Shown here: positions 1 through 64,000 of the stretch, piece by piece | Layout of the letters: every line of letters begins with the position of its first letter | Position numbering within the stretch: position 1 is the stretch's first letter | Origin: an uncultured virus (IMG/VR IMGVR_UViG_3300010158_000055) | Lineage: Duplodnaviria > Heunggongvirae > Uroviricota > Caudoviricetes | IMG/VR virus record: IMGVR_UViG_3300010158_000055 | Length of the DNA: 64,000 bases | Direction: 5' to 3' (one strand) | The notes under the pieces: model-generated | Databases searched by the model: none | What the model was told of the DNA's origin: nothing | Seen by the model: the letters and a program-made list of their open reading frames with translations, nothing else | Translations under genes and position numbers: made by a program

Positions 1-1104
1 ACGACGTTCTATCTCGGAGGCTGACTGTCCTTTAGTATTGATATGTAGACGTTTGCTTAGACCTTTGCGGCCGGGTTTTTTGCCGTTAACAAAGTTTTCG
101 TCTGTAGCATGCGTTTCACACATACCACAGTTCGGGCAAGTCATTTCCATTACTTCGGGGCTTTCATTGTGTTTCTTTTTACCAGCACAATGAGCCTTTT
201 GTGAAAATCCTTTTGGATGGCTACAATTAATACTTGATTTATATTTTTGACTCCAACCTTCCTCCACACCTTGCTTGCTACTCATTCTTTTCAACAAACT
301 CACAGCATAAACCAAATGCTGGCCAAGTTCTTTTCGTTGATCTGTTCCTGGTTTAGCATTGCTATTTTTCTGTATACTCTTTGCTAAATTTTCGGCGGCA
401 AGTGCTTGACGGGCCAAATCACCATTGGACCGATTGCCAACGATTTGATTTAAAAATCCACGCTTGCGGTTGGCTTGATTTGCACCATCAATTAGTGCCT
501 TAACAATTTTATCTATCTGTTCAGCTGTTGCTCTATCACCCACTGTGACAAACTCATCGTGGCGTGTTTCCCAATCCAAGCCTTCCTCCACACCTTGTTC
601 TTCATTCACAGCCCGGTGTTTCACATCCTTCAAGTGTGCATCAACACCCGCGGTGTTTTTTAATTTCCATTTGGCAGCGGCCTTTCGAGCAGCTTCATAG
701 GAAGTTTTGGCTGTTACTTCGCACTGACCTTTTTTTGCGTGTACACAAACATAAGCACGTTCTGCATCACTCTCGCCCAACAATTCAGCAAACTTTTCTT
801 CAGCTTCGGCAATGTTGAACACTGTCATGCCACTGGCATGGGGTCTTTCGCCGCTCATGACATCGTACTCCAACCATTCGACCACAGTTTTTAAATAGTC
901 ATTGGCTAGACTGATCTTTTCAGCGGCCCAAGCATCCAGTTCGTGCCCGTCGGGTAATTTGCCCAGTAATTGATGTAGTTTGATTGCGTTGGCAGCCGAG
1001 TGATAGCACTCTTCTCTCAGCATGTGGTGTTGTTGGCTCTTATGCATTTGATGTGCGTCATCGCCAATAAATTCGTGTTCTGTGATAAAATCTTGTGGTT
1101 TCAT
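1..1104 (-). CDS. Partial multi-module protein (runs off window start), putative virion-packaged polyprotein
   Basis: Not in ORF track. Hand translation from ATG 1104 (MKPQDFITEHEF...) stays open to base 1. Contains QGVEEG twice and Cys/His-rich modules (CSHPKGFSQKAHC, CPNCGMC). Upstream GCTAAATAC and GGAG. Confidence 0.8.
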   Translation of the reverse strand, partial: MKPQDFITEHEFIGDDAHQMHKSQQHHMLREECYHSAANAIKLHQLLGKLPDGHELDAWAAEKISLANDYLKTVVEWLEYDVMSGERPHASGMTVFNIAEAEEKFAELLGESDAERAYVCVHAKKGQCEVTAKTSYEAARKAAAKWKLKNTAGVDAHLKDVKHRAVNEEQGVEEGLDWETRHDEFVTVGDRATAEQIDKIVKALIDGANQANRKRGFLNQIVGNRSNGDLARQALAAENLAKSIQKNSNAKPGTDQRKELGQHLVYAVSLLKRMSSKQGVEEGWSQKYKSSINCSHPKGFSQKAHCAGKKKHNESPEVMEMTCPNCGMCETHATDENFVNGKKPGRKGLSKRLHINTKGQSASEIERR

Positions 1105-1138
1105 GCGTTAAACTCCAGTATATTATAGTATTTAGCAG

Positions 1139-1435
1139 CTAGATTGTAAACGATAAATCTTGACTGCTGATGCCGGCACCGTTGACAGTAAAATTTTGTG
1201 TGCTTATACAACCTTGTGTAACACATTCCTGTACTGTTAACTGATGTGTTCCCGGCTCAAGATCTACTTCAATATTTTCTTGAACATAAACACTGTATGC
1301 GGGCCAACGCCAAGTGCGTTCAGTGAGTAGATCACTGTCAACATAAACTCTATACACCGGAGCACCCTCAGCAGTAGAGTTGCAATGAACATCTACAGAG
1401 AGTGCCAATAAGGTCATCGATACGTGCCTTGCCAA
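1139..1435 (-). CDS. Hypothetical protein
   Basis: Fits minus-strand gene tiling; true start may be the second Met. Confidence 0.6.
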   Translation of the reverse strand: MARHVSMTLLALSVDVHCNSTAEGAPVYRVYVDSDLLTERTWRWPAYSVYVQENIEVDLEPGTHQLTVQECVTQGCISTQNFTVNGAGISSQDLSFTI

Positions 1436-2262
1436 AGTTGCTGAATTTTACTCTTTAACTCGGCAATTTTCTTTTGATAGTGGGGTTTGGCAGCAGAATC
1501 AATGTTGCTATCGGCAATCAAGTCCTGATAGTGGTCAATGTCATCGCGATATTTTTTAATCAAGTACACAGTGGCATCCACAGTGGGATTGCTTTCTGCC
1601 ACACCTTGTTGTACAGTTTCATCTAACACACTGCTTAATAATTTCAAAGCACGTTGGGGATTTTTTGGGTATAGTGTTTGTGCAATTTTTGCACGACCTG
1701 CAGGCGTGGCCTTTGCCCAAGCAGCACGTATTTCACTGGCACTGGTGACTCCACCTGCAAATTCCACAGTGGGCAAATAGGCCATGTAGGCATGTTGAGC
1801 CAAGGGTAGAAGATTTTTGATATTAGTAAAAGACTGCAAATAGTTGCTTACTGGTTGCCCCTTACGTGGCCCACGAGTAACCAAAGGTAATTTACCTGTT
1901 GCAGGATCAACTTTTGCTGGTTGTGGTGCTTGGTTGCGATCTTTTTCGCTACGCACAAATATCAATGCTGTAGCTGTGGGATCATAGTGATCTACAATTT
2001 CCTTTGCAGTAAAAGGACTTTTGACCTGTACAAAGTGGTCTGCTGGAACACCAGCGATGGTGGCCAATTCTTGTTTAACTGCAAAAGGTATCGGACGTTC
2101 GCTAGTATCGTTGGTAGAAGCCACATATACATCAGCTCCAGGAAATGCCCGCAGTGCGGATGTGTAAAGAGACATGTGTCCAGGAGTCCATGGATGAAAT
2201 CCCCCCGGCATTATCACAAGAGTTTTTAGAGTCGTTGCTTCAAATAAATCTGCTATGAACAT
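1414..2262 (-). CDS. Cytidyltransferase-like (HxGH nucleotidyltransferase fold) protein
   Basis: N-terminal PGGFHPWTPGH motif, TSASEIR motif; C-terminal module after QGVAES. Confidence 0.7.
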   Translation of the reverse strand: MFIADLFEATTLKTLVIMPGGFHPWTPGHMSLYTSALRAFPGADVYVASTNDTSERPIPFAVKQELATIAGVPADHFVQVKSPFTAKEIVDHYDPTATALIFVRSEKDRNQAPQPAKVDPATGKLPLVTRGPRKGQPVSNYLQSFTNIKNLLPLAQHAYMAYLPTVEFAGGVTSASEIRAAWAKATPAGRAKIAQTLYPKNPQRALKLLSSVLDETVQQGVAESNPTVDATVYLIKKYRDDIDHYQDLIADSNIDSAAKPHYQKKIAELKSKIQQLWQGTYR

Positions 2263-2291
2263 GGCAATATCCGTTTATAGCAGTATTTAGT

Positions 2292-2768
2292 TTAAATGTT
2301 TTCTAATAGAAATATGTAAAAAGGATTGGTCCACTGGAGCCGCCACTCACCGTTCCAGCCAAGATTCACACAGTTTTTAATTATTTTAGTAATTTCACCA
2401 CTGTGTTTAACCGGTTGATCAACATGATATTCACTTAGGTTATATATTAAATGTCCCAGATCAATCTCGTCAATTTCCACGCTGACAATATTTAACAACA
2501 TATCGCCAATGATTGTAAAATTGTCAGGATCTGTATACTGGTCTTTTTTAACATCATTGGCAGTTTTATTTTCCAATCTTATTTGCAACCGATTGAGTTC
2601 CACGTCAGAATCTAAATCAAATTCTACATAAAAAACTTCGTCCGTGGCCGCGTCTATTAGTGAGGATTTGACCACAGCCATGTCATTGACCAAAACACTG
2701 TATTGGGGCGGCCGATCCCAATACGTGCCGCTGAGTCCAATTCGAAAGTGTAAGGTTTCTTTTTCCAT
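2292..2768 (-). CDS. Hypothetical protein
   Basis: 158-aa ORF in operon. Confidence 0.65.
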   Translation of the reverse strand: MEKETLHFRIGLSGTYWDRPPQYSVLVNDMAVVKSSLIDAATDEVFYVEFDLDSDVELNRLQIRLENKTANDVKKDQYTDPDNFTIIGDMLLNIVSVEIDEIDLGHLIYNLSEYHVDQPVKHSGEITKIIKNCVNLGWNGEWRLQWTNPFYIFLLENI

Positions 2769-2785
2769 GTTGACCTGTTATGCTG

Positions 2786-3727
2786 TTAGTTGATTTGTGC
2801 TTGTGGTTGTCCAGCCTTGGCCATGTTGACAGCATCTTTCAGCGCCGCCGGAACACCGGATGGCAATGTGTCGCCGGATCCTGCTGGAGCAGCACCTCTT
2901 GCTTGATTGATAACATCAATCTTGCTGAGATCACCGGCAAATTCAAAGTGTCCAATGTGGTTAAGCAATACTTTACTGTGTACCCAAATTTCGCCACCCA
3001 TGTCTTGCCATCTACGACAGAACAACCAGTCTTCACTGAGATAGTGACCACGAGCGTCAATTTTACAATCGAAGATCGAGTACATCATGGGCTCGTATTG
3101 TTTACCAAGTCCTACATCATCCACATATTTTGTTTCTGGAAACTGTGCAATCATTTTTTCATACACTGCACGTTTGAACAACAAGAAACCTGTGCCTGTG
3201 GTGTCCACAGTGAAGATGTCACCTTGAATCTTAGTTTCAGGTTTTAAATTAATCACATAATTAACTGGTAATGCTTTTTTAGGATATAATCCACCAATGA
3301 CTTCTTTGTCACAGGCAATCATTTGCAAGATTGATTCTGGTTGGAAACGAATGTCTGCATCAATAAACATGAAATGTGTGGCAGTGGTGTTGGTCATCAT
3401 TTTGGCCATCAAGTTGTTTCTGGCACGAGTCACTAGGCTTTCGTTCACCATGGTGTCCAGGCTCCAATTGAGTCCTGCTTGACCTGCCAACAACACAAAA
3501 CGTAAAAAGCTGGTCATTGTGGGCTCGCTCACCATACCACCGTAGCAAGGAATACCTATGTGCAAGTGTACTCGACTGAAGTCGTAAGGAACGCCCTGGC
3601 CTTGGTTGGCCGGAACTAGCTCAGGTGGTTTTTGTGCTTGTTGTGCTTGACGTGCGGCAGCTGCTTTGATCATGGCTACTGCATCATTTTGACTGACAGG
3701 AGTGCCAGAGGATTTTTTTGTACTCAT
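2786..3727 (-). CDS. GT-A fold glycosyltransferase-like protein
   Basis: IPCY, RARNNL, FMFIDADI (DxD), GTGFLL and LSEDWLFC motifs. Confidence 0.7.
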   Translation of the reverse strand: MSTKKSSGTPVSQNDAVAMIKAAAARQAQQAQKPPELVPANQGQGVPYDFSRVHLHIGIPCYGGMVSEPTMTSFLRFVLLAGQAGLNWSLDTMVNESLVTRARNNLMAKMMTNTTATHFMFIDADIRFQPESILQMIACDKEVIGGLYPKKALPVNYVINLKPETKIQGDIFTVDTTGTGFLLFKRAVYEKMIAQFPETKYVDDVGLGKQYEPMMYSIFDCKIDARGHYLSEDWLFCRRWQDMGGEIWVHSKVLLNHIGHFEFAGDLSKIDVINQARGAAPAGSGDTLPSGVPAALKDAVNMAKAGQPQAQIN

Positions 3728-3747
3728 TGATTTCTCTCTTTAATTGA

Positions 3748-3919
3748 TTAGGCTGTGGTTGTTTCAATTTCAACAAGTGCGCCTGCACCTGCTAATTCTT
3801 GTACTACTGCTTCTAAACTGGTAACTAATTCTTCGCTCAGTGCTGTACTGATGTCATCTGAATCTTTAATTAATTTACTAATTTTAATTACTAATACGTC
3901 CTCTTGAAGTTTTGCCATG
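3748..3919 (-). CDS. Small hypothetical protein (MAKLQEDVLVIK...)
   Basis: AAGGAG RBS before ATG at 3919 and upstream GCTAAATAC; the track start at 4056 is probably too long. Confidence 0.6.
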
Positions 3920-3947
3920 TTGGGCTCCTTGAATAATATGCTAGTAT

Positions 3948-4664
3948 TTAGCCAGGCGCTGACACCATGGCATGAATATTTGATATTAATGCAGGGTTTA
4001 TTAGGCCAATAAACGTAACAATCGCTGGATCGTTGGTGTAAAAGAACACACCCCAAGTGCTTTCATACTGTTTATTCAGCATGTCTTTAGATGTTTTGCT
4101 TAGTTTAACTGTGTCGCCTAGATTTTCTAAATAGTGTAATAATTGTTGTTTAGTTTGAAGTGAATATCTACCATCGCGTACAATTACTTTGTGTGAGTAT
4201 GCCCATGGTGTTGGTGTTACAATGGCACCGCACTGTAACAATGGCACCATTTCCGGCTGTGGGTATGTGATAGATTCTATATATTTTGGATCAATCTTCA
4301 ATGCTATGGTTTTTAATGTGGCTTCATCTTGGGTATAAAATTGTATGTTGGGTTCTTCTATACGTGTTCTAACTGAGCCAGACATGCCTGTTTTGATCTC
4401 TTGAACTGTACGCAACAGCGTTAAATCTACTAGATCCAAGTTGGGAGATCTATAAAACCAACCAGTTTTACCAAAATTATATCCAGATTGAGCCATAGCA
4501 CGTCTATGTTCCAACGCCGCTTCAAGACTTGCAAGTTTTGAATCCAACAGTCTACCGCCTTCGGCATGTATTACCAAACGCCAAAGATATCTACCGTGAA
4601 ATTGCTTCACAGTGGTAGCGAGTTTGATACCCGGTTGTATTTTATTCCAGAACGATGAGTCCAT
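3948..4664 (-). CDS. Hypothetical protein
   Basis: 238-aa ORF overlapping the clpA end. Confidence 0.65.
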   Translation of the reverse strand: MDSSFWNKIQPGIKLATTVKQFHGRYLWRLVIHAEGGRLLDSKLASLEAALEHRRAMAQSGYNFGKTGWFYRSPNLDLVDLTLLRTVQEIKTGMSGSVRTRIEEPNIQFYTQDEATLKTIALKIDPKYIESITYPQPEMVPLLQCGAIVTPTPWAYSHKVIVRDGRYSLQTKQQLLHYLENLGDTVKLSKTSKDMLNKQYESTWGVFFYTNDPAIVTFIGLINPALISNIHAMVSAPG

Positions 4665-6924
4665 CGGCGTCCACTGTGGCTTGGGTTGGTACTGAGATTG
4701 ATTCGAATGTCAATGCTTCATCCACACAGTCAACAACCACTGTGGTAGATTCAGGAATCTTTTCAAATAGTATTTTTTTACTCAAGGGTACTTTGATTAA
4801 ATCGTTAATTTTACGTGCCATGGGTCTAGCACCCATTTGACTGTCATGTCCTACTCTGGCTAGATAATCTATTGCTGATTCGGTCAGTCTAACACGAATA
4901 GATTTTTCGCTGAGTAATTCATTGAGTTCATTGATGAACTTGGCTACAATCTTTTTCATACTCAGTGCATCTAGCCGATTAAACTTGCAAACTCCATCCA
5001 GTCTGTTGCGAAACTCAGGTTTAAAGAACTCCCGAACTGCTCGGTCATCTTCATCACTTCGGTTGATGTCGCCAAATCCTATGCTTTTACGTTCATTGTC
5101 GGCAGCACCTAGATTGCTGGTTAAAATAACAATACAGTTACGTGCATCGGCTTTTTTACCATTACTGCTGGTGACAACACCTTCGTCCATCAAGCTCAGC
5201 AACACATTGACAACATCCGGATGTGCCTTTTCAATTTCATCAAACAACAACACACTGTTGGAGTTTTTCTCAATATCGGATATTAATAATCCTCCGCCTA
5301 GATTGCCATCATCGTAGCCAACATAGCCGGGAGGAGCACCAATCAGTTTACTTGCGGCATGCTTTTCTTGATACTCGCTCATGTCGTAACGCAACAGTTT
5401 CATTCCAAGATTTTCACTCAGTAGTTTTGCCAACTCAGTTTTACCTGTGCCGGTGGGCCCTAAAAACAAAAAGTTGCCAATGGGCTTGTTGATTGATTTC
5501 AATCCAGCACGGCTGACATAGATCTTTTCCAATACAGTGTCCACTACCGATTCTTGTCCGTATAGGCGATTTTTAATATTGCTTTCTAAACTGTCAAGAT
5601 TTTTAATTGACTCGGTGCCGATTTGATCCACTGGGATTTTGGTAAATCTACTGATGACATCTACAATGTCACCGCGTTGTACACACCAATCAGTTTCACG
5701 TATTTTTAATCTAGCACAGGCTGAATCAATCAAATCAATGGCCTTGTCCGGCAATCGTTTATCTGTTTGATAACGTACACTCAAGTCCACAGCAGCATCA
5801 ATAGCTGAGTCGTCAATGACGCCGCCATGAAATGTTTCGAAGTGTGTGCGTAGGCCACGCAGTATATCTTTGGCCACAGCAGGTGTTGGTTCTTCCACTG
5901 TTAATCTATGGAAGCGACGCATGAGAGCACGATCTTTTTCAAAACTTTGACTGTATTCTTCCCATGTGGTTGACGCAATAACTTTGATTTGACCTTTGGC
6001 CAAGGCTGGCTTGATCATGTTAGAAAAGTCTACATTGCTTTGGCTTCCGGCTCCGGCACCACGCATTTGATGTGCTTCATCAATAAACAATATGCATTTG
6101 CCTTGAGCAATCAAAGCGGCAACGACATCTTTGAGCTTTTCCTCAAAGTCTCCGCGATACTTGCTGCCGGCCAATAGACTTCCAATGTCCAGGTTATAAA
6201 CTGTATGGTCCCGCAAATAGTCAGGAACTGCTCCATCCACTATGTTTTTTGCCAAGCCTTCGGCAATGGCAGTTTTACCAACACCGGGATCACCAATTAG
6301 TAATATGTTTGATTTATTGCGTTTGGCCAACACCTGTGCTATTTCATCAATCTCGTAATCTCTACCAATCACAGGATCAATTTTGCCCGCACGTGCCTGT
6401 GCATTCAAGTCGGTACAGTACTGTTCTAATGTTTCAGTAGATTTGATATTGACAGCACGGGCCTTACCACGCTTGGTGGAATAATTGTCATTGTAATAAT
6501 CCAATACATCTTGACGATTGTCAAGTCCATATTTTAATAAAAAATAATGTGCGTAACTGTTGTGTTCGGCAAACACACTGATGTATAAATCAATCACCTG
6601 CATGGTGGATCTGCCACTGAACAGCACTTGAGTAAATGCACGATTAAACACACGTTCCAGTGCATTGGTTTTCTTGGGTTCTGTGAACTCCACAGCACTG
6701 ACTAAGAATACCTGGTCGGATAGATAATTATCTAAATCGTTTTGTAATCCCTCAACATCTACGCCGTAACTATCTAAAAATTCACCAAACGGCTCATATG
6801 CGACTAGACTTTTTAGCAAGTGTTCCAAAGTCACATATTCGTGATTCAGTGCCCTGGCAGTGTCGCTGGCATTTTTAATAATTACTTCTATTTCAGGATT
6901 GGGTTGTATCATCCGGTCTTCCAA
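4642..6924 (-). CDS. clpA: ClpA-like ATP-dependent Clp protease ATP-binding subunit
   Basis: Clp N-domain (HEYVTLEHLL), two AAA+ domains (GDPGVGKT, GPTGTGKT), LPDKAID, FDEIEKAHPDV, GARP. Confidence 0.92.
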   Translation of the reverse strand: MEDRMIQPNPEIEVIIKNASDTARALNHEYVTLEHLLKSLVAYEPFGEFLDSYGVDVEGLQNDLDNYLSDQVFLVSAVEFTEPKKTNALERVFNRAFTQVLFSGRSTMQVIDLYISVFAEHNSYAHYFLLKYGLDNRQDVLDYYNDNYSTKRGKARAVNIKSTETLEQYCTDLNAQARAGKIDPVIGRDYEIDEIAQVLAKRNKSNILLIGDPGVGKTAIAEGLAKNIVDGAVPDYLRDHTVYNLDIGSLLAGSKYRGDFEEKLKDVVAALIAQGKCILFIDEAHQMRGAGAGSQSNVDFSNMIKPALAKGQIKVIASTTWEEYSQSFEKDRALMRRFHRLTVEEPTPAVAKDILRGLRTHFETFHGGVIDDSAIDAAVDLSVRYQTDKRLPDKAIDLIDSACARLKIRETDWCVQRGDIVDVISRFTKIPVDQIGTESIKNLDSLESNIKNRLYGQESVVDTVLEKIYVSRAGLKSINKPIGNFLFLGPTGTGKTELAKLLSENLGMKLLRYDMSEYQEKHAASKLIGAPPGYVGYDDGNLGGGLLISDIEKNSNSVLLFDEIEKAHPDVVNVLLSLMDEGVVTSSNGKKADARNCIVILTSNLGAADNERKSIGFGDINRSDEDDRAVREFFKPEFRNRLDGVCKFNRLDALSMKKIVAKFINELNELLSEKSIRVRLTESAIDYLARVGHDSQMGARPMARKINDLIKVPLSKKILFEKIPESTTVVVDCVDEALTFESISVPTQATVDADGLIVLE

Positions 6925-6945
6925 GTTAGTGCCTCGTAAAGATAT

Positions 6946-7794
6946 TTATTGAGAGATCTTAATTTGTTTAATTAAGTCTAGTTGAGCAGTTGAAAGATTT
7001 CTTGGAACTGTAATCATTATTTTAACAAGTAAATTGCCTCTTTGCGAGCTGTTTAATTGCCAGACTCCGTTGTTGGGTATTCTGAATAAATTATCGTGCT
7101 GTGCACCTGGGGGTACGGTAAGTAAAAATTTACTGCCATCGATACCGACAACTTCGGTTTCTGTACCAGTGACAGCGTCTAAACAATCAACTTCCACAGC
7201 AGTGACCACATCTAGGTCATGCAGTTCAAACCCTGGTGGAACAGCCACAGCAAATACCACATATAAATCGCCCCTGGGTAATGAATTGAAAAAATTATCT
7301 CCCAGTCCAGAATACTTGATTTGTGTACCATGAGTCACACCTCTGGGTATGGTGACTTCCACTGTTTCTCTGTGTCCGTTTGTGGTTTGAACGCTGATTG
7401 TTCGAGTTTGATCCGCCAAGGTGCTGGCCAAATCCACAGTGATTTCTATACGTAGATCTTTGTTGCGTCTTGGCTGTTGGTGTGCATGCCAGGGAGCACC
7501 ACCCCCAAAGTTAAATCCAAACTGTTGAAAAATACTTTCCATCCCTGGTGGAACACCTGAAAATGGTTGTCCATTGAAATTGAATCTGATGCCACCGGGA
7601 TTGGCTTGTTCGTGATCATACTGGGCTCTGCGATCTGCATCACTGATGACATCATAGGCTGCTTGTAATGTTTGGAATGTGGCGGTGTCTCCTCCACGGT
7701 CAGGATGATGCTGACTGGCTAATTTTCTATAAGCTCGTTTGATTTCTTCTGGGGTAGCTGATTCGTCAACCCCCAGTGTAGCGTAGTGTGTCAT
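6946..7794 (-). CDS. DnaJ/CbpA-type J-domain chaperone
   Basis: J domain with HPD, G/F-rich linker, DnaJ C-terminal domain, no zinc finger. Confidence 0.9.
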   Translation of the reverse strand: MTHYATLGVDESATPEEIKRAYRKLASQHHPDRGGDTATFQTLQAAYDVISDADRRAQYDHEQANPGGIRFNFNGQPFSGVPPGMESIFQQFGFNFGGGAPWHAHQQPRRNKDLRIEITVDLASTLADQTRTISVQTTNGHRETVEVTIPRGVTHGTQIKYSGLGDNFFNSLPRGDLYVVFAVAVPPGFELHDLDVVTAVEVDCLDAVTGTETEVVGIDGSKFLLTVPPGAQHDNLFRIPNNGVWQLNSSQRGNLLVKIMITVPRNLSTAQLDLIKQIKISQ

Positions 7795-7800
7795 ACTGCT

Positions 7801-7829
7801 AGTGTAAACGAAAACTCGGTTACAGTCAA
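7801..7829 (-). promoter_or_regulatory. Sigma70 promoter, leaderless transcript for the J-domain gene
   Basis: TTGACT-17 bp-TACACT, ATG 6 nt after the -10 box. Confidence 0.7.
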
Positions 7830-7833
7830 GTGG

Positions 7834-8373
7834 TTAGGCCTTACCGGCTATCTTTTCTTGGCTACGTCCATAAGCAGCTAATCCCAACACAGCACCCATG
7901 GCAATGTGATACAATCCTGCACCTTGCAGTGTCAGTGGGCTCCACTGACTGGTCACTGATCCATGAAATACAGCCTGCAATAAACTCCATAATATTGGAA
8001 ATACCACAAAGTCAGTGGTACAGGTAATCATGTATATAACTGCCATCATGGGGCGCCATTTACTGTTGATAAAGTTGCCAAACCCATGGCTGGTTTCAAT
8101 TGCAGAGGTGCCACCTTCTTGCATGGCCCCACCGGTACTGGCTAAATTGCTGTTGGCCTGTCCAGTGCCTGAGTAGTTATTGGTTTGAGTCATTGCACTG
8201 GAACTGGCACCAAACCCACTGCCAAAACCAGATGGAGTACTGCCAAATGACGAAGGAGCAACACTCATGCTGTTACCCATTGGCACACTTCCAAAGGCTG
8301 GAGCTGGTGTAGCGGGTACAGGTGCTACGGCTGTAGCGGCTGAGTTTGAATCTGATGGGTCTAGTTTTGGCAT
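7834..8373 (-). CDS. Putative holin (3TM gene-transfer-release-like)
   Basis: KWRP motif then hydrophobic helices ending YGRSQEK; next to spanins and endolysin. Confidence 0.6.
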   Translation of the reverse strand: MPKLDPSDSNSAATAVAPVPATPAPAFGSVPMGNSMSVAPSSFGSTPSGFGSGFGASSSAMTQTNNYSGTGQANSNLASTGGAMQEGGTSAIETSHGFGNFINSKWRPMMAVIYMITCTTDFVVFPILWSLLQAVFHGSVTSQWSPLTLQGAGLYHIAMGAVLGLAAYGRSQEKIAGKA

Positions 8374-8389
8374 ATTTTTCCTTTTATTT

Positions 8390-8689
8390 TTATTTTACGG
8401 CATCCCAAATTTGTTTTTGTTCCCGATACCACTGTTGCCAAGATTCGTATTTTTGTTTTAGTATGTAGTACTCACCAAAATTGGCATTGGCATTTTCTAA
8501 CAGATCGGTTAAGGTTTTTTTGTCTGCGGGCAAAGGAGTTAAATCATTTGCTGGTGCTGAGAGCTCTGCTGGAACCTTGGGCCACTGCATTTTTTGTGGA
8601 CTGGTTGTAGAGCATCCAAGCAGTGTCAGACAACCGACACTCAGCGTTAATACTGTCACGCTGTGCTTCAATTGCTTGATTGTTGGCAT
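8390..8689 (-). CDS. Putative o-spanin (Rz1-like lipoprotein)
   Basis: Lipobox LLGC, Pro-rich, overlaps 3' end of Rz-like gene in another frame. Confidence 0.65.
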   Translation of the reverse strand: MPTIKQLKHSVTVLTLSVGCLTLLGCSTTSPQKMQWPKVPAELSAPANDLTPLPADKKTLTDLLENANANFGEYYILKQKYESWQQWYREQKQIWDAVK

Positions 8690-9035
8690 TTGTGTTCTCC
8701 TTGATTATTTTTACTTCTTTGACAATTTTTTCTTTGATCACTGTGTTGACTTTCCCCGACTTGACTTCAGCCTCGGCCACTTTCTCTGCCATCGCTTCCA
8801 GTTCATGTTTCCAAACAGCAGTGACACCGGCGCTGCCCAACATAAAAACACCAAACAGCATAGTGGCAAATCCTAGATATTTAACAGCAACACCGGTGAG
8901 TTTTGCCTGCACAAAAGGAACAGCAGAAAGAAATCCGCTGAAAAAATATGCAACAGCACCCAGTCCAGCAATTAACGCCCAGAACTCAGCGGGTATGTTG
9001 CCAATTATGTGTTGGATTATCCAGCCAAACATCAT
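8544..9035 (-). CDS. Putative i-spanin (Rz-like)
   Basis: N-terminal TM helices then coiled-coil region, directly after endolysin. Confidence 0.6.
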   Translation of the reverse strand: MMFGWIIQHIIGNIPAEFWALIAGLGAVAYFFSGFLSAVPFVQAKLTGVAVKYLGFATMLFGVFMLGSAGVTAVWKHELEAMAEKVAEAEVKSGKVNTVIKEKIVKEVKIIKENTNANNQAIEAQRDSINAECRLSDTAWMLYNQSTKNAVAQGSSRALSTSK

Positions 9036-9655
9036 GCACTCAATACTTGAACAGCGTGATGAAAACGTGCTGTGCGATCATCTAATCCCAATAATCCACC
9101 ATTGATGACTCGAGTGGCATGTGCAACATCTCCAGCATCACTGATGGCATTTAATCCATGATGTTCCCAAAAGAAACAGGCCGATTCCACAGCACCTTCG
9201 GGTGTTTCACAATACTTTACACACTCGTCAAGTGCCATACCAATTTCTTTGGCAAACGCCACATAGTTGCTTTTGCCTGTAAGTTGTATCAAGCCACGAC
9301 CGTGAAACTTCCAACCATCGCCCGATGCTTCGGGACCATTGCCCATTCTATCACAGTAGGCACGATTGGCAATCTTTTCTGGATTGTGTTCGTATAATTT
9401 TGCTATGTCTGGGGGGAAACGCTTGGGCCATGTACCGGTTAATCCAGAGGCACGATAGTTTAAATTTTCAGTAAGTGCTGTGTAGCCACCTGATTCATGT
9501 GCTGTTTGTGCAATAAACATGGCCACACGTGAAACAGAAGTTATATTATATTTGGGGAGTTCTTTACTCAAGGCATTGTACCACTCGGTGATGTGTGGAT
9601 TGTGTGGTAATAATTGAGCTAATTGATTGGCTGTAAATGTAAATTCAAAACTCAT
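9032..9655 (-). CDS. Glycoside hydrolase family 19 endolysin
   Basis: FIAQTAHES, ENLNY, GRGLIQLTGKSNY, INGG motifs. Confidence 0.9.
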   Translation of the reverse strand: MSFEFTFTANQLAQLLPHNPHITEWYNALSKELPKYNITSVSRVAMFIAQTAHESGGYTALTENLNYRASGLTGTWPKRFPPDIAKLYEHNPEKIANRAYCDRMGNGPEASGDGWKFHGRGLIQLTGKSNYVAFAKEIGMALDECVKYCETPEGAVESACFFWEHHGLNAISDAGDVAHATRVINGGLLGLDDRTARFHHAVQVLSA

Positions 9656-9723
9656 CGAAATCTCCTAAACAGTGTTGATAAAACTATTTATCAAAATTTG
9701 AATTTTAATTTGTTACAGGTTTG

Positions 9724-10269
9724 TTATTTTAAGCCGGCTGCAATGCGTAAGCTTTCGGTGAAATCGTTGACCGGTGCTCGTGTGGTAATTTGTACTCCCG
9801 CCACAGCTCGCATTTCGTCCAAGGCCTCGCTACCAAATCTACGATGATATTCCTCACTGGTGGTGGGGATTAATTTTTTTAAACTATCAACAGTCAATGG
9901 ATTATCTGTATGATCTTTGTAGTAACGAACACGCCATTGTTCCAACTGTTGACCAGTTAGATTCATTATATCCTGCATCATCTCAATGATGTGTTCAGGC
10001 ACTGTGGAATTGCGTTCACATTCAACAAACACAATGTAATCACCGTCGTCCATTTCTCCGGAACTGACATCAGCATCAATAATCCAATCGTAACCTTTTT
10101 CAATGAAGTTTACCAAGTCAGTGGCTGGTTCTTTACCCACAACTTTAAAGCTGATCACAACAACATCTTCGTCGCGACCCAGTTTGCTCTTGAACTCGTC
10201 ACAATGCAATTCTGTGTGTACTAGACGTTTTAAATCGCCCTGTTCTAAACCTTCGTGTAATTGTGTCAT
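9724..10269 (-). CDS. Hypothetical phage protein
   Basis: 181-aa ORF starting MTQLHEG. Confidence 0.65.
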   Translation of the reverse strand: MTQLHEGLEQGDLKRLVHTELHCDEFKSKLGRDEDVVVISFKVVGKEPATDLVNFIEKGYDWIIDADVSSGEMDDGDYIVFVECERNSTVPEHIIEMMQDIMNLTGQQLEQWRVRYYKDHTDNPLTVDSLKKLIPTTSEEYHRRFGSEALDEMRAVAGVQITTRAPVNDFTESLRIAAGLK

Positions 10270-10859
10270 TGTGCAGGTGCTCCTGTAGGGGCTGGTGCTG
10301 GTGCACCCGAGGCTTGTGCGTTTTCTTGATCAGCCTGTTCGCCGCTTTGGTACATTTCATCGTCCAAGCCTTCCTCGTAACTGGCTTCCACGTCTTCACT
10401 GTTGAGTGTTTCGTTGTCTAATTCTAAACTGCCTTGATGTATGTCTTGCATGAGTTTTTTAGGAACTGTGATCTCTACCAGCCAAATTGGTGCTTTGGCC
10501 ATTTTTGCCAGTTTAGTACCAGGCTGAAAATCCATGGGGCTTTTGAGTTTGATGGGATAACTTATGGTGTCTCGATGATACTTGACCACACATCCGTAGT
10601 CAGCTAAACGTTTGGCACCACGTGTGTCGGGCTTGGTTTTGTACGGCCACATAAAAGTGCAGGTGACAAAATATTTTTCGTAAACAGGCCCTTCTACTAG
10701 CTCGCCCTGTTTCCAGTGATCAAATGTGTATATGTCCAGTTCATCAATGATACGTTCAAAATCTAACAACGTATTGAGACTGCTGTCGGTCATGTAGATA
10801 TCTTTGGTGTTTTCTATAACATCAGAAATACTACGAGATTTGCGGGATAATTCAGTCAT
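10266..10859 (-). CDS. Hypothetical phage protein
   Basis: 197-aa ORF with upstream ATAAATA. Confidence 0.65.
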   Translation of the reverse strand: MTELSRKSRSISDVIENTKDIYMTDSSLNTLLDFERIIDELDIYTFDHWKQGELVEGPVYEKYFVTCTFMWPYKTKPDTRGAKRLADYGCVVKYHRDTISYPIKLKSPMDFQPGTKLAKMAKAPIWLVEITVPKKLMQDIHQGSLELDNETLNSEDVEASYEEGLDDEMYQSGEQADQENAQASGAPAPAPTGAPAQ

Positions 10860-10898
10860 ATTAGTATAAGTTTATACTTTATTTATCTGTATCAAACG

Positions 10899-11561
10899 TT
10901 ATACCGTTATAGAATCAGCTCGTGCCAATAGTTCTAAAAACGCATCGGTAGCAGGTGTGCGTACACCTGTTACTTGTAAGGTAACTCTTGGCGTATGTCC
11001 AGCGTTGGCAGTTGAGTGTGGAACATTTTGCCAGTCAAATGTAGTAACATCTCCGGCTCGCCAACCAGAATGTGTGTAGTTTCCGTAACTCCAAAAATGC
11101 CCGGGTTGCCAATTGGTTAGTTGTATTTGTACCCGTAATACACTATCGGGACTGTTGGGATTCCATTTTTCCAACTTGTCTAGATGTAAGTTCCATACTT
11201 CTCCGGGCTGTTGTATATGAATTCTGGTCATAGCATCTTCCATGGCAAACCGATCAGCCATGCGTTGAAACTTATCGGGTATATTCCAGTTCAAGTGTGT
11301 GATTATGTAATCTCGACCGTAGCCTTCACGCTCAAGATCGTATTCTTCTGCGGCTAATTCCTCTTCGGGTCTAGTGTTGCTTGCCTGCCCACGAGTACGC
11401 CAAGTTGCCGGTTTGGCAGTGGCAATGACTTCGGCAAGTTCTTTATCCCAATTGGCCTCAAACTGCCCGAGACGAATCACTGTGTCGTATTGTGGATCTA
11501 TTTTTGTTGGATCAAAATGATACCGGCTTCTTGTTTTTGTTGTGTCCCATGAACTGATCAT
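10899..11561 (-). CDS. Cupin / 2OG-Fe(II) oxygenase-like protein
   Basis: HLD...H metal triad (WNLHLD; PHSTAN) and RVTLQVTG strand. Confidence 0.65.
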   Translation of the reverse strand: MISSWDTTKTRSRYHFDPTKIDPQYDTVIRLGQFEANWDKELAEVIATAKPATWRTRGQASNTRPEEELAAEEYDLEREGYGRDYIITHLNWNIPDKFQRMADRFAMEDAMTRIHIQQPGEVWNLHLDKLEKWNPNSPDSVLRVQIQLTNWQPGHFWSYGNYTHSGWRAGDVTTFDWQNVPHSTANAGHTPRVTLQVTGVRTPATDAFLELLARADSITV

Positions 11562-12178
11562 ATCACTGTTACCTTTATGTCTGACGCTACATAGTCTTGA
11601 TAATACTCTTTTGCAGGTGTTGCAATGCCCAACGTTCTTGCCAGTTGCCTATTGGTTTCCATGATTTTTGCTGGATATTCCCTTGCGGCTGCTCTATTAC
11701 CTGCATTTTCTCTCGCAATGGCCGCGGCCATGGATCTTAGATCTTTGTAGTAATCCCTATAGGCAGGATAGCTAATTTTAAACTCGCCACACTTGACCCA
11801 CCAGCCTAGGCAAGCATCATCTGATCTATCAATCAGCACAACAGGGCAGTCAGGCCAGGTTCTTTTGATATAGTCAATGTGATATCCAAACACATGGCTT
11901 TTGATAATACGTACCCCGGTGCCTGAGAACGGGCGATCAAACTCAGCTTCACATTCTTCTTTGGAGTATTCATTTAAACGTTCAAACCCATCGCCAAACT
12001 CCATGGCTGGACCCCAATATACTCCCAGGTGCATTAAATCATATGTGCCCGAAGCATCGTGCCAATAGGTACGCTGATCACTGTAATCTGTGCTGTCAAC
12101 GTCGGCACTGTAGTAGATGTTTTTAACCACACTGCTCCACTTGGAGCCAGGAGCTCCACTGACAAAAATATATTTCAT
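11558..12178 (-). CDS. P-loop / sulfotransferase-like protein
   Basis: IFVSGAPGSKWS loop and IIKSH motif. Confidence 0.5.
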   Translation of the reverse strand: MKYIFVSGAPGSKWSSVVKNIYYSADVDSTDYSDQRTYWHDASGTYDLMHLGVYWGPAMEFGDGFERLNEYSKEECEAEFDRPFSGTGVRIIKSHVFGYHIDYIKRTWPDCPVVLIDRSDDACLGWWVKCGEFKISYPAYRDYYKDLRSMAAAIARENAGNRAAAREYPAKIMETNRQLARTLGIATPAKEYYQDYVASDIKVTVI

Positions 12179-12179
12179 A

Positions 12180-12763
12180 TTAAATTTTCTTAAACCATTT
12201 TTTATGTAGAGATAAACAAAAATCTAGATCTAAATTTAAGTTTAAATTGTTGTTAATTGCTGTTAAAAAATCTGTAATATCTGATTTAAATAAATCATTG
12301 GGATTAATATTATACATGTTATCTTTCGTTGTTTCAAAAATTGTTGAAACAACGTTACCACTGTACGCCCACCTAGTTAATGTAGTATCATTAAAATTTA
12401 TTCTTTGATTTATTGTATCAGTTAATGTTTGCCATTCAAAATATATAAACAAAAATTGTGATAAATCCCGTATTGTTTGAAAAACATAATAAGTTTCATC
12501 AATATGTCCAACTATAATAAACGGTTTATCTGCTTTTTTAATAATTTGATAAACTTCAGTGGGATTAAAATGAGTGAATCCTACATGGGCATTTTTAATA
12601 GGAGACGAATAGTACTCATCTAAAATTATTTTATATTTATCATCACTTTCTTTAAGCAATCTATTGTTTATTTTTGGAGATGTAGAAATCATGTTGGCGA
12701 GATGATTCCCGCCCATTCCGGGAGGAAATAAAACTATTATTGTTTTATAATTTTTGATATCCA
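12180..12763 (-). CDS. AT-rich sulfotransferase-like hypothetical protein
   Basis: FPPGMGGNHL loop; start likely MDIKN. Confidence 0.45.
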
Positions 12764-12780
12764 TTACTAATCGATATATT

Positions 12781-13734
12781 TCATTCAGGTTTGATCTTTC
12801 TAGCAACAGGTTGCCACACAGAGCGTAAACGTAACATGCTGGCTCTAACACCGGCGGGTGAGTGTTCGGCGGGTGTGATAAACATCAAGTTTTCTGCAAA
12901 TTTCGCTCCGGCTTCAGTACTTCTAATTGCTGGTACAAACTGGTCTCGATACCAGGCCTGCACATCAGCAGGTGTGCCCCGGGGTAACACAATATTCCAG
13001 CATCCATGTATCGATAATCCTGGAGCAACTGTTTGCATCAATGGTGCTGATTCTAATCCTTTTAGTGGCTGTTCATTGGCAATACCAATTAATTTTAATT
13101 TACCTGCTTGTGCATGTGGCCATCCAACTGCCACAGGTGTAACTCCGAATTCAACATGTCCTGCTACGACGTCTAACAGGGCTTGAGCCGGTCCTTTGTA
13201 CATGGGAGTCACTACTGAATCGGTGGGCATTTGCAGACTATCAACAAGATATTGTACTGCCAGTCTGTGTCCACCACCACCAATGGCAATATTAACTGGT
13301 CTCTTTTGACTCTGTATCAATTTGACCAAGTCTTGAGGGGTGTTGACAGGGCTACCGGGTGCAGCCCAAAATGCCAAGGGACTGCGGGCAATGTTGGCCA
13401 CTGGTTCAAATTCCTGTGCATCATAACGAACCATATTGCTGTACCATACGTCCGCAGTGACCCAGTTGCTTTGACAAGCAGGCACAGCAACAGTGTATCC
13501 ATCTGCAGGCACTGTGGCAAAGTGATTCATGGCAATGTTGCCATCGGCACCGGGTCTATATTCACTAACAAATGTGGCACTGGTTCGCTTTTCCACTATA
13601 CTGGCCACAAATCTAAAACTGATTTCATTGCCGGCACCGGGGCCATTGGGAAATATCACAGTGATGGGTCGTTGTGGTTCCCAGGCAAAAGCCAGCACGG
13701 GTATCAATAATAATACTGCTAATAATTTTTTCAT
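12781..13734 (-). CDS. Tripartite tricarboxylate transporter substrate-binding protein (Bug/TctC)
   Basis: Signal peptide; RPGADGNIA, ADGYT, YKGPAQALLDVVAG motifs. Confidence 0.85.
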   Translation of the reverse strand: MKKLLAVLLLIPVLAFAWEPQRPITVIFPNGPGAGNEISFRFVASIVEKRTSATFVSEYRPGADGNIAMNHFATVPADGYTVAVPACQSNWVTADVWYSNMVRYDAQEFEPVANIARSPLAFWAAPGSPVNTPQDLVKLIQSQKRPVNIAIGGGGHRLAVQYLVDSLQMPTDSVVTPMYKGPAQALLDVVAGHVEFGVTPVAVGWPHAQAGKLKLIGIANEQPLKGLESAPLMQTVAPGLSIHGCWNIVLPRGTPADVQAWYRDQFVPAIRSTEAGAKFAENLMFITPAEHSPAGVRASMLRLRSVWQPVARKIKPE

Positions 13735-13780
13735 ATGCGTTCCTTGCGTTAAATACTACTATTATATTATACTATTAATT

Positions 13781-14347
13781 ATGTTAGATCAACAACACTT
13801 AAACAATTATTTTGGAAAAATCTGGAGCCAGCGTGAACGAAGCCTGGATCAATATCAATACTCGGGCTACGGCCTAGTGGACAAGATACTGCCCGGACAA
13901 CGAGTACTTGATGTGGGTTGCGGTGTGAATCCTTTTAAAAACTACATACCAAACCTAACCGGTGTTGATCCGGCATTTGATCAAGCAGACTTTTGCATGA
14001 CCATAGAAGACTATGCACAAGTTCATTACATACAGAAATTTCACGTGGCATTTTGCCTGGGCAGTATAAACTTTGGAACTAGAGAAGATATAGAACATCA
14101 AATTGCCTGTGTGATCAAATTGCTACATCGCAGAGATGCCAAGATCTTTTGGCGTTGTAATCCTGCACTGGCAGATCACGGCAATACCGAGTGCGAAACA
14201 ATACCCTTTTATCCCTGGAGTTTTGATGAGCAAGTACGCTTGGCTGAACTGTTTGGGTTCAACATTGTGGAAATGGACTGGGACAACGGTAATAGAATCT
14301 ATGCTGAATGGAACAGCAAAAACATCAGTCAAAATGCTGTAGTCTAG
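13781..14347 (+). CDS. Class I SAM-dependent methyltransferase
   Basis: VLDVGCG motif I; start at MLDQQ avoids overlap with the divergent Bug gene. Confidence 0.75.
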   Translation: MLDQQHLNNYFGKIWSQRERSLDQYQYSGYGLVDKILPGQRVLDVGCGVNPFKNYIPNLTGVDPAFDQADFCMTIEDYAQVHYIQKFHVAFCLGSINFGTREDIEHQIACVIKLLHRRDAKIFWRCNPALADHGNTECETIPFYPWSFDEQVRLAELFGFNIVEMDWDNGNRIYAEWNSKNISQNAVV

Positions 14348-14462
14348 TTTAATACTTAGCTGAATTTTTACAAGTTATAAACGCAGTTAAATCATCACAC
14401 AGTATCTCCTTAAATATTTTTGTGAAACACAGTTCACACAACTAAAACTCAAGGAGATACTT

Positions 14463-15239
14463 TTGGCCAAACGTCGAAACAGAGCAGTAGAAACAACACA
14501 ATATTATCAAACCAACCTTTCCCGTAACAAACAAAAAACACCTGATATAAAACTAGTAACCGACGATTACTTTAAACACCAAAATCAGCGACGAAAAGTA
14601 GAATTAATACCCAAAAGTCTAAATCAAGAATCATACATAGACTTGCTTACAGATGAATCCAAATTAATTATATTTGCCACAGGCCCAGCCGGCACAGGTA
14701 AAACCATGTTGGCAGTTATGGCCGCAATACAAGCGTACCAAAGAGGAGATTGTAGTAAAATAGTAATCACACGTCCAGCAGTGGGAGTGGACGACGAACA
14801 GCATGGCTTCTTACCGGGCGATATCAATGCCAAAATGGCACCATGGACTAGACCAATAATGGATGTATTTGCAGAGTACTATCGACAAAGTGAAATAACC
14901 TGTATGCTGGATGAAGGCACAATTGAAGTATCACCCTTGGCCTACATGAGGGGTAGAACTTTTAAAAATGCCTGGATCATAGCAGACGAAATGCAAAATG
15001 CGACACCAAGTCAAATGAAAATGTTGCTCACACGTCTAGGCGATAACAGTAAGATGGTGGTAACCGGAGATACACAACAGGCAGATCGCCGGGAGTCAGA
15101 AAACGGTTTAATTGACGTCAAGCGTCTAGTAGACGGATTTGGTGCTAGCAAGTTTATTGCTGGTATAGAGTTTGCGGGACGTGATATACAACGACATGCG
15201 GCTGTTGCAGAAGTATTAAAAATTTACGGAGAAATTTAA
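14463..15239 (+). CDS. phoH: PhoH-like ATPase
   Basis: GPAGTGKT, GFLPG, AYMRGRTF, DEMQN, GDTQQ motifs; TTG start with AGGAG RBS. Confidence 0.93.
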   Translation: MAKRRNRAVETTQYYQTNLSRNKQKTPDIKLVTDDYFKHQNQRRKVELIPKSLNQESYIDLLTDESKLIIFATGPAGTGKTMLAVMAAIQAYQRGDCSKIVITRPAVGVDDEQHGFLPGDINAKMAPWTRPIMDVFAEYYRQSEITCMLDEGTIEVSPLAYMRGRTFKNAWIIADEMQNATPSQMKMLLTRLGDNSKMVVTGDTQQADRRESENGLIDVKRLVDGFGASKFIAGIEFAGRDIQRHAAVAEVLKIYGEI

Positions 15240-15258
15240 TCAACCACAGCAGTAGAGA

Positions 15259-15915
15259 TTACTGCTGGTTGACTTCTTTTATATAATTCAAAACTGTAAA
15301 TCTTGCGTCGCTGTAGTGCGGATCTCGACGATGACTTTTTACACGGGCAGTGATTTTCACAGGGGCATTGAATCTGTGTTTGTTCCAAAAACTTATCAAG
15401 TTGCCTGCACCATCGTGTCCCACATGCACAAACATGTTGTAATTTTTTACGTAAGAACAACTCAAGGGCTCAAAATCAACAGATACTTTTTTGCCCATGA
15501 CACCGATAAAGGTGCTGTTGGCACTCTTGGACAGTACTGTTTCTCGTGTGACATCGGCTCGTACAGTGTCGTGATACAATTTTGGTGCCCAGGCCAACAA
15601 TCCAAAACTGTCGCTGGAGACAGAATCCTTGGTTATTAGCTCAACCACTTCTCTGAGAAATCCACCCGAGTCTCTACCAGCCAAGGCGTTCATCATCACA
15701 CGTTGCATCAAGCTGTTGACAATTTCATCAGCGTGATCTTGTAATTCTGAATCAGAAAATCCCTGCATGGCAGTGCCAGTGAAGTGTTGATAGATCAATT
15801 GTTTGTTGTTGCTACACCCATTGCGAATGATAGATTGATTGTTTATACGAAAAGCCATGATTGCGGCTTTTACAGCATCTTGAGTTGCTACTTTGATTTT
15901 TGGTATTTTTGCCAT
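15259..15915 (-). CDS. Hypothetical protein, possible C-terminal OB-fold
   Basis: Downstream of early promoter at 15945-15973. Confidence 0.6.
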   Translation of the reverse strand: MAKIPKIKVATQDAVKAAIMAFRINNQSIIRNGCSNNKQLIYQHFTGTAMQGFSDSELQDHADEIVNSLMQRVMMNALAGRDSGGFLREVVELITKDSVSSDSFGLLAWAPKLYHDTVRADVTRETVLSKSANSTFIGVMGKKVSVDFEPLSCSYVKNYNMFVHVGHDGAGNLISFWNKHRFNAPVKITARVKSHRRDPHYSDARFTVLNYIKEVNQQ

Positions 15916-15944
15916 TTTTCACTCACAGTGTTTACTATGTTACT

Positions 15945-15973
15945 ATTATAGCAAAAAGTGAATTTCTGGTCAA
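15945..15973 (-). promoter_or_regulatory. Sigma70 early promoter
   Basis: TTGACC-17-TATAAT. Confidence 0.8.
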
Positions 15974-16215
15974 CCGCGACCCCGAGCATTGATTGATTGG
16001 TGTAGGGCTTGTAAGTACTGGGTTTGACGTATCATCTTACCTTCTAAATCCTCTAAACGACTGGCAAGTTGACGGTTTTGCTCCTGTAACTGCTCTATGG
16101 TTGTTTGTGTTTCTCTAATGGTTTTATCGTGGCTCAACAAGTTTGGACGTGGTGGTGCATCAGGGTCCACTGCACGTTTTTTCTTGGCCTGCATACTTTT
16201 AAAAAATGGTGTCAT
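15970..16215 (-). CDS. Hypothetical coiled-coil protein
   Basis: Probable start MTPFF. Confidence 0.55.
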   Translation of the reverse strand: MTPFFKSMQAKKKRAVDPDAPPRPNLLSHDKTIRETQTTIEQLQEQNRQLASRLEDLEGKMIRQTQYLQALHQSINARGRG

Positions 16216-16222
16216 GTTGTAT

Positions 16223-16594
16223 TTATTCAGCAGGTTGAACAGTTTTACTGTCCTCTTCCGCCTGCATTGCATCCAACATGCTATTAAAATATTCAAGATC
16301 TAACTTACTCATCACTGCTGTGATATATTGATGATATCCTTTGAAAAAATATTTAAATTTATCATCAAATGTTTCAGCCGGAACCGAACGATCTTTTAAC
16401 ACTGTTTTAGCACTGAGATTTAAAACAATACTGCTACTGGTGACAGCATCATGTTTTAAACCACGGGTAATTTCCACACGTTCATCGTAGTAGAAATTCT
16501 TGGGATCTTTTTGCCAGCCGGCCCGTTGTGTTTGTACTCCCGGGCGTGGTTTTGCATAATGAAATGCCACTAGATAAATTTCTTTGTTTTTCAT
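16223..16594 (-). CDS. Hypothetical protein
   Basis: Coupled to clamp loader stop. Confidence 0.6.
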   Translation of the reverse strand: MKNKEIYLVAFHYAKPRPGVQTQRAGWQKDPKNFYYDERVEITRGLKHDAVTSSSIVLNLSAKTVLKDRSVPAETFDDKFKYFFKGYHQYITAVMSKLDLEYFNSMLDAMQAEEDSKTVQPAE

Positions 16595-17520
16595 TATTGT
16601 CCTATTTGTGTTAATTCGCAGAGTGTGGCGCTCAAATTGATTTCCGGGTCTGCCACTTGACTGTGACTTACTAGACCTTTTCTAATTATTAATATGGCTT
16701 CGTCTTGCCCTTCGGGAGTTGAGCTCCAAATTCCAAGGTTGTCGTACATCCATCTGAACACAGCATCCATGTCATCCACAGAAGCTTGACCGCAAATCAA
16801 TGTTCTTGCCTCACGAATCCTGCCGGCTCGGAACATGCTCACAGCATCCAATTTCCAGTCGTTAACACTGGTGTCATTTTCACCAGGAGCAATCAAAGTA
16901 CCTTTGAAGGAGTTGCTCTGTAACAATTTTAAACAACTACGCAGGTCAGGATAGGTGGCTTTGACATAAAGATCCAGAGTATCTAAATCAAATTCTATAT
17001 TTTCTTTAACTAACACAGTTGCGGCACGGGCAGTAAATTCTGTTAAATCGGTTTTGTCAATGTGGAATCTCAAAAAGCGACTGTGTAGTGCCGGCATGAT
17101 CTTGTTTGGATAATTACACGTTGCAATAAACCTCACCGACTGGCTGTAGTCTTCCATTAGGTTACGCAAGGCTGGTTGTACACTTTGTATGTTCATTTGA
17201 TCTGCCTCGTCGATCAGGACAACTTTAAAATCACCGTATGGCATGGTTTGGCAGAAGTTAATTAACCGGTCAATCCATTCAATTTTACGTGCTTCCTTAC
17301 TACCATTGGCATACATGATGTCATACTCATCGACCGCCAACTCATGTATCAACATTTTGGCCAATGTTGTTTTACCTGTGCCCGGTGATCCACTCAACAT
17401 CAAATGCGGAATACTTTTGTCTCGAACCCAACTTTCAACCTGTTCACGTTGATATTCATTTGTAAACACATATCCATCCAGTGTGTTTGGCCTAAATTTT
17501 TCTACCCATAGTTCTTTCAT
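16594..17520 (-). CDS. Sliding clamp loader subunit (T4 gp44 / RFC small-subunit-like)
   Basis: LWVEKFRP, GSPGTGKT, IDEAD, ALHSR motifs. Confidence 0.9.
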   Translation of the reverse strand: MKELWVEKFRPNTLDGYVFTNEYQREQVESWVRDKSIPHLMLSGSPGTGKTTLAKMLIHELAVDEYDIMYANGSKEARKIEWIDRLINFCQTMPYGDFKVVLIDEADQMNIQSVQPALRNLMEDYSQSVRFIATCNYPNKIMPALHSRFLRFHIDKTDLTEFTARAATVLVKENIEFDLDTLDLYVKATYPDLRSCLKLLQSNSFKGTLIAPGENDTSVNDWKLDAVSMFRAGRIREARTLICGQASVDDMDAVFRWMYDNLGIWSSTPEGQDEAILIIRKGLVSHSQVADPEINLSATLCELTQIGQ

Positions 17521-17699
17521 GCTAGATCCTTAAACATTGTCTTACGTCCCGCTTCACCTATGTGAAGATCAAATACTTCTTTTACTCGTTGCATCATGGC
17601 ACAGGCCATCATGAGTTGTTCGTTTCTGTCATCGCACATCAACAGTTGTTGATCCACTGGCTCCATCAATTCTGCCATTCTTCGTTCTATTCGACTCAT
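17517..17699 (-). CDS. Small hypothetical protein
   Basis: ATGA overlap with clamp loader start. Confidence 0.6.
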   Translation of the reverse strand: MSRIERRMAELMEPVDQQLLMCDDRNEQLMMACAMMQRVKEVFDLHIGEAGRKTMFKDLA

Positions 17700-17797
17700 T
17701 TCTCACTCGCTTTCTTTACCTACTAGAATAAACAATCATTAAAATAGCTATCAAGATTAAAAACTCACCAATAGTCATTTCTCACTCGCTTTCTTTA
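17696..17797. repeat. 23-bp exact direct repeat at gene junctions
   Basis: tcatttctcactcgctttcttta at 17696-17718 and 17775-17797. Confidence 0.9.
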
Positions 17798-18185
17798 TCA
17801 CTGCTTCTGTCAATATTTCGGAAATTATAATATCAAATATTTCAAATGCTTGTTGTAACAGTTGATCAATCATTTCAATCCTCTCCATCCCAATAAAAAT
17901 GCTGCTGTGGTTAATTCTCGTAATCTTGGACTACGTCTAAACTCAATCCAAAGATCTAAATAAACTGCAGGAAAATACGCAATCCAGATCAACTGCCTCA
18001 ACCAGTCCGGCTTGAGTCTTGCTAGGTATGCTGTCATAACAGTTTCTTGATTGCTTGAACAAGATTGTAAAAGCGACTCCTGTACGAGTCCGCCAGTGTT
18101 TGCTCTAGAAATGATTTGCCATGCGGGCAACGTCCCTGTCGCCATGTGCAGTTATTGTGTACAGTTTCACCGCAATAAACACATT

Positions 18186-18410
18186 TTACTTGTGTTTGAG
18201 TCGTTGCCATATTCGATCCGCTTCCCATTGTTCTTCTCCGCTAAATTTTGGTAGACTATTATATTCGTCTTCTAACCAACATTTTAACAGATATAAATCT
18301 CGTTTGCAACTGGAACTGGTGAAACCGTCGTTGTAGGGACTGGTGATTTCGCCCAAACTTTTCATTATGGCCACACGAGCAACATGTAGATTGGGCTGTT
18401 GAAATCCCAT
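18186..18410 (-). CDS. Hypothetical protein
   Basis: Coupled to GroES stop. Confidence 0.55.
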   Translation of the reverse strand: MGFQQPNLHVARVAIMKSLGEITSPYNDGFTSSSCKRDLYLLKCWLEDEYNSLPKFSGEEQWEADRIWQRLKHK

Positions 18411-18793
18411 TAGTCTCGGAATTTTTGTTGCGATTGCACTGCTGTGGAGATTGTGTCATCGGCTGGGGGTTCTTCATCTGACACAAATATAATATCCTTG
18501 GGATCAACACGTCGTATAGTGATTTCTTCATCCGCAATAGAAATTTTTGAACCACGTGTCCAACGACCGTGTTCGACTAGAACCCATTGTCCTGGCGCTA
18601 CATCTACTTGATCTGGACCCACACGAAATACCTGTGCCCAACGTGGACGAATTCCTGCTGTTCGACTGTCGTCGCCCAGTAATACAATTCCACTACTGAG
18701 TGTGCGACCTGAAAAGTTCATGTCTCTAACTATCACTGTGTCCTTGATGGCAGTGATATCCGTTACTGGGGTACTTTCAAATGTTGATGGCAT
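18410..18793 (-). CDS. Co-chaperonin GroES-like protein
   Basis: Mobile-loop TLSSGIVL and VFRVGP motifs. Confidence 0.75.
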   Translation of the reverse strand: MPSTFESTPVTDITAIKDTVIVRDMNFSGRTLSSGIVLLGDDSRTAGIRPRWAQVFRVGPDQVDVAPGQWVLVEHGRWTRGSKISIADEEITIRRVDPKDIIFVSDEEPPADDTISTAVQSQQKFRD

Positions 18794-18802
18794 GTGTTTC
18801 CT

Positions 18803-19276
18803 TTAGATGCGTTGAGGGCCTTTTGGGGCTGTGGGTCTTGGATCAAGTAATTCTTGAGTCACTGTTACTGATTTGGCAATTGAATCAGCCAAACTTCCAC
18901 GTAACTGTGGTTCTGCATGCGGGTCTGTTACAGACTCCGCTGGCGGGTCAAACGACACTCCATTGGGATCTACCTCGGGAATCGCTGGAGCTGGATTCTG
19001 TTGTTGTGGTACAGCCTGTCCTTGAGCCGATGGCACACCCTGTCGTGCCTGTGCTTGCTCGGTGTGAAACGCTCGTTGATCGTGTGATCTGTTGTTGATT
19101 TGATACTGTTGATCCATTGCCTGATTGCGTCCGCGAACCACAGCACCACCGGATCCCAATTGATCCCCCGCGGCGTTGACTCTCATATTACCAATGGCAA
19201 TGGTTTTTTCGTTGACCAAACGGATACTGTCCATATCTATGGCCTTGCCTTGTGTTGTTTTGTATATTCTACCCAT
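18803..19276 (-). CDS. Hypothetical protein
   Basis: AGGAG RBS and exact TATAAATA upstream. Confidence 0.65.
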   Translation of the reverse strand: MGRIYKTTQGKAIDMDSIRLVNEKTIAIGNMRVNAAGDQLGSGGAVVRGRNQAMDQQYQINNRSHDQRAFHTEQAQARQGVPSAQGQAVPQQQNPAPAIPEVDPNGVSFDPPAESVTDPHAEPQLRGSLADSIAKSVTVTQELLDPRPTAPKGPQRI

Positions 19277-19318
19277 GATTGACTCCTGTCTTGTAGTGAT
19301 ATTTATAAGCTGCTGTTG

Positions 19319-19837
19319 CTATTTTAAAAATTCTCGAATATCTAAATCGTAATACATGCTATTGATTCTGTGTACACCCATGAGATACAGCACATATGAT
19401 GCCACACTGGACCCACGACCCAGGCCCCATAATACTGAATTCTTTCGCATGACATCTACAAAATATTTTAAGTATCTCAGTAGGTCAAATAAATCACGCT
19501 CTTGAAATAATATTAATTCTTCGCCCACACGTTGCAACTCTGCCTGTGTTGAACATAAATTTAAAACATATTCTGCTATGTCTAACTTTTTATATTCTTC
19601 GGGCATGAGCCAACAGCTCTGTCGTGATTGATGGAACATATCAACATCATAGTTATCGGGATACGGATGATATTCCTGTACCTGCGGTAACTCACTATAG
19701 GTTGTTGTAACTGCTGTGTTGTATTGTACATAATCCTCAACAGAAAACTTACTCAAATCCAAATTGGGATTTTGATACAACAACTCACAAAGTTCGTCCT
19801 CTGTGGTATACGCTTGCCCAAATTTATCGTAGTTCAT
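19319..19837 (-). CDS. DNA polymerase III alpha (DnaE) fragment
   Basis: LQRVGEEL...GLGRGSSVASYVLYLMGV...DIREFLK matches the DnaE GxGRGS region; only 172 aa. Confidence 0.8.
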   Translation of the reverse strand: MNYDKFGQAYTTEDELCELLYQNPNLDLSKFSVEDYVQYNTAVTTTYSELPQVQEYHPYPDNYDVDMFHQSRQSCWLMPEEYKKLDIAEYVLNLCSTQAELQRVGEELILFQERDLFDLLRYLKYFVDVMRKNSVLWGLGRGSSVASYVLYLMGVHRINSMYYDLDIREFLK

Positions 19838-20076
19838 TGTATGTCAATGATACCTTTGAGTCCAGCGTCGTTGACCTTTTTATTCATTTCGTCCATGATC
19901 TTACGATTTCTATAACTGATCTCGGTTTGATAATCCGCAAGTAACATTTGTATCTGTGGAATGGCACTGACCGGGCCCGATCGATAACACTGACCCAGTC
20001 GTTTTTGCAAGTCAGCAAACTTTTGATTCAGTTCTTCGTCTTTTAAACTGCTTAAATTTTGTGTCAATGGATGCAT
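19834..20076 (-). CDS. Hypothetical protein
   Basis: After promoter TTGACT-17-TACACT (20101-20129). Confidence 0.6.
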   Translation of the reverse strand: MHPLTQNLSSLKDEELNQKFADLQKRLGQCYRSGPVSAIPQIQMLLADYQTEISYRNRKIMDEMNKKVNDAGLKGIIDIQ

Positions 20077-20145
20077 AAAAGAAAACTCCTGATTTTATAT
20101 AGTGTATACTATTTTCCACCAGGAGTCAATGATTTTATTGATTGA

Positions 20146-21363
20146 TTAGAACGTGGACAGTGTGACTTTTTTCCAATTTCCTGATGCAATACAAATATAC
20201 ATACTGGTTCCATCAAAACTAAATTGTCCAGCTACTCCGCCCACAGTGGTAGAACTTGAGGGAACAAATGTATTACTGGTAATCAAGTTACCATATAGTT
20301 TGGTACTTTGGTCGTTTTCTATGCCCACTGCTTGGCGTACAAAACTTACAGCATCTGTGCCACCGTCTCTTGCAGTGAGAAAAGCAATATTGCCGCCCAA
20401 ACCATAAGTTACATTGGAACCAGTTGCGTAAAATGCTATAGAACTCACTTGCTGGAATACGTTGCCAGATCCGTTACCAGTAAATGTCACAGCATTGTGG
20501 AAACCTAAATAGTCATTGCTGTTGGCCGGAAGGATGCTGGGAGTTTGTAAATTCCCTCTACTACTTGTAACAGTATAACCAGACAAGTAACCTGTGTCAA
20601 TTTTGGAATTGGTTAAATTGGCCAAAGTCAAGTTGCCCACAGCACTGGTGTTAATAGTTCCTGCGGCAGTAATAATACTTTGTCCAGAATCGTATGCAAT
20701 GGCAGTGGTGATAGCTGGGCCATATCCTACAAATACAGTGTTGGCCACTGTGTCGTTAAAGTATAAATTTTTGTCACGGATCGAAGCATAGTTGCGATTG
20801 CGTTCTGCAATCATTACAGTGACGCCAGCATCTGTGGTAATAAATTCTAACAGATAATTGCCCGCAGTGTCAAAAGTAATGACGCCGGTGTTGGCATCAG
20901 CACCAGCAATGTCAGTTAAGTTAGTATAGGTTGTGCCCACAGTTACAGTGTGTGCAACATTGGTTATGTTTAACCAAACCACCATACTGCCCAATGTACC
21001 TGTTGCAGGCCAATTACTAAAGCCCAGTGTCAATGACCCTCCACTGACAATCTTTTGAAAGTTTCCGGTACTAAAGTCCAGTGTAACTGCTCCACTTAAT
21101 GTACCGCGATTGTTAAATGTGTAGCTGGCACCTGTCAGTGCCAAGCCAGCAATGGCCGCACCGCCCATGCTGTTGTTTAAAGCCTGTCCAGTCAATGCCG
21201 ATTTTAGTAAAACTTTAGATTGCAAGTCACTGATTTCTGTGTATGCTGTGCTAAAATTAGTACTAGTATTGGTAAAATTGTCTCTGAAACCTTGACTGTC
21301 GTTGTCTTGTCCGGCCACAGGGTATGTGCCGTCAATGTTAAAAGGATTAATGTTTGATGCCAT
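20146..21363 (-). CDS. Virion structural / tail-associated protein
   Basis: YPVAGQDNDSQGFRDNF N-terminus, G/T/S/N-rich, late promoter motif upstream. Confidence 0.7.
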   Translation of the reverse strand: MASNINPFNIDGTYPVAGQDNDSQGFRDNFTNTSTNFSTAYTEISDLQSKVLLKSALTGQALNNSMGGAAIAGLALTGASYTFNNRGTLSGAVTLDFSTGNFQKIVSGGSLTLGFSNWPATGTLGSMVVWLNITNVAHTVTVGTTYTNLTDIAGADANTGVITFDTAGNYLLEFITTDAGVTVMIAERNRNYASIRDKNLYFNDTVANTVFVGYGPAITTAIAYDSGQSIITAAGTINTSAVGNLTLANLTNSKIDTGYLSGYTVTSSRGNLQTPSILPANSNDYLGFHNAVTFTGNGSGNVFQQVSSIAFYATGSNVTYGLGGNIAFLTARDGGTDAVSFVRQAVGIENDQSTKLYGNLITSNTFVPSSSTTVGGVAGQFSFDGTSMYICIASGNWKKVTLSTF

Positions 21364-21420
21364 TGTGTGAATGCTCCAGTATTAGTTTTATTTAGCTTGT
21401 TTTACAAGGGTGTTGCATAT

Positions 21421-24216
21421 TTATTGCAATATTGTGGTTTTGGGAAATTTTAAATAACTGTCGCCGGTTTCGGGGTCGGCATAACTGTCGCGTCGAGCAA
21501 TAAATTTAGTATAACTCTTGTCAAACACAGTGGGCGATGCAATTCCATTATTAACAGCACTGTAAGATGGAACTCCAGTGCCTGGCTTTAAAGTGGGATC
21601 ATACAACACAATACTGCTGGCATGAGTTGACCCTAAATTTACCTGTATTTTTTGTCCCAATTCAACAGTGTTTACAAAAGTTAAAGTTATGATATCAGTG
21701 GCAGAATCGATGTTGATTCGCCAAATGCCAGCTCGTTGATTTGGTACACTGGAATTATAAGTATGTTCCAGATAGCCGGTTACCAATGATCCGTTGGCAT
21801 ACAACCATCCATCGTTGGCTGTTGCTGGGACAAAATTTTCTTGTTGGAAGAAAATCATACTTTGTCCATCTAAGATTCTTACGACTCCATCAAGGCCGCC
21901 CAAGGCCTGTACTGACGCTAGGGTACTGTTGTTTATTTTATTAAACGGTATTCCCGACACAGCGTAGTCCACTGTGCCAGCTGTTGTGCCCACTCTTCGT
22001 ATGGTATCAAATGTAGTATTCTTTATACTGAATGTTATTCCGTAATAAACATCATTGGCAATGTCAAAGTTTTTACTTAACAAGTTATCCAGGTCATATC
22101 TATCAGCTACAAAATTAATACTGTTAAATGTTATGCCATTGGCCCGTAGTCTATAAGCAATTAAATCACTGGCTCCGGGCACAGTGTAGGCCAGCACTAT
22201 GGCATTGGTAAATCCCAATACCTTCTGGTCGGCCTGCGGACTGGTCATCCACGCAGGCAAAGCTCCTTGATGTGAATACCCTAGGTTGCTGGATACAGCT
22301 GATTGCATGTTTTTAAAGCTGTTGGGATACACGTTGCCAGAAAAATTAGTGTAGTTTAAATAGGCAACATCGGCGGGACTGGCACCATTGTAAGTATTGA
22401 GATCTATCAATGGTACATAAACCACTTCGTACTTGACATTGAAATTTGCATCTACAGCTCTAGCAGTACGCACATCTCCAAACTCAATACGTTTGTTAAA
22501 GTGATTGGTTCCCATGGCTGTTATGTATTCTGACAGAGTACTGGGAGATATGCCGGCCAATGCCAACGATCTGATATCACTGGCACGACCAAACCATGGA
22601 TCCTGCGATCTATAAATTAAATTATCCGGGAATATGTTTTTATTATTAACCACACTCAAGAATGTATTGCGTTGATCCAAGGTAGGCAATGCTTTTAAAT
22701 ATAAATTTTCGTAAGGTTTTTTATTGTAGTTGTTTAATCTAACTGTAAATGTTTGAGTACTGCTAACAGTGCCATCTGTGGCGGAGGCCAGCACTGTGAA
22801 TGTACAGGTGTTGTCAAATGTTGTAGTGACACCGTCAACCGTGGTAGCACCGGCATCTAACGAAAAATATTCAAAAGTGGTTCTACCTGATATCAATCCT
22901 GTTGATAATAATTTTAAACCCTGAGGTAAACGACTGATAGCTGTGTCATCTGTTACTCCATAATTTCTAATAGTTCTTAAACTATACGGAGCCAAGCTGT
23001 ATACTAATTTTTTGCCCAAGGAACTAACAGCCGAAACTGCCAGTTCACTAACAGCACCATTGTCAATGACGCCAAGATCCTGGGCTGTGGTCCAAGTTAT
23101 ATTATTTGTTACATCACCCAACACAGTTAAACTATATGATATCAAGGCACTGGCATAAGAGGAATTAGAGGCCTTGTAAGCAGACACACTAAATTGATAC
23201 GTTAAGGAATTTTCAGTCTGTACAGGTATAGAACCCGACAACCAACCAGTTAAACTATCCATGATTAATCCTGGTGGCAGACTTAAAGATTGTTGATCAA
23301 ATCCCGTAGAATCAAATGCCGCCACTGTGGGCACATCTTGATCAAAACTGCTGGTGCCTTGTGTGGTTAATAAAAATAAAATATCATCGCCATTGGCATC
23401 AAATGCCGAAAACTGGAATGCAAATTTACTATTAGATCTAGTGCTGGGTAAAGCTCCAGGAGTAGTAAGCACAACCGGATTATAAATGTTATCGTGATCA
23501 ATGGTGAGATATCCGTCACTGACAAAATCTAAATCATCATCGGCTGTCCAACTGCCTTTGGCAGTGACTCGAAACAAGTAGGAAAAACTGTCATAGTTGG
23601 ATCCATCAAATACTGTAACTGTGAATTCATAATTTTGATTGCTGTATACGGGTGCATTGTTATACCCAAATTCATTATACGGTGCATTGCTGTAGCCCAA
23701 CAATCCAGCGTCACCTGACACAGGAATAGGATATATGTAACCTGATATTAATCCCGAACTGGACAAGCTCAACCCAACGGGTAATGCACCATTGGTCAAG
23801 GTCCACGTCAGCGGAGCAGAGGGATTAACTCTAGTGGCATTTAATTGTATTCCTGACACCAAGGTACCATCAAAATAATCACCAAGATAAGTGGTTCTTG
23901 GAATAATCTGTGGCGGCACAACATTGCTGACCGTCATGTTAAAGGTTCTGTCAGCAACTCGATTTTGTGTGTTTTTAGCACGTACAGTGAATTCATAACT
24001 GCGATTCTGTGGCCCGGTGGCATTGACTATCACCGGCACACCTTGCAGTAGTCCCCCACTGGTAACTCGCATTCCAGGTGGAGTTTGCCCAGATATTAAA
24101 GTGTAAGCAATGGCAGACCCGCCTGGATCAGTGGCACTGAGCACAAATTCAGTGAAGTTGTTTTCAGGAACTATTCCTAAACTTCCTGCTGAGGTATTCC
24201 AAACGGGATATGCCAT
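21421..24216 (-). CDS. Large Ig-like-repeat structural protein (baseplate/tail)
   Basis: Repeated LPxGLxL..SGxISG and Y.FTV.A units. Confidence 0.75.
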   Translation of the reverse strand: MAYPVWNTSAGSLGIVPENNFTEFVLSATDPGGSAIAYTLISGQTPPGMRVTSGGLLQGVPVIVNATGPQNRSYEFTVRAKNTQNRVADRTFNMTVSNVVPPQIIPRTTYLGDYFDGTLVSGIQLNATRVNPSAPLTWTLTNGALPVGLSLSSSGLISGYIYPIPVSGDAGLLGYSNAPYNEFGYNNAPVYSNQNYEFTVTVFDGSNYDSFSYLFRVTAKGSWTADDDLDFVSDGYLTIDHDNIYNPVVLTTPGALPSTRSNSKFAFQFSAFDANGDDILFLLTTQGTSSFDQDVPTVAAFDSTGFDQQSLSLPPGLIMDSLTGWLSGSIPVQTENSLTYQFSVSAYKASNSSYASALISYSLTVLGDVTNNITWTTAQDLGVIDNGAVSELAVSAVSSLGKKLVYSLAPYSLRTIRNYGVTDDTAISRLPQGLKLLSTGLISGRTTFEYFSLDAGATTVDGVTTTFDNTCTFTVLASATDGTVSSTQTFTVRLNNYNKKPYENLYLKALPTLDQRNTFLSVVNNKNIFPDNLIYRSQDPWFGRASDIRSLALAGISPSTLSEYITAMGTNHFNKRIEFGDVRTARAVDANFNVKYEVVYVPLIDLNTYNGASPADVAYLNYTNFSGNVYPNSFKNMQSAVSSNLGYSHQGALPAWMTSPQADQKVLGFTNAIVLAYTVPGASDLIAYRLRANGITFNSINFVADRYDLDNLLSKNFDIANDVYYGITFSIKNTTFDTIRRVGTTAGTVDYAVSGIPFNKINNSTLASVQALGGLDGVVRILDGQSMIFFQQENFVPATANDGWLYANGSLVTGYLEHTYNSSVPNQRAGIWRINIDSATDIITLTFVNTVELGQKIQVNLGSTHASSIVLYDPTLKPGTGVPSYSAVNNGIASPTVFDKSYTKFIARRDSYADPETGDSYLKFPKTTILQ

Positions 24217-24224
24217 TGTGGGCC

Positions 24225-25625
24225 TTAAAGTATCACAGCTTCGACCAACTTAACACCCGAGTCGGCATTGGTTTCCAATGCCACAGCAAACACTGTGTTT
24301 GAGTGTGCAACATCAACCACAGCACACCCATTGCTGGATGCAATTAATCGTTGTCCTTTGCGAACAGCACCGGTGACCGATACCGGAACACGACCTTTCA
24401 GTGCTATGTAAGTACCGCCCGCCAGCTCGGAATTCATCATGTAGGCTGGATTGGCAGAAACAACACCAATGGCCAAGTCTCCCGAGCTACATGCAGTCAC
24501 TTCTGCGTCGCCACCTACAGCAACTACAGTGCCCACAGGATACTCTTGATCTGCTAGATATTTTTCTGCCAAGTCAGCATATTGTGCCTGTACCGCTTTA
24601 CCGTATATTGTTGCCCACCAAGCAGTGGTACTTCCTAAATTAATTGACGCATTGGCACTGGGTAATATTGTGCCCGACACAGTTAATCCGGTCAGTGTGC
24701 CGACTGAAGTTATGTTTGTTTGTGCGGCGGTACTTATGTTACCAGTTAACGTTGCACCTGAGTTACCAATGGTAGCGGCGTTTACTGTTGCGGCTATGAC
24801 AGTACCAGATGCTGTGAATGATGATCCAGTTACCGTAGCACCTGCATTACCAATTGTGGCAGCATTTACAGTTGCGGCAATAACAGTACCCGATGTTGTT
24901 AACCCTGTCAATGTACCAACCGAAGTTAAACTTGATGCAACTACATTAGAAGCCAGGGTCGTGCCAGTCAATGTACCAGCTGGTGCTACCACAGCGGCAG
25001 TGCCGCTGTAAACAACACGACCATATACATCAGTGGTAATTACAGGAATAGCAGTACTGGAGCCCACTGATGCGGATCCAGGACCTGTGGGAGTTAAACT
25101 TAAGCTAGTGCCAGTCACAGTGATGTTGCCGGCGCCAGAGCTGTAATAAGCAGTGGCGTAGGCAACACCGTTGCCGGACCAATATAGTCCAGTTGTGATT
25201 ACTACTGAATTTGAATAGGCTGAGCCATTGGCATAAATGTTTCCACCCACGCCCATGCCACCTGTGATGACCACTGCACCTGTGGTAGTAGATGTACTGG
25301 AAGTTGCTGCTTGGAAATTGGCTTGACTGGGAACATTACCACCAGTAAAACTTGCCGCCGCTGTGGCCACTGGGCTACCGTCAACATACAAGCCACCACC
25401 GGCAGTGGTGTAAGCATCCAGTCGCCCAATCACTCGATTTGTCACTGCAATATTAGCAAACACTCCGTACGCAGTGTTGGCATAGGTAGCATTAATATTG
25501 TCAACCACAGTGGCCAAGTTGCTGGTGTTGTTGTTGACTTTATTAAATGCTGCGTAAATACTATCGCCGGTACCGCTGTTGGGGTTTCCTAAGCTGGTGT
25601 TGATTGTGGTAATTGCTACGCCCAT
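24225..25625 (-). CDS. Tail fibre-like protein with C-terminal autoproteolytic chaperone-like domain
   Basis: ITSVGTL repeats; AQYADLAEKY...IGVVS..PAY..N...ALKGRVPV C-terminus. Confidence 0.75.
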   Translation of the reverse strand: MGVAITTINTSLGNPNSGTGDSIYAAFNKVNNNTSNLATVVDNINATYANTAYGVFANIAVTNRVIGRLDAYTTAGGGLYVDGSPVATAAASFTGGNVPSQANFQAATSSTSTTTGAVVITGGMGVGGNIYANGSAYSNSVVITTGLYWSGNGVAYATAYYSSGAGNITVTGTSLSLTPTGPGSASVGSSTAIPVITTDVYGRVVYSGTAAVVAPAGTLTGTTLASNVVASSLTSVGTLTGLTTSGTVIAATVNAATIGNAGATVTGSSFTASGTVIAATVNAATIGNSGATLTGNISTAAQTNITSVGTLTGLTVSGTILPSANASINLGSTTAWWATIYGKAVQAQYADLAEKYLADQEYPVGTVVAVGGDAEVTACSSGDLAIGVVSANPAYMMNSELAGGTYIALKGRVPVSVTGAVRKGQRLIASSNGCAVVDVAHSNTVFAVALETNADSGVKLVEAVIL

Positions 25626-25693
25626 AGTGTCTTTTCCAAATATTATTAGTATTTAGCCTGATAGATTAGTTAGAGCTCGCAGTGATTCGTGTA

Positions 25694-26440
25694 TTAATAG
25701 CCAAATCTTGTTTTGTAAGTGGCATGTTCTGCCTGTATCTGTGCCAAGGTCAATTCTCCGTTCCACACTTTGACAAATCCCACATCCGCATCCACTTGTT
25801 CTGTGCTGGTAGTGGCATTTAAATATCTTCCAAACAATCTCAATCCGTTGAATCCGTTGTTGGTAGTGCCAGTACCGTATGTGGCGCTGGGGGCTGTGTT
25901 GGTTGCTATGTAACTTTTTGCTTTGCTTGCACCAGCAGATCCACTATTAGTGAACCATATAAAATGCCAAGCAGTGTCTGCTGTGGTAGTGGTGCCGACA
26001 AAAGCATCACCATAGGCAACGTTCATTGATCCGCCATTGCCACTCCACAGGCCCATTAAAAAATCAGGTGTTGCTGAGTTAGCATTAAGTAACCTATTGA
26101 TGGTACTTCCATTCCACTTGTAGGCCATACCCACAGTAAATGCTTGTGTGCCACTGCTGTAGTCGGGACCAAAAGTCAAGAAGTCAGCGGTGCTGGCAGT
26201 GGTGACTCTAAACACACCACCATTGGCACTGTTCCACGAAATTCTAGGTGTGGGATTCACCACATTGATGGTGTAGGCACCTGTGCCTGCTATGGTACTG
26301 CCATTGACAGGAACAGCACTATAGTTGGCTGCATCCAAATTAAGTACTAGGTTAGGTGCCGCTGATGTTGCTACTACCGCAGGAGTTTTGTAAATACGCC
26401 CGAGTGGAGATTGATACGCAGTAAATCTCGCTAGTTTCAT
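25694..26440 (-). CDS. LamG/ConA-like lectin domain virion protein
   Basis: LVLNLDAAN start and VKVWNGELT..I...H...KTRFG end; start MKLARF coupled to upstream stop. Confidence 0.7.
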   Translation of the reverse strand: MKLARFTAYQSPLGRIYKTPAVVATSAAPNLVLNLDAANYSAVPVNGSTIAGTGAYTINVVNPTPRISWNSANGGVFRVTTASTADFLTFGPDYSSGTQAFTVGMAYKWNGSTINRLLNANSATPDFLMGLWSGNGGSMNVAYGDAFVGTTTTADTAWHFIWFTNSGSAGASKAKSYIATNTAPSATYGTGTTNNGFNGLRLFGRYLNATTSTEQVDADVGFVKVWNGELTLAQIQAEHATYKTRFGY

Positions 26441-29400
26441 TATGCGTAGTTGCTCTGCTGTCCCAATATACGGTAGGAGCCGTTGTTTAGATTGATTAAA
26501 CTGATGCTGATGACATCGGTGTTGCTGGCAGTGCCAGTGGGCACTGTGGCCCCGGCCCATCGTATGTTGCTGACTGTGCCGCCGGCAAACTGTATGTTGG
26601 CAATACGGTAGGGAGTAGCACCTTGGTCAACTATCACAGTAAAGCCGGCAGTGGTAAAGGCCGTATTGCTGATGTTAACAATATTTGCTGTGACATTGGC
26701 AGTGAGTGTGGCATAGTACACTCCACCGTTGATGAAGTTAAGTGTTAGGTTACCACCTGTGTTGCTTACGTTGCTGTAAGTTTCGTAGTAAGAACCTTGT
26801 TGGAATGTGTTGCCCACCAATGTAGTAGTACCGGTATGGTATGTGTTTGCATTTACATTTAAATTACCACCAACTGCCAAGTTACCAGCAACACCGGCAC
26901 CACCTGCCACATACAATGCACCTGCAGTTCCTATAGTAGTTCCAGTTCCCACGGTTGTGTTACTCAACACCAAGCTACCCAGCTGAGCATTGCCAAATGT
27001 ACCTGTGACATTGCTATTTGTTTCTGTGGCACTTATCAAATATTGCAGTGTTCTTGTAGAGTTTTCCAATCCCAAGAATGCCAAACTGTCTACACCATTG
27101 TAGTAGTGCATACGTAGGCCCACGTCCTTACCATCATCCACTGCCCAAGCGGCCAAGTTACCATAGGTGTGTAAATCTAATATGCTATCGTAAATTGTAA
27201 CCTGTCCTGCATCAACAGCAAGGTTGCCAGTTAAAGAAGTAACACCGTTGACAGTGACATTACCTGTGTATGTTGCTGTGGTGCCAATTGCGTTACCGTA
27301 GTGTGCGCCGATTAAGTTACCGGCTGTGATGTTGGCTGTGGTTGATATAGTTGCTGTTGTCAAATAGGCACTGACATTGGTATTGCTATACGTTCCACTG
27401 CCAGCAGCAATGGTGGTTAAAATATTAACACCATTGGCAAACAAGTAATTTGGAGCAATAACATTGCCGCCAATGGTGATGTTGCCAGCCACACCAGCTC
27501 CGCCTTTGACAACCAATGCACCAGAGTTAACGTTGGCACTAGTTGTAGTAGCTGGAATTACAATATTTCCTTCACTACCAATTCTTAAAGATTCAACAGC
27601 AACATTTGAACTATTTCTTATAGTAGTAACTGTGGCGTAAACTCCGGTTGAACTGTTGGTAAAATTCTCATCTGCGTATACATTTAATCCAGCACCGGAG
27701 TTGGCATTATATCCCGATAATCCATATCCTTTGACAACAAAAAATCCCAATCTATCTCCCAACTGAACAGCCGATGGGACAGCGGTGGTTCCTCTGGCAT
27801 GTCTAAGACTGATACCAGATGCTGTGGCTGTACCAAAACTATCTATACCTAGAACAGCATTTACAGCAGTGGCACCATTTATATGTAGAATAGCATTATT
27901 GTTAGATATAGGAGCATCAGTGGTTGCGTTGAGAGTAAGTATACTGTCAGCTGAAGCCAATGCATTGCCTAAACCCAATAATAAGTTGCCACGAATAGTG
28001 TGTAATGAATAATTATATGATCCAACATTGATATTGCCCAGCACACCCATGCCACCATTCACCACCAATGCGCCGGTGGTGTTGTTGACCGGAGCAGTTC
28101 CTGGATTGTAAATGCTTACTGCAACGTTGGCAGTATTGGCCCCACCAGCGATAAATTTGATATTGGTTCCCGGGGTAGCAGTACCAATGACTAAATTACC
28201 TCCAGGCGATCCACCGGTGATGTTGCCCTGTGCATAAAGATAAGCATCATTGATGTTGAGCACTGTGCCCAAGCTGTTGTTGGGATTCAATCCGTTGTAA
28301 TTGCTACCAGCAATGCCTAAATCAACAAAGTATGTGGTATCTGAGCCATTGTTGGCAGTGGCTATGTAATCAGTAGTGCTTTGATTTCCCAAACTGATAT
28401 TTTGTATGTTTAGTTGAGAATAACTGTTGGAGTTGGTGGTAAATTGAGCTAGGTAGTAGGGAACTACAGAGTATCCAGACTGTAATCCAGCTGTGATGGG
28501 CTTAAAACCGGTCACCGGATCGCCCGACGGTGTGATGTGATTGGCTGAAATATTACCTGTGTACACAGGCAAATAACTTGCCACTGTTGCGTTACTGTAT
28601 CCGCTTACACTGTAAGTTGCATTGGCGTAGGTATAAAAACTTCCAACATTGGCATCTAGGGTTTGAATACGTGTGTTGGCCGCAGTGACTTGTGAAGTTA
28701 AGGTGCCGGTTGCACTTTGCCAGTTTTGTGTATCAGCAGCGTTTACTTGATCCACATAATTTTTTAATGCTGTGTTGGCAGTGACTATTGCGGCATTGGC
28801 ACCTTGTATCTGACTCAGTTGGGAAACAGCATTGGCATCAACATAGCTCTTCATTGCTGTGTTGGCTGTTACAATAGCGGCGTTAGCACCACTGATGCTC
28901 AAGTTGGCAGCAACAATGTTTGAACTCATTGCAACATTCAGTGTGTTGACATAACTAACCACAGCCGAGTTAGCAGACACAATAGCGGCGTTGGCACCAG
29001 CAATGGCGTCACTTTGAACCCCGGCATTGGCAAACAAGGTGGCAAGGTTACCGGCTTGAACAGCGGCATTGGCTGTCCATGCAGAAACAATGGCACTATC
29101 TCGTGCATCAACGTAAACTGTCATTGAAGAATTAGAACTATACACCTGCGAGTCAGTATAGGCTCTCAGTGTGACGTTGGCAGTGGAGATCTGTGTGTCT
29201 GTGTAGGATTTAAGTGCGGCATTGGCTGACACAATAGCACTATTGGCACCAGAGACATTGCTGGCCATAGCAGAATTTAGTGTGTTGACATAGGCAACTA
29301 CAGAGGAATTGGCAGTGACTATGGCACTGTTGGCAGCGGTAATTTGTGCCAACTGTGCAACTGCGTTGGCTGTCCACGCGGCAGTAACTGATGAAATTTG

Positions 29401-30015
29401 ATCATTCACATAAGACGTTGTAGCAGTGTTGGCATTGATGATGGCGCCATTGGCCCCTGTAATGCTGGCCTGTAATGCATTTATGTTTGATTGTTGACTG
29501 ATGGCATTGCTGAATAGCGTGGCTGTGTTATTTTGCAAAGTATTGACATAAGTTTGCAAAGTGCTGATATTGGTAGTGGCCACACCTAAATTGGCATCCA
29601 ATCTGGATATTTGTGCATTGGCCGCTGTGACATTGGCATTGACCGGTGCCAATGTTGTGCTGTTGATGTTGGCAGTGACTTGAGCAACAATAATATTGGA
29701 AATATTAGTGGCCAAATTGGCAGATACTTGATTGTAAACTGTGGTAGTGATGTTGGCCACGGCAGCGTTGGTATAGGTGTTGGCACCAATCAATCCACTG
29801 ATCACATAACCATAAGGTACAGCACCCGACACATCGCTGATGGTGAGTGATATGTTACCGGTTCTGTTTGCAACTGTTTGAACCGGAGTAGTTACCGGAG
29901 CACTGCCATTGGCAATGTTGGCAAAATTTAAGTTTATCTTTGTAAATGCGGTGCGTAGTGGATCACCTGTACCGTCGTCGGCTGTAGATCCGATATTAAC
30001 ATTAGCAAAAGCCAT
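26440..30015 (-). CDS. Long tail fibre protein
   Basis: DDGTGDPLRTAFTKIN N-terminus, ANAAIVTAN coiled-coil repeats, GALVVxGGxG repeats. Confidence 0.8.
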   Translation of the reverse strand: MAFANVNIGSTADDGTGDPLRTAFTKINLNFANIANGSAPVTTPVQTVANRTGNISLTISDVSGAVPYGYVISGLIGANTYTNAAVANITTTVYNQVSANLATNISNIIVAQVTANINSTTLAPVNANVTAANAQISRLDANLGVATTNISTLQTYVNTLQNNTATLFSNAISQQSNINALQASITGANGAIINANTATTSYVNDQISSVTAAWTANAVAQLAQITAANSAIVTANSSVVAYVNTLNSAMASNVSGANSAIVSANAALKSYTDTQISTANVTLRAYTDSQVYSSNSSMTVYVDARDSAIVSAWTANAAVQAGNLATLFANAGVQSDAIAGANAAIVSANSAVVSYVNTLNVAMSSNIVAANLSISGANAAIVTANTAMKSYVDANAVSQLSQIQGANAAIVTANTALKNYVDQVNAADTQNWQSATGTLTSQVTAANTRIQTLDANVGSFYTYANATYSVSGYSNATVASYLPVYTGNISANHITPSGDPVTGFKPITAGLQSGYSVVPYYLAQFTTNSNSYSQLNIQNISLGNQSTTDYIATANNGSDTTYFVDLGIAGSNYNGLNPNNSLGTVLNINDAYLYAQGNITGGSPGGNLVIGTATPGTNIKFIAGGANTANVAVSIYNPGTAPVNNTTGALVVNGGMGVLGNINVGSYNYSLHTIRGNLLLGLGNALASADSILTLNATTDAPISNNNAILHINGATAVNAVLGIDSFGTATASGISLRHARGTTAVPSAVQLGDRLGFFVVKGYGLSGYNANSGAGLNVYADENFTNSSTGVYATVTTIRNSSNVAVESLRIGSEGNIVIPATTTSANVNSGALVVKGGAGVAGNITIGGNVIAPNYLFANGVNILTTIAAGSGTYSNTNVSAYLTTATISTTANITAGNLIGAHYGNAIGTTATYTGNVTVNGVTSLTGNLAVDAGQVTIYDSILDLHTYGNLAAWAVDDGKDVGLRMHYYNGVDSLAFLGLENSTRTLQYLISATETNSNVTGTFGNAQLGSLVLSNTTVGTGTTIGTAGALYVAGGAGVAGNLAVGGNLNVNANTYHTGTTTLVGNTFQQGSYYETYSNVSNTGGNLTLNFINGGVYYATLTANVTANIVNISNTAFTTAGFTVIVDQGATPYRIANIQFAGGTVSNIRWAGATVPTGTASNTDVISISLINLNNGSYRILGQQSNYA

Positions 30016-30072
30016 AGAAATCTGTCCTCGTATGCTGTATTTAGCATATTCAACTAGATCTGTTTACAGGAG

Positions 30073-30399
30073 TTAAAAGGGATTGAAGCTGGAACCGCAA
30101 CCACAAGTGGTTTGTGCTTGGGGATTGTCAATGCTGAATGTGGCGCCCATGATGTCATCTCGAAAGTCTATTCTGGCACCTTGTAAATACTGCCCGCTCA
30201 TGCTGTCTACCAACACAGTGACGCCATTTACATCCAAGCTCCAGTCATCTTCGCCTACTGCTTCATCCAGGGTGAACCCATAACTCATGCCTGAACAGCC
30301 ACCACCTTGTACAAACACACGCAGTTTTAATCCAGGAGTATTTTCTTCGGCCAGTATTTCGCGAATTCTTACTTCGGCTGCTGGGGTAATGGTTATCAT
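30073..30399 (-). CDS. A-type Fe-S carrier (ErpA/IscA/HesB)
   Basis: GGGCSG and CGCGSSF motifs. Confidence 0.92.
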
Positions 30400-31514
30400 G
30401 TTAAAGATCTTTCTAATTCTGTTAGTATACCAAATTGTTGTTGAATTACATCAGATGATAATTTTCTATGTTTGACGATTTGCTTCATTTTAGTAACAAA
30501 TTCATTTCGTAACAATGTATTATATTGAGTACTTATTATAGTTTGACCCAACTCAGCTACGAATTTTTTTTGAGTGTTAGTAATGACATATTGATTTATC
30601 TGTTGTGTTAGTAGTTCAACTATACTGTGTTTTTCTTGTTCATTCAATATAAACCAAGATAACCAACTTGGCCCCACTAGGTTAGTTATTCTAGTTTTTA
30701 TTTTATATCGATTTAGATATTCCAGTGTGGGTACAAGATTTTGTATATTTAAAGTTTGAACAACGTAATTAAAATTAGTACGTGATGGTCGTAATTCTTT
30801 TAATAATACTTTTACATTTGATTCAAATGTGTGCCATTTTGCAGGATACCGCATAAACTCGTAACTTGAGCCTATGCCGTCCGCACTGATTTGTAATTCT
30901 AGTTTGGATATTTTTTTTAATTTTTCAATATGCGAGGACAAAATAACAGTGCTGTTGGTGACTACTCGAAATGGAATATTTTTTTCAATAACAAAATCCA
31001 TAATTTTTAAATTTCCTTTTGTTAGAAAAAATTCGCCTCCTATTACACTGATTGATTCTATATTATCTGCTGATTTGAGTATATCAATACAATCTTCGGC
31101 AATATTAAATTCTTTGATGCTATCAAACCCAATTTTTTCAATGGCATATCTTTCTTGTGCCAATGCTGTACTGGAATTTGGGCCGCACATAAAACATTTT
31201 AAATTGCAAACATTTGAAGGAAAAAGTTCAAATCGTGTTCCGTAATCTTTAGTTGTATCAGGCCACATTATATTAGCATAATTGCGTAAACTAGTTTGAT
31301 TTTGTTCTTCCTGTTGTTTGCAACTGATGCATCCTGCAGGCCATTCTGTTGCTTTCTTTAAATTTTGTAATTCTAGGCTAGAATGATATTCTTCCAAGGT
31401 TGGGTATATATTGTTTGTTTTGTAAACACAGCAGGGAAGAATTTTGATACCAGACAAAACATTACCTTCCACTCGGACAGTGTGATGAATAGACGAGCAA
31501 TAAAAATTAGTCAT
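30396..31514 (-). CDS. Radical SAM protein with N-terminal SPASM/twitch-like Cys cluster
   Basis: [22 protein letters not shown]-terminal PCC...CISC. Confidence 0.85.
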
Positions 31515-31543
31515 ATTATGATTGTTTTTTTACAGTGACTATG

Positions 31544-32089
31544 TTATAGTCTATGGTTCACCACAGTCCAGTCGATGATTCGCCAGATGTTGTTGAGATA
31601 TTTGCTTTTGTTTGATCCGTAATCAGGTTGGTAAGCATGCTCCCACATGTCCACCAATACTGCTATGTCAGTTCTTTTTGCGTGGTTGCGTATGGTTCTA
31701 ATCTTGCCGTTTTTACTAAGATAGCACCAGCCTGAACCCTGTATCTTCATAGCTTCGGTTTTGAATTCCTGTTTGAACGATATATAGTTATCAAAGTGAC
31801 GATCAATCAAATCCAACACACGACCAAAAGGTCGATTGCTGCCGGGAGATTTAAATTGGCTGAACCAAATATCATGTAGAAAAGCTCCGGCTTCGTTGAA
31901 ACTTCTATCACCTTCATGATTGTTGAATCTTTCCACATATCCGTGATACAGTTTACCGTAATGAATGTCGATGTTTCGCTTGGTCAACACTGGAGCAAGA
32001 TCTCCAACACCGTAGGGTAATTTTACTTGTTTGAGCACTACCGGAGCAGTGGCTTCTAATAGGTCAATAGTTTCGCGAATTGTGTTCAT
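31544..32089 (-). CDS. Fe/Mn superoxide dismutase
   Basis: LPY, ligands in IHYG, LHDIWF, DMWEHAY; GSGW; start MNTIRE after ATAAATA. Confidence 0.88.
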   Translation of the reverse strand: MNTIRETIDLLEATAPVVLKQVKLPYGVGDLAPVLTKRNIDIHYGKLYHGYVERFNNHEGDRSFNEAGAFLHDIWFSQFKSPGSNRPFGRVLDLIDRHFDNYISFKQEFKTEAMKIQGSGWCYLSKNGKIRTIRNHAKRTDIAVLVDMWEHAYQPDYGSNKSKYLNNIWRIIDWTVVNHRL

Positions 32090-32109
32090 ATAGTATTTAT
32101 TGCCATTGG

Positions 32110-32439
32110 TTAAGTATCCGGCCAATCTCTATACAGTGCATGTTGTATATTACCTTTAACAAACTGGTTGAAACTACGATGTTTATCTTCAAGTTCACCT
32201 TCCAACGGTGCTACTCTCTTGAAAGCATTTTCCAATTGAGCCATATCTGTAAACTCCATCATAATATGCCATTCTGGTAAATCTTGTATACTACGAAATC
32301 CCATTTTACAACGTGTAATCCTATAACTAACCATTTTATTTTCTATAATTAAATGATTAAGAAATCCCTTCATATTATTGACCCAAACAGTGTCGGTAAT
32401 ATCGCCTTCTTTGTCTGCCCAAATATGATATATATCCAT
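32110..32439 (-). CDS. Small alpha/beta protein (DUF6614-like)
   Basis: YHIWAD...ITRCKMGF...EWHIMMEF; start MDIY coupled to upstream stop. Confidence 0.55.
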   Translation of the reverse strand: MDIYHIWADKEGDITDTVWVNNMKGFLNHLIIENKMVSYRITRCKMGFRSIQDLPEWHIMMEFTDMAQLENAFKRVAPLEGELEDKHRSFNQFVKGNIQHALYRDWPDT

Positions 32440-33596
32440 TATCTTCTCTCTGGAAAGTAATCTTTTAATGTACCTTCTCTGTGTATATCGCTGGTAATAC
32501 AATGAAGTCCACCGTCCCAAAAATATCTATGTCTAAAATTAAGCACATGCGGGGTTATTCCGTGTCGCTCAAACGCATCAAATACATTTTTGTTATAATT
32601 ATTACATATTACATTGTTTTCATCGATGACTAACATGTTTACATCAAATACAGTTTCTTCTACATAACCAACCCAATGATGTAACCATGATTCTACAAAA
32701 TTAGTAAAATCATCATTTAATTCTTCCCCTGGTACCCACCACTTGCCTCGATTTTTCCCCTTTAATCTTAAAAATGCACCAACTTTGCCCCAACTTTGCC
32801 CGGGTAAGTAGACAACTTCCCATCCAGGAAAAGTATCGGCATAAGTTGGTATATCTTTAAGACTTACGATTAGTCCCGGTTTTACTGGGCAGTAAGTGCC
32901 ATCGGAGTGTCCTCCAGTATTAATGATATGACATCGATAGTCGGAGAACATATTGGTATATATATCTTTGTTAATATTTTGGTTTGTTATTTTGGTACCC
33001 GAGTCAGTACCAAAATATAAATCTTTCCCTATCCTGGTGATCATTGCTGAATTTATACCTGGTTGATTTTCAATAACTAAATTTGTGCTTTTAATTTTTT
33101 CAATTATATCTTTCCATGCATGCATCTCACGTGGGAGATATTTAAAATTCCTATTAAACATTAATAATTCTTGCTTAATAGTGTCGGGTAACAAATTAAA
33201 TTCTTTATCTGACGTGCGAGGATTATTTGGCCAATCTGCTCCTTTCCACTGATTCCACGAATCTAAGAAAAGTGTATTTGACGTATTATCTATTATATAA
33301 AATGTCGACCCAATCATTGCTGAATAATCACGAGGTGTCATTGGAGGAGGCATAATTTTTCCATCTTCCCCTAGATAGTCTACGTAGTTGTCAGAGACTG
33401 ATGGTCTCCATACTTCAACTCCAAACAATTCAAGTAAAGTAATTAATTTTTGAAAATCTTCTTCGGTTTCTTGAGCAATTCTTTCCATTACTGTGCGTAC
33501 ACGATTGTTAGTAATAAATTTATAAAACTCAGGCCTATAGGTGCGTCCAACTAAACAAACCTTTAATGGATCCCAATGTTGATATACATTATACAT
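32439..33596 (-). CDS. Amidinotransferase (glycine/inosamine amidinotransferase-like, pentein fold)
   Basis: WDPLK, PRD, GHSDG, DVNML, GGLHCIT motifs. Confidence 0.85.
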   Translation of the reverse strand: MYNVYQHWDPLKVCLVGRTYRPEFYKFITNNRVRTVMERIAQETEEDFQKLITLLELFGVEVWRPSVSDNYVDYLGEDGKIMPPPMTPRDYSAMIGSTFYIIDNTSNTLFLDSWNQWKGADWPNNPRTSDKEFNLLPDTIKQELLMFNRNFKYLPREMHAWKDIIEKIKSTNLVIENQPGINSAMITRIGKDLYFGTDSGTKITNQNINKDIYTNMFSDYRCHIINTGGHSDGTYCPVKPGLIVSLKDIPTYADTFPGWEVVYLPGQSWGKVGAFLRLKGKNRGKWWVPGEELNDDFTNFVESWLHHWVGYVEETVFDVNMLVIDENNVICNNYNKNVFDAFERHGITPHVLNFRHRYFWDGGLHCITSDIHREGTLKDYFPERR

Positions 33597-34021
33597 TATG
33601 CTGGTCCTAATATTTCGAATCCTGTTATTTCTGTTTTATATTCATCAGCTCCGCCAAGATACAAATAACTATAACCTAAAGATTTGTACAAGGCGCATTC
33701 ATGTTTCATAGTTTCTATTCCAAGTCTTATTTTTGGATCAGCATAGTCCCAAGCAAATTGAACACATTCAGCATTATCTTGGTCGTATTTGCGTACAAGG
33801 CTAAATGCCACCAATGCATCATTTATATAGTACCCAAGTATATCTGTGTTGCTGTCTAAATACTGACTATCAAATATAGGCATGACACTTTTAAACTTTT
33901 TGTAACGACAATATTTTAAGTATATAATGTTTAATTTATCGATATTGGGATCTGTAATATACTTCCAATTATCCAGTTGTTTGTAATTGGTTTTAAATAG
34001 ATCAATTCTAGCGTATTTCAT
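33596..34021 (-). CDS. Aminoacyl-tRNA:protein transferase (ATE/Bpt) C-terminal GNAT-like domain
   Basis: IY.KYC, FAWDY.DPK.RLG, G..YLYLG...YK motifs. Confidence 0.6.
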   Translation of the reverse strand: MKYARIDLFKTNYKQLDNWKYITDPNIDKLNIIYLKYCRYKKFKSVMPIFDSQYLDSNTDILGYYINDALVAFSLVRKYDQDNAECVQFAWDYADPKIRLGIETMKHECALYKSLGYSYLYLGGADEYKTEITGFEILGPA

Positions 34022-34517
34022 TGGGTCTCCAATTTACTACATAATCTAAATTTTCTTTTGACCATGTATGATAATACCCTTTTTCTTTTAGTTGATGTGA
34101 GGCTGTATTTAATTTATTTAAGTTTTGTACCAGCAATAACCCGCACAGGCCAAAATTCATTTTTACATTGTTAACGAATTCTAGTGAATCTGGGTGATCT
34201 TCTAATACCACAATATCTTTTTTCATCAAGGCTTGGTTTATACCATCTACAATAATAGCAAGGGAATCGGTTGCAATTTCATAATGATCAAAGCAGAAAA
34301 TTATAACATCTTTGTTATTTAATAAATCTATGTTATCAACTATGTCAAACAATAAATCCTTTGCTTGACTAAATTTAATTTCTATTTTTTTATTGATTCT
34401 GGCTTGTCGTGCATAAGGACACGGGGCCCACTCTCCCAATGCAGAATTAGGCACTTCTACAAATTCTTGTAGCCAATGGTTTAATTTTTCTGTAATTAAT
34501 TGATTATCCAATGGCAT
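34008..34517 (-). CDS. DUF1415-like protein
   Basis: WL..FVE...PCPYA and DHP motifs. Confidence 0.5.
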   Translation of the reverse strand: MPLDNQLITEKLNHWLQEFVEVPNSALGEWAPCPYARQARINKKIEIKFSQAKDLLFDIVDNIDLLNNKDVIIFCFDHYEIATDSLAIIVDGINQALMKKDIVVLEDHPDSLEFVNNVKMNFGLCGLLLVQNLNKLNTASHQLKEKGYYHTWSKENLDYVVNWRPNEIR

Positions 34518-34546
34518 ATTAAACTGTTTTAATTTAATAATTCTTT

Positions 34547-34765
34547 TTATTTGGTTCTGTAAACAATACGGCCGCGATTTAAATCGTACGGACTCATTTC
34601 TACATCAACACCATCACCTAATAATATGCGTATATTATTTTGTCTAAGCCTGCCACCTATAGTGGCCAATACAGTGTGATTGTTTTCTAACACTACTCTA
34701 AACATGGCATTGGGCAGTACTTCTTCCACTCTACCAGTCATTTTGATAATATCTTCTTTTGACAT
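34547..34765 (-). CDS. infA: Translation initiation factor IF-1
   Basis: SKED.I...[32 protein letters not shown]. Confidence 0.95.
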
Positions 34766-34768
34766 GCG

Positions 34769-34969
34769 TTAGTGTAGCTCTACCTGACGCATTCGATCTG
34801 TCTCGACATTTTGTAACAGAACTCGATTTCCCTGTGCCAGTTCTTGTTCAAAAAAACTAGCCAACCCAATGCTTCTGCGTATCACCTCGGCTACATCGGT
34901 ACCACGAGTCTTTGCCAATTTGGTCACAGTGTCGCTGAGTTCTTCACTCAATTCCAATTTAATTTTCAT
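34769..34969 (-). CDS. Ribbon-helix-helix (CopG-like) DNA-binding protein
   Basis: Alternating N-terminal strand then LA...G...AEVIRRSI. Confidence 0.6.
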   Translation of the reverse strand: MKIKLELSEELSDTVTKLAKTRGTDVAEVIRRSIGLASFFEQELAQGNRVLLQNVETDRMRQVELH

Positions 34970-34977
34970 GCTTGCTT

Positions 34978-35370
34978 TTATCCTCGTCTCATCTTACTTA
35001 TGTCAATTGCCTCTTCTTGACTAAAAACAGGAACGCCATTGCTTTTGTGCAGTGTGGATATTCCCAGAACTTTTGATCCGGTATAGGTTTGATCTGACTT
35101 TTTGGTACAGGCTGTCCATCCTGTGTCTCTACTGGCAATGTAAGGAGTTTCTCTGCCGGGAGGAATCTTGGGACCACTGGTTAAAACTCCTGAGGTCATG
35201 GCACGTTGACGTCGACGTGCTTGATCTGCGATGCCCTGTTGTTTTAGGAAAGCCTGCCAGTCTCGGTCACGCTGTTCTGCTTCACGTTTTTGTTCGGCAC
35301 TGGCCCATTTGCGTGGACCTTTTTTCCTACCGGTGGTTGTGAGTGCTGGGTGTGCTAGGTGCATGGTCAT
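34978..35370 (-). CDS. Conserved hypothetical phage protein
   Basis: YTG...GI..LHKSN.VPVF motif; start 6 nt after TTGACT-17-TATACT (35377-35405). Confidence 0.65.
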   Translation of the reverse strand: MTMHLAHPALTTTGRKKGPRKWASAEQKREAEQRDRDWQAFLKQQGIADQARRRQRAMTSGVLTSGPKIPPGRETPYIASRDTGWTACTKKSDQTYTGSKVLGISTLHKSNGVPVFSQEEAIDISKMRRG

Positions 35371-35401
35371 AAGTGTAGTATAGTTGAAGTTGAATAAAAA
35401 G

Positions 35402-35764
35402 TCAAGTTGTTTTTTCAGCAATCTTGACTGGTTGAAAATCTGGTCCCATGAACAAGATTTGTTGATCTTCTATCAGGAATACGTGTCGTTGCCAACGCAT
35501 GCACAACACCGTTCGTATTTCTTCCAGTGTGCGTCCCTGTGCAATAAATGTATTGTCACTGGTATCGTACCAAAAATAAACACCATCCAAGTGCTCAACA
35601 GTGACAGCATGCACATGGTCTTGAATCTTTTTTATTGCATCACTGTCTTGCTGAATTGAGTCAACCAATTTCACATGTACAAAAGTGGCTAAAATGCGAA
35701 ACATAACATACCAAACTGCCACCTTCAATAGAAACACTACAAATTCTTGTAAAAAGTCCAGCAT
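35402..35764 (-). CDS. Hypothetical membrane-anchored protein
   Basis: After promoter TTGACC-17-TATAAT (35793-35821). Confidence 0.6.
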   Translation of the reverse strand: MLDFLQEFVVFLLKVAVWYVMFRILATFVHVKLVDSIQQDSDAIKKIQDHVHAVTVEHLDGVYFWYDTSDNTFIAQGRTLEEIRTVLCMRWQRHVFLIEDQQILFMGPDFQPVKIAEKTT

Positions 35765-35821
35765 ACCATCCTTTTAATTGTTGTTAATAGTAATTATACA
35801 AGATTGTGATTTTTTGGTCAA

Positions 35822-36655
35822 CTAAATGTCAAATCCCACAGTGGCATCAAAGGCATCGGCCACTGCTTCGTACCCAAAATAACCACGTGGGTTGCATAGA
35901 ACTCGAGTAGTGCCAATCATGTAATCAAATGGATCATGAGTATGCCCATGTGTCCAAAATTGAATCTGTGGATGACTGATGATAAAATCATCTAAATTAC
36001 TGCTGTATCCACCATTCATCAAGGTGTCATGTTGATACACAGGATGTGTGCTGAGTCTGCTGGGTGCATGGTGTGTGGCCACTACATACTTTTTATCAGG
36101 ATTGTTTTCCACCACAGCACGAATGTATTCAAGACTTTTTCTATGTTGACGTGCAGTGTATTCTGGTGTCAGTTTGTGATAGATATTGCGAACCGGATCC
36201 AGCATGGTGATGGCTCGGTAGTCACTCATGTTGAATCGCAGATGATGTTCAGTCATGGGGTCACCGCTGTTGCAGTCGGTCCATAGTGTAGCACCCACAA
36301 AAGTCACATCGTCAATGGTGCGGCTTTCATTCTCCAATAAATGCACATTGTCGGGCAACTGATCTAAGATATGGGCTCCAGTTTTGTGAAACTGCATACG
36401 ATAATGCTCGTGATTGCCCATGATGTAGATCACTTCTCTATACTTGCGGCTACACTCCTCTTCAATGAATCTATAGAATCTGTCGGGTCTGCGATCAGCA
36501 CGTTCGTCAGGCATCATGACCATGTTGGGATCGTACATATCACGTTTCAAGTTCTTGGCTTCCAAGATATCGCCACCCAGTATCAGCACATCGCCACCAG
36601 GCAATGTCAAATCACTGAACTCTAAATGCAGATCTGAAATTTGTGTCACACGCAT
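35822..36655 (-). CDS. Calcineurin-like metallophosphoesterase
   Basis: SDLH, GD, GNHE, THHAP, HGHTH motifs. Confidence 0.9.
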   Translation of the reverse strand: MRVTQISDLHLEFSDLTLPGGDVLILGGDILEAKNLKRDMYDPNMVMMPDERADRRPDRFYRFIEEECSRKYREVIYIMGNHEHYRMQFHKTGAHILDQLPDNVHLLENESRTIDDVTFVGATLWTDCNSGDPMTEHHLRFNMSDYRAITMLDPVRNIYHKLTPEYTARQHRKSLEYIRAVVENNPDKKYVVATHHAPSRLSTHPVYQHDTLMNGGYSSNLDDFIISHPQIQFWTHGHTHDPFDYMIGTTRVLCNPRGYFGYEAVADAFDATVGFDI

Positions 36656-36658
36656 AAG

Positions 36659-37309
36659 TTAATCCCAAAGTGCTTGGAAATACAGTCCAAACAGTCTAAA
36701 TCCATTTTGTTTACGTTGTTGATGTGCAGTTAATCCTGCATGATCGACTTTTAATTTTTTCATACTTTCGTTGAAGTCTTTGACGCCGTTGCTCTCACTG
36801 TGGTCAAAGAATTCGCTTTCGTCATCATCTCGCAACAGTTGTTCAAACGACCAAATCATTTCGTTGAGAACCCAGTCCCATCTGGCATGCCAAAGGCTGT
36901 CAGTGTCCCATTCATTTTCTTTGGCATCGGCATTGACGGACTTCAAAGCATCGGGCACATCCGCATCATCCACGTTGGGTGAGCCATGCTTGGTGTCACG
37001 TAACTGCTTCAACATGGGATGGATTATGTGTGCCAGAGTCGAATCCATGCTCCAGGTGTCGTACCTGTCAATTTTCACATAACGAATAGTTGGATTGATT
37101 ACCTTACGGACTTTCTGTAATGCTTCACAGACGGGTGCTAAACGATTCGCCCATGGTTCAACCCAAGCAGGTCTGTCAATGAAATCTTGATCTTCCACAA
37201 TGCCCTTATCTCTATGGCATCGGCTCCAATCAGTCCAGAAGAAGGCATAATCTATAACTGTATAAGGGCTCAACCAGTGGTTGGGATACCCATTCATGTA
37301 CACTTTCAT
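36659..37309 (-). CDS. Conserved hypothetical phage protein
   Basis: DTWSMD.TLA, W.WVL.EMIW motifs. Confidence 0.65.
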   Translation of the reverse strand: MKVYMNGYPNHWLSPYTVIDYAFFWTDWSRCHRDKGIVEDQDFIDRPAWVEPWANRLAPVCEALQKVRKVINPTIRYVKIDRYDTWSMDSTLAHIIHPMLKQLRDTKHGSPNVDDADVPDALKSVNADAKENEWDTDSLWHARWDWVLNEMIWSFEQLLRDDDESEFFDHSESNGVKDFNESMKKLKVDHAGLTAHQQRKQNGFRLFGLYFQALWD

Positions 37310-37536
37310 TTTGTTTTATGCTCTTTCAAACGATCTTCAAATTCCAATGCACTGGCTCTGATTTGAATCAATTGGTACAGGGCAAACGCCATTAACAATA
37401 ACCCCAATGCCACCACCGCATCCGCAGAAGTGGGTTTAAAATAATTCAATGCTGTTATGATGCCAAAAGAAATTGTACCGCCCAACACCATTAGACCTGT
37501 TATTTGAACAGTGGCTCTAACTATATATTTGTTCAT
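37306..37536 (-). CDS. Small two-TM membrane protein
   Basis: AGGAG RBS before MNKY; promoter at 37570-37598. Confidence 0.55.
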   Translation of the reverse strand: MNKYIVRATVQITGLMVLGGTISFGIITALNYFKPTSADAVVALGLLLMAFALYQLIQIRASALEFEDRLKEHKTK

Positions 37537-37594
37537 TTTTGACTCCTTTAAATTATTTAACATACTACTATTATACTGTGATAGTGTTTTCTGG

Positions 37595-37846
37595 TCAACC
37601 ATTTTTCCTCAATCTATCAATAGCTCGCATCACCACACCATCGTCGGTTTCGTAAAACAGTCTCGATTCCAAGGCCACACCCATGGCACCTGCTTCATCA
37701 TCTATGATTCTTCGCACAGCGGGAAAATGGTTTATCAAGGCCTGTCCCAATCTATAGTCGGGTGTTTGTAATTTTTGCCAAGTGTAGATTTGGAAAAACT
37801 CTTCCCATTCGGCTTCGGTGATGGTGCCGGGTATCCAAGTGCTCAT
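37595..37846 (-). CDS. Hypothetical protein
   Basis: RLGQA..N.F motif. Confidence 0.55.
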   Translation of the reverse strand: MSTWIPGTITEAEWEEFFQIYTWQKLQTPDYRLGQALINHFPAVRRIIDDEAGAMGVALESRLFYETDDGVVMRAIDRLRKNG

Positions 37847-40542
37847 TCAGTGTCCTGGTTCAAAATATGCGAATACTTCAGTAGAAAAAATGTATGCTGT
37901 GCTTCATCGTAAAAATCCAACATGATTGGGGTTTCATAATATTGATGCAAATCTCGGTAATCTCGGTGCACACGAGTTGTAAATCCCAAATCTCTTCGCA
38001 TGCAGGCACGTATCAACAACACACTGGGTGGATGGTTCTCCGCTATATTCTGCCGGATTTTTTGCCACTGGCTGTGGGTTAGTTCTATGGGTAGACTCAA
38101 CTCCACCTCAGGGCAAATAATGTGGCTCGTTTTGAACAGTCAAATTCCCACCGGGTGGAATATGTGATGTTACGCCAATGTGAACGATTGCCAAACTGTT
38201 TCCGACACCAATCAACAATTTCCTGGTGTTCGGCAACTCTCTCGTTCCAAGTTTGACCCCGCCATGTATGTTCAACAACATAACGCACCTGTCTTCGATT
38301 CCGTCTGCGTTGATGACTGTTCATGATGACCACCTCAATACGAACATGGTGTACAACTGTTCGTCTAGGATATAAACATGGTTATCAACGAAGTATCCTA
38401 CTTGACGCCACGACCCCGGTGGGTGTTGTTCAATCCACCGGGTAATTTCTTCATCTCGGTATCTCACTCTAACCGCACGGGATTCACCCCGATATGGTCC
38501 CAATACAAATCTAGGCCCTGTTTTCTCTAAGACTTTCTCTAAAACTTCCCGATCAATGTCATTTTTCATTTGTTTTGCCATTGCATTGATTATCGCATCT
38601 TCTGTAATCATAGCCACCTCAATCTAAATAGTGTTGCATCTTCGGCTCGAGCAAAACAGTAAAAAATAGCATAGGGATCATCCTCCAGCCATTCTCGTTT
38701 CCAACAACCTTTTGGATTATCCATAGGATCCCACGGTTCTCCAAAAATTTCTCTGCACCAGTGCCTTGCCTGTACCCACAGACTGTGCCGGTTGGTTTCT
38801 AGTCTTATAGCATGTTGCATCGTCATAGCCACCTCAATCTAAACATGGTGGCATCTGTGTCTGACAACACTGTAACATACCATTCCGATAGTGGATTTTT
38901 TCATATTTTTATATTAATGTAATTATTATTAGTATAGTTTAGTATCATTTCTTGCTTGCTCAACAACCAGTCTTTCATTTCCAATGAATCAAATTTTTCG
39001 TATACGAGAAACGGTGCGGGGTTTTCTTTTGTGATTTCTAAAAAAGCCAGTTGCCAAATTCTAAAAAACTTTTGATTAACATTGATACTAAAATTAAATT
39101 TCAAGCAAGTACGTTTATAAGTTGCCAAGAGTTCTAAAAATCTTTCAAAAGTTATATAATTTTGTTTTTGATTATGCTCTAAGAAGTTACAAATAACTTG
39201 CCATGCTGTTTCAGGAGAATAAAATAAATCTTTCCAGTCAATTTGAAATTTGCCCGGACAATGATATCCCTGTATAAACCTAGACTGTATAAGCAACCAC
39301 TGGAAGTCGTCCCAAGGATCCGTATACTTTTCGTACGGGCATACTACTAATCTTTTTCCGTTGACTCTTTGATAACTCAACTCAAACAAAACTCTTTTAT
39401 GTACATAAAGTTTCCAAAAATTATATTTGTAGTTGCCATTGCCGATCGATAATACAGAATCATCGGTATCAACATGATGAAAGGTTTCTATTAATGGCCT
39501 GTGCTGAGAGTAGGGGCGGTGAAAATTGGTGTTGTATTCTTTCCAGGTGGCATTTGGGACAATACAATATTCTAATAAATGACCTAACCATTCTCCGCCT
39601 GCTCCATGAGCATATGATACCTTGATCACAGCCACCTCAATCTAAACATGGTTAACATGGTGGCATCTGTGTCCGATTCAAAATAAAACACCGCCACTCT
39701 ATCGTAATTGTTTTCGACGAACATCCGTGGTTCCATGATTTCGGCCCAGACCAAGCCCGAGCCCGAATCCCAACACCAAGTTTTCATTTCCCGCATGCTG
39801 GCCTTGGAATTTGTCAGAGTGACACAATGACAACGATCCAGTACTGAATCCTTGGGGCGGAAATTATATGTGTTGTTGTGCATGTGTGCTGTATTTTAAC
39901 CTATAGTAAGTCAGTGCTTCGCCTTCAAGTTCAGCGTAGATGCGTATGACAAACCCCATGGTCATGGCACTTGCATCGCAGTAAAATGTCAACTGTTCTG
40001 TACTGTGTGTTTTAACATAGTGGGCTTCCTCTGTGCGTTCCCATTCGGATATGGGACCTGCTGCATACAGGTAAGGATCTTCACAGTCACCCATGGCGAT
40101 TTCTTTAACCAAGATGCCCCTACTCATCGATTGATCAATCCACCAGCAAACGCCACAGTGACTTCCTCGTCTGTTAATCTACGCCCGGCAGTTTTGAGTT
40201 GAAACATGAGTGCATCCTGCTCGTCAGGAAAGTGGAAATTCATATAATTCTCTGTGGGAGTGTAGGCCCATTTATCACCGTTCAAGCCATAAGTTTCCAA
40301 TGTCCAAGTCAACAACTCGTTCCAAGCTTCGCCGTGACCATAAGTATTATGCCAAGGCACTTGTATGGTTATAGCCATCTCAGTCCAAACATTATGGCTG
40401 CTGATTCAGTGGGCAAGGAAAAAGTGTATCGAGTATTGGGCCATTGATTTTGCCATGCCCAATTGCTGTGATAATGAGTGTTGCACCATTCAATAATGGC
40501 ATATATGTTTCTGTTTCGACAATCCAAGGTTATATCGGTCAT
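37843..40542 (-). other. Array of about eight small paralogous ORFs ending F/YxL(R/K)(W/Y/T)
   Basis: 37843-38106, 38097-38333, 38321-38617, 38608-38832, 39626-39883, 39864-40127, 40124-40378 and untracked 40369-40542 (57 aa, ends AAIMFGLRWL). Confidence 0.8.
38901..39635 (-). CDS. AT-rich sulfotransferase-like protein inside the array
   Basis: YAHGAGGEWL loop like 12180-12763; flanked by direct repeats. Confidence 0.55.
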   Translation of the reverse strand: MAVIKVSYAHGAGGEWLGHLLEYCIVPNATWKEYNTNFHRPYSQHRPLIETFHHVDTDDSVLSIGNGNYKYNFWKLYVHKRVLFELSYQRVNGKRLVVCPYEKYTDPWDDFQWLLIQSRFIQGYHCPGKFQIDWKDLFYSPETAWQVICNFLEHNQKQNYITFERFLELLATYKRTCLKFNFSINVNQKFFRIWQLAFLEITKENPAPFLVYEKFDSLEMKDWLLSKQEMILNYTNNNYINIKI

Positions 40543-40565
40543 GTCTTATTATAATACAAAATCAA

Positions 40566-40937
40566 TTACCGGTCTGTTGTTTTTAGTATATTCCACATCT
40601 TGCGTTTTTCCAAAAACTCCTGTTCACGCTGTTGGTACAGTTTGCCCAATTCTTCAAGTTCCGCAAATTCTTGTTCCAATTGGGGATTTCGAGTCAAGCG
40701 TCCCGGAATCAACAGGGCCGATTCGATGGCTCGGATAGACGCCGTGACACTGACATCATTGATTCGAACATCGGCCCGGGGTCCACGGAGATCCAAACGT
40801 CCTGATCCCTCCTGATTACTCAGCTCACAGTGGTCGTTGAGCTGGGTTGACCCCCAAGCGCCGGTGGTGATTGCAGTGGGATTGGACACAGTTATGTTTC
40901 CGTAGGTGTAAGTGGGATTGTTGAATGTCATTGCCAT
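40566..40937 (-). CDS. Hypothetical protein
   Basis: Start just after TTGACA-18-TATACT (40944-40973). Confidence 0.55.
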   Translation of the reverse strand: MAMTFNNPTYTYGNITVSNPTAITTGAWGSTQLNDHCELSNQEGSGRLDLRGPRADVRINDVSVTASIRAIESALLIPGRLTRNPQLEQEFAELEELGKLYQQREQEFLEKRKMWNILKTTDR

Positions 40938-40981
40938 AGCACAAGTATACACAACTGCTGTACACTATGTCAATACTGATG

Positions 40982-41350
40982 TTACCAAGTGTAGAATCTC
41001 GGTGTGACCAGTAGCCAACCTATGTTGTCAAAATCCGCAATGATTTCAGCTGTGACAAAACTTTCTTCTACAAATCCACAAAAATCCGTACCTTTGAATC
41101 CTGTGCCCGAACAGTACCAATTTATGTAACTGTTGTCATCGCGAATATCCGCCACCAGGTCCGCAGCATAACGCCAATTGCAATTCCAGGTGAGATTTTT
41201 AAGAATAGCCCACATGTCCTTGGGGGCAAAGTTGTTGTTACAAAGTGCAGCATACAAATTTTGAGCATAGATTTCTTGATCGCGTACCTTGTGTAACAAC
41301 CACTCGGTACTGCGTATATCGCGTTCTAAGTTAAACACTTGTCGAGGCAT
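40982..41350 (-). CDS. Conserved hypothetical protein
   Basis: YAQNLYAALCNN, WYCSG motifs; TAAATA 4 nt before ATG. Confidence 0.65.
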   Translation of the reverse strand: MPRQVFNLERDIRSTEWLLHKVRDQEIYAQNLYAALCNNNFAPKDMWAILKNLTWNCNWRYAADLVADIRDDNSYINWYCSGTGFKGTDFCGFVEESFVTAEIIADFDNIGWLLVTPRFYTW

Positions 41351-41421
41351 ACTGTATTTACTTTTATTTTTTAAAAGTCAAATTTGATAAATATTTATAA
41401 TTACACACAATGGAGTTTTAA

Positions 41422-41847
41422 ATGACAAGTTTAACTATAGCAATCACAAGAACTGCTAAACAAGCAGGAACATCAACACCTGATCAATTGATGCAGAACC
41501 CAACAGCAGAAATGTTAGCAACACTTCCCACATACGGACATGATATCAACGCTGTATTAAGTCAATCTCAAATGGTACTTGCAAGACATGAATTTCTTGT
41601 TTCTAGTGTTTTTAAAATACCAGAAAATGGTACTACTGAAACCACTGTAGATGGTGTCAAAGTTGTAACAACAACGTTTACAGTAGAAGACGTCAGCACT
41701 GTTCCTGGCTTGACTGCGGATAATGCTTATGACATGTGTATCAGTACCCGACAAGCAGAAGCTGAATCACTTGGCCTTGGAGATTACTATGATTGGAGAC
41801 AGAAATATTTTGATGATCATTTTATTACAACTCACTCAACAACATAA
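41422..41847 (+). CDS. Hypothetical protein, paralog A
   Basis: GGAG RBS, ATAAATA upstream; shares VPGLT.DNAYDMCISTRQ with next ORF. Confidence 0.75.
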   Translation: MTSLTIAITRTAKQAGTSTPDQLMQNPTAEMLATLPTYGHDINAVLSQSQMVLARHEFLVSSVFKIPENGTTETTVDGVKVVTTTFTVEDVSTVPGLTADNAYDMCISTRQAEAESLGLGDYYDWRQKYFDDHFITTHSTT

Positions 41848-41858
41848 AGGAGCTCTAA

Positions 41859-42281
41859 ATGACATCAATGAACATATTAGTTACAAGAACTGCTAAAGAA
41901 GTAGACCAGATTAACCCAAATCTTAGTTTGGATAATGTCAATTTATCATCAATACCTTCATATGGATATGATCTTGCCAAAGTGATAGATCAACAAAAAA
42001 TGTGGTCAGTGAGAGATCAGCTAAATTCTGCCAGTGTTTTTAAAGTGGCTGACTATGGTACTGATACCATTAATAATGAAGGAAAACATGTATTTACATT
42101 GACTTACGCCGTAAACGATATCTCAGCTGTGCCGGGTCTAACTGTGGATAACGCTTATGACATGTGTATCAGTACCAGACAAACCCAGGCCGAGGCATTA
42201 GGTGTAGGTGATTTCCAGGGATGGAGGCAAAAGTATTTTGATGATCAGTTTACCACCACAGTGGTAGTAACTACCAATTGA
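41859..42281 (+). CDS. Hypothetical protein, paralog B
   Basis: AAGGAG RBS; tandem duplicate of 41422-41847. Confidence 0.75.
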   Translation: MTSMNILVTRTAKEVDQINPNLSLDNVNLSSIPSYGYDLAKVIDQQKMWSVRDQLNSASVFKVADYGTDTINNEGKHVFTLTYAVNDISAVPGLTVDNAYDMCISTRQTQAEALGVGDFQGWRQKYFDDQFTTTVVVTTN

Positions 42282-42298
42282 TACATCAAGTTTCAAAC

Positions 42299-42324
42299 AA
42301 AAAGCCCACCGAGGTGGGCTTTTC
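42299..42324. terminator. Bidirectional intrinsic terminator
   Basis: aaaaagcccac-cgag-gtgggctttt between convergent genes. Confidence 0.85.
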
Positions 42325-42343
42325 AACAACGGTAAAATCTAGA

Positions 42344-42628
42344 TCAAACTAAACCTGCTGCCATGGCACGATATGCTGCGGCAACCATTTTACGGCTTGC
42401 TTCACCATAACGATACTCAGTTACATGAACACCGTTGCCAGCCACACGTGGGTTTGCATAGATAGCATAACCACGGTTACGAATAACTGAAATAGTAGCA
42501 GTTGGGTTTTTAATACCAAAACGCTTGGCAATAGCAGACTCGCTCAATGTTTCACGGTCAAGAACCAATGCTTTGAACAACTTACCCTGTTTTGTTTCTA
42601 GGTCAAATCTTTTTAAATTAACAGACAT
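42344..42628 (-). CDS. Small HTH-like DNA-binding protein
   Basis: IAKRFGIKNP...IS.IR..GY; AGGAG RBS. Confidence 0.55.
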   Translation of the reverse strand: MSVNLKRFDLETKQGKLFKALVLDRETLSESAIAKRFGIKNPTATISVIRNRGYAIYANPRVAGNGVHVTEYRYGEASRKMVAAAYRAMAAGLV

Positions 42629-42710
42629 TTATTTCTCCTTTTAAGTTTGCTTGATTTCTCAATGCATGATGTTATTATGCACTAACTTATGGTGGATTAC
42701 AACCTTCAGT

Positions 42711-43022
42711 TTAACCAATTGTATTGTGTTTGCTCAAAATCTCAATATCAGTTACATTCATTACACGAAAACTGCGCCATTCGTTGTTGTCCAAACAGAA
42801 CACACTTAGGGTTTCTGGTTTGTACAACCGTGTGGTTTGATGTTCTTCTGTGACCACACGTGCCGGCATGGCTTCTGTACGCAAAGTGCAAGGCATGGTT
42901 CTCACTGATCCATCTATCTTGGTAAAAGTCACTGCACAATCGTATTCGGTGAGTACTGAACGCAGGTATCTATTTCTGCCATCCACATCTAATAATGCTA
43001 AAAACGTTTCTGTTTCTGTCAT
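42711..43022 (-). CDS. WYL_2 / Sm-like domain protein
   Basis: VTFTK.DG..RTM.CTL, D...WRSFR. Confidence 0.7.
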   Translation of the reverse strand: MTETETFLALLDVDGRNRYLRSVLTEYDCAVTFTKIDGSVRTMPCTLRTEAMPARVVTEEHQTTRLYKPETLSVFCLDNNEWRSFRVMNVTDIEILSKHNTIG

Positions 43023-43023
43023 G

Positions 43024-43632
43024 TCATTCCCTTATCAATATTGTTCCGTAGTCAGGATTGGCCCGAGTTGTTAAGATTCGATATCCTGAATTTAATAAAA
43101 AAGGCACCACTGCCGCCGACTTTCCAAAGAACTGTGCCCAGCTGGGTTCGTACCAAGTGTCGTCACACACAACCATGCTGTATCTGGCCATTTTGGGCAA
43201 GGCCAACATGATCTGTGCCAGGTGTGCTCGTTGACTGTTGACATTGGTCATTTCCAGTCCCAGAGCTTGATATCTTGCTTGTTGCTCAAGTACAAAATCC
43301 TCGGTACGGTCTGGATGCCAGTCCCAATCAAAATTATCCAAGTATAAAAAACTTATTTGATCGTTGATGTTGGCGAAATCATTTGCCAAATACGCTTCTC
43401 CGGTTTTATTCACCACCTCAACATTTTCCAATCCCCAAGACTGTACCAAAGCACAATTGATGGGATCTATGTCCACTGTGGTCAACCCGCCGGTGGAGCT
43501 GTATCGGTGAGCCCATTCGGCGATGATCTTTGTACTGCCATCATCGCCGTTGCGGCTGGTGCCTATTTCAATATAACGACCGGGTGTCAAAGAATACAGA
43601 TGTTGTTCGGCCTCTAAGAACACTCTGCCCAT
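43024..43632 (-). CDS. SAM-dependent methyltransferase-like protein
   Basis: IEIGT, TVDID, LYLD, CDDT motifs. Confidence 0.7.
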   Translation of the reverse strand: MGRVFLEAEQHLYSLTPGRYIEIGTSRNGDDGSTKIIAEWAHRYSSTGGLTTVDIDPINCALVQSWGLENVEVVNKTGEAYLANDFANINDQISFLYLDNFDWDWHPDRTEDFVLEQQARYQALGLEMTNVNSQRAHLAQIMLALPKMARYSMVVCDDTWYEPSWAQFFGKSAAVVPFLLNSGYRILTTRANPDYGTILIRE

Positions 43633-43800
43633 CAGTTGGAGCTCTCTTTTCTGTTGCCCTTGGTTCTGTTTCTGAGATTGGCGGACACTGCCTGTGCCAG
43701 GCTCTTGTAATGACTTCTCAACAAGGCTCGGTCAGTGACGCGACTCACTGTTAATTTATCTTCTTTGGTTAATAGCACTGCTCTTGGATCGTATGCCATG

Positions 43801-43986
43801 TTAATTTCCTTTTCTTTGTCTACATTGTTGTTGTACTTCTACTGGTATGTCTGGATGCCACCCACCTATCAGCATGCCGCAATTGTATTGTACTGTAACT
43901 GTGTTAAGCTCTGCAAGGCGTATGAGCACAATAAAAACAATCATGATGCCTGCCACCAAAGCAGAAATAGATAACAATAGTTTCAT
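43801..43986 (-). CDS. Small membrane protein
   Basis: TM helix then YNC...WHPDIP...C. Confidence 0.55.
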   Translation of the reverse strand: MKLLLSISALVAGIMIVFIVLIRLAELNTVTVQYNCGMLIGGWHPDIPVEVQQQCRQRKGN

Positions 43987-44381
43987 CGTGAGTTCTCTGC
44001 AAGTTGTTTATATCCACGTGCAGAGGGATGAACACCATCAGCACTGACTTCGGGAATGGGTAGCACAGTGTCTCCATACTCCTGTGCAATTTTTCGCACT
44101 GTGGCCTGTACATCGGGCTTGATAGCTGGCAAGATCCAATACACTCGTTCTGCTTTGGACATTACTCTAACAGTACGCAACTCTGCTTCTGTTTTAATGC
44201 CTGCATAGTCATTGCTACCAAGACTGATGATTATCGTTCGGGCACGGTAAGGACTGCTGGTGATGTTGCGATTGACCCAGTCTCTACTGTTGATACCACT
44301 ACGAGCAATCACACTACATTCCGGTCTTGCTTGCTGTGTGCCCACTGCTATACTATCACCTACAATTAAACATTCTAACAT
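43983..44381 (-). CDS. SGNH/GDSL hydrolase-like protein
   Basis: GDS, GSND, DGVHP motifs. Confidence 0.85.
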   Translation of the reverse strand: MLECLIVGDSIAVGTQQARPECSVIARSGINSRDWVNRNITSSPYRARTIIISLGSNDYAGIKTEAELRTVRVMSKAERVYWILPAIKPDVQATVRKIAQEYGDTVLPIPEVSADGVHPSARGYKQLAENSR

Positions 44382-44489
44382 GTTATTGATCCTCATCTCC
44401 ATTAATTCCATCACTGCCGTATGTAGCAACTAGATATAAAATTAATAGTGCTATGCCAATGATTGTGGCTATCACCTGTTGTTCAATAC

Positions 44490-45800
44490 TCATATCTTTT
44501 CTCCAATGTCAAATCCACGGAATCCTTTGAATCTCGGAAACCTCAAACTGAACGATCCGTCTTGATTTTGCGTAACAGCATCTGCACGTACTTCCACAAT
44601 ATTACCGATAAGGTTATCCCGACCGGCCCAATAAGCAATGCGATCAGCATCTGTAAGTCCGCTTCCGACATTTGTGCTAATAAGTCTACCATCATCTACT
44701 CCTTCTACAATTAATGCACCCAGTCGGCCTAGATTCTTACCTGTGCCTTCTTCGGTACCCGTCACTGTTAATGATACTTCAATGTACGGCTTGAGTTTAA
44801 GCCAAGCCACTGTGCGTTTGCATTGATATCCTGCCGCAGGGTCTTTGATCATGATGCCTTCGTAACCGCCTGCCACTGCTGATCTATTGATTTCACGAAA
44901 GCGAAGTTGTCCTTGCTCGGTGTCTAAATCCACTAGTTCCTGTGCCAACGCTGTGACATTGGGCATGTGATCCGCAATGGGTTCAATCCACGCACGAAGT
45001 TGATTACTGCGTTGATGCTGAGTGCGAACACTGGCTCCTGACAGAAATTCTTTCAATGTCAGTATATCAAACAGATTCAATACTGCATCTGCACTTTCAA
45101 TATTGCTTTTGCGATGTACTTGACGCATGAGGTCTTGGAAGCTCGAACTCATTACTTCACCATCCAACACCATAGGTTCACGAAATAACTTGGCGTGACG
45201 TGCAATTTGTTGGCAAATGTGTGGGAAGTTTACCAGTTCCTTGCCATTACGGCTATACTGATTAACAACCCCGTCTGGATAAACAATAGAGATAACTCTA
45301 ACGCCGTCCAATTTAACTTCCACGAGCTTTTGGCCCGAAACCTTTGATTCGTGATTACTGCTATCATGAGCAAGTTGACAACTGAACACAGGGATAATAT
45401 AATCGACATACGTTTTCTCCACAACAGAATTGATTGTTTTTTCACTTACACCACAGCGTAAGTCCTTGATTAAAATTCTACGGTACCACTGATTCCACTC
45501 CTGTTCAGTGGCCTTGAGTCTCATGTGATTCACTGCTGTGATTGCGGCATTGCCAGTCAATCTACGTTGAGATAAATCTTGTGCTGTTTTCCAAAACACA
45601 TCTGCATTGAGACCTGGACCTGAATCAGACTTGGTTTCTACCTTTCGAATACCATAAGTGATCATGCTGTCCAGTGCCGCACGGGCTCCACGAAAGAATT
45701 CTGTGTTGCCGGCTTTGGCTTCACGTGCCACAACAGATTCTTTAAACAAGCGACTGTTATCGCTTTCTAATTCCCCAACAACTTCCCACGGTTTTAACAT
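44490..45800 (-). CDS. ATP-dependent DNA ligase
   Basis: KLDGVR, LDGE, FDIL, EGIMIK, WLKLK, SLRFP; AGGAG RBS before MLKPW. Confidence 0.93.
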   Translation of the reverse strand: MLKPWEVVGELESDNSRLFKESVVAREAKAGNTEFFRGARAALDSMITYGIRKVETKSDSGPGLNADVFWKTAQDLSQRRLTGNAAITAVNHMRLKATEQEWNQWYRRILIKDLRCGVSEKTINSVVEKTYVDYIIPVFSCQLAHDSSNHESKVSGQKLVEVKLDGVRVISIVYPDGVVNQYSRNGKELVNFPHICQQIARHAKLFREPMVLDGEVMSSSFQDLMRQVHRKSNIESADAVLNLFDILTLKEFLSGASVRTQHQRSNQLRAWIEPIADHMPNVTALAQELVDLDTEQGQLRFREINRSAVAGGYEGIMIKDPAAGYQCKRTVAWLKLKPYIEVSLTVTGTEEGTGKNLGRLGALIVEGVDDGRLISTNVGSGLTDADRIAYWAGRDNLIGNIVEVRADAVTQNQDGSFSLRFPRFKGFRGFDIGEKI

Positions 45801-45829
45801 TTCGGCTCCTAACATTTCACTATACAACT

Positions 45830-45858
45830 ATTATAGCATGACTTGAATTCTGGGTCAA
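45830..45858 (-). promoter_or_regulatory. Sigma70 early promoter
   Basis: TTGACC-17-TATAAT. Confidence 0.8.
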
Positions 45859-46069
45859 CTGTTATTGACCACTGCCTGCACCAGATTTTTAATGCGTAGT
45901 TCACGATACCGGCCAATGCGTTCTTCCAACTCCATGGCATGACCACGATAGTGTGTCACCAGGTCTTCGGCTAAATCGTCCAGCTCTGACTCGGTTAAAT
46001 CGGCTATGGTTTCTGCTAGGCCAATAATTTTTATATCATTGCACATTGTCGTCCTTGCTGTATTTTATG

Positions 46070-46372
46070 TTAATTACCAAGTACTGCCCAGATTGCAGTC
46101 TGCTCTAAGTCTGTTTCAAACTCGGGATATATTCTATCCAATTCTGTTGTGGGTATCTCAGCGTATCCTTTCTTTTGCTTGGCTCTGATCGAATTGTTTA
46201 TTTGATATGCTTCACCACTGAATGGTTTGGTTTGCAATTTCTTACCACGCCTGCCCCAAACAGTCGCATAGTTTCCAGCATCTGCCCCGTGCTTGGGTGT
46301 TCGCAAACAAATAACTGCCCAAATTTTGTCATGGTTATCTTCGCGACACCATCCAATCCATTTGTAATTCAT
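46070..46372 (-). CDS. WGR-like domain protein
   Basis: DKIW, WGRRG, K.KKGY motifs. Confidence 0.65.
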   Translation of the reverse strand: MNYKWIGWCREDNHDKIWAVICLRTPKHGADAGNYATVWGRRGKKLQTKPFSGEAYQINNSIRAKQKKGYAEIPTTELDRIYPEFETDLEQTAIWAVLGN

Positions 46373-46905
46373 TCAGACTCCTGATAAGGTTTGTGTGGTT
46401 CAAGTCCCAATTCCTCAACTCCATCTTTGTACCATACTGTGACATCATCTTCCAATTCGGCAATACCTGCACTGATGCCAAATTCCGTATCTAAATCCAC
46501 AGGAATGGTGTTGGCCACTTCCGCGGCAGTCAAGTCGCCGATGTTGTAGCAGTCGTCTCCGGTTTCATCAAAGATACCACAAAATGCCATGTTGGGTTCG
46601 TAATACCGGGCCGTGACTCGAAAGCCCAGGTCCTGCAATCGTTCGTATGCGGCAATGGGTGGCGACCAGGCTGAATCAAACGCCAAGTCTAACTCAGTGG
46701 GCTTGCAGTTCATAATAAAATTACCGCCACCCACGTCCCATTTGGTTCCCCAATTGTTTACACACCAATCATAATCCCACTCACCGTTGGGTAAAGGGAT
46801 AAATTCTGCCAACAACTCACTGCGAGTGTAGGCCTTCTTTGCACGGTCAATCATGTCAGGATCACTATGTTGTAATTGTAAACTATTTTCACACCAATTT
46901 GGCAT
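46369..46905 (-). CDS. YubB/DUF1281-like ferredoxin-fold protein
   Basis: MPNWC.N, W...NWGTKWD, F.SAWSPP motifs. Confidence 0.75.
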   Translation of the reverse strand: MPNWCENSLQLQHSDPDMIDRAKKAYTRSELLAEFIPLPNGEWDYDWCVNNWGTKWDVGGGNFIMNCKPTELDLAFDSAWSPPIAAYERLQDLGFRVTARYYEPNMAFCGIFDETGDDCYNIGDLTAAEVANTIPVDLDTEFGISAGIAELEDDVTVWYKDGVEELGLEPHKPYQESE

Positions 46906-46906
46906 G

Positions 46907-47191
46907 TTATTCTCCTACTTGTAATTGTTTAATTAATGTATCTTTTTCAATCAATTGAAACTTGAGATCCTGATTCACCTGTGTCAAGACTGAATTTTTC
47001 TCTTGTAACAACTGTAGTTCTTCCTGCAACTCCAGATCCGGTTCAACAAACTGTATGGCCATGTCACAGGCACTGCTGAAACATGTGGGACAAAAACTCA
47101 CTGGCAACATGCCAAAGTGTCCTTGTACTCCACCTTCATCGTCGGAATATTCGGTACTGCATATATTACATATCTGTTCCGGCACTATCAA
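46907..47191 (-). CDS. Small Zn-finger / coiled-coil protein
   Basis: CNIC...CPTC. Confidence 0.55.
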   Translation of the reverse strand: MIVPEQICNICSTEYSDDEGGVQGHFGMLPVSFCPTCFSSACDMAIQFVEPDLELQEELQLLQEKNSVLTQVNQDLKFQLIEKDTLIKQLQVGE

Positions 47192-47534
47192 TCTCCTTTG
47201 TATGACGGCATTGACCTCTAAATGTGTAGCCGGGACATGTACATGCTAACACACCGTCCACACGCTGTACAATATATTGACCGCCATTTGATCCTGCCAC
47301 TGTCCACTGCTGGGTGGATTTGATCTCATTCAAATCAATTTCGCCCAGCTCCGGAACTTCCTCAAATGTACGACCACGACTACTGAATTGGTATGGTTTC
47401 TTTATCACCACTGGCTCACTGGTGCCTGCTGGCAAGTAGCCATACATCTTGTCCCGAGACGTGTTCAACAGGTATATGTGATTGGGCACTGTGTAGTCTG
47501 TGTCCCAGGCAGTGGTTTCTCTATAAAATTTCAC
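47166..47534 (-). CDS. SWIM zinc-finger protein
   Basis: CTCPG...CRH; AAGGA RBS, GTG start. Confidence 0.65.
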   Translation of the reverse strand: MKFYRETTAWDTDYTVPNHIYLLNTSRDKMYGYLPAGTSEPVVIKKPYQFSSRGRTFEEVPELGEIDLNEIKSTQQWTVAGSNGGQYIVQRVDGVLACTCPGYTFRGQCRHTKEIDSAGTDM

Positions 47535-47548
47535 ATCTATCCTTGTTA

Positions 47549-47660
47549 AAAAATAAGTGCTGGTTTTTATTTCAAGTCTAAAACCAGCAAAAGCGACATG
47601 CGGGTTTCTGGAGTATCAAGGCTCTCCAAGGAAGGCATCTCCCCATTACAGCCTGGTTTA
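47549..47660 (-). ncRNA. Unrecognised structured RNA motif, copy A
   Basis: Shares GGGAGATGCCTTCC, AAACYYGCATGTCG and AGACTYGAA with 52688-52806; ends in a hairpin plus U-rich tract. Confidence 0.7.
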
Positions 47661-47975
47661 ATCAGCTCGGGAACAAGCATAAGCACGTAAGCCGGCCTGC
47701 TGTAATACTCGAGCAAATGCATCGGCACCAGCTTCTTTGACGTCCATGCTCTGTCCATGATATGCACCTGCTGTCCACAGGCTTAGACATTTGGGTTTGT
47801 AACTTTTCTTAAAACCCGCGGCAATCAATTCTCGGGCTTGCTTGGAGTTGACTCGATCCACATAAACTTCAACCCAACCAAAACCACAGTATGCAGGCTC
47901 ACCATGTTTAGCAAGAAAATCGTTTTCGGCTTGTACTGCGGCTTGTTGTGCATTTTGAACAATTTCTTTTATCAT
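47658..47975 (-). CDS. Hypothetical protein
   Basis: CGFGWV, QSMD.KE motifs; behind promoter cassette. Confidence 0.7.
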   Translation of the reverse strand: MIKEIVQNAQQAAVQAENDFLAKHGEPAYCGFGWVEVYVDRVNSKQARELIAAGFKKSYKPKCLSLWTAGAYHGQSMDVKEAGADAFARVLQQAGLRAYACSRAD

Positions 47976-47977
47976 TT

Positions 47978-48040
47978 ACAGCTCCTTTTGTTTAACTATA
48001 CTACTATTATACAATATTTGGAATTTTGGGTCAACCAAAA
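47978..48040 (-). promoter_or_regulatory. Early promoter + RBS cassette
   Basis: TTTTGGTTGACC-17-TATAAT...TATAGTTAA...AGGAGCTG. Confidence 0.85.
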
Positions 48041-48313
48041 TTACGCTAGAGTCACTTGTACTTGGAATCCACGCACTGTCATGCCCAGGCCTGTGGGCAC
48101 ATCGGCACCCAAGTGCTGAGCGAAACTGCGTTTGCGAGCCAACTGCTCCATGACATCCCAAACAGCAACTCTGGCATTTGTTGTGGCAAAATCTTCTGCC
48201 ATTTGCCGAACAGTCAAGTAAAACCCAATGTCATATTCACTGCCACCTTGACCAAAAATCACACGGAATCTTTGGCTGTTTTTAAAACCTTCTATGATTG
48301 TTTTTTTACGCAT
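48041..48313 (-). CDS. Hypothetical early protein
   Basis: Between two promoter cassettes. Confidence 0.65.
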   Translation of the reverse strand: MRKKTIIEGFKNSQRFRVIFGQGGSEYDIGFYLTVRQMAEDFATTNARVAVWDVMEQLARKRSFAQHLGADVPTGLGMTVRGFQVQVTLA

Positions 48314-48315
48314 GT

Positions 48316-48378
48316 TCAGCTCCTTAAAATTTAACTATACTAATATTATAACAAATGACCCATTATGGGTCAACCAAA
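48316..48378 (-). promoter_or_regulatory. Early promoter + RBS cassette
   Basis: TTTGGTTGACC-17-TATAAT...TATAGTTAA...AGGAGCTG. Confidence 0.85.
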
Positions 48379-48609
48379 TTAAAAGTGTGGATCCAAGTGG
48401 TTATGCACTCCCGGAATTAAGTAAACATATCTGCAACCAGTTTCAGTGTAGATTGTTCTACCATCGTACGACTGTTTTTTAGTGTACTTTTTACCAGTAT
48501 CAGTGAAAATAAAACGCGGAGTAATACGTGTGATTTTACCATCATAGTATCTATCACCGTTGATACCGTAACTTACATCATCGCCTACATTGTATTTTGC
48601 TTCTACCAT
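48379..48609 (-). CDS. Hypothetical early protein
   Basis: Start MVEAK with AGGAG RBS; promoter TTGCAC-17-TATAAT at 48640-48668. Confidence 0.65.
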   Translation of the reverse strand: MVEAKYNVGDDVSYGINGDRYYDGKITRITPRFIFTDTGKKYTKKQSYDGRTIYTETGCRYVYLIPGVHNHLDPHF

Positions 48610-48679
48610 TTCTAACTCCTTTTTATTAACTATACATATATTATACGGGTTTTGGATTTCTGGTGCAACCAAAATGTCC

Positions 48680-48707
48680 AAAAAAAAGCCCCTTGTAAAC
48701 AGGGGCT
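48680..48707 (-). terminator. Intrinsic terminator
   Basis: agcccct...aggggct followed by a T run on the minus strand, after the Bug gene. Confidence 0.8.
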
Positions 48708-48737
48708 CTCGGCTGTTGTTTTTCTGCAACACATGGC

Positions 48738-49703
48738 TTATTCTATGTTTTTGCTCACGTTTTTAAGCAATTTTAAGGTCTGGGATTGGGTGTTTGCCAA
48801 CTGCTCAAACGTACCGCCCGGGTTTATAATACCAATTGCTTTTAATCTTTCAGCATACACTGGATTTTTAAGTTCTTGATTTATTAAATTGTTGATACGT
48901 GCTCTGGCCGAAAGAGGTGTATCTGCAGGTGCATACACGCCATACCAAATGTTTAAGCCCAGTTCTGGATGTAAATTGGACAACACTGGTACAGTTACGG
49001 CAGGATTCAATTCATGCACCAGTCTAGAACCTTCAGGTGTCAGCGCCGCAATGATTTTAATTTTACCCGACATCCAAGCCGGACGCATGGTGCTCAACAC
49101 ATCAAAGGCAAAGTCTACATTGCCGCCTATTAGGTCTGTCAGTTGTGGTGCACCACCTTTGTAATTGATAATCTGTGGCATAGGTAATTTTTCCAACTTG
49201 GCCCACAGTGTAAAGAGATTTGCAGTGTTTTTATTCCAGTAGGCCACATTGAACCGTTGAGGATTTTTACGCACATAATCTTTTAGTTCTGCATAGGTGT
49301 TGACAGCACTGTTGGCTGGAACAGCCAACACCATGGTACTGATGCCCAAGGGTACTACAGGATCAAAACTAGATTCTGTATATTCAATGCCGTCTGATCG
49401 AGTCTTGAATGCTATGTTGCTGTCCAAGAATCCAGTGCCGCCCATGAACAAGGTATGTCCATCAGGCTTGGCCCGTGCCACAAAGTTTGCGGCTATGACA
49501 GTGTCTGCCCCGGGTCGATTTACAACCACAGCTCGCCATCCGTTGTTGGCAAACATTTCCTCGACGATACGAGCAACACGATCACTGTTACCACCCGGCG
49601 GGTATGCCACCACAATCTCAATGGGTCGCTTGGTTGGGTCAAACTCAGCCACAGCTGACAGTGATGTCAATAATGCTATGGCGATGATAATTCTTTTAAA
49701 CAT
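48738..49703 (-). CDS. Second Bug/TctC substrate-binding protein
   Basis: Signal peptide; YPPGG..D, NRPGA, PDGHTL, YKGGAP...DL.GG motifs. Confidence 0.88.
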   Translation of the reverse strand: MFKRIIIAIALLTSLSAVAEFDPTKRPIEIVVAYPPGGNSDRVARIVEEMFANNGWRAVVVNRPGADTVIAANFVARAKPDGHTLFMGGTGFLDSNIAFKTRSDGIEYTESSFDPVVPLGISTMVLAVPANSAVNTYAELKDYVRKNPQRFNVAYWNKNTANLFTLWAKLEKLPMPQIINYKGGAPQLTDLIGGNVDFAFDVLSTMRPAWMSGKIKIIAALTPEGSRLVHELNPAVTVPVLSNLHPELGLNIWYGVYAPADTPLSARARINNLINQELKNPVYAERLKAIGIINPGGTFEQLANTQSQTLKLLKNVSKNIE

Positions 49704-49704
49704 G

Positions 49705-50838
49705 TTAATCTCCTAGGTAGTATTGTTTTGAATAAATTTCTTTTAACTTTAATAAAGTATTTTGTTCTTTGAGTGCGTTGCTATTTAGAAAATTAAAAAA
49801 CTTTTCATCTGCTCGTATATTATACAATCCTTTGACATAGTTTCTGGCAACTGAATTGCCCAATTTAAGTTGTGCAATCAACATGGGTTCTCCGTCGGCA
49901 TCATATTCATTTATATCTGCACCTGGTGTAATTTTAGCGTTCCACATGGGACTCAGTAATCTCTTTTGAACCCAACTGGCACCAAATGTCAATTCAGGAT
50001 GACGCCCCACTGCTCTTGCCCATGCAGTGTATTCTTGTGGACTATCTCTGACTTGAGAATGCGTACCTCTTTCTCTGACATGGTTGCGACTTTGCAATAA
50101 TTTTAGTGCTTGTTTGGCCAAGTGACTTTGTTTCAGATTCACCATGGGATCCAAGTAAAAACATTCAATATTGTTATGTCCCATTGCAGTGCGAATAAAT
50201 TTGTCAACTTGGCTTGCATAGTAGCAACCATTGTTGAATACTACATTTGGTTTTTCTAATCCCACCACCAGTCCCCAGCGATGCCCGCTGTGATTACGCT
50301 CGCAATGCTCTACTGTTAAATCAGAAACACTGGACTGTCCTAAGCGTAACAAGTCGCCTTTGTTTTGAAAAATCCAATCCTCATCTTTAACAACATGACT
50401 ACGCAATTCTAGATCGTATTCGCCCCAGGTTGTAATTTTACTGGTTGGATCCCAGTGATGCTTCATCAACCAATCCACATGACTGTCTGGATAAGGATCG
50501 CCACCAGAAATTTGATTGGTGTGTTTAACAATGAATTCGTCTACATGTATTCTGTTGCGTTTGAATATATTATAAATTGTATGGCTATCCGTGCCACCGG
50601 ACCACATAAATATCAATCGCTCGTACTTGTTTCTTAGGTTGACAGCATGAGCTGACATTATGTCGTCAAATGTCGGTTCAGGCTCTTGAGTCCAATCCAA
50701 GGCATCGTACTCTCGGTCATGACAATACAACTCCACTGTGTTGCCAGACGTCATTGATTCGTACTGTGCAAGATATATGTTATAAAATATTTTATTATTA
50801 CAGATGTAATAAATTTCGGATGGTGTTGATGCGATCAT
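49705..50838 (-). CDS. PP-loop (adenine nucleotide alpha hydrolase-like) protein
   Basis: FMWSGGTDS pyrophosphate-binding loop. Confidence 0.65.
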   Translation of the reverse strand: MIASTPSEIYYICNNKIFYNIYLAQYESMTSGNTVELYCHDREYDALDWTQEPEPTFDDIMSAHAVNLRNKYERLIFMWSGGTDSHTIYNIFKRNRIHVDEFIVKHTNQISGGDPYPDSHVDWLMKHHWDPTSKITTWGEYDLELRSHVVKDEDWIFQNKGDLLRLGQSSVSDLTVEHCERNHSGHRWGLVVGLEKPNVVFNNGCYYASQVDKFIRTAMGHNNIECFYLDPMVNLKQSHLAKQALKLLQSRNHVRERGTHSQVRDSPQEYTAWARAVGRHPELTFGASWVQKRLLSPMWNAKITPGADINEYDADGEPMLIAQLKLGNSVARNYVKGLYNIRADEKFFNFLNSNALKEQNTLLKLKEIYSKQYYLGD

Positions 50839-50845
50839 TGAATAT

Positions 50846-51977
50846 TTAACGATTAAAAAGATTGTAATTACCGGTATCGTATTTTTTATTACATCTGTAA
50901 AAACTAAGCATGTGAGTGGAGTAGGTTATTGCATCTCGAACTCGAAGCCATTGCGGCGTAGTATCGTCTACAAATTGATTCAACCCTATTTCTAAAGTAA
51001 AACGTATTAGATCCAATAGTACTTTTTTACTCAACGCATAACCACTATCTTGTATTTGATACACACTGGTGGTTGGCATGACTGGATTAATATCATTGTG
51101 TTCTTTGACATTGTCGGAGGAAAGTTGATCTAACCCTGATTCCCACATTATTTTTAAGGCAGATATTTCTAATAATATAGACTTTAATTTATACACCAAC
51201 ACAGGATCTTGAACCTCGGGACATTTTGATAATTCGTCATAGAGACCAATGATGACGCCCAAATGCACAGTGACCCAACATTGTCTTACAAAGTTTCCCC
51301 ACGGATATGTGGGATCCGAGCGTGGATTTGTTTTTAATATATAGCAATCATCTGTACCCACTGGCAGTGGTTCATGTAGGGTTAAAATTCCTGGCGCTGC
51401 TCCTTTCATTCCCACAGCAGTTGGACTTTCTGTTCCATCGGTTCTCGAATGTTTGATTTTATTTAAATTTAAATAAACAACATATATTGAAACTTCTGCA
51501 TTGTGTTGACTGTGTTTATGTGCATAACTGACTTGCGGAGCACCTGTTTTTGGTACTTCTATCACACAAATGTCAGCGGATTTTAAATTACTTACCCAAC
51601 ATTTTGTTCCAGGAAGTAACATGTTTGTGTCTGTATCGTAACGTATAGTATCTGCGGCACGACTACTTGAATAGCAACAAATCGTTTCATGATATGCACA
51701 AGATTTCAACAGACGATCGCCGGCTCGGTCGGGTACAAGGCTGACAGCTAATCTGGATTTATGATTGTGTTGAACACAGTGTGCCATGGATAAATCGCGT
51801 TGGGCAACATACATTAAATTGTAGTAGAAAATTTTCTTTTCCGCATTAGTTGCTGTTGCAAAATCAAAATCAAAAAACGGAGCTAAAATCTTAAGATTTT
51901 TTTGAAAGTCGCTGTTGTCTTGTAAAGATTCTATGGGAAGGTTTAATTTTTCTAGAAGTTTGATATTTTTGAGCATG
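50846..51977 (-). CDS. Divergent acyl-CoA dehydrogenase-like protein
   Basis: LSMAHCVQH, GTKCWVSN, GMKG motifs, helical C-terminus ending in RDA. Confidence 0.5.
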
Positions 51978-52024
51978 ACAAGAAAGAGTATGTAAATGTA
52001 TTTAGTTTGCACTGTGAGGGTAAC

Positions 52025-52046
52025 AAAAAACCCGCCGAAGCGGGTT
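52025..52046 (-). terminator. tmRNA intrinsic terminator
   Basis: aacccgc-ttcg-gcgggtt-tttt on minus strand. Confidence 0.9.
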
Positions 52047-52352
52047 CTGCTATTTTTGGTAATAAGGTATAACTACCCCAGAGATCATGCCGCTAGGGCG
52101 TAAACCTCATCATTAGATGCGTTTGCATTTATCGATTTGCTTGATTTACAGTCATCGCCTACTGTGTTGCCGTCTCCATTACCTACCCCTGTCGAAACCA
52201 TGGCTGGCCCATCAGAAGAAAACTCAGATCCTTTCACGGTTGGCTCCATTACTGGTTGGCCGCAGTATGCATCCTGCTGAATTTTCTTTTGGTGGACCAG
52301 GCGGGAGTCGAACCCGCGTCCAGAAGTCCTTCACTTTGAAGGAATTACAACA
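52047..52352 (-). ncRNA. ssrA: Circularly permuted (two-piece) tmRNA
   Basis: Acceptor piece first (GACGCGGG-TTCGACT-CCCGC-CTGGTCC-A-CCA, ends 52290), 79-nt spacer, then coding piece from GGGCCAG at 52210; G3:U70 pair; tag ANASNDEVYALAA* at 52126-52085. Outer ends approximate. Confidence 0.93.
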
Positions 52353-52358
52353 ATTCTT

Positions 52359-52505
52359 TTAATTATAACCACGTATGACATTGTTGTCAATGGGTGGATT
52401 TGATCTTGCCAATTCTCGTTTAACAGCTTCTTGATGTTGCTGTTCTTTTTTCTGCTTGTTCTGTTCAAACTTCTGAAGTATCACAACTTCTTCTTTGTGT
52501 GGCAT
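52359..52505 (-). CDS. Small charged ORF (48 aa, MPHKEEVV...)
   Basis: Hand-translated; CTAAATA upstream; overlaps the tmRNA promoter. Confidence 0.4.
   Translation of the reverse strand: MPHKEEVVILQKFEQNKQKKEQQHQEAVKRELARSNPPIDNNVIRGYN
52362..52390 (-). promoter_or_regulatory. Consensus sigma70 promoter for tmRNA
   Basis: TTGACA-17-TATAAT. Confidence 0.9.
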
Positions 52506-52521
52506 AGTATAACTATTTAGT

Positions 52522-52678
52522 ATAGATAAATGCAGGAGTGTCGTATTTCGGAGTCTTCCGCTAAGAAGTCCTTAACCATTGACACGGTTATGTCAGGACT
52601 GTGTGATGGTCCACTCAGCCCGCCTAGTCAACACGTCTGTCAACGATACCCGTAGTTTCCTCTCCTACACTTACCTAT
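52522..52678 (-). ncRNA. Unrecognised ~155-nt structured RNA
   Basis: 17-bp closing stem whose three non-WC pairs are all G:U on the minus strand; several internal hairpins. Confidence 0.6.
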
Positions 52679-52687
52679 TCTAGATAG

Positions 52688-52806
52688 GATCCCGGGGGGT
52701 TCGAGTCTCACCGGGGTCGACATGCAAGTTTTGTAGACGTTGTTTCAAGCGAGCGAATTTCTTCGCCTCTACCGGAAGGCATCTCCCTTTCGCTGATACC
52801 GGCTTA
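52688..52806 (-). ncRNA. Unrecognised structured RNA motif, copy B
   Basis: Same core boxes as copy A; variable arm expanded with a GCGAA-GAAA-TTCGC tetraloop hairpin. Confidence 0.7.
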
Positions 52807-53139
52807 TTCGCCCATTACTTCCTGTGCAATAGCACGAGCCTTAATGGCTTCTAAACTTGGCTTGGCAATTTTGGTCTTGGTTGACTTGACCACTGCTGAA
52901 CCGTTGTACTTTTCATCAGCGGCATCAATCGCGGCACGATAATCTGCATTGGCATACAACTCAGTACCTTTTAAGAAAGTTACCAACTCGCCTTTGGTCA
53001 TTGCTGAAGGCAAATCCATAAGATTGATATCGCTATCAGTTTTTGCCAAGATTTTAACACGAGTCATGTCATTCGCAAAACGAACTTTGTACTGACCTTG
53101 AGTCTTGCTAACACCACCTACTTTGAACTGTTTGTCCAT
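52804..53139 (-). CDS. Conserved hypothetical protein
   Basis: KVRFAND..RVK.L motif; AGGAG RBS; promoter TTGACC-17-TACAAT at 53199-53227. Confidence 0.7.
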   Translation of the reverse strand: MDKQFKVGGVSKTQGQYKVRFANDMTRVKILAKTDSDINLMDLPSAMTKGELVTFLKGTELYANADYRAAIDAADEKYNGSAVVKSTKTKIAKPSLEAIKARAIAQEVMGE

Positions 53140-53517
53140 TTTTTACTACTCCTATTTAAAAGTTGAAAATACAATACCAACACACTTGGTATATTCTAAT
53201 TGTAGTTGATTTTGAATTATTGGTCAACTCGAATTGGAATTTGGTTTGTCCGAAATTATCTTAACCAAATATACAACGGACGGTCATCTTGTGATTCTAC
53301 TGTAACTATTTCTACTTCTGGTTCCAGTTCCGGCAAATCTTCTTCATCCGCTTCACGCTGGTATTCGGGATCTTCGTAATTGTATGCAAATGTCATTTCG
53401 ATGCCTCCTTGGCCACTGCCTGTACTTTGTTGACACCGTTGTCAAACATTCTAGCAATGCCAGAAAACCCCACTGTGCAGACCACAATGCCCACCACTAC
53501 ACCTAGTATAAATTTAC

Positions 53518-53967
53518 TCACCATGCCTCCTCTGTATGCAACTTCATTAAAAGTTCTTGTTCTATTGCTTCATGTAACGGTGTAAAATCCCCACCTTGAC
53601 TCACATACCAAATACCTGCATCATACAGGTAAAAGTACTCGCAACCGCTGAATTTAGAGATCCAGTCCTGTTCGTTGGGGTGAGTGCAGAATGTGTTTGC
53701 TTCATCACCATCTCTATTATAAAAGGTACACTCAGTACTAAAACCATCACTATCATTACCTGGCTTAAAGGTGAAGTCATGTTGCTCACCTATTGCCACA
53801 CCTAAACTTGAGACATCGCCCATGCTGATCAACTTGTTCACCTTGGGACTGGCTTGGTAGTGACGGTCCAACAGTCGCCCCACATAACCTATGTATCCAT
53901 CCCAATGACAGTACACTGCCTTGATCACTGTGCCATGTCGAATGGCAATCGAACTTCTTGTACTCAT
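53518..53967 (-). CDS. Conserved hypothetical phage protein
   Basis: MSTRS.I...YCHWDGY, EYFYL motifs. Confidence 0.7.
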   Translation of the reverse strand: MSTRSSIAIRHGTVIKAVYCHWDGYIGYVGRLLDRHYQASPKVNKLISMGDVSSLGVAIGEQHDFTFKPGNDSDGFSTECTFYNRDGDEANTFCTHPNEQDWISKFSGCEYFYLYDAGIWYVSQGGDFTPLHEAIEQELLMKLHTEEAW

Positions 53968-54210
53968 TCTTCAATCCTTCCCATGGCCACCACAAGTATC
54001 AGCACCAAGGCCGCTATTACAAATCCAAATCCGTATACTAAAATTTCACTCATTGCACTGACTCCTGTAATATTAATTCAGCAAATCGAATGTCGGCCCA
54101 ATGATTGACTGAACCATGATAAGGTTGGCCAGCTGATTCCAGTTCCTCCAATTTTTCTTGAGCCCAGGCACAGGCCTGAGTCTTGAGATCCCATATTCTT
54201 TGATCAAACA

Positions 54211-54950
54211 TTATGCACACTCCTGGTCTATGTCGTGTTGCACTATTGACATTGCAATGTTTAACTCCCCAGATGCTTTGCCGAGAGTATGCCTCAACGC
54301 TGTGTTATAGTGCTGGGGATACTGTCTGGCCAGTTCCAACCGAAGTGTGTGGAGTTGCTCCTTGACAGCCTCTATCTTGTTGTACATTTCAATCATACTG
54401 CCTCCAACATGTTGCCAGGTACACGGTACACGCCCATTGGTGTGCGAACGTTGATGTATTTCACTGCAACTTTTTCCACAGTGCCTTGATAAGTTCTGCC
54501 GTCTCGGTTGCTGGTAAATTTTACCAAGTCGCCCCTCATGAATGCACGAACATTTCTACGAGTGAGTTGAGTCCGTGCATATTTCAGTGCTTCAACTATC
54601 ACATCCAGGTCAGCGTTTTCAAATTGTCCGCTGAGTAATGCCGATCTAATGTCTGATACTGTTGTCATATCTGCTCCTTAAGAATAAAAAGATTCATTAA
54701 AATTTAATGCTGAATAAACTGCTTCACGTACTGCTGTGTCTGTGGCTTCGTTGGCTGTTTTAGGATGAGCTTGAGCCAAAAGAATTAAATGACGTTGCAC
54801 AGTGTTCCAATCCCAGGCTTGTTTTTCTGCCGCCTGCACCACACCATGTACCAATTGATTGCCACGATGCGAAAACATGGCATAGTCCGGAACAGGGTTG
54901 ACGCCTAGTGGAGTCATGCCCGATAATGCTGATGTTTGTGGTGTTTTCAT
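54211..54950 (-). other. Three small hypothetical early genes (54211-54396, 54393-54668, 54678-54950)
   Basis: Tiled ORFs with GGAG RBS. Confidence 0.6.
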
Positions 54951-55148
54951 ATTATAACTGCTCCTTGATGTTGGAAATCATGGCACGAATACGTTGATAG
55001 TCAGATTCTTCTCTACGTTTGCTGACCAATGCTTGGTTGGCTAAATCTTCACGCAAGGCCTCTAAAACCAATTCCGCTTGACGCGGGGTTAAATCTAATA
55101 CAACTCTTTTTGCTATCATTTCAATTCCTTTTTATTAACAATACAACT

Positions 55149-55183
55149 AGTATAAACTATAGTGAATTCTGGGTCAACCAAAA
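55149..55183 (-). promoter_or_regulatory. Early promoter cassette
   Basis: TTTTGGTTGACC-17-TATACT. Confidence 0.8.
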
Positions 55184-55195
55184 ATTGTTGCGTAT

Positions 55196-55423
55196 TTACA
55201 ACAGTTTTATCAGTAATCCCACGGTGTAAATCATCAATAATCCAGCATTTACTGTGATCATTGCTCTATCACGTATTAAAATGCTCCAGATCAAGAATAA
55301 AAAACTGCCCAAATTCAGCACAAGGGCCGAGGCAGGATAAATGTTTAGACTGGCCAACACAGCACCTGTTAAGGTAACTGCTGTGGCAGTCCATTTGATA
55401 GTTGTTGCAATGTTTGATTTCAT
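55196..55423 (-). CDS. Small three-TM membrane protein
   Basis: Hydrophobic; ATG 6 nt after the -10 box. Confidence 0.65.
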   Translation of the reverse strand: MKSNIATTIKWTATAVTLTGAVLASLNIYPASALVLNLGSFLFLIWSILIRDRAMITVNAGLLMIYTVGLLIKLL

Positions 55424-55429
55424 ACTGCT

Positions 55430-55464
55430 ATTATAGCAGTTGGGGAATTATGGGTCAACCAAAA
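55430..55464 (-). promoter_or_regulatory. Early promoter cassette
   Basis: TTTTGGTTGACC-17-TATAAT; 35/37 identical to the copy at 63449-63485. Confidence 0.85.
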
Positions 55465-55465
55465 T

Positions 55466-57604
55466 TTACATTGTAAACAAGGGTCCGGACAGCACACGGG
55501 CACTGTCTTCCACACGTAAGTGACGGTTCAAGTTTTCAATGAACTTGTCTGTCATGTCTCGATTTCTATAGTATCTTGGGAATATGTGTACTTCAACAGC
55601 ATCATCGCCTTCCAACTGCAACACCGCTGTCATTCTATTTCTTCCTTCATGCTGACTCACCTGTGCAGGTTCTGAGAAATCGCCCTGACTCCATGCATCG
55701 GGAATGTCCACTGTTAAAAATGGCGAAGCAATGGCTCCACCGTCGGCAATGTATCGCATGATGGTGGATCGATGGAAATCATTCAAGGGAGCTGCTAACT
55801 TCAAGAACACACTGGGTCGCATTTTGACACGCAGGCCAAAATAGTCCACCTCCATGTTGTGTGGTACAACACCGGCGCCACTGTTGTTGTCAATAACAAC
55901 TTCGTTGACTGTATTGCTTTGTGATATACGAAATATCGAATACAATATGGGATAGTCATCACTGCCTGTTATGCCTTGTTTGATAGGCTGACCACCGTTT
56001 TCTCTAGCAACAAAATCGGCAAACACCTGTTGGAAAACTTTTTCTGGATCTTCTTGGTAATCACTGCTGGTTTGACAGTCATCTGTAAATCCTTCAAAAT
56101 GCACACGATATTCACCAAATTCTTCAACTCCAACGTCATCGGGAGTAAGCTCGCCAATGAACTCTTCAATTTCCTTCCAATCCATGGTGGATTCTGTTAT
56201 TTCCTCATCTCCATCAACATCTTCTCTACCTGTGACATGTATGTCTCTAGCATGGAATGGAATCCAATCTCCCAGTCTGGGATCATGGATGCTGTCGTAG
56301 CCTTGTTCGATCAGACTTGCATATTTTTGCAACATATCGTTTGGCTCATCTTTGCCCTTGACAATCACATAGGGATTTTTACATGTCAATGTGGCACTGT
56401 ATACATAACCATCAGCACCACCTTGTGTGGCATAGTACTCAGCAGTGTCTCGATCTTCGGTCCACCACATGGGTGTGATTAATTCTCTATGTATGCCACC
56501 TTGGTTGCCGTGATACACTGTGACCGGGGCAACTGCTTGTTCGTTCAACTGCATCTGTTTGGCCACCGCAGTAGCCCGTTCCACGTCCTGCATGTCAAAG
56601 GGCTTGAGTTCACCACGCCATATCAGTCGTTTGATTTCAGCCCAGTCCATGTCAACAAATTGTGTATCTTCCACACCAACCTCATTGGGGCCCACTAGTT
56701 GTTGTTCTGAATCAAATCTTCCTCGACAATCGTAAGCGGCACCATCGGGAGCCACTGCATACACATGGTCAACTCTATAGTCGTCATCGTCTTCGGCATC
56801 TTCATCCCAACCTATGTGGGCACGTAGTTGCCAGTCTGGGTGTATTCTTTTCAATGCCAGAGCCATCACATGGCAGTGACCCCTCATGTAGTCTTGTTTA
56901 GATTCCTTCAGGCTCAATGCTGAATCCTGTTGATTTAAATAGGCTTGGTTGAGCTGATCTAAATAACCTTGATTGCGTAGTATTTTAAATGCTAGATTCT
57001 CAACACCAAATTCTCCTTCACGGTCCAGGCCCGATCTACGCATGATGCGAAGTCGATCTCTAATACGTTTTAAATCCGCAGGATCATCTGCTGTGGCAAT
57101 GGCCACTGTGATTTGTTTGATGAGATCGGTCACTTTGGCATTCACTGCTGTGTTGTTGATTGTAGGTGGATTGTATTCAGGTTCTTTGATCCAAGCATCG
57201 TTGAGTAAACTGTATACTCCGCCCGACACCGGTGGGGTGGCTGTATCTTCTATGTACAATTCCACTTCATGTCCACGTATGGAGATGTCGTGTTGATTGT
57301 TCCAGATATCTTTTTTGGCACGGTATAATGCTTCTGCAACATCGTCACATTGCAAGTCATTATAGTTGGTGACCACATGCAGGTCAAAGTCCGAATATTG
57401 TGTATAGTTGTAGTTGGCCATACTGCCGGTCAACACTATGTCCTGCACTTCAAAGTTGGGTATTTCTAAATAATGTTCAAATATTTCTGCAATCTTCAAC
57501 AGGTGTTCACGCACTTCGGGTCTTAGATCATTGCCACGCCAGGCCACTGGGTTCAACTGTTGATGATAGGCTATGTTGCGTTTGACGAAATCTCGAGCTC
57601 GCAT
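55466..57604 (-). CDS. Multi-domain protein: pol-beta-type nucleotidyltransferase plus about four further modules
   Basis: LTGS...SDFDLH; VYHG...WWT..A..YA (ART-like); HEGRNR (ParB-like). Confidence 0.75.
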   Translation of the reverse strand: MRARDFVKRNIAYHQQLNPVAWRGNDLRPEVREHLLKIAEIFEHYLEIPNFEVQDIVLTGSMANYNYTQYSDFDLHVVTNYNDLQCDDVAEALYRAKKDIWNNQHDISIRGHEVELYIEDTATPPVSGGVYSLLNDAWIKEPEYNPPTINNTAVNAKVTDLIKQITVAIATADDPADLKRIRDRLRIMRRSGLDREGEFGVENLAFKILRNQGYLDQLNQAYLNQQDSALSLKESKQDYMRGHCHVMALALKRIHPDWQLRAHIGWDEDAEDDDDYRVDHVYAVAPDGAAYDCRGRFDSEQQLVGPNEVGVEDTQFVDMDWAEIKRLIWRGELKPFDMQDVERATAVAKQMQLNEQAVAPVTVYHGNQGGIHRELITPMWWTEDRDTAEYYATQGGADGYVYSATLTCKNPYVIVKGKDEPNDMLQKYASLIEQGYDSIHDPRLGDWIPFHARDIHVTGREDVDGDEEITESTMDWKEIEEFIGELTPDDVGVEEFGEYRVHFEGFTDDCQTSSDYQEDPEKVFQQVFADFVARENGGQPIKQGITGSDDYPILYSIFRISQSNTVNEVVIDNNSGAGVVPHNMEVDYFGLRVKMRPSVFLKLAAPLNDFHRSTIMRYIADGGAIASPFLTVDIPDAWSQGDFSEPAQVSQHEGRNRMTAVLQLEGDDAVEVHIFPRYYRNRDMTDKFIENLNRHLRVEDSARVLSGPLFTM

Positions 57605-58323
57605 TATTGACCTAAATTAAATCGCATGCCAGTGGCTTGTTCCACTGCAGACACAGGTACTTGATAATTGGGCCAACTGGTTGCTGGAACAATCGGTGCA
57701 TTTGGCATCAGGTATGCTTGTACCTGGCCGCTGTTCTTTTCAATGATGATCTTATACAAACGTGTGGGAATTCCTAAGCCATTGCCCACCGTAGGATGAT
57801 CTTGATCAAATACACCACCGGAGATGATGTAGAAATCTGTGCCCGGAGTCATGGCCCATTGGCGTTCAGCTGTTTCCAGCAAGCGCCATCCACCTCTGTT
57901 GTTGTTTGCATTTTGAGCCACCATGTTTGATAAGTTAAAACTCTCTGACATGATGGCATCGTTTTGTGTGTTGTTACCAGCCGGCGCCATGTGTCCTCTA
58001 TCATGTGTCTTGCCAACCACAGCATAGTCGGCCAGGCTGGCACTGCATTCCGGAGTCACTGCGGCATCGGGGTGGAAGTTATCTCGACGTTTTGCTGGAC
58101 CGGTCATTGCGGCTATGGTTAAATGCTCAAACACTGCTATGGGGGCCTTGACACTACAACGATGGATCACAGCATAGTTCATGTGGCAAATTTCTTGATC
58201 TCCGGGCTGTGCTCGATATTGCGGAGTTCCGTTCACAGTGAACTGCGGGCATTGGGCATTGATCTGTGCTTGCGCCAGTCCTGTTGCAACTAGTAAAACA
58301 AGTGCTAATAAAAACTTTTTCAT
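57604..58323 (-). CDS. DNA/RNA non-specific endonuclease (NucA-like)
   Basis: Signal peptide, DRGHMAP, SNMVAQ...NRGGW..LE. Confidence 0.9.
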   Translation of the reverse strand: MKKFLLALVLLVATGLAQAQINAQCPQFTVNGTPQYRAQPGDQEICHMNYAVIHRCSVKAPIAVFEHLTIAAMTGPAKRRDNFHPDAAVTPECSASLADYAVVGKTHDRGHMAPAGNNTQNDAIMSESFNLSNMVAQNANNNRGGWRLLETAERQWAMTPGTDFYIISGGVFDQDHPTVGNGLGIPTRLYKIIIEKNSGQVQAYLMPNAPIVPATSWPNYQVPVSAVEQATGMRFNLGQ

Positions 58324-58332
58324 TGACGGTCC

Positions 58333-59478
58333 TTAGTGAAACATTAAAAAACTATTGACGACATCTCGGCGATTTGCAGCTCTGTCACCGTGGCCTGACG
58401 GATATATCACCACGTTCCACCGAGGTGTATCTCCGGGCGGGATCTGTAGCATTTGATCGTAACTGATAATGGTGTCAGCATCAACATGATAGGTGGTGGC
58501 CAAGCGTTGTTTTAATGTCGCCCAACCACCGGGTTTAAACTGTGTACGACCTTCAGCATCTTTAATAGCCTTGCCCTTGGGGTCAACAACAATTAAATCT
58601 CTAAACAAGTCTCTACTAATTGTAGGTGCGTTCTTTACTGTATTGCCGGCGGCCTTGTGAAACTCCACACGTTTTTCTTCACCGCGTTTGGCTCCGCCTG
58701 AGAAGTTGATGATGAAATTGTTGGGTTTATCTCCAGTGGCCACCGAAGCAATTTTAGTATAGGCATAGAACTTGACTTCAGGATTGCTTCGTGCTACACC
58801 GTAGGCCAATTCCAAATATTTTTTACTGAAGAAGTCGCCGGCATCATGCCAACGTATTACTAGTTGTATGCCAAGCCGGTCAGTTTTGGCTTTGATTGTT
58901 TTGATTTCACCGTTGAGCATGTCAGTATAGCCCTTGGCGTCGTTCACTAGGAAGTTCAAGGCCTGTGCTGCACTCATGCTGGAAGCTGGGAACATGGTGT
59001 ACCCGCCCTTGCGAGCATAGCAGAACAGCTGACAAGCACCGGCTCCGGGACAGGTGTTGATTTCTACAAAGTCTCCAGTCTCCTCGTTCACTACAATACC
59101 GCTTAGTGCCGGTAGTGTGAGATCATAAACAATCTCGCCTTCGGTGGCGGATTTTTTCATTTTGTAATTGGTGCCCAGGATGGCTTTGGGCCTACGTGTG
59201 ATCTGTTGTGCTAGATCATCCAAGTCCCATTCAGTACCAGCTTCGTCTTTGGTAATAGCCTTGATGTTGCTGGCATGAATAGTGGGTTTGAATTTGTCTT
59301 GTTTGGTTTTAGTACCTGTTTTAATTCTGTCAGCGTAGCCTTGTAGCTCACTGCGTGGTATCACCTTGTGTGGAGCATCAAGCCCTATGGCTTCATCAAC
59401 TTCGTTGTCAACATGCACTACCCGAACTGGAAATCCACCCAGTGTGGTGGATTCAGTAACAAATTCATATAATCTCAT
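58333..59478 (-). CDS. GP88-like protein
   Basis: CPGAGAC..CYA.KG, RWHDAGDF, FYAYTK motifs. Confidence 0.7.
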   Translation of the reverse strand: MRLYEFVTESTTLGGFPVRVVHVDNEVDEAIGLDAPHKVIPRSELQGYADRIKTGTKTKQDKFKPTIHASNIKAITKDEAGTEWDLDDLAQQITRRPKAILGTNYKMKKSATEGEIVYDLTLPALSGIVVNEETGDFVEINTCPGAGACQLFCYARKGGYTMFPASSMSAAQALNFLVNDAKGYTDMLNGEIKTIKAKTDRLGIQLVIRWHDAGDFFSKKYLELAYGVARSNPEVKFYAYTKIASVATGDKPNNFIINFSGGAKRGEEKRVEFHKAAGNTVKNAPTISRDLFRDLIVVDPKGKAIKDAEGRTQFKPGGWATLKQRLATTYHVDADTIISYDQMLQIPPGDTPRWNVVIYPSGHGDRAANRRDVVNSFLMFH

Positions 59479-59689
59479 TGCAATCGTTCCTAAATATATT
59501 AGTATTTAGTTGATTGCACACAACTGAGGATTGATATTACCGTCGGAATTGGCCCGGATAGTTTAGACGTTGCCACTCTTCATCAGTGACAGGCCACCAG
59601 TTATTTGACACGATATTTTTTTGTAAGTTCATAGTCGACTCTTGCACGGCGAGCTTCTCTAATAGCAGAGAATAAAATAGTTAAAAATT

Positions 59690-59848
59690 TCATAATTTTA
59701 ATCCTCCTGAACGATTTTCGTATTCACGTGTCCAACGTTCAATGTCGGCGGTTGAGTTGGGGTTTTTGCTGATTATAAATGTTTCTAATGCTGATTTAGA
59801 TTGGCCCGTGCTTAACAAGCGATCTAACCATTTCAATAATTGTGTCAT
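59690..59848 (-). CDS. Small hypothetical protein
   Basis: AAGGA RBS before MTQLL; ATAAATA upstream. Confidence 0.55.
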   Translation of the reverse strand: MTQLLKWLDRLLSTGQSKSALETFIISKNPNSTADIERWTREYENRSGGLKL

Positions 59849-59909
59849 TGCTTTTCCTTTGTTGGTAGTTGTATTTATCTCAGTAGAAACCATGAGATAT
59901 ATTACACGT

Positions 59910-60404
59910 TTAACATTTGGAAAAGTCTTGATGTCGAAACCAACGTTTTTGTCCAAAGCTGGTTTTCAGAGTGAGACCGTAGTGTGCAAACTGCTCACGC
60001 CAGGCAAAAAAGCTGGGTCCATGTCCGCCTGACAGTTGATACATCTCTCTACCATGCGAGTCTAAATGTTCCCATCGATATACGTCCCACTGATATTGGT
60101 GCACCATTTCGTGTGCCAGAGTATTCATGAACCACTGCTGGCAAAACCATTTGTCACTGATTTCTATCTTGCAATAACTACCCGACGGCTGTTGGTCCAG
60201 CCACTCGCAACAGCCCCAGATTTTTTTAACTCTGTGTTGTATTATCTCGGGTCTAGTCAATTGATTGTCAAAGCAGTATCTGTTGAGTATTCTATAGGCA
60301 TACAACACGTCTTCATCTGTGGGACGAAAACTTTTACGCCGTTGGTAGGTGATACCAGGAAGTGGTTGTTCCATTATACGTCGTATGGGATTGGGTCTTG
60401 CCAT
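59910..60404 (-). CDS. SprT-like zinc metalloprotease
   Basis: LAHEMVH (HExxH) and HGPSF. Confidence 0.8.
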   Translation of the reverse strand: MARPNPIRRIMEQPLPGITYQRRKSFRPTDEDVLYAYRILNRYCFDNQLTRPEIIQHRVKKIWGCCEWLDQQPSGSYCKIEISDKWFCQQWFMNTLAHEMVHQYQWDVYRWEHLDSHGREMYQLSGGHGPSFFAWREQFAHYGLTLKTSFGQKRWFRHQDFSKC

Positions 60405-60472
60405 AGAAATGCCCCTAACAAAGTATTTATTCTACACTTTATTAAAGGCAAATTACAGCACAAGCGGCACAA

Positions 60473-61039
60473 TTACTGCTTGTTTTTATCCATTTCTTGG
60501 AATTCTGCATCAAATCTAGCAGCAGTTTCTCGAACCATTCGAATCTGATCACGGGCTCTGGCACGGTTGTTGGCATCACCCAAGGGCAGTGCTACCAGTA
60601 CATATTGGTTAAATCTTGCACCGTTGGGTATAGTTTCAGATTCTACCACTTCTGCACCGGTTATATCCAAACTGGGGCAACGAGTTCTCGTGGCCTTGGT
60701 GCTTTGACTGTTGGAATCACCGTTGCGATCAATGGTGTAGTTTTTGAACTGACTTTCAGTCTGGGCACCGGCTCCCATGCATAGTTGACTGTAGGCTTCG
60801 TTTTCTGCAATGCTCATGGCCATCATCATGTTGTTGCTGGTGGCAAATCCCACGCCATACACCACATCTGCGTTGTTTTTGGGACGTTTAGTGAACCAGC
60901 TGGGTGCCTGTCGAATAGTGGTTTTGACTGTTTGAGCCTGGCGCTCACGCTCTTGGTTGGCACGTTGTTGATATGGATCTACAGAACTGCATGCCGACAA
61001 CAATAAGGCTATACTGGTTGCTAATACTAATTTTTTCAT
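60473..61039 (-). CDS. Lipoprotein (LPP20-like)
   Basis: MKK start, lipobox LSAC, PSWF...YGVG. Confidence 0.7.
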   Translation of the reverse strand: MKKLVLATSIALLLSACSSVDPYQQRANQERERQAQTVKTTIRQAPSWFTKRPKNNADVVYGVGFATSNNMMMAMSIAENEAYSQLCMGAGAQTESQFKNYTIDRNGDSNSQSTKATRTRCPSLDITGAEVVESETIPNGARFNQYVLVALPLGDANNRARARDQIRMVRETAARFDAEFQEMDKNKQ

Positions 61040-61084
61040 ACTATACCTTTCGGTTTGGTTAAAGTTAAAAACAGTGTAACACAA

Positions 61085-61453
61085 TTATCGTTGTTTGTCA
61101 AATTCTAATTCCCAACGATTGATATACTGACCGGGTCTTGTTCCATCATTGCAAACTCGTGCTTGGCTGGCAGTGCCATTGAAGTTTTCCTGCACCACTA
61201 CACAATCTGCAGGCTTGATGTCTCGCTTGGGGTCACAACTGCCACGCAACATCAATAAATCGTTGTGTAATATAGCACGTTTTGGCCTATCCCAAAAAGG
61301 AACATTGGCCAACTGTTGGCGGATCGTAGCCTCTTGTCTGCATCCGGTGCTCATGTAGTTTAAGTCATTAAAATCCATTGTGGTGCTTTTGGGACTGGTT
61401 AATCCACAGGCCGTGAGCAACACTGTGGAGGATAGGATCACAAGTAGTTTCAT
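61085..61453 (-). CDS. Lipoprotein
   Basis: Lipobox LTAC. Confidence 0.65.
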   Translation of the reverse strand: MKLLVILSSTVLLTACGLTSPKSTTMDFNDLNYMSTGCRQEATIRQQLANVPFWDRPKRAILHNDLLMLRGSCDPKRDIKPADCVVVQENFNGTASQARVCNDGTRPGQYINRWELEFDKQR

Positions 61454-61707
61454 TGGCAATAGTACCTTAATCTTTGTATGTACTGGTCAATGGTGCGATC
61501 ATACAATTCAAGATCATCACCGGGTTGAACAGGGTGTTTTTTAAGTTCTGTAAGATATCTCATGTGCATGATTCGGTTGGCACAGTCCGGGTTGGGTCCA
61601 TATATAGTTCCAAATGTTTCTTCATATGCAGGCCTGGGTGTAGGCAAAAATTCCGGCAATTGGCAAATCAACGGACTCATTAACATAGCGAGTATTCCGC
61701 AGATCAT
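61450..61707 (-). CDS. Hypothetical protein
   Basis: Tiled ORF. Confidence 0.5.
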   Translation of the reverse strand: MICGILAMLMSPLICQLPEFLPTPRPAYEETFGTIYGPNPDCANRIMHMRYLTELKKHPVQPGDDLELYDRTIDQYIQRLRYYCQ

Positions 61708-61894
61708 GACTGCTTATGAAATGTCACAGTTTGACGGATCACCTGACGAGCTGTGGGCTCATCTACTCCTGCATTACGTTGCACATATCGCACCGCATCT
61801 CTTGTGTTGAACTGCAACTGAAATACTGCTTCATTGGCCATGCGTTCCGCTCTACTCATTTTACCGCTCCTTTGGTTCAACTACATTAAAAAAA

Positions 61895-63420
61895 TTATTG
61901 TGGTGCTCGTTCTAACCTACGAGCAAGATGTCTTTGCCAACTGGCATCTAGATCCGGCCTACGCAACATACCGCCTATCGCTCGTTCAGCCGACCCTGTA
62001 CTTTCCATGGTGTCCGGCAGTTCATAAAAATTGTATCGCACACTCCATCTGGGTGCATTGGTTCTAACAGCATCAATTTCATGTAGTACAGGCAGTCGTT
62101 GCCATTGAGTCGTCAACTGCTCTAGCACTGTGTCCCAAAATGTTTGACTCCAAACAGTCTTGGCTCGGCTTCTAGCGGATCTGGCCAAATCTAGTCTATG
62201 TCCCAGAGTGTCTAATTCTTGTTCTAAATATCTGTAGTCTTTGAGATCATGATGCACAATTGTGATAGGAGTCATATTACAATTCTAGTAGGTTAGTTAA
62301 CGGGATTATCATTTATAAATTGGGCCTGGGCAAGGAAATGGTTAATTTCGTGTTGCACCAGCCATACATGCTTTTTCAGTGCTTCTTCCACTGTGGCCCA
62401 CCGTCCTAGGATTTCTCCTTCGCCGGATTCTGTCCTAAACACACCGGTTTCGTAGGGCAATCCTGTGTGGAAACTGCCAAGATGTACTGTACTGATCTTG
62501 AGTTCACCTATGACTGTAACTGCTACTGGTTTGGGTAAGGAGTATTCTGACATATTATTTCCTTATCGTTTCAAAAAGAGAATGGCTAATACAACACCCA
62601 ATATTATTTGTAACATTAATTCGTTTGACATATTAACCCCACGCTTTCTTGGCACCGTGTTTTTCATTCCAGTAATAACCAGAAGTATATGCATAGATTT
62701 CTTCTGCTGTCATATCGGCTGCTTCTATCCTATCGCTAACACCAGTACCTGCGGTGTAATAATGAGGGTCAATGCCACGTCCGTAGTAACTGTCTGCTGA
62801 ACCACGGTCCCAAGGTCCACCGTGTCTTGTATCAAATTCTTTAACATCATATCTATACATATTTGCTCCCGAAGTTTAACTATACTACTATTATAACCAA
62901 AATGTCATTTTGAGTCAACCATTTTCCATTGCCAGGTTCATTTTGTGCCCTTGTTCTTTTCTGGCCTATGATCAGCACCTTTGGCCTGACATTGTTTAAT
63001 AAATTTGGCATCAAGTTTAACACCTGTTCCTGCCAAGTTAAATTTGTTCAACGCATAGCCCAACTGAGTTGAGTTGGATAAAACCGAACTCACCAGTGAT
63101 TCAATTTTGCTTTCTGCAATACCCGACTCTAGCAATTCTGGTAAATTCTCTAGGATAAACTGCTTGATGATTGGGTTCATGCTGTGTCCTTAGGCTGTTT
63201 GTTTGGCGTCCATAATTTCGCAAAGTATGAACTTGGCAATGTTGATCTGTTTGCGTACAGCATCTTTACTGGCACCACCCGCCAACATTTCTTGTGCATC
63301 GCTTAAAACCGACATCACTACCATATCTAAACCGCTGAGTCTAGCAGTGATACCGTTCATGTATTCTTCACGGATTTGTGATGCATCAATACCATAACAG
63401 TTCTTTTCAAATTCAGTCAT
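61895..63420 (-). other. Small hypothetical early genes (61895-62275, 62293-62553, 62633-62860, 62938-63180, 63190-63420)
   Basis: Tiled ORFs; promoters at 62890-62918 and 63450-63478. Confidence 0.6.
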
Positions 63421-63485
63421 TTCAGCTCCTAATTAATTACTATACTAATATTATAGCAAATGGGGAATTATGGGTCAACCAAAAT
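63421..63485 (-). promoter_or_regulatory. Early promoter + RBS cassette
   Basis: TTTTGGTTGACC-17-TATAAT...AGGAGCTG. Confidence 0.85.
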
Positions 63486-63487
63486 GC

Positions 63488-63514
63488 AAAAACCCCGCGA
63501 ACGGGGTTTTTTTT
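63488..63514. terminator. Intrinsic terminator, bidirectional form
   Basis: aaaaacccc-g-cgaa-c-ggggtttttttt. Confidence 0.85.
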
Positions 63515-63537
63515 GGGTGTTGCTGATTTACAACAGT

Positions 63538-63777
63538 TTATTTGGATTTTTTTGGTGCAAACATCTTGGCAAAATCCCACTGTGCCAAGTCGGTTTTAAC
63601 GCCTTCCACTGCGGCATCTGCAACCTGTTTACCAGTGTTGTAAAATGTCTTGGTGAATTCGGCCTGTGCGTCTACCACTGCTTCTAAATCTGCACGAAGT
63701 TTATCGTGCTCAACGTATGATAAAAATTGCTTGGTATTTTTTACTGCTGTGTTAACCACTGTATCGATGCTAAACAT
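63538..63777 (-). CDS. Small amphipathic helical protein, possibly phasin-like
   Basis: AGGAG RBS; helical composition; ends FAP+Lys tail. Confidence 0.5.
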   Translation of the reverse strand: MFSIDTVVNTAVKNTKQFLSYVEHDKLRADLEAVVDAQAEFTKTFYNTGKQVADAAVEGVKTDLAQWDFAKMFAPKKSK

Positions 63778-63905
63778 AGTTTTCTCCTTGATTGTTTAAT
63801 TACTATTGTAACATATATTTATGTGCGAACGCACATTTTTAATTTATTTTTTAACCATATGTTCCCCGCTAAATAATATTATCTATTCGAATAGGAGATA
63901 TCAAA

Positions 63906-64000
63906 ATGGAAATCATCATTGCACTAGCAGTAGTTGTTGGATTTGTAGCCTGGTATTACAACCGTAAACCTGCTGTTAAAACTGCAGAAGCAACATTGGA
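63906..64000 (+). CDS. Partial membrane protein (MEIIIALAVVVG...)
   Basis: GCTAAATA and AGGAG upstream; runs off window end. Confidence 0.6.
   Translation, partial: MEIIIALAVVVGFVAWYYNRKPAVKTAEATL

Follow-up and report, generated by a model that had tools for sequence, protein, structure and literature searches.

A stretch of 64,000 nt from an uncultured virus of the Caudoviricetes, hereafter the window, carries on its minus strand two copies, A and B, of a structured RNA element that matches no Rfam family and whose helices, judged by compensatory changes among related sequences, are clearly under selection. The element is tentatively read as a small non-coding RNA in its own right, or a 3'-end module, to which a partner binds at the invariant unpaired bases; the chances of this reading are put a little under even.

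Two copies of an RNA element in the window

The two copies (Table 1) had been picked out, in an earlier sequence-only reading of the window, as a structured RNA motif of no recognised class, and every string quoted in that reading was found on the minus strand where it had been placed. The first base of copy A falls 3 nt past the TAA of a 105-aa ORF, and copy B (52803..52685) directly adjoins the TAA of a 111-aa ORF. Common to both, in this order, are a hairpin (H1), a variable hairpin (H2), the box AAACYYGCATGTC (box2) and a terminal hairpin (H3). H1, GGGAG-AUGC-CUUCC, is the same in A and B at all 14 positions, and the H3 loop contains AGACUYGAA in both window copies. With up to two mismatches allowed, GGGAGATGCCTTCC occurs exactly twice in the 64 kb, against 0.19 occurrences expected, and none of 100 shuffles gave two; AAACYYGCATGTCG (the box AAACYYGCAUGUCG) has exact matches in the window at copies A and B only. 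A covariance model of A-type sequences alone placed copy B second among the matches of the whole window (20 bits, E about 1e-3), and neither this model nor that of types A, A' and B gave any other convincing match there, the next one lying inside a 1191-aa ORF (27405..27515). The folds of the single sequences are not unusually stable (z of -1.70 for A and +0.13 for B). Gene duplication as the source of the similarity between the copies was rejected, the two upstream ORFs giving no BLASTP alignment.

Comparison with Rfam by Infernal, which the sequence-only reading had proposed, gave no match in Rfam 15 at either copy: at gathering thresholds tmRNA alone was matched in the whole window, and at E up to 10, in stretches of 16 kb, 161 nt and 331 nt, nothing was matched on the minus strand at copy A or B. 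The best match nearby, to mascRNA on the plus strand, reached 22.4 bits, under the gathering score of 42.5. A tRNA-like or T-loop reading of H3 on that strand was rejected, ARAGORN finding tmRNA only and type A' (see below) breaking the TTC of the would-be T-loop. Keyword searches of the literature gave nothing on the motif; keywords cannot find a sequence, and an earlier description is possible.

Four 6-bp palindromes (GTCGAC, CCCGGG, GGATCC and TCTAGA) lie within 45 nt in or after copy B, two of them inside and one partly inside the H3 stem or box2, and TCTAGA in a small hairpin past the copy. An independent DNA run has this region with only two changes in copy B (16 over its 496-nt contig), so the palindromes are no cloning artefact. 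Copy A is flanked by a 10-nt inverted repeat, complementary at 9 of 10 positions, through which the last part of the upstream ORF would pair with the ribosome-binding site of the downstream gene; the repeat is not seen in L004 and may be due to chance.

Table 1. Copies A and B, their parts and neighbouring features, in positions of the 64,000-nt window
Feature	Position	Strand	Basis or remark
Copy A, whole element (model positions 1-100)	47555..47654	-	covariance model, 133.2 bits (A-only model R1), 120.3 bits (A+A'+B model R2)
P1 of copy A: AGGCU (47654..47650) / AGCCU (47623..47619); encloses H1, crosses H2	47619..47654	-	MFE fold and RNAalifold consensus
H1 of copy A: GGGAG-AUGC-CUUCC, invariant G.U pair	47630..47643	-	sequence count, covariation
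H2 of copy A: UGGAG / CUCCA, loop AGCCUUGAUA	47609..47628	-	covariation
box2 of copy A: AAACCCGCAUGUCG, unpaired	47594..47607	-	GCAUGUC invariant in 8/8 sequences
H3 of copy A: 10-bp stem UGCUGGUUUU / AAAACCAGCA, 12-nt loop AGACUUGAAAUA	47558..47589	-	-11.9 kcal/mol
Tail CUUAUUUUUU after H3 of copy A, with the look of an intrinsic terminator	47548..47557	-	sequence
Copy B, whole element	~52685..52798	-	covariance model, 20.2 bits (A-only model), 79.5 bits (R2)
H1 of copy B, same as in copy A	52774..52787	-	sequence
H2 of copy B: GUAGA / UCUAC, inserted hairpin GGCGAA-GAAA-UUCGCU	52733..52772	-	fold
P1 equivalent in copy B, alternative: UUCGCU (52757..52752) with AGCGAA (52794..52789)		-	6-bp inverted repeat
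box2 of copy B: AAACUUGCAUGUCG	52718..52731	-	exact match
H3 of copy B: GACCCCGGUG / CCCCGGGAUC (8/10 pairs), loop AGACUCGAACC, no U tract	52688..52718	-	covariance model
105-aa ORF (phrog_22149), stop codon abuts copy A	47658..47975	-
Sigma70-like promoter cassette TTGACC-17-TATAAT, drives the 105-aa ORF	48006..48034	-	promoter scan, repeat family D1/D2
111-aa ORF, stop codon abuts copy B	52804..53139	-	29 related loci
Promoter-like site TTGACC-17-TACAAT, upstream of the 111-aa ORF	53199..53227	-	promoter scan
Further promoter cassettes (examples)	47976..48041, 48315..48380, 55119..55184, 63420..63485	-
Inverted repeat flanking copy A	47538..47547 and 47672..47681
Palindromes in or after copy B	52679..52721
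Non-coding block between copy B and tmRNA	52523..52677	-
tmRNA, permuted beta-type, tag ANASNDEVYALAA	52025..52404	-	157.8 bits
tmRNA promoter, perfect TTGACA-17-TATAAT	52390..52362
Host-like genes	48738..49703 and 12781..13734	-
Host-like genes, others	4642..6924, 6946..7794, 31544..32125

Relatives, compensatory changes and the putative pseudoknot

Relatives were sought by pattern scans of IMG/VR, of metagenome contigs and of 185,579 species genomes (GTDB), filtered by covariance models. Members were found in seven IMG/VR contigs and a few lake metagenome contigs only, giving eight distinct sequences of five types in all: type A (the window, L001 with two tandem copies, L002, L004), type A' (L047, L057-59), type C (L150, L151), type D (L152) and type B (the window, L056). 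One 341-kb metagenome contig carries both window copies, 5,124 nt apart, and the CheckV completeness of 1-35% for contigs of 5-112 kb points to giant phages. The 185,579 species genomes held no copy, their three chance pattern matches each scoring at most 4.8 bits; a host-derived repeat was rejected, that scan having given chance matches only. In IMG/VR a scan for box2 plus CTTT returned 31 loci, made up of seven known contigs and 24 others of at most 17.3 bits. The locus L133 (15.3 bits) apparently lies inside an ORF, by frame reading, and was dropped as chance. Searches of the contigs with known copies, of related loci amounting to 589 kb and of records 127 kb and 261 kb long gave no extra copies. 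No close relative among cultured phages emerged from sequence comparison: a 6.4-kb query aligned by blastn to a phage collection over 47-72 nt only (query 1040-1111), in two Xanthomonas phages, and the best ligase identity is 37%.

The structured motif of the sequence-only reading was borne out by this set, in which the further homologues and the covariation that a covariance model and a search of phage metagenomes had been meant to reveal were both found, with compensatory changes in three helices. In the alignment of the eight sequences, which come from few related lineages and were fitted by a covariance model that favours its own structure, 95.7% of the cells are paired, against 38.8-55.6% with the 3' partners slid by 1-3 columns. 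Both sides are changed in 17 of the 29 pairs, and none of 500 shuffles reaches the observed values. Such changes affect all five pairs of H2 across the family, eight of the ten of H3, two of the five of H1 (types C and D) and two of the five of P1, where they come from the type D lineage alone and are joined by a G.U in L002. RNAalifold independently yields P1, H1 and H3.

Types A' and C, which follow homologous ORFs, differ at 9 of 101 positions, one of them in the H1 loop and the other eight accounting for four compensatory pairs. The unpaired segments show no change between the two, and the coding flank is only 70-83% identical. The G.U pair of H1, kept in all eight sequences, would be an A-C mismatch on the opposite strand, which indicates an RNA read on the gene strand. 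About 45 unpaired bases are invariant in the eight sequences while the stems change, the family consensus being AAACYYGCAUGUC for box2 and GACUYNAA for the H3 loop.

The sequence-only reading had further proposed a pseudoknot between the ATGC loop of H1 and GCAT, and this pairing found no support in the covariation. None of its four pairs is changed on both sides, GCAU never varies, and the H1 loop of the eight sequences is AUGC, AAGC, GUGC or AGGC; since the loop varies without compensation, one of the four pairs, the second, is broken in two of the eight, and one goes from A-U to G.U. A scan admitting any H1 loop with any partner returned 43 loci and no new member, only four known contigs scoring. 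Better support, from the alignment, is available for P1, whose crossing of H2 suggests that the element probably forms an H-type pseudoknot. In copy A there are 0 nt between the 5' arm of H2 and the 3' strand of P1 and 5 nt after that strand, loop lengths that would fit a classical H-type pseudoknot, and in copy B a 6-bp pairing stands at the topological place of P1.

H3 followed by a U tract ends types A, A', C and D, and not B. Its loop of 8-12 nt is conserved in sequence. A terminator scan flagged types C and D (12 and 11 pairs, a loop of 8 and a T run) and did not flag copy A of the window, in which the 12-nt loop is too long, the U tract CUUAUUUUUU is interrupted and the 10-bp stem has four G-C pairs. 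Copy B keeps H1, box2 and the loop and pairing of H3 without a U tract, and the conserved core is thus not simply a terminator. The usual terminators of these phages are short G+C-rich hairpins with T runs.

A terminator/antiterminator switch had also been envisaged in the sequence-only reading, by way of the 5' flank (AAACCAG in A, GCCGG in B). The AAACCAG/CTGGTTT pairing is present in the window, but among nine contexts such a pairing is confined to the two window copies, and the other seven flanks, as read, are without it. In the alignment of types A, A', C and D an alternative pairing can be read between the 3'-terminal CCAG of H2 and the CUGG of H3; it comprises 4-6 bp, as against 10-12 bp for H3, and is absent in B. 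A leader-peptide attenuator was rejected: the reading frames that start at the box2 ATG are 10, 7 and 27 codons long, encode unrelated peptides and have no ribosome-binding site, and no conserved short ORF overlapping the terminator was found.

Genomic context, transcription and spread

In eight of the nine contexts a promoter cassette is followed by one ORF of 35-113 aa and then by the element, which begins 0-9 nt after the stop codon in the ORF contexts. In type D (L152) a promoter, TTGACA-17-TAGAAT (11/12), overlaps the stop of the preceding ORF, with 7 nt left between its end and the element; the latter ends in an 11-bp H3 and U6, flagged as terminator-like, and is followed by a ribosome-binding site and a 115-aa ORF. 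This order of promoter, element, terminator and gene would fit a cis-acting leader equally well. The promoter cassettes of the window number about ten and consist of GGTTGACC-17-TATAAT, then a conserved leader and ribosome-binding site (about 66 nt, family D1/D2). Some of the cassettes of about 66 nt bear a palindrome over the -35 hexamer and resemble the PeSL (promoter-early stem-loop) cassettes of T4-like phages. On the minus strand no promoter-like match was found inside 47549..47654 or 52685..52803.

Five ORFs (47534..45855) lie downstream of copy A, with no promoter match of at least 10/12 until 45858, and downstream of copy B a conserved structured non-coding block precedes a phage tmRNA. 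Nearly every context has unrelated genes downstream, among them those of a SWIM-type protein, a membrane protein and small unknown proteins, and a non-coding RNA with a tmRNA; this difference argues against a metabolite riboswitch. Two RNA-library contigs, X3 (47630-47858) and X4 (52756-53130), run from ORF into element with no differences from the window, their strand and freedom from DNA not being given; they do not cover H3 of A or B and stop at non-equivalent places. They are compatible with co-transcription of the ORFs and the element, and speak weakly for the reading favoured below. Sites complementary to box2 are no commoner in the window than chance predicts (35 with up to three mismatches, against 38.6 expected).

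The non-coding block between copy B and the tmRNA is common to L013, L014 and L015. RNAalifold gives it 41 pairs, 15 of them with compensatory changes, in which three hairpins are enclosed by a stem of 15 bp. With no Rfam match and no promoter of its own, it is probably another unnamed structured RNA. Right after the stop of the 111-aa homologue in L017, L019/L020, L022/L023, L024/L025 and L026/L027 stands a different small, conserved hairpin, GGGC..CGCC-GAGA-GGCG-UAUNAGU-CCC, with a covarying inner stem and a GNRA loop, and the slot after the 111-aa gene seems to collect structured elements. In L037-L041, too, the 111-aa gene precedes tmRNA. Structure near a stop codon has reportedly been described, in work on REP sequences, as stalling ribosomes and calling in tmRNA. 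Host-like genes of the phage encode two TctC-family binding proteins, a ClpB-like ATPase, DnaJ and an Fe/Mn superoxide dismutase. Freshwater Burkholderiales are a tentative guess at the host, made only from the beta-type tmRNA and the TctC genes.

Comparison of related phages places the element at insertion/deletion boundaries. In L007, whose ORF is 83% identical to the 105-aa ORF, the stop codon is followed by 9 nt and the start of the orthologous downstream gene, without the element; L006 has a different cassette at the site of copy A; and L013-15, the closest relatives of the 111-aa ORF, have a plain hairpin in place of copy B. The A-type copies of L042-L044 are identical to the window at 99-100 of 100 positions, and their upstream DNA at 59-67%. 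These comparisons show that phages both acquire and lose the element. It has no terminal inverted repeats, the inverted repeats found being the internal stems. A TTAA/TA target duplication was rejected, TTAA flanking four A-type copies and not A', C, D or B. The contigs L001, L047 and L057 break off within the element, which is how assemblies behave where a repeat is dispersed. Recombination between phages, as for other phage regulatory cassettes, would be a likely route for its spread.

Proposed function and comparison with known systems

The favoured reading of the element as a small non-coding RNA or 3'-end module is drawn from the selection on the fold and on some 45 unpaired bases, from the core kept in B without a terminator, and from the variant that has its own promoter. 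It envisages a module, some 100 nt of RNA, that belongs to freshwater jumbo phages of an uncultured lineage and which host-type (sigma70-like) early promoters would make as the 3' end of a single-gene early mRNA and which, in one variant, would be transcribed directly from its own promoter. The core of P1, H1 and H2 would be followed by single-stranded box2 and by the long H3 with its conserved loop, and with the U tract that follows H3 in all types but B transcription should stop, so that either a small RNA is set free or the mRNA keeps a stable, structured 3' end. A protein or a target RNA may recognise a surface made up of box2 and the H1, H2 and H3 loops, and the module would then act as a small regulatory or 3'UTR-derived RNA, beyond a mere terminator. 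Counting against this reading are the unremarkable stability of the single-sequence folds, the chance number of box2 complements in the window, the small set of related sequences, the type D arrangement that suits a cis-acting leader equally well, and copy A going unflagged in the terminator scan.

Several other readings were weighed against the same observations. A conditional terminator, riboswitch-like or a factor-dependent attenuator, in which the pseudoknotted core responds to a ligand or to some factor of phage or host, sets the stop at H3 and gates the promoter-less downstream genes, is unlikely, although the order of promoter, H3 with U6, ribosome-binding site and ORF in L152, the five ORFs after copy A with no promoter match until 45858, the combination of invariant unpaired bases with covarying stems that is typical of aptamers, and the possible CCAG:CUGG alternative in A, A', C and D would all suit it. 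The antiterminator pairing first proposed is restricted to two of nine contexts, however, CCAG:CUGG is short beside H3 and absent in B, B is without a U tract, the downstream genes are unrelated, and a conserved H3 loop would be unusual for an expression platform. A more ambitious reading, to which a real but minor chance is given, sees a novel pseudoknotted RNA class of giant phages in which the core, catalytic or binding a ligand or factor, would control the halt of early transcription at H3, and so gate promoter-less genes, as a mobile, self-contained cassette. That the element is a plain 3'-end cassette, a terminator or mRNA stabiliser shuffled by recombination like PeSL and with no further RNA function, is rather improbable: in its favour, the element is always found where genes end, among many repeated promoter cassettes (D1/D2, 10 copies), close relatives lack it at the corresponding sites, almost identical copies occur in contexts that are unrelated, L001 has it twice in tandem, and three contigs end inside it as at repeats, but the terminators usual there are of a different, short G+C-rich kind, and the invariance of about 45 unpaired bases and the core of B without its U tract speak against such a cassette.

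The compact fold, probably a pseudoknot and invariant at its junction bases, the scattered occurrence among phages in several copies and the place of B between an mRNA and the downstream structured non-coding RNA and tmRNA would be in keeping with a self-cleaving ribozyme or a nuclease processing signal that parts upstream mRNA from downstream RNA. That reading is nonetheless quite improbable, with no ribozyme family matched at E up to 10 in 161-331 nt, no cleavage-site signature that could be named, and RNA-library contigs that lend it no support, as they stop at non-equivalent places in A and B. Selfish repeated DNA, MITE-like or a recombination site and without RNA function, is hardly credible: the presence/absence polymorphism and the sharp identity boundaries would agree with it, whereas the element has no terminal inverted repeats and no consistent target duplication (TTAA missing in A', C and D), no copy occurs in the 185,579 species genomes, and the compensatory changes and invariant G.U fit RNA pairing on the transcribed strand.

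The regulatory RNAs of uncultured giant phages are almost unknown, and in the present element the fold is clearly selected, unpaired bases are invariant and the position within early transcription units is defined; synthetic RNA would allow tests with no phage in culture. If ligand or factor binding, or action in trans, proved true, the element would represent a new class of RNA and a regulatory part that can be moved; if it were a terminator only, it would still show the shuffling of a 3'-end module among phage genomes.

Among known systems, intrinsic (Rho-independent) terminators are similar in the H3 and U tract of types A, A', C and D, but the element has in addition a conserved loop of 8-12 nt and a structured upstream domain, and B is without the U tract. 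In bacteria, 3'UTR-derived and stand-alone small RNAs can be the same RNA made from an mRNA end or from its own promoter; the element is like them in its conserved single-stranded box and its terminal hairpin with U tail, and differs in a core far more structured than a typical seed region. Terminator riboswitches likewise have a conserved core, putatively pseudoknotted here, followed by a terminator, and the L152 copy lies between promoter and gene as theirs do; unlike them, the element has no Rfam class, no conserved alternative pairing and no shared downstream gene, and most of its copies come after an ORF. The lambda nut and HK022 put sites are RNA sites of hairpin and linear box, two per genome, in early transcripts upstream of terminators. 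The two copies, conserved hairpin and linear box of the element, in early transcripts, recall these sites, but there is no sequence or Rfam similarity and the terminator hairpin belongs to the element's own conserved unit.

As described in two reports, the PeSL of T4-like phages are small conserved cassettes between short non-essential genes of hyperplastic regions, composites of a strong sigma70-like promoter and a simple stem-loop of terminator type, which mark the insertions, deletions and swaps that distinguish related phages (PMC2839356, PMC4122927). The element resembles the PeSL so described in also standing near short genes at indel boundaries between related phages. It differs in having no promoter match, three to four helices and about 45 invariant unpaired bases, and the window has separate PeSL-like promoter cassettes of its own. 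On that description, the lack of a promoter and the far more elaborate RNA indicate that the element is not a member of the PeSL, which are nevertheless the closest described concept.

What the first reader, a model, noticed from the sequence alone, without database searches (positions are those of the whole stretch)
52688..52806. Copy B of the motif heads an ncRNA cluster
Seen: again starts right after a TAA stop, of a gene unrelated to copy A's neighbour. Core boxes at 52774-52787, 52718-52731 and 52700-52708. The variable arm holds a GAAA-tetraloop hairpin. No U-tract follows; next come the ~155-nt element and then tmRNA. Inference: identical cores in unrelated contexts imply selection on the RNA, possibly as a processing or regulatory element.
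Basis: partly seen in the sequence, partly recalled or inferred. Interest (0 to 1): 0.8.

Follow-up and report, generated by a model that had tools for sequence, protein, structure and literature searches.

The report
Double-pseudoknot RNA of freshwater jumbo phages
The flagged stretch is a real folded RNA of about 104 bases with two interlocked knots, one member of an uncatalogued family that large lake phages carry next to their tRNA, tmRNA and other small-RNA genes; what it does is still unknown.

Summary
In detail: copy B (52794-52691, minus strand) starts 9 nt after a TAA, carries the three boxes at the stated places and a GAAA hairpin, and has no U-tract. It is more than a two-copy repeat. 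I found 11 further distinct relatives in uncultured phage contigs. A covariance model built without copies A or B scores copy B at 62 bits (E 4e-14). The family fold has two successive H-type pseudoknots plus an invariant 5-bp hairpin with a G.U pair. On 12 sequences, 89.6% of pair cells are standard pairs, against 39-49% when partners are slid, and 12 of 28 pairs change on both sides. G.U pairs fix the RNA on the gene-sense strand. Rfam 15 has no match. Relatives do not always follow stop codons (5 of 12). Two sit directly behind tRNAs, one of them inside an 18-tRNA array, and others lie among other unknown folded RNAs. Copy A is a trimmed variant fused to a terminator hairpin. It is near-identical in three other contigs and absent from the same junction in a close relative. 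Most likely this is a discrete small RNA cut out of polycistronic transcripts. Its function is inferred, not shown.

The parts
52804..52806 (-). TAA stop of the upstream 111-aa ORF (52804-53139), 9 nt before the first pseudoknot strand
52790..52794 (-). PK1 5' strand AGCGA
   Evidence: Pairs with 52752-52748. The same pairing is kept with other letters in relatives.
52774..52787 (-). Box 1 hairpin: GGGAG / loop AUGC / CUUCC, with G.U as third pair
   Evidence: Helix 2: 100% of cells paired, G.U in 12 of 12, 2 pairs with changes on both sides.
52768..52772 (-). ARM helix 5' strand GUAGA (pairs with 52737-52733); crosses PK1
   Evidence: Helix 3: 95.8% paired. In copy A all 5 pairs differ and still pair, in the same register.
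52753..52766 (-).
   Evidence: GNRA-capped hairpins with other stems in types C, D, D', F; absent in copy A.
52748..52752 (-). PK1 3' strand UCGCU
52738..52747 (-). A-rich linker UGAAACAACG between PK1 3' strand and ARM 3' strand
   Evidence: A-rich in all 12 aligned sequences.
52733..52737 (-). ARM helix 3' strand UCUAC
52717..52732 (-). Box 2: AAAAC-UU-GC-AU-GUC-GA; GUC (52721-52719) is the PK2 5' strand
   Evidence: AAAC and GC are invariant. PK2 covaries GUC/GAC with GUG/CAC, 5 against 7 sequences.
52691..52715 (-). Hairpin 3: CCCGG (52715-52711) / CCGGG (52695-52691); the loop holds box 3, and GAC (52707-52705) is the PK2 3' strand
   Evidence: Helix 5: 3 pairs with changes on both sides. 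No U-tract follows.
52523..52677 (-). Neighbouring ~155-nt folded RNA element (separate module)
   Evidence: Fold z -3.8. 3 homologs; 15 of 41 predicted pairs kept through changes on both sides.
52359..52505 (-). Small conserved ORF (48 aa); its 3' end holds the promoter TTGACA-17-TATAAT (52390-52362) for the tmRNA
   Evidence: Homologous ORF with the same C-terminus in L046.
52025..52404 (-). Permuted (two-piece) beta-type tmRNA
   Evidence: Rfam RF01850 157.8 bits and RF04321 138.5 bits; ARAGORN.
47548..47654 (-). Copy A: trimmed variant (no inner hairpin); hairpin 3 is 9 bp and followed by UUAUUUUUU
   Evidence: Near-identical in L001, L002, L004.

Best explanation
Copy B is a gene-sense RNA of about 104 nt. 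It belongs to a previously uncatalogued family of double-pseudoknot RNAs in large uncultured freshwater phages.

The fold, 5' to 3', is:
- PK1 5' strand
- an invariant 5-bp hairpin with a G.U third pair
- ARM helix 5' strand
- an optional, often GNRA-capped hairpin
- PK1 3' strand
- an A-rich linker
- ARM 3' strand
- a single-stranded RAAAC-N-GC segment
- a second pseudoknot, in which box 2 pairs with the 5' part of the loop of hairpin 3

Shown: the family exists, the fold is under selection, the strand is the gene-sense one, there is one copy per phage record, and the element is co-oriented with whatever lies upstream (mRNA, tRNA or another folded RNA).

Inferred: it has no promoter of its own. 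It is transcribed as the tail of the upstream unit and released as a discrete, compact, stable small RNA by the host nucleases that mature the neighbouring tRNAs and tmRNA. It then acts in trans, most likely through sequence-specific recognition of its invariant hairpin and single strands by a protein.

I put the reality of the structured RNA at about 0.9 and the excised trans-acting small RNA reading at about 0.45.
For: Membership:
- Model R3 was built from 9 relatives, without copies A or B. It hits copy B at 62 bits, E 4e-14, in 167 kb.

Structure, on 12 distinct sequences:
- 89.6% of 335 pair cells are standard pairs, against 38.8-49.3% with partners slid by 1-3 columns.
- 12 of 28 pairs change on both sides (1 of 500 shuffles reach this).
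- 40 cells change on both sides (0 of 500 shuffles).
- PK1 appears in 7 letter versions, 5-9 bp long. The E-type rows flip every pair.
- PK2 switches GUC/GAC to GUG/CAC in 7 of 12.

Strand: 24 G.U cells, including one G.U in 12 of 12.

Context:
- Type F fills the 125-nt slot between tRNA-Asp and tRNA-Met in an 18-tRNA array.
- Type G starts 4 nt after tRNA-Met.
- Copy B lies about 290 nt ahead of the phage tmRNA.
- Types C, D, D' and I lie among other folded RNAs.

Copy number: exactly one match in each of the 14 records with a strong hit, out of 42 records searched.

Transcription: one contig from an RNA library bridges the upstream gene and the first 48 nt of copy B with no differences. This is weak, because DNA carry-over is not excluded.
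Against: - No RNA ends, abundance or partner are known.
- The RNA-library contigs are low depth and do not cover the whole motif.
- In 6 of 12 relatives the motif is the last thing before a sigma-70-like promoter, and in 5 of 12 it starts 7-13 nt after a stop codon. That placement fits a cis-acting 3'-end element equally well.
- Copy A is fused to a terminator-like hairpin.
- The structure was derived by me from these same sequences. Ten of the 11 relatives were collected, or re-found, with patterns that fix box 1 or the ARM/box 2 cores, so conservation of those parts is partly by construction. Covariation in PK1 and hairpin 3 is not affected by this.
- Four E-type rows are one column out of register for PK1 in the alignment and count as unpaired there.
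Confidence: 0.5

Rival explanations
1. Cis-acting 3'-end module. The compact double knot marks and protects the 3' end of the upstream RNA, either as a block to 3'-to-5' exonucleases or as a recognition site for an endonuclease. It stands in for, or adds to, an ordinary terminator hairpin.
For: - The motif always lies directly behind a gene, a tRNA or another RNA, in the same orientation.
- 5 of 12 relatives start 7-13 nt after a stop codon.
- 6 of 12 are followed within 120 nt by a TTGAC-17-TATAAT-type promoter.
- At the slot of copy A, other relatives carry plain terminators (L010, L012-L014) or nothing (L009).
- Copy A has a 9-bp hairpin plus a U-run.
- RNA-library contigs cover the upstream genes and stop inside the motifs (weak).
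Against: - A mere exonuclease block would not need 41 invariant columns, an invariant G.U and conserved single strands.
- Type F sits in the middle of a tRNA array, 8 nt before the next tRNA, where no 3' end of a unit is expected.
- Canonical members have no U-tract.
Confidence: 0.25
2. New class of small self-cleaving ribozyme. It would free the upstream tRNA or mRNA from the downstream transcript, working like the HDV-like theta ribozymes that sit behind phage tRNAs.
For: - The RNA is compact, has two pseudoknots and has invariant unpaired nucleotides.
- It starts 4-5 nt behind the CCA of tRNAs in types F and G.
- Copy A occurs in tandem in L001.
- Theta ribozymes next to phage tRNAs are in print (PMC10879173; abstract seen in the listing).
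Against: - No ribozyme family of Rfam matches at E <= 10 or E <= 1.
- The two pseudoknots are successive, not nested.
- No C is invariant in the linker that would correspond to J4/2.
- There are no cleavage data, and the prior for a new class is low.
Confidence: 0.07
3. RNA element that acts on the transcribing RNA polymerase (processive antitermination in the manner of HK022 put or EAR RNA; both recalled, not tested). It would let early transcripts run on into downstream genes or RNAs.
For: - It lies one gene downstream of early promoters: 53227-53199 for B and 48034-48006 for A.
- Copy A is followed by four genes without a promoter of their own.
Against: - In 6 of 12 relatives a new promoter follows at once.
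- Nothing matches Rfam families.
- There is no known pseudoknot-type precedent in phages that I could cite.
Confidence: 0.08
4. Selfish or recombination-spread intergenic cassette. This concerns copy A rather than B. The near-identity reflects recent spread, not function.
For: - Copy A is 98-100% identical over about 100-109 nt in L001, L002 and L004, while the flanking genes are about 78-80% identical or unrelated.
- It is tandem in L001.
- It is absent from the same gene junction in L009, whose flanks are 79% and 70.5% identical.
Against: - No terminal inverted repeats or target duplications are seen.
- Copy A keeps PK1, box 1, ARM and PK2 of the family.
- Canonical type I occupies the same slot behind the same gene in L109, so the slot is ancestral.
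- This reading does not explain copy B or the covariation.
Confidence: 0.05
5. DNA-level site or plus-strand tRNA-like minihelix (for example an attP-type tRNA 3' fragment).
For: The plus strand of hairpin 3 in copy B resembles an acceptor plus T-arm minihelix: mascRNA model 22.4 bits, E 0.037.
Against: - The score is below the gathering score of 42.5.
- The T-loop-like letters are not kept in types C-J.
- The 24 G.U cells would be A.C mismatches on the plus strand.
- No integrase is nearby.
Confidence: 0.03

Closest known systems
Phage T4 rnaC and rnaD (species 1 and 2 stable RNAs of the tRNA region)
   Same: Small folded RNAs of 119-139 nt, of unknown function. They are co-oriented with the phage's tRNA genes and packed among them (annotation).
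   Different: Not homologous: the best R3 match in the 5-kb T4 tRNA region is 5.4 bits, E 1.2, and does not lie on rnaC or rnaD. The T4 RNAs end in tRNA-like 3' parts (sequence). The present family has two pseudoknots and no such end.
HDV-like theta ribozymes behind phage tRNAs (PMC10879173; abstract only, seen)
   Same: A compact pseudoknotted RNA placed directly downstream of phage tRNA genes.
   Different: Here the pseudoknots are successive, not nested. There is no invariant C in the corresponding linker. The hairpin that would be P3/L3 is variable and is missing in copy A. No Rfam HDV model matches. No cleavage is shown.
Classical H-type pseudoknots with A-rich third loop (pseudoknot strings of tmRNA, small pseudoknot riboswitches; recalled)
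   Same: Each half has two crossing helices with an A-rich strand that can run along a groove.
   Different: No Rfam riboswitch or tmRNA model covers the motif. It is not placed upstream of a constant gene class, and in type F no ORF follows it.
GOLLD / ROOL large ornate RNAs (PMC12286853; abstract only, seen)
   Same: Phage-borne non-coding RNAs of unknown function. The tRNA-gene association of these RNAs is recalled, not read.
   Different: The present motif is only about 104-125 nt long (size of GOLLD/ROOL recalled as far larger). No Rfam match to either family.
Intrinsic (Rho-independent) terminator
   Same: In copy A, hairpin 3 is 9 bp and followed by a U-run.
   Different: Copy B and all 11 canonical relatives lack a U-tract. 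The hairpin loop is 12-19 nt and takes part in a pseudoknot.

Membership tests
The double-pseudoknot phage RNA family defined here (model R3) | Significant score to a covariance model built without the candidate | tested here: met
   Copy B: 62 bits, E 4e-14. Copy A: only 2.5 bits.
The double-pseudoknot phage RNA family defined here (model R3) | PK1, box 1 hairpin with G.U third pair, ARM helix, RAAAC-N-GC strand, PK2 and hairpin 3, all in this order | tested here: met
   All are present in copy B. Copy A has all but the inner hairpin.
Any Rfam 15 family | Match at the gathering score, or at least E <= 1 | tested here: not met
   Only the tmRNA is found in the window. Nothing lies on the motif at E <= 10 except a minus-sense-incompatible mascRNA hit. 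Nothing lies on 6 relatives at E <= 1 or on L046 at E <= 5.
Intrinsic terminator | G+C-rich hairpin with a short loop, directly followed by a U-tract | tested here: not met
   No terminator-like site at 52688-52720, and the sequence shows AUCCUAUC after the stem. Copy A has a stem plus U-run but a 12-nt loop.
HDV-like / theta ribozymes | Nested double pseudoknot (P1, P1.1, P2, P3, P4) with conserved L3 and a catalytic C in J4/2 | tested here: not met
   The pseudoknots are successive. The columns of the linker have no invariant C, and the P3-equivalent is variable. No Rfam hit.
HDV-like / theta ribozymes | Site-specific self-cleavage | not testable with these tools
   Needs in vitro transcription.
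T4 rnaC/rnaD | Sequence and structure homology | tested here: not met
tRNA-like minihelix or attP fragment on the plus strand | Acceptor plus T-arm with a conserved T-loop | tested here: not met
   22.4 bits against gathering 42.5. Not conserved in relatives. G.U pairs favour the other strand.
Small protein gene | Boxes conserved in one reading frame | tested here: not met
   The arms differ by 20 nt, so box 1 and box 2 fall in different relative frames in A and B.
Riboswitch | Constant position upstream of a functionally coherent set of genes | tested here: not met
   The downstream neighbours are tRNA, promoters of unrelated genes, or other RNAs.
Mobile miniature element (copy A only) | Terminal inverted repeats and target-site duplication | tested here: not met
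   None at the borders in the window, L001, L002 or L004. Presence/absence polymorphism is seen.

The most novel reading that the evidence does not exclude
The motif is a new class of small self-cleaving ribozyme. Large phages would place it directly behind tRNAs, mRNAs and other small RNAs to cut polycistronic early transcripts into finished pieces.

A second bold reading concerns the invariant 5-bp hairpin. Its G.U is the third pair counted from the open end. From memory, that is the geometry of the alanine identity element of tRNA-Ala and tmRNA. The RNA could therefore be a decoy for a host factor of the alanine/tmRNA pathway.
Probability: 0.08. Interest if true: 0.9.

Novelty: new variant of a known kind. 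Interest (0 to 1): 0.6.

Why it matters
Phage tRNA clusters have been known since T4 to hold small stable RNAs whose function is still open. This finding adds a well-defined family to that class. The family has a double pseudoknot supported by covariation, is single-copy per phage, and comes from uncultured lake jumbo phages. It sits beside at least two other unknown folded RNAs and a phage tmRNA.

The fold model is precise, with compensatory mutants already suggested by nature. That makes cleavage, probing and pull-down experiments directly designable. Together with similar uncatalogued RNAs noted elsewhere in this scan, it points to an RNA toolkit that large phages bring into the cell.

Tried and rejected
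- **Single-sequence folding** did not separate the motif from shuffles: z 0.40 for B and -1.71 for A on the minus strand.
- **MAFFT** could not align A with B. CM-guided alignments were used instead.
- **Whole-genome searches were not possible.** No genome is held for the window. The 341-kb metagenome record behind L016/L018 is not held, so 277 kb of this phage remain unsearched.
- **Exact-box scans** found only near-copies. There were 2, 3 and 2 viral loci. The metagenome scan gave 10 loci: 2 are the window's own contig, 1 equals L004, and 7 are G+C-rich coding matches without the rest of the motif.
- **An 18-mer from the loop of copy A's hairpin 3** gave 17 loci. Of these, 3 are the known copy-A contigs and 14 are unrelated.
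- **Model R2 (A plus B)** missed type D.
- **Bacterial and archaeal genomes.** One pattern gave 0 hits. A looser one gave 11 loci, and none is a full member: 7 R3 matches in 5 of them, the best 18.7 bits over the 5' part only, the others just the 16-nt hairpin.
- **The weak hit L102** (16.6 bits) lacks box 1 and is left open.
- **Pairing of the box 1 loop with box 2** was dropped. L004 changes the loop without compensation, and the loop does not covary.
- **An anti-Shine-Dalgarno reading of loop 3** was dropped, because the CCUCC letters occur in only 2 of 12.
- **RNA-library contigs.** Beyond the first 28 nt (A) and 48 nt (B), the motifs and the 155-nt element have no listed cover. This proves nothing at depths of 2-5. 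The differences of a 97%-identical DNA contig over copy B (X4, record 12) were not printed and could not be re-asked.
- **Literature.** Four full-text searches found no description of this RNA. The catalogue of 10,006 viral candidate RNAs (PMC10690425; passages read) may contain it. Six of our contig names were not found in the 6 supplementary files that could be searched, and 3 files were not searchable.
- **Earlier notes of this scan** have no sequence look-alike.

Full report
**What is in the window**

The window is part of a large phage. All genes around the finding lie on the minus strand. PHROGs hits include clamp loader, DNA ligase, PhoH, endolysin and virion proteins. Eleven copies of a promoter-plus-ribosome-site cassette are present. 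The window is 100% and 99.95% identical to two stretches of a 340,958-bp lake metagenome contig.

Reading the minus strand:
- The 111-aa ORF 53139-52804 ends in TAA.
- Nine nt later the motif begins.
- The variable arm holds a GCGAA-GAAA-UUCGC hairpin.
- No U-run follows.
- Downstream come a 155-nt element that folds far better than shuffles (z -3.8), a small ORF, a perfect sigma-70 promoter and a permuted beta-type tmRNA.

Copy A lies at 47654-47548, behind an unrelated 105-aa ORF. The shared 14-mer is not chance: 2 found against 0.19 expected, and 0 of 100 shuffles reached 2.

**Finding relatives**

Scans with the exact boxes found only near-identical copies of type A. These lie in three viral contigs: L001 with two tandem copies, L002 behind a different small gene, and L004 with one change in the box 1 loop. 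In the metagenome collection the same scan found only the window's own contig, the contig of L004 and seven chance hits.

The break came from the conserved 111-aa neighbour. Among 29 loci encoding its relatives, the A+B model found a diverged copy, type C, in L045/L046. Reading the downstream DNA showed another, type D, in L048. Patterns taken from C and D then gave 15 loci with 9 distinct sequences. A degenerate pattern spanning B to H added two more, types I and J.

A covariance model built from the nine C-H sequences alone (R3) scores copy B at 62 bits, E 4e-14. That search covered 167,276 bases: the window, 17 other loci, and 18 of the 29 neighbour loci (duplicates dropped). The model found the motif in 3 of those 18.

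**The fold**

The CM-guided alignment of the 12 distinct sequences shows, from 5' to 3':
- PK1 5' strand
- 2-3 nt
- a 5-bp hairpin, RGGAS / loop / SUUCY
- 1 nt
- ARM helix 5' strand
- a variable hairpin, GNRA-capped in B, C, D, D' and F
- PK1 3' strand
- an A-rich 8-10-nt linker
- ARM 3' strand
- RAAAC, 1-3 nt, GC
- PK2 5' strand (RGUS)
- hairpin 3, whose loop begins with UGN followed by the PK2 3' strand (SACY)

Counting on this alignment:
- 89.6% of 335 cells are standard pairs, against 38.8-49.3% when the 3' partners are slid by 1-3 columns.
- 12 of 28 pairs show a change on both sides (1 of 500 shuffles reach this).
- 40 cells show such a change (0 of 500).

By helix:
- Box 1 hairpin: 100% paired. 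Its third pair is G.U in 12 of 12.
- ARM: 95.8%.
- PK2: 88.3%. Its last pair is G-C in 7 and C-G in 5.
- Hairpin 3: 91.5%, with three pairs changing on both sides.
- PK1: 73.6%. This is low only because the four E-type rows are one column out of register.

A script that looks for the longest complement between the 16-nt 5' flank and the arm interior finds 5-9 bp in all 12. There are seven letter versions, and the E-type version swaps the two strands.

Twenty-four G.U cells would be A.C on the other strand, so the RNA is gene-sense.

Three limits apply:
- I derived the structure from these sequences, which favours it over the slid controls.
- Box 1 and parts of ARM, box 2 and loop 3 were fixed by the search patterns.
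- The sample is small.

**Where the family sits**

From:
- Type F fills the gap between tRNA-Asp and tRNA-Met inside an array of 18 tRNA genes. It begins 5 nt after the CCA and ends 8 nt before the next tRNA.
- Type G begins 4 nt after a tRNA-Met and is followed by a canonical terminator and a promoter.
- Types E and E' lie about 45 nt behind a tRNA or a tRNA-like 3' end.
- Types B, E'', H, I and J begin 7-13 nt after a stop codon.
- Types C, D and D' lie between other folded elements.
- In L046 the 155-nt element comes before the motif, the reverse of the order in the window.
- A sigma-70-like promoter lies within 120 nt downstream in 6 of 12.

All copies are co-oriented with their neighbours, and none has an obvious promoter directly upstream. 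In 42 phage records searched whole, 14 have a strong hit and each has exactly one. A fifteenth has a weak 16.6-bit match. Two pattern scans of one genome per prokaryote species found no member.

**Copy A**

Copy A keeps most of the fold:
- PK1, as AGGCU/AGCCU
- box 1
- an ARM helix in which all five pairs differ from B yet pair in the same register
- box 2 and the GUC/GAC pairing

It lacks the inner hairpin, and its hairpin 3 is a 9-bp stem with a U-run. R3 does not recognise it (2.5 bits). Its link to the family rests on its similarity to B and on position: canonical type I sits 7 nt behind the stop of the same gene family in L109.

Copy A is 98-100% identical between contigs whose flanking genes are about 78-80% identical or unrelated. 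It is missing at the same junction in L009. It therefore looks like a trimmed derivative that spreads by recombination and doubles as a terminator.

**What it is not**

- No Rfam 15 family matches.
- A plus-strand tRNA-like minihelix hit is below threshold and is not conserved.
- It is not a peptide gene, because the frames differ.
- It is not an intrinsic terminator in its canonical form.
- It is not homologous to T4 rnaC/rnaD.
- It cannot be threaded onto the HDV-like fold, because the knots are successive, the linker has no invariant C, and the would-be P3 is variable.

**How it most likely works**

These points are shown:
- The RNA is folded and under selection.
- It is single-copy per phage record.
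- It is co-oriented with its neighbours and has no promoter of its own.
- It is embedded where tRNAs, a tmRNA and other small RNAs are made.

From this I infer that it is transcribed as part of polycistronic early or tRNA transcripts. The host's tRNA-maturing nucleases would then trim it to a compact stable RNA that acts in trans. The 41 invariant columns include a sequence-invariant stem with a G.U pair and conserved single strands. That speaks for specific recognition by a protein or for a catalytic core, rather than for a mere structural block.

I give about 0.45 to the excised trans-acting RNA, 0.25 to a cis-acting 3'-end module, 0.08 to an effect on RNA polymerase and 0.07 to a new self-cleaving ribozyme. 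The rest goes to selfish spread or DNA-level readings. One RNA-library contig bridges the upstream gene and the first 48 nt of copy B. This is compatible with co-transcription but is weak.

**Novelty**

The kind is known: small folded RNAs of unknown function in phage tRNA regions, as in T4. Earlier notes of this scan list other uncatalogued pseudoknotted RNAs in such places. None is a sequence look-alike of this one. This family, with its fold and its distribution, is not in Rfam 15, and I found no description in four literature searches. A 2023 catalogue of viral candidate RNAs could contain it, and its supplements could only be searched in part.

Noticed in passing
window 52523-52677 (-); L046 1874-2028; L044 1876-2030: The ~155-nt element next to copy B is a conserved folded RNA of its own. 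It has a long closing stem and four hairpins. In 3 homologs, 15 of 41 predicted pairs are kept through changes on both sides. No Rfam match. Its order relative to the motif is reversed in L046.
   Followed up: partly
L046 2150-2340; also L048, L088, L109 downstream of the motif: A G+C-rich element of about 200 nt, beginning GGACCCGCC(C/T)GGGTAACGCTGGG, recurs directly or about 100 nt downstream of the motif in four phage lineages. No Rfam match at E <= 5 in L046. Probably a third unknown RNA of this island.
   Followed up: no
window 52359-52505 (-) and 52362-52390 (-): A 48-aa ORF has a C-terminus conserved in L046. Its last codons double as a 12-of-12 sigma-70 promoter (TTGACA-17-TATAAT) for the tmRNA that follows.
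   Followed up: partly
window 52025-52404 (-): The phage carries a permuted (two-piece) beta-proteobacterial-type tmRNA with tag ANASNDEVYALAA. Together with a TctC/Bug-family gene at 48738-49703, this hints at a betaproteobacterial host.
   Followed up: no
L048, L050, L053, L055, L057, just after the stop of the 111-aa gene homolog: A conserved hairpin-within-hairpin element of about 40 nt (GGGGCATCGCCGAGAGGCGTATTAGTCCC and variants) follows the stop codon of the 111-aa gene in several relatives, in the place where the window has copy B.
   Followed up: no
L093 about 1390-1460: An RNA-like stretch is closed by GTCCC...GGGAC and ends in GCCA, about 45 nt upstream of the type E motif. ARAGORN does not call it a tRNA. 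In the sister contig L091 a normal tRNA 3' end holds that place.
   Followed up: no
window 45787-63485, 11 copies (for example 47998-48041, 53191-53234): A repeated early-promoter cassette (TTGACC, 17 nt, TATAAT, then a conserved leader and ribosome site) heads many small genes. DNA contigs of related phages join such cassettes in other orders (joints), which suggests modular shuffling.
   Followed up: no
L118 and L127 (MAG contigs): The 14-nt box 1 core also occurs inside a ~223-nt tandem repeat of a G+C-rich bacterial MAG. The surroundings share nothing else with the family. I judge it a chance match.
   Followed up: partly
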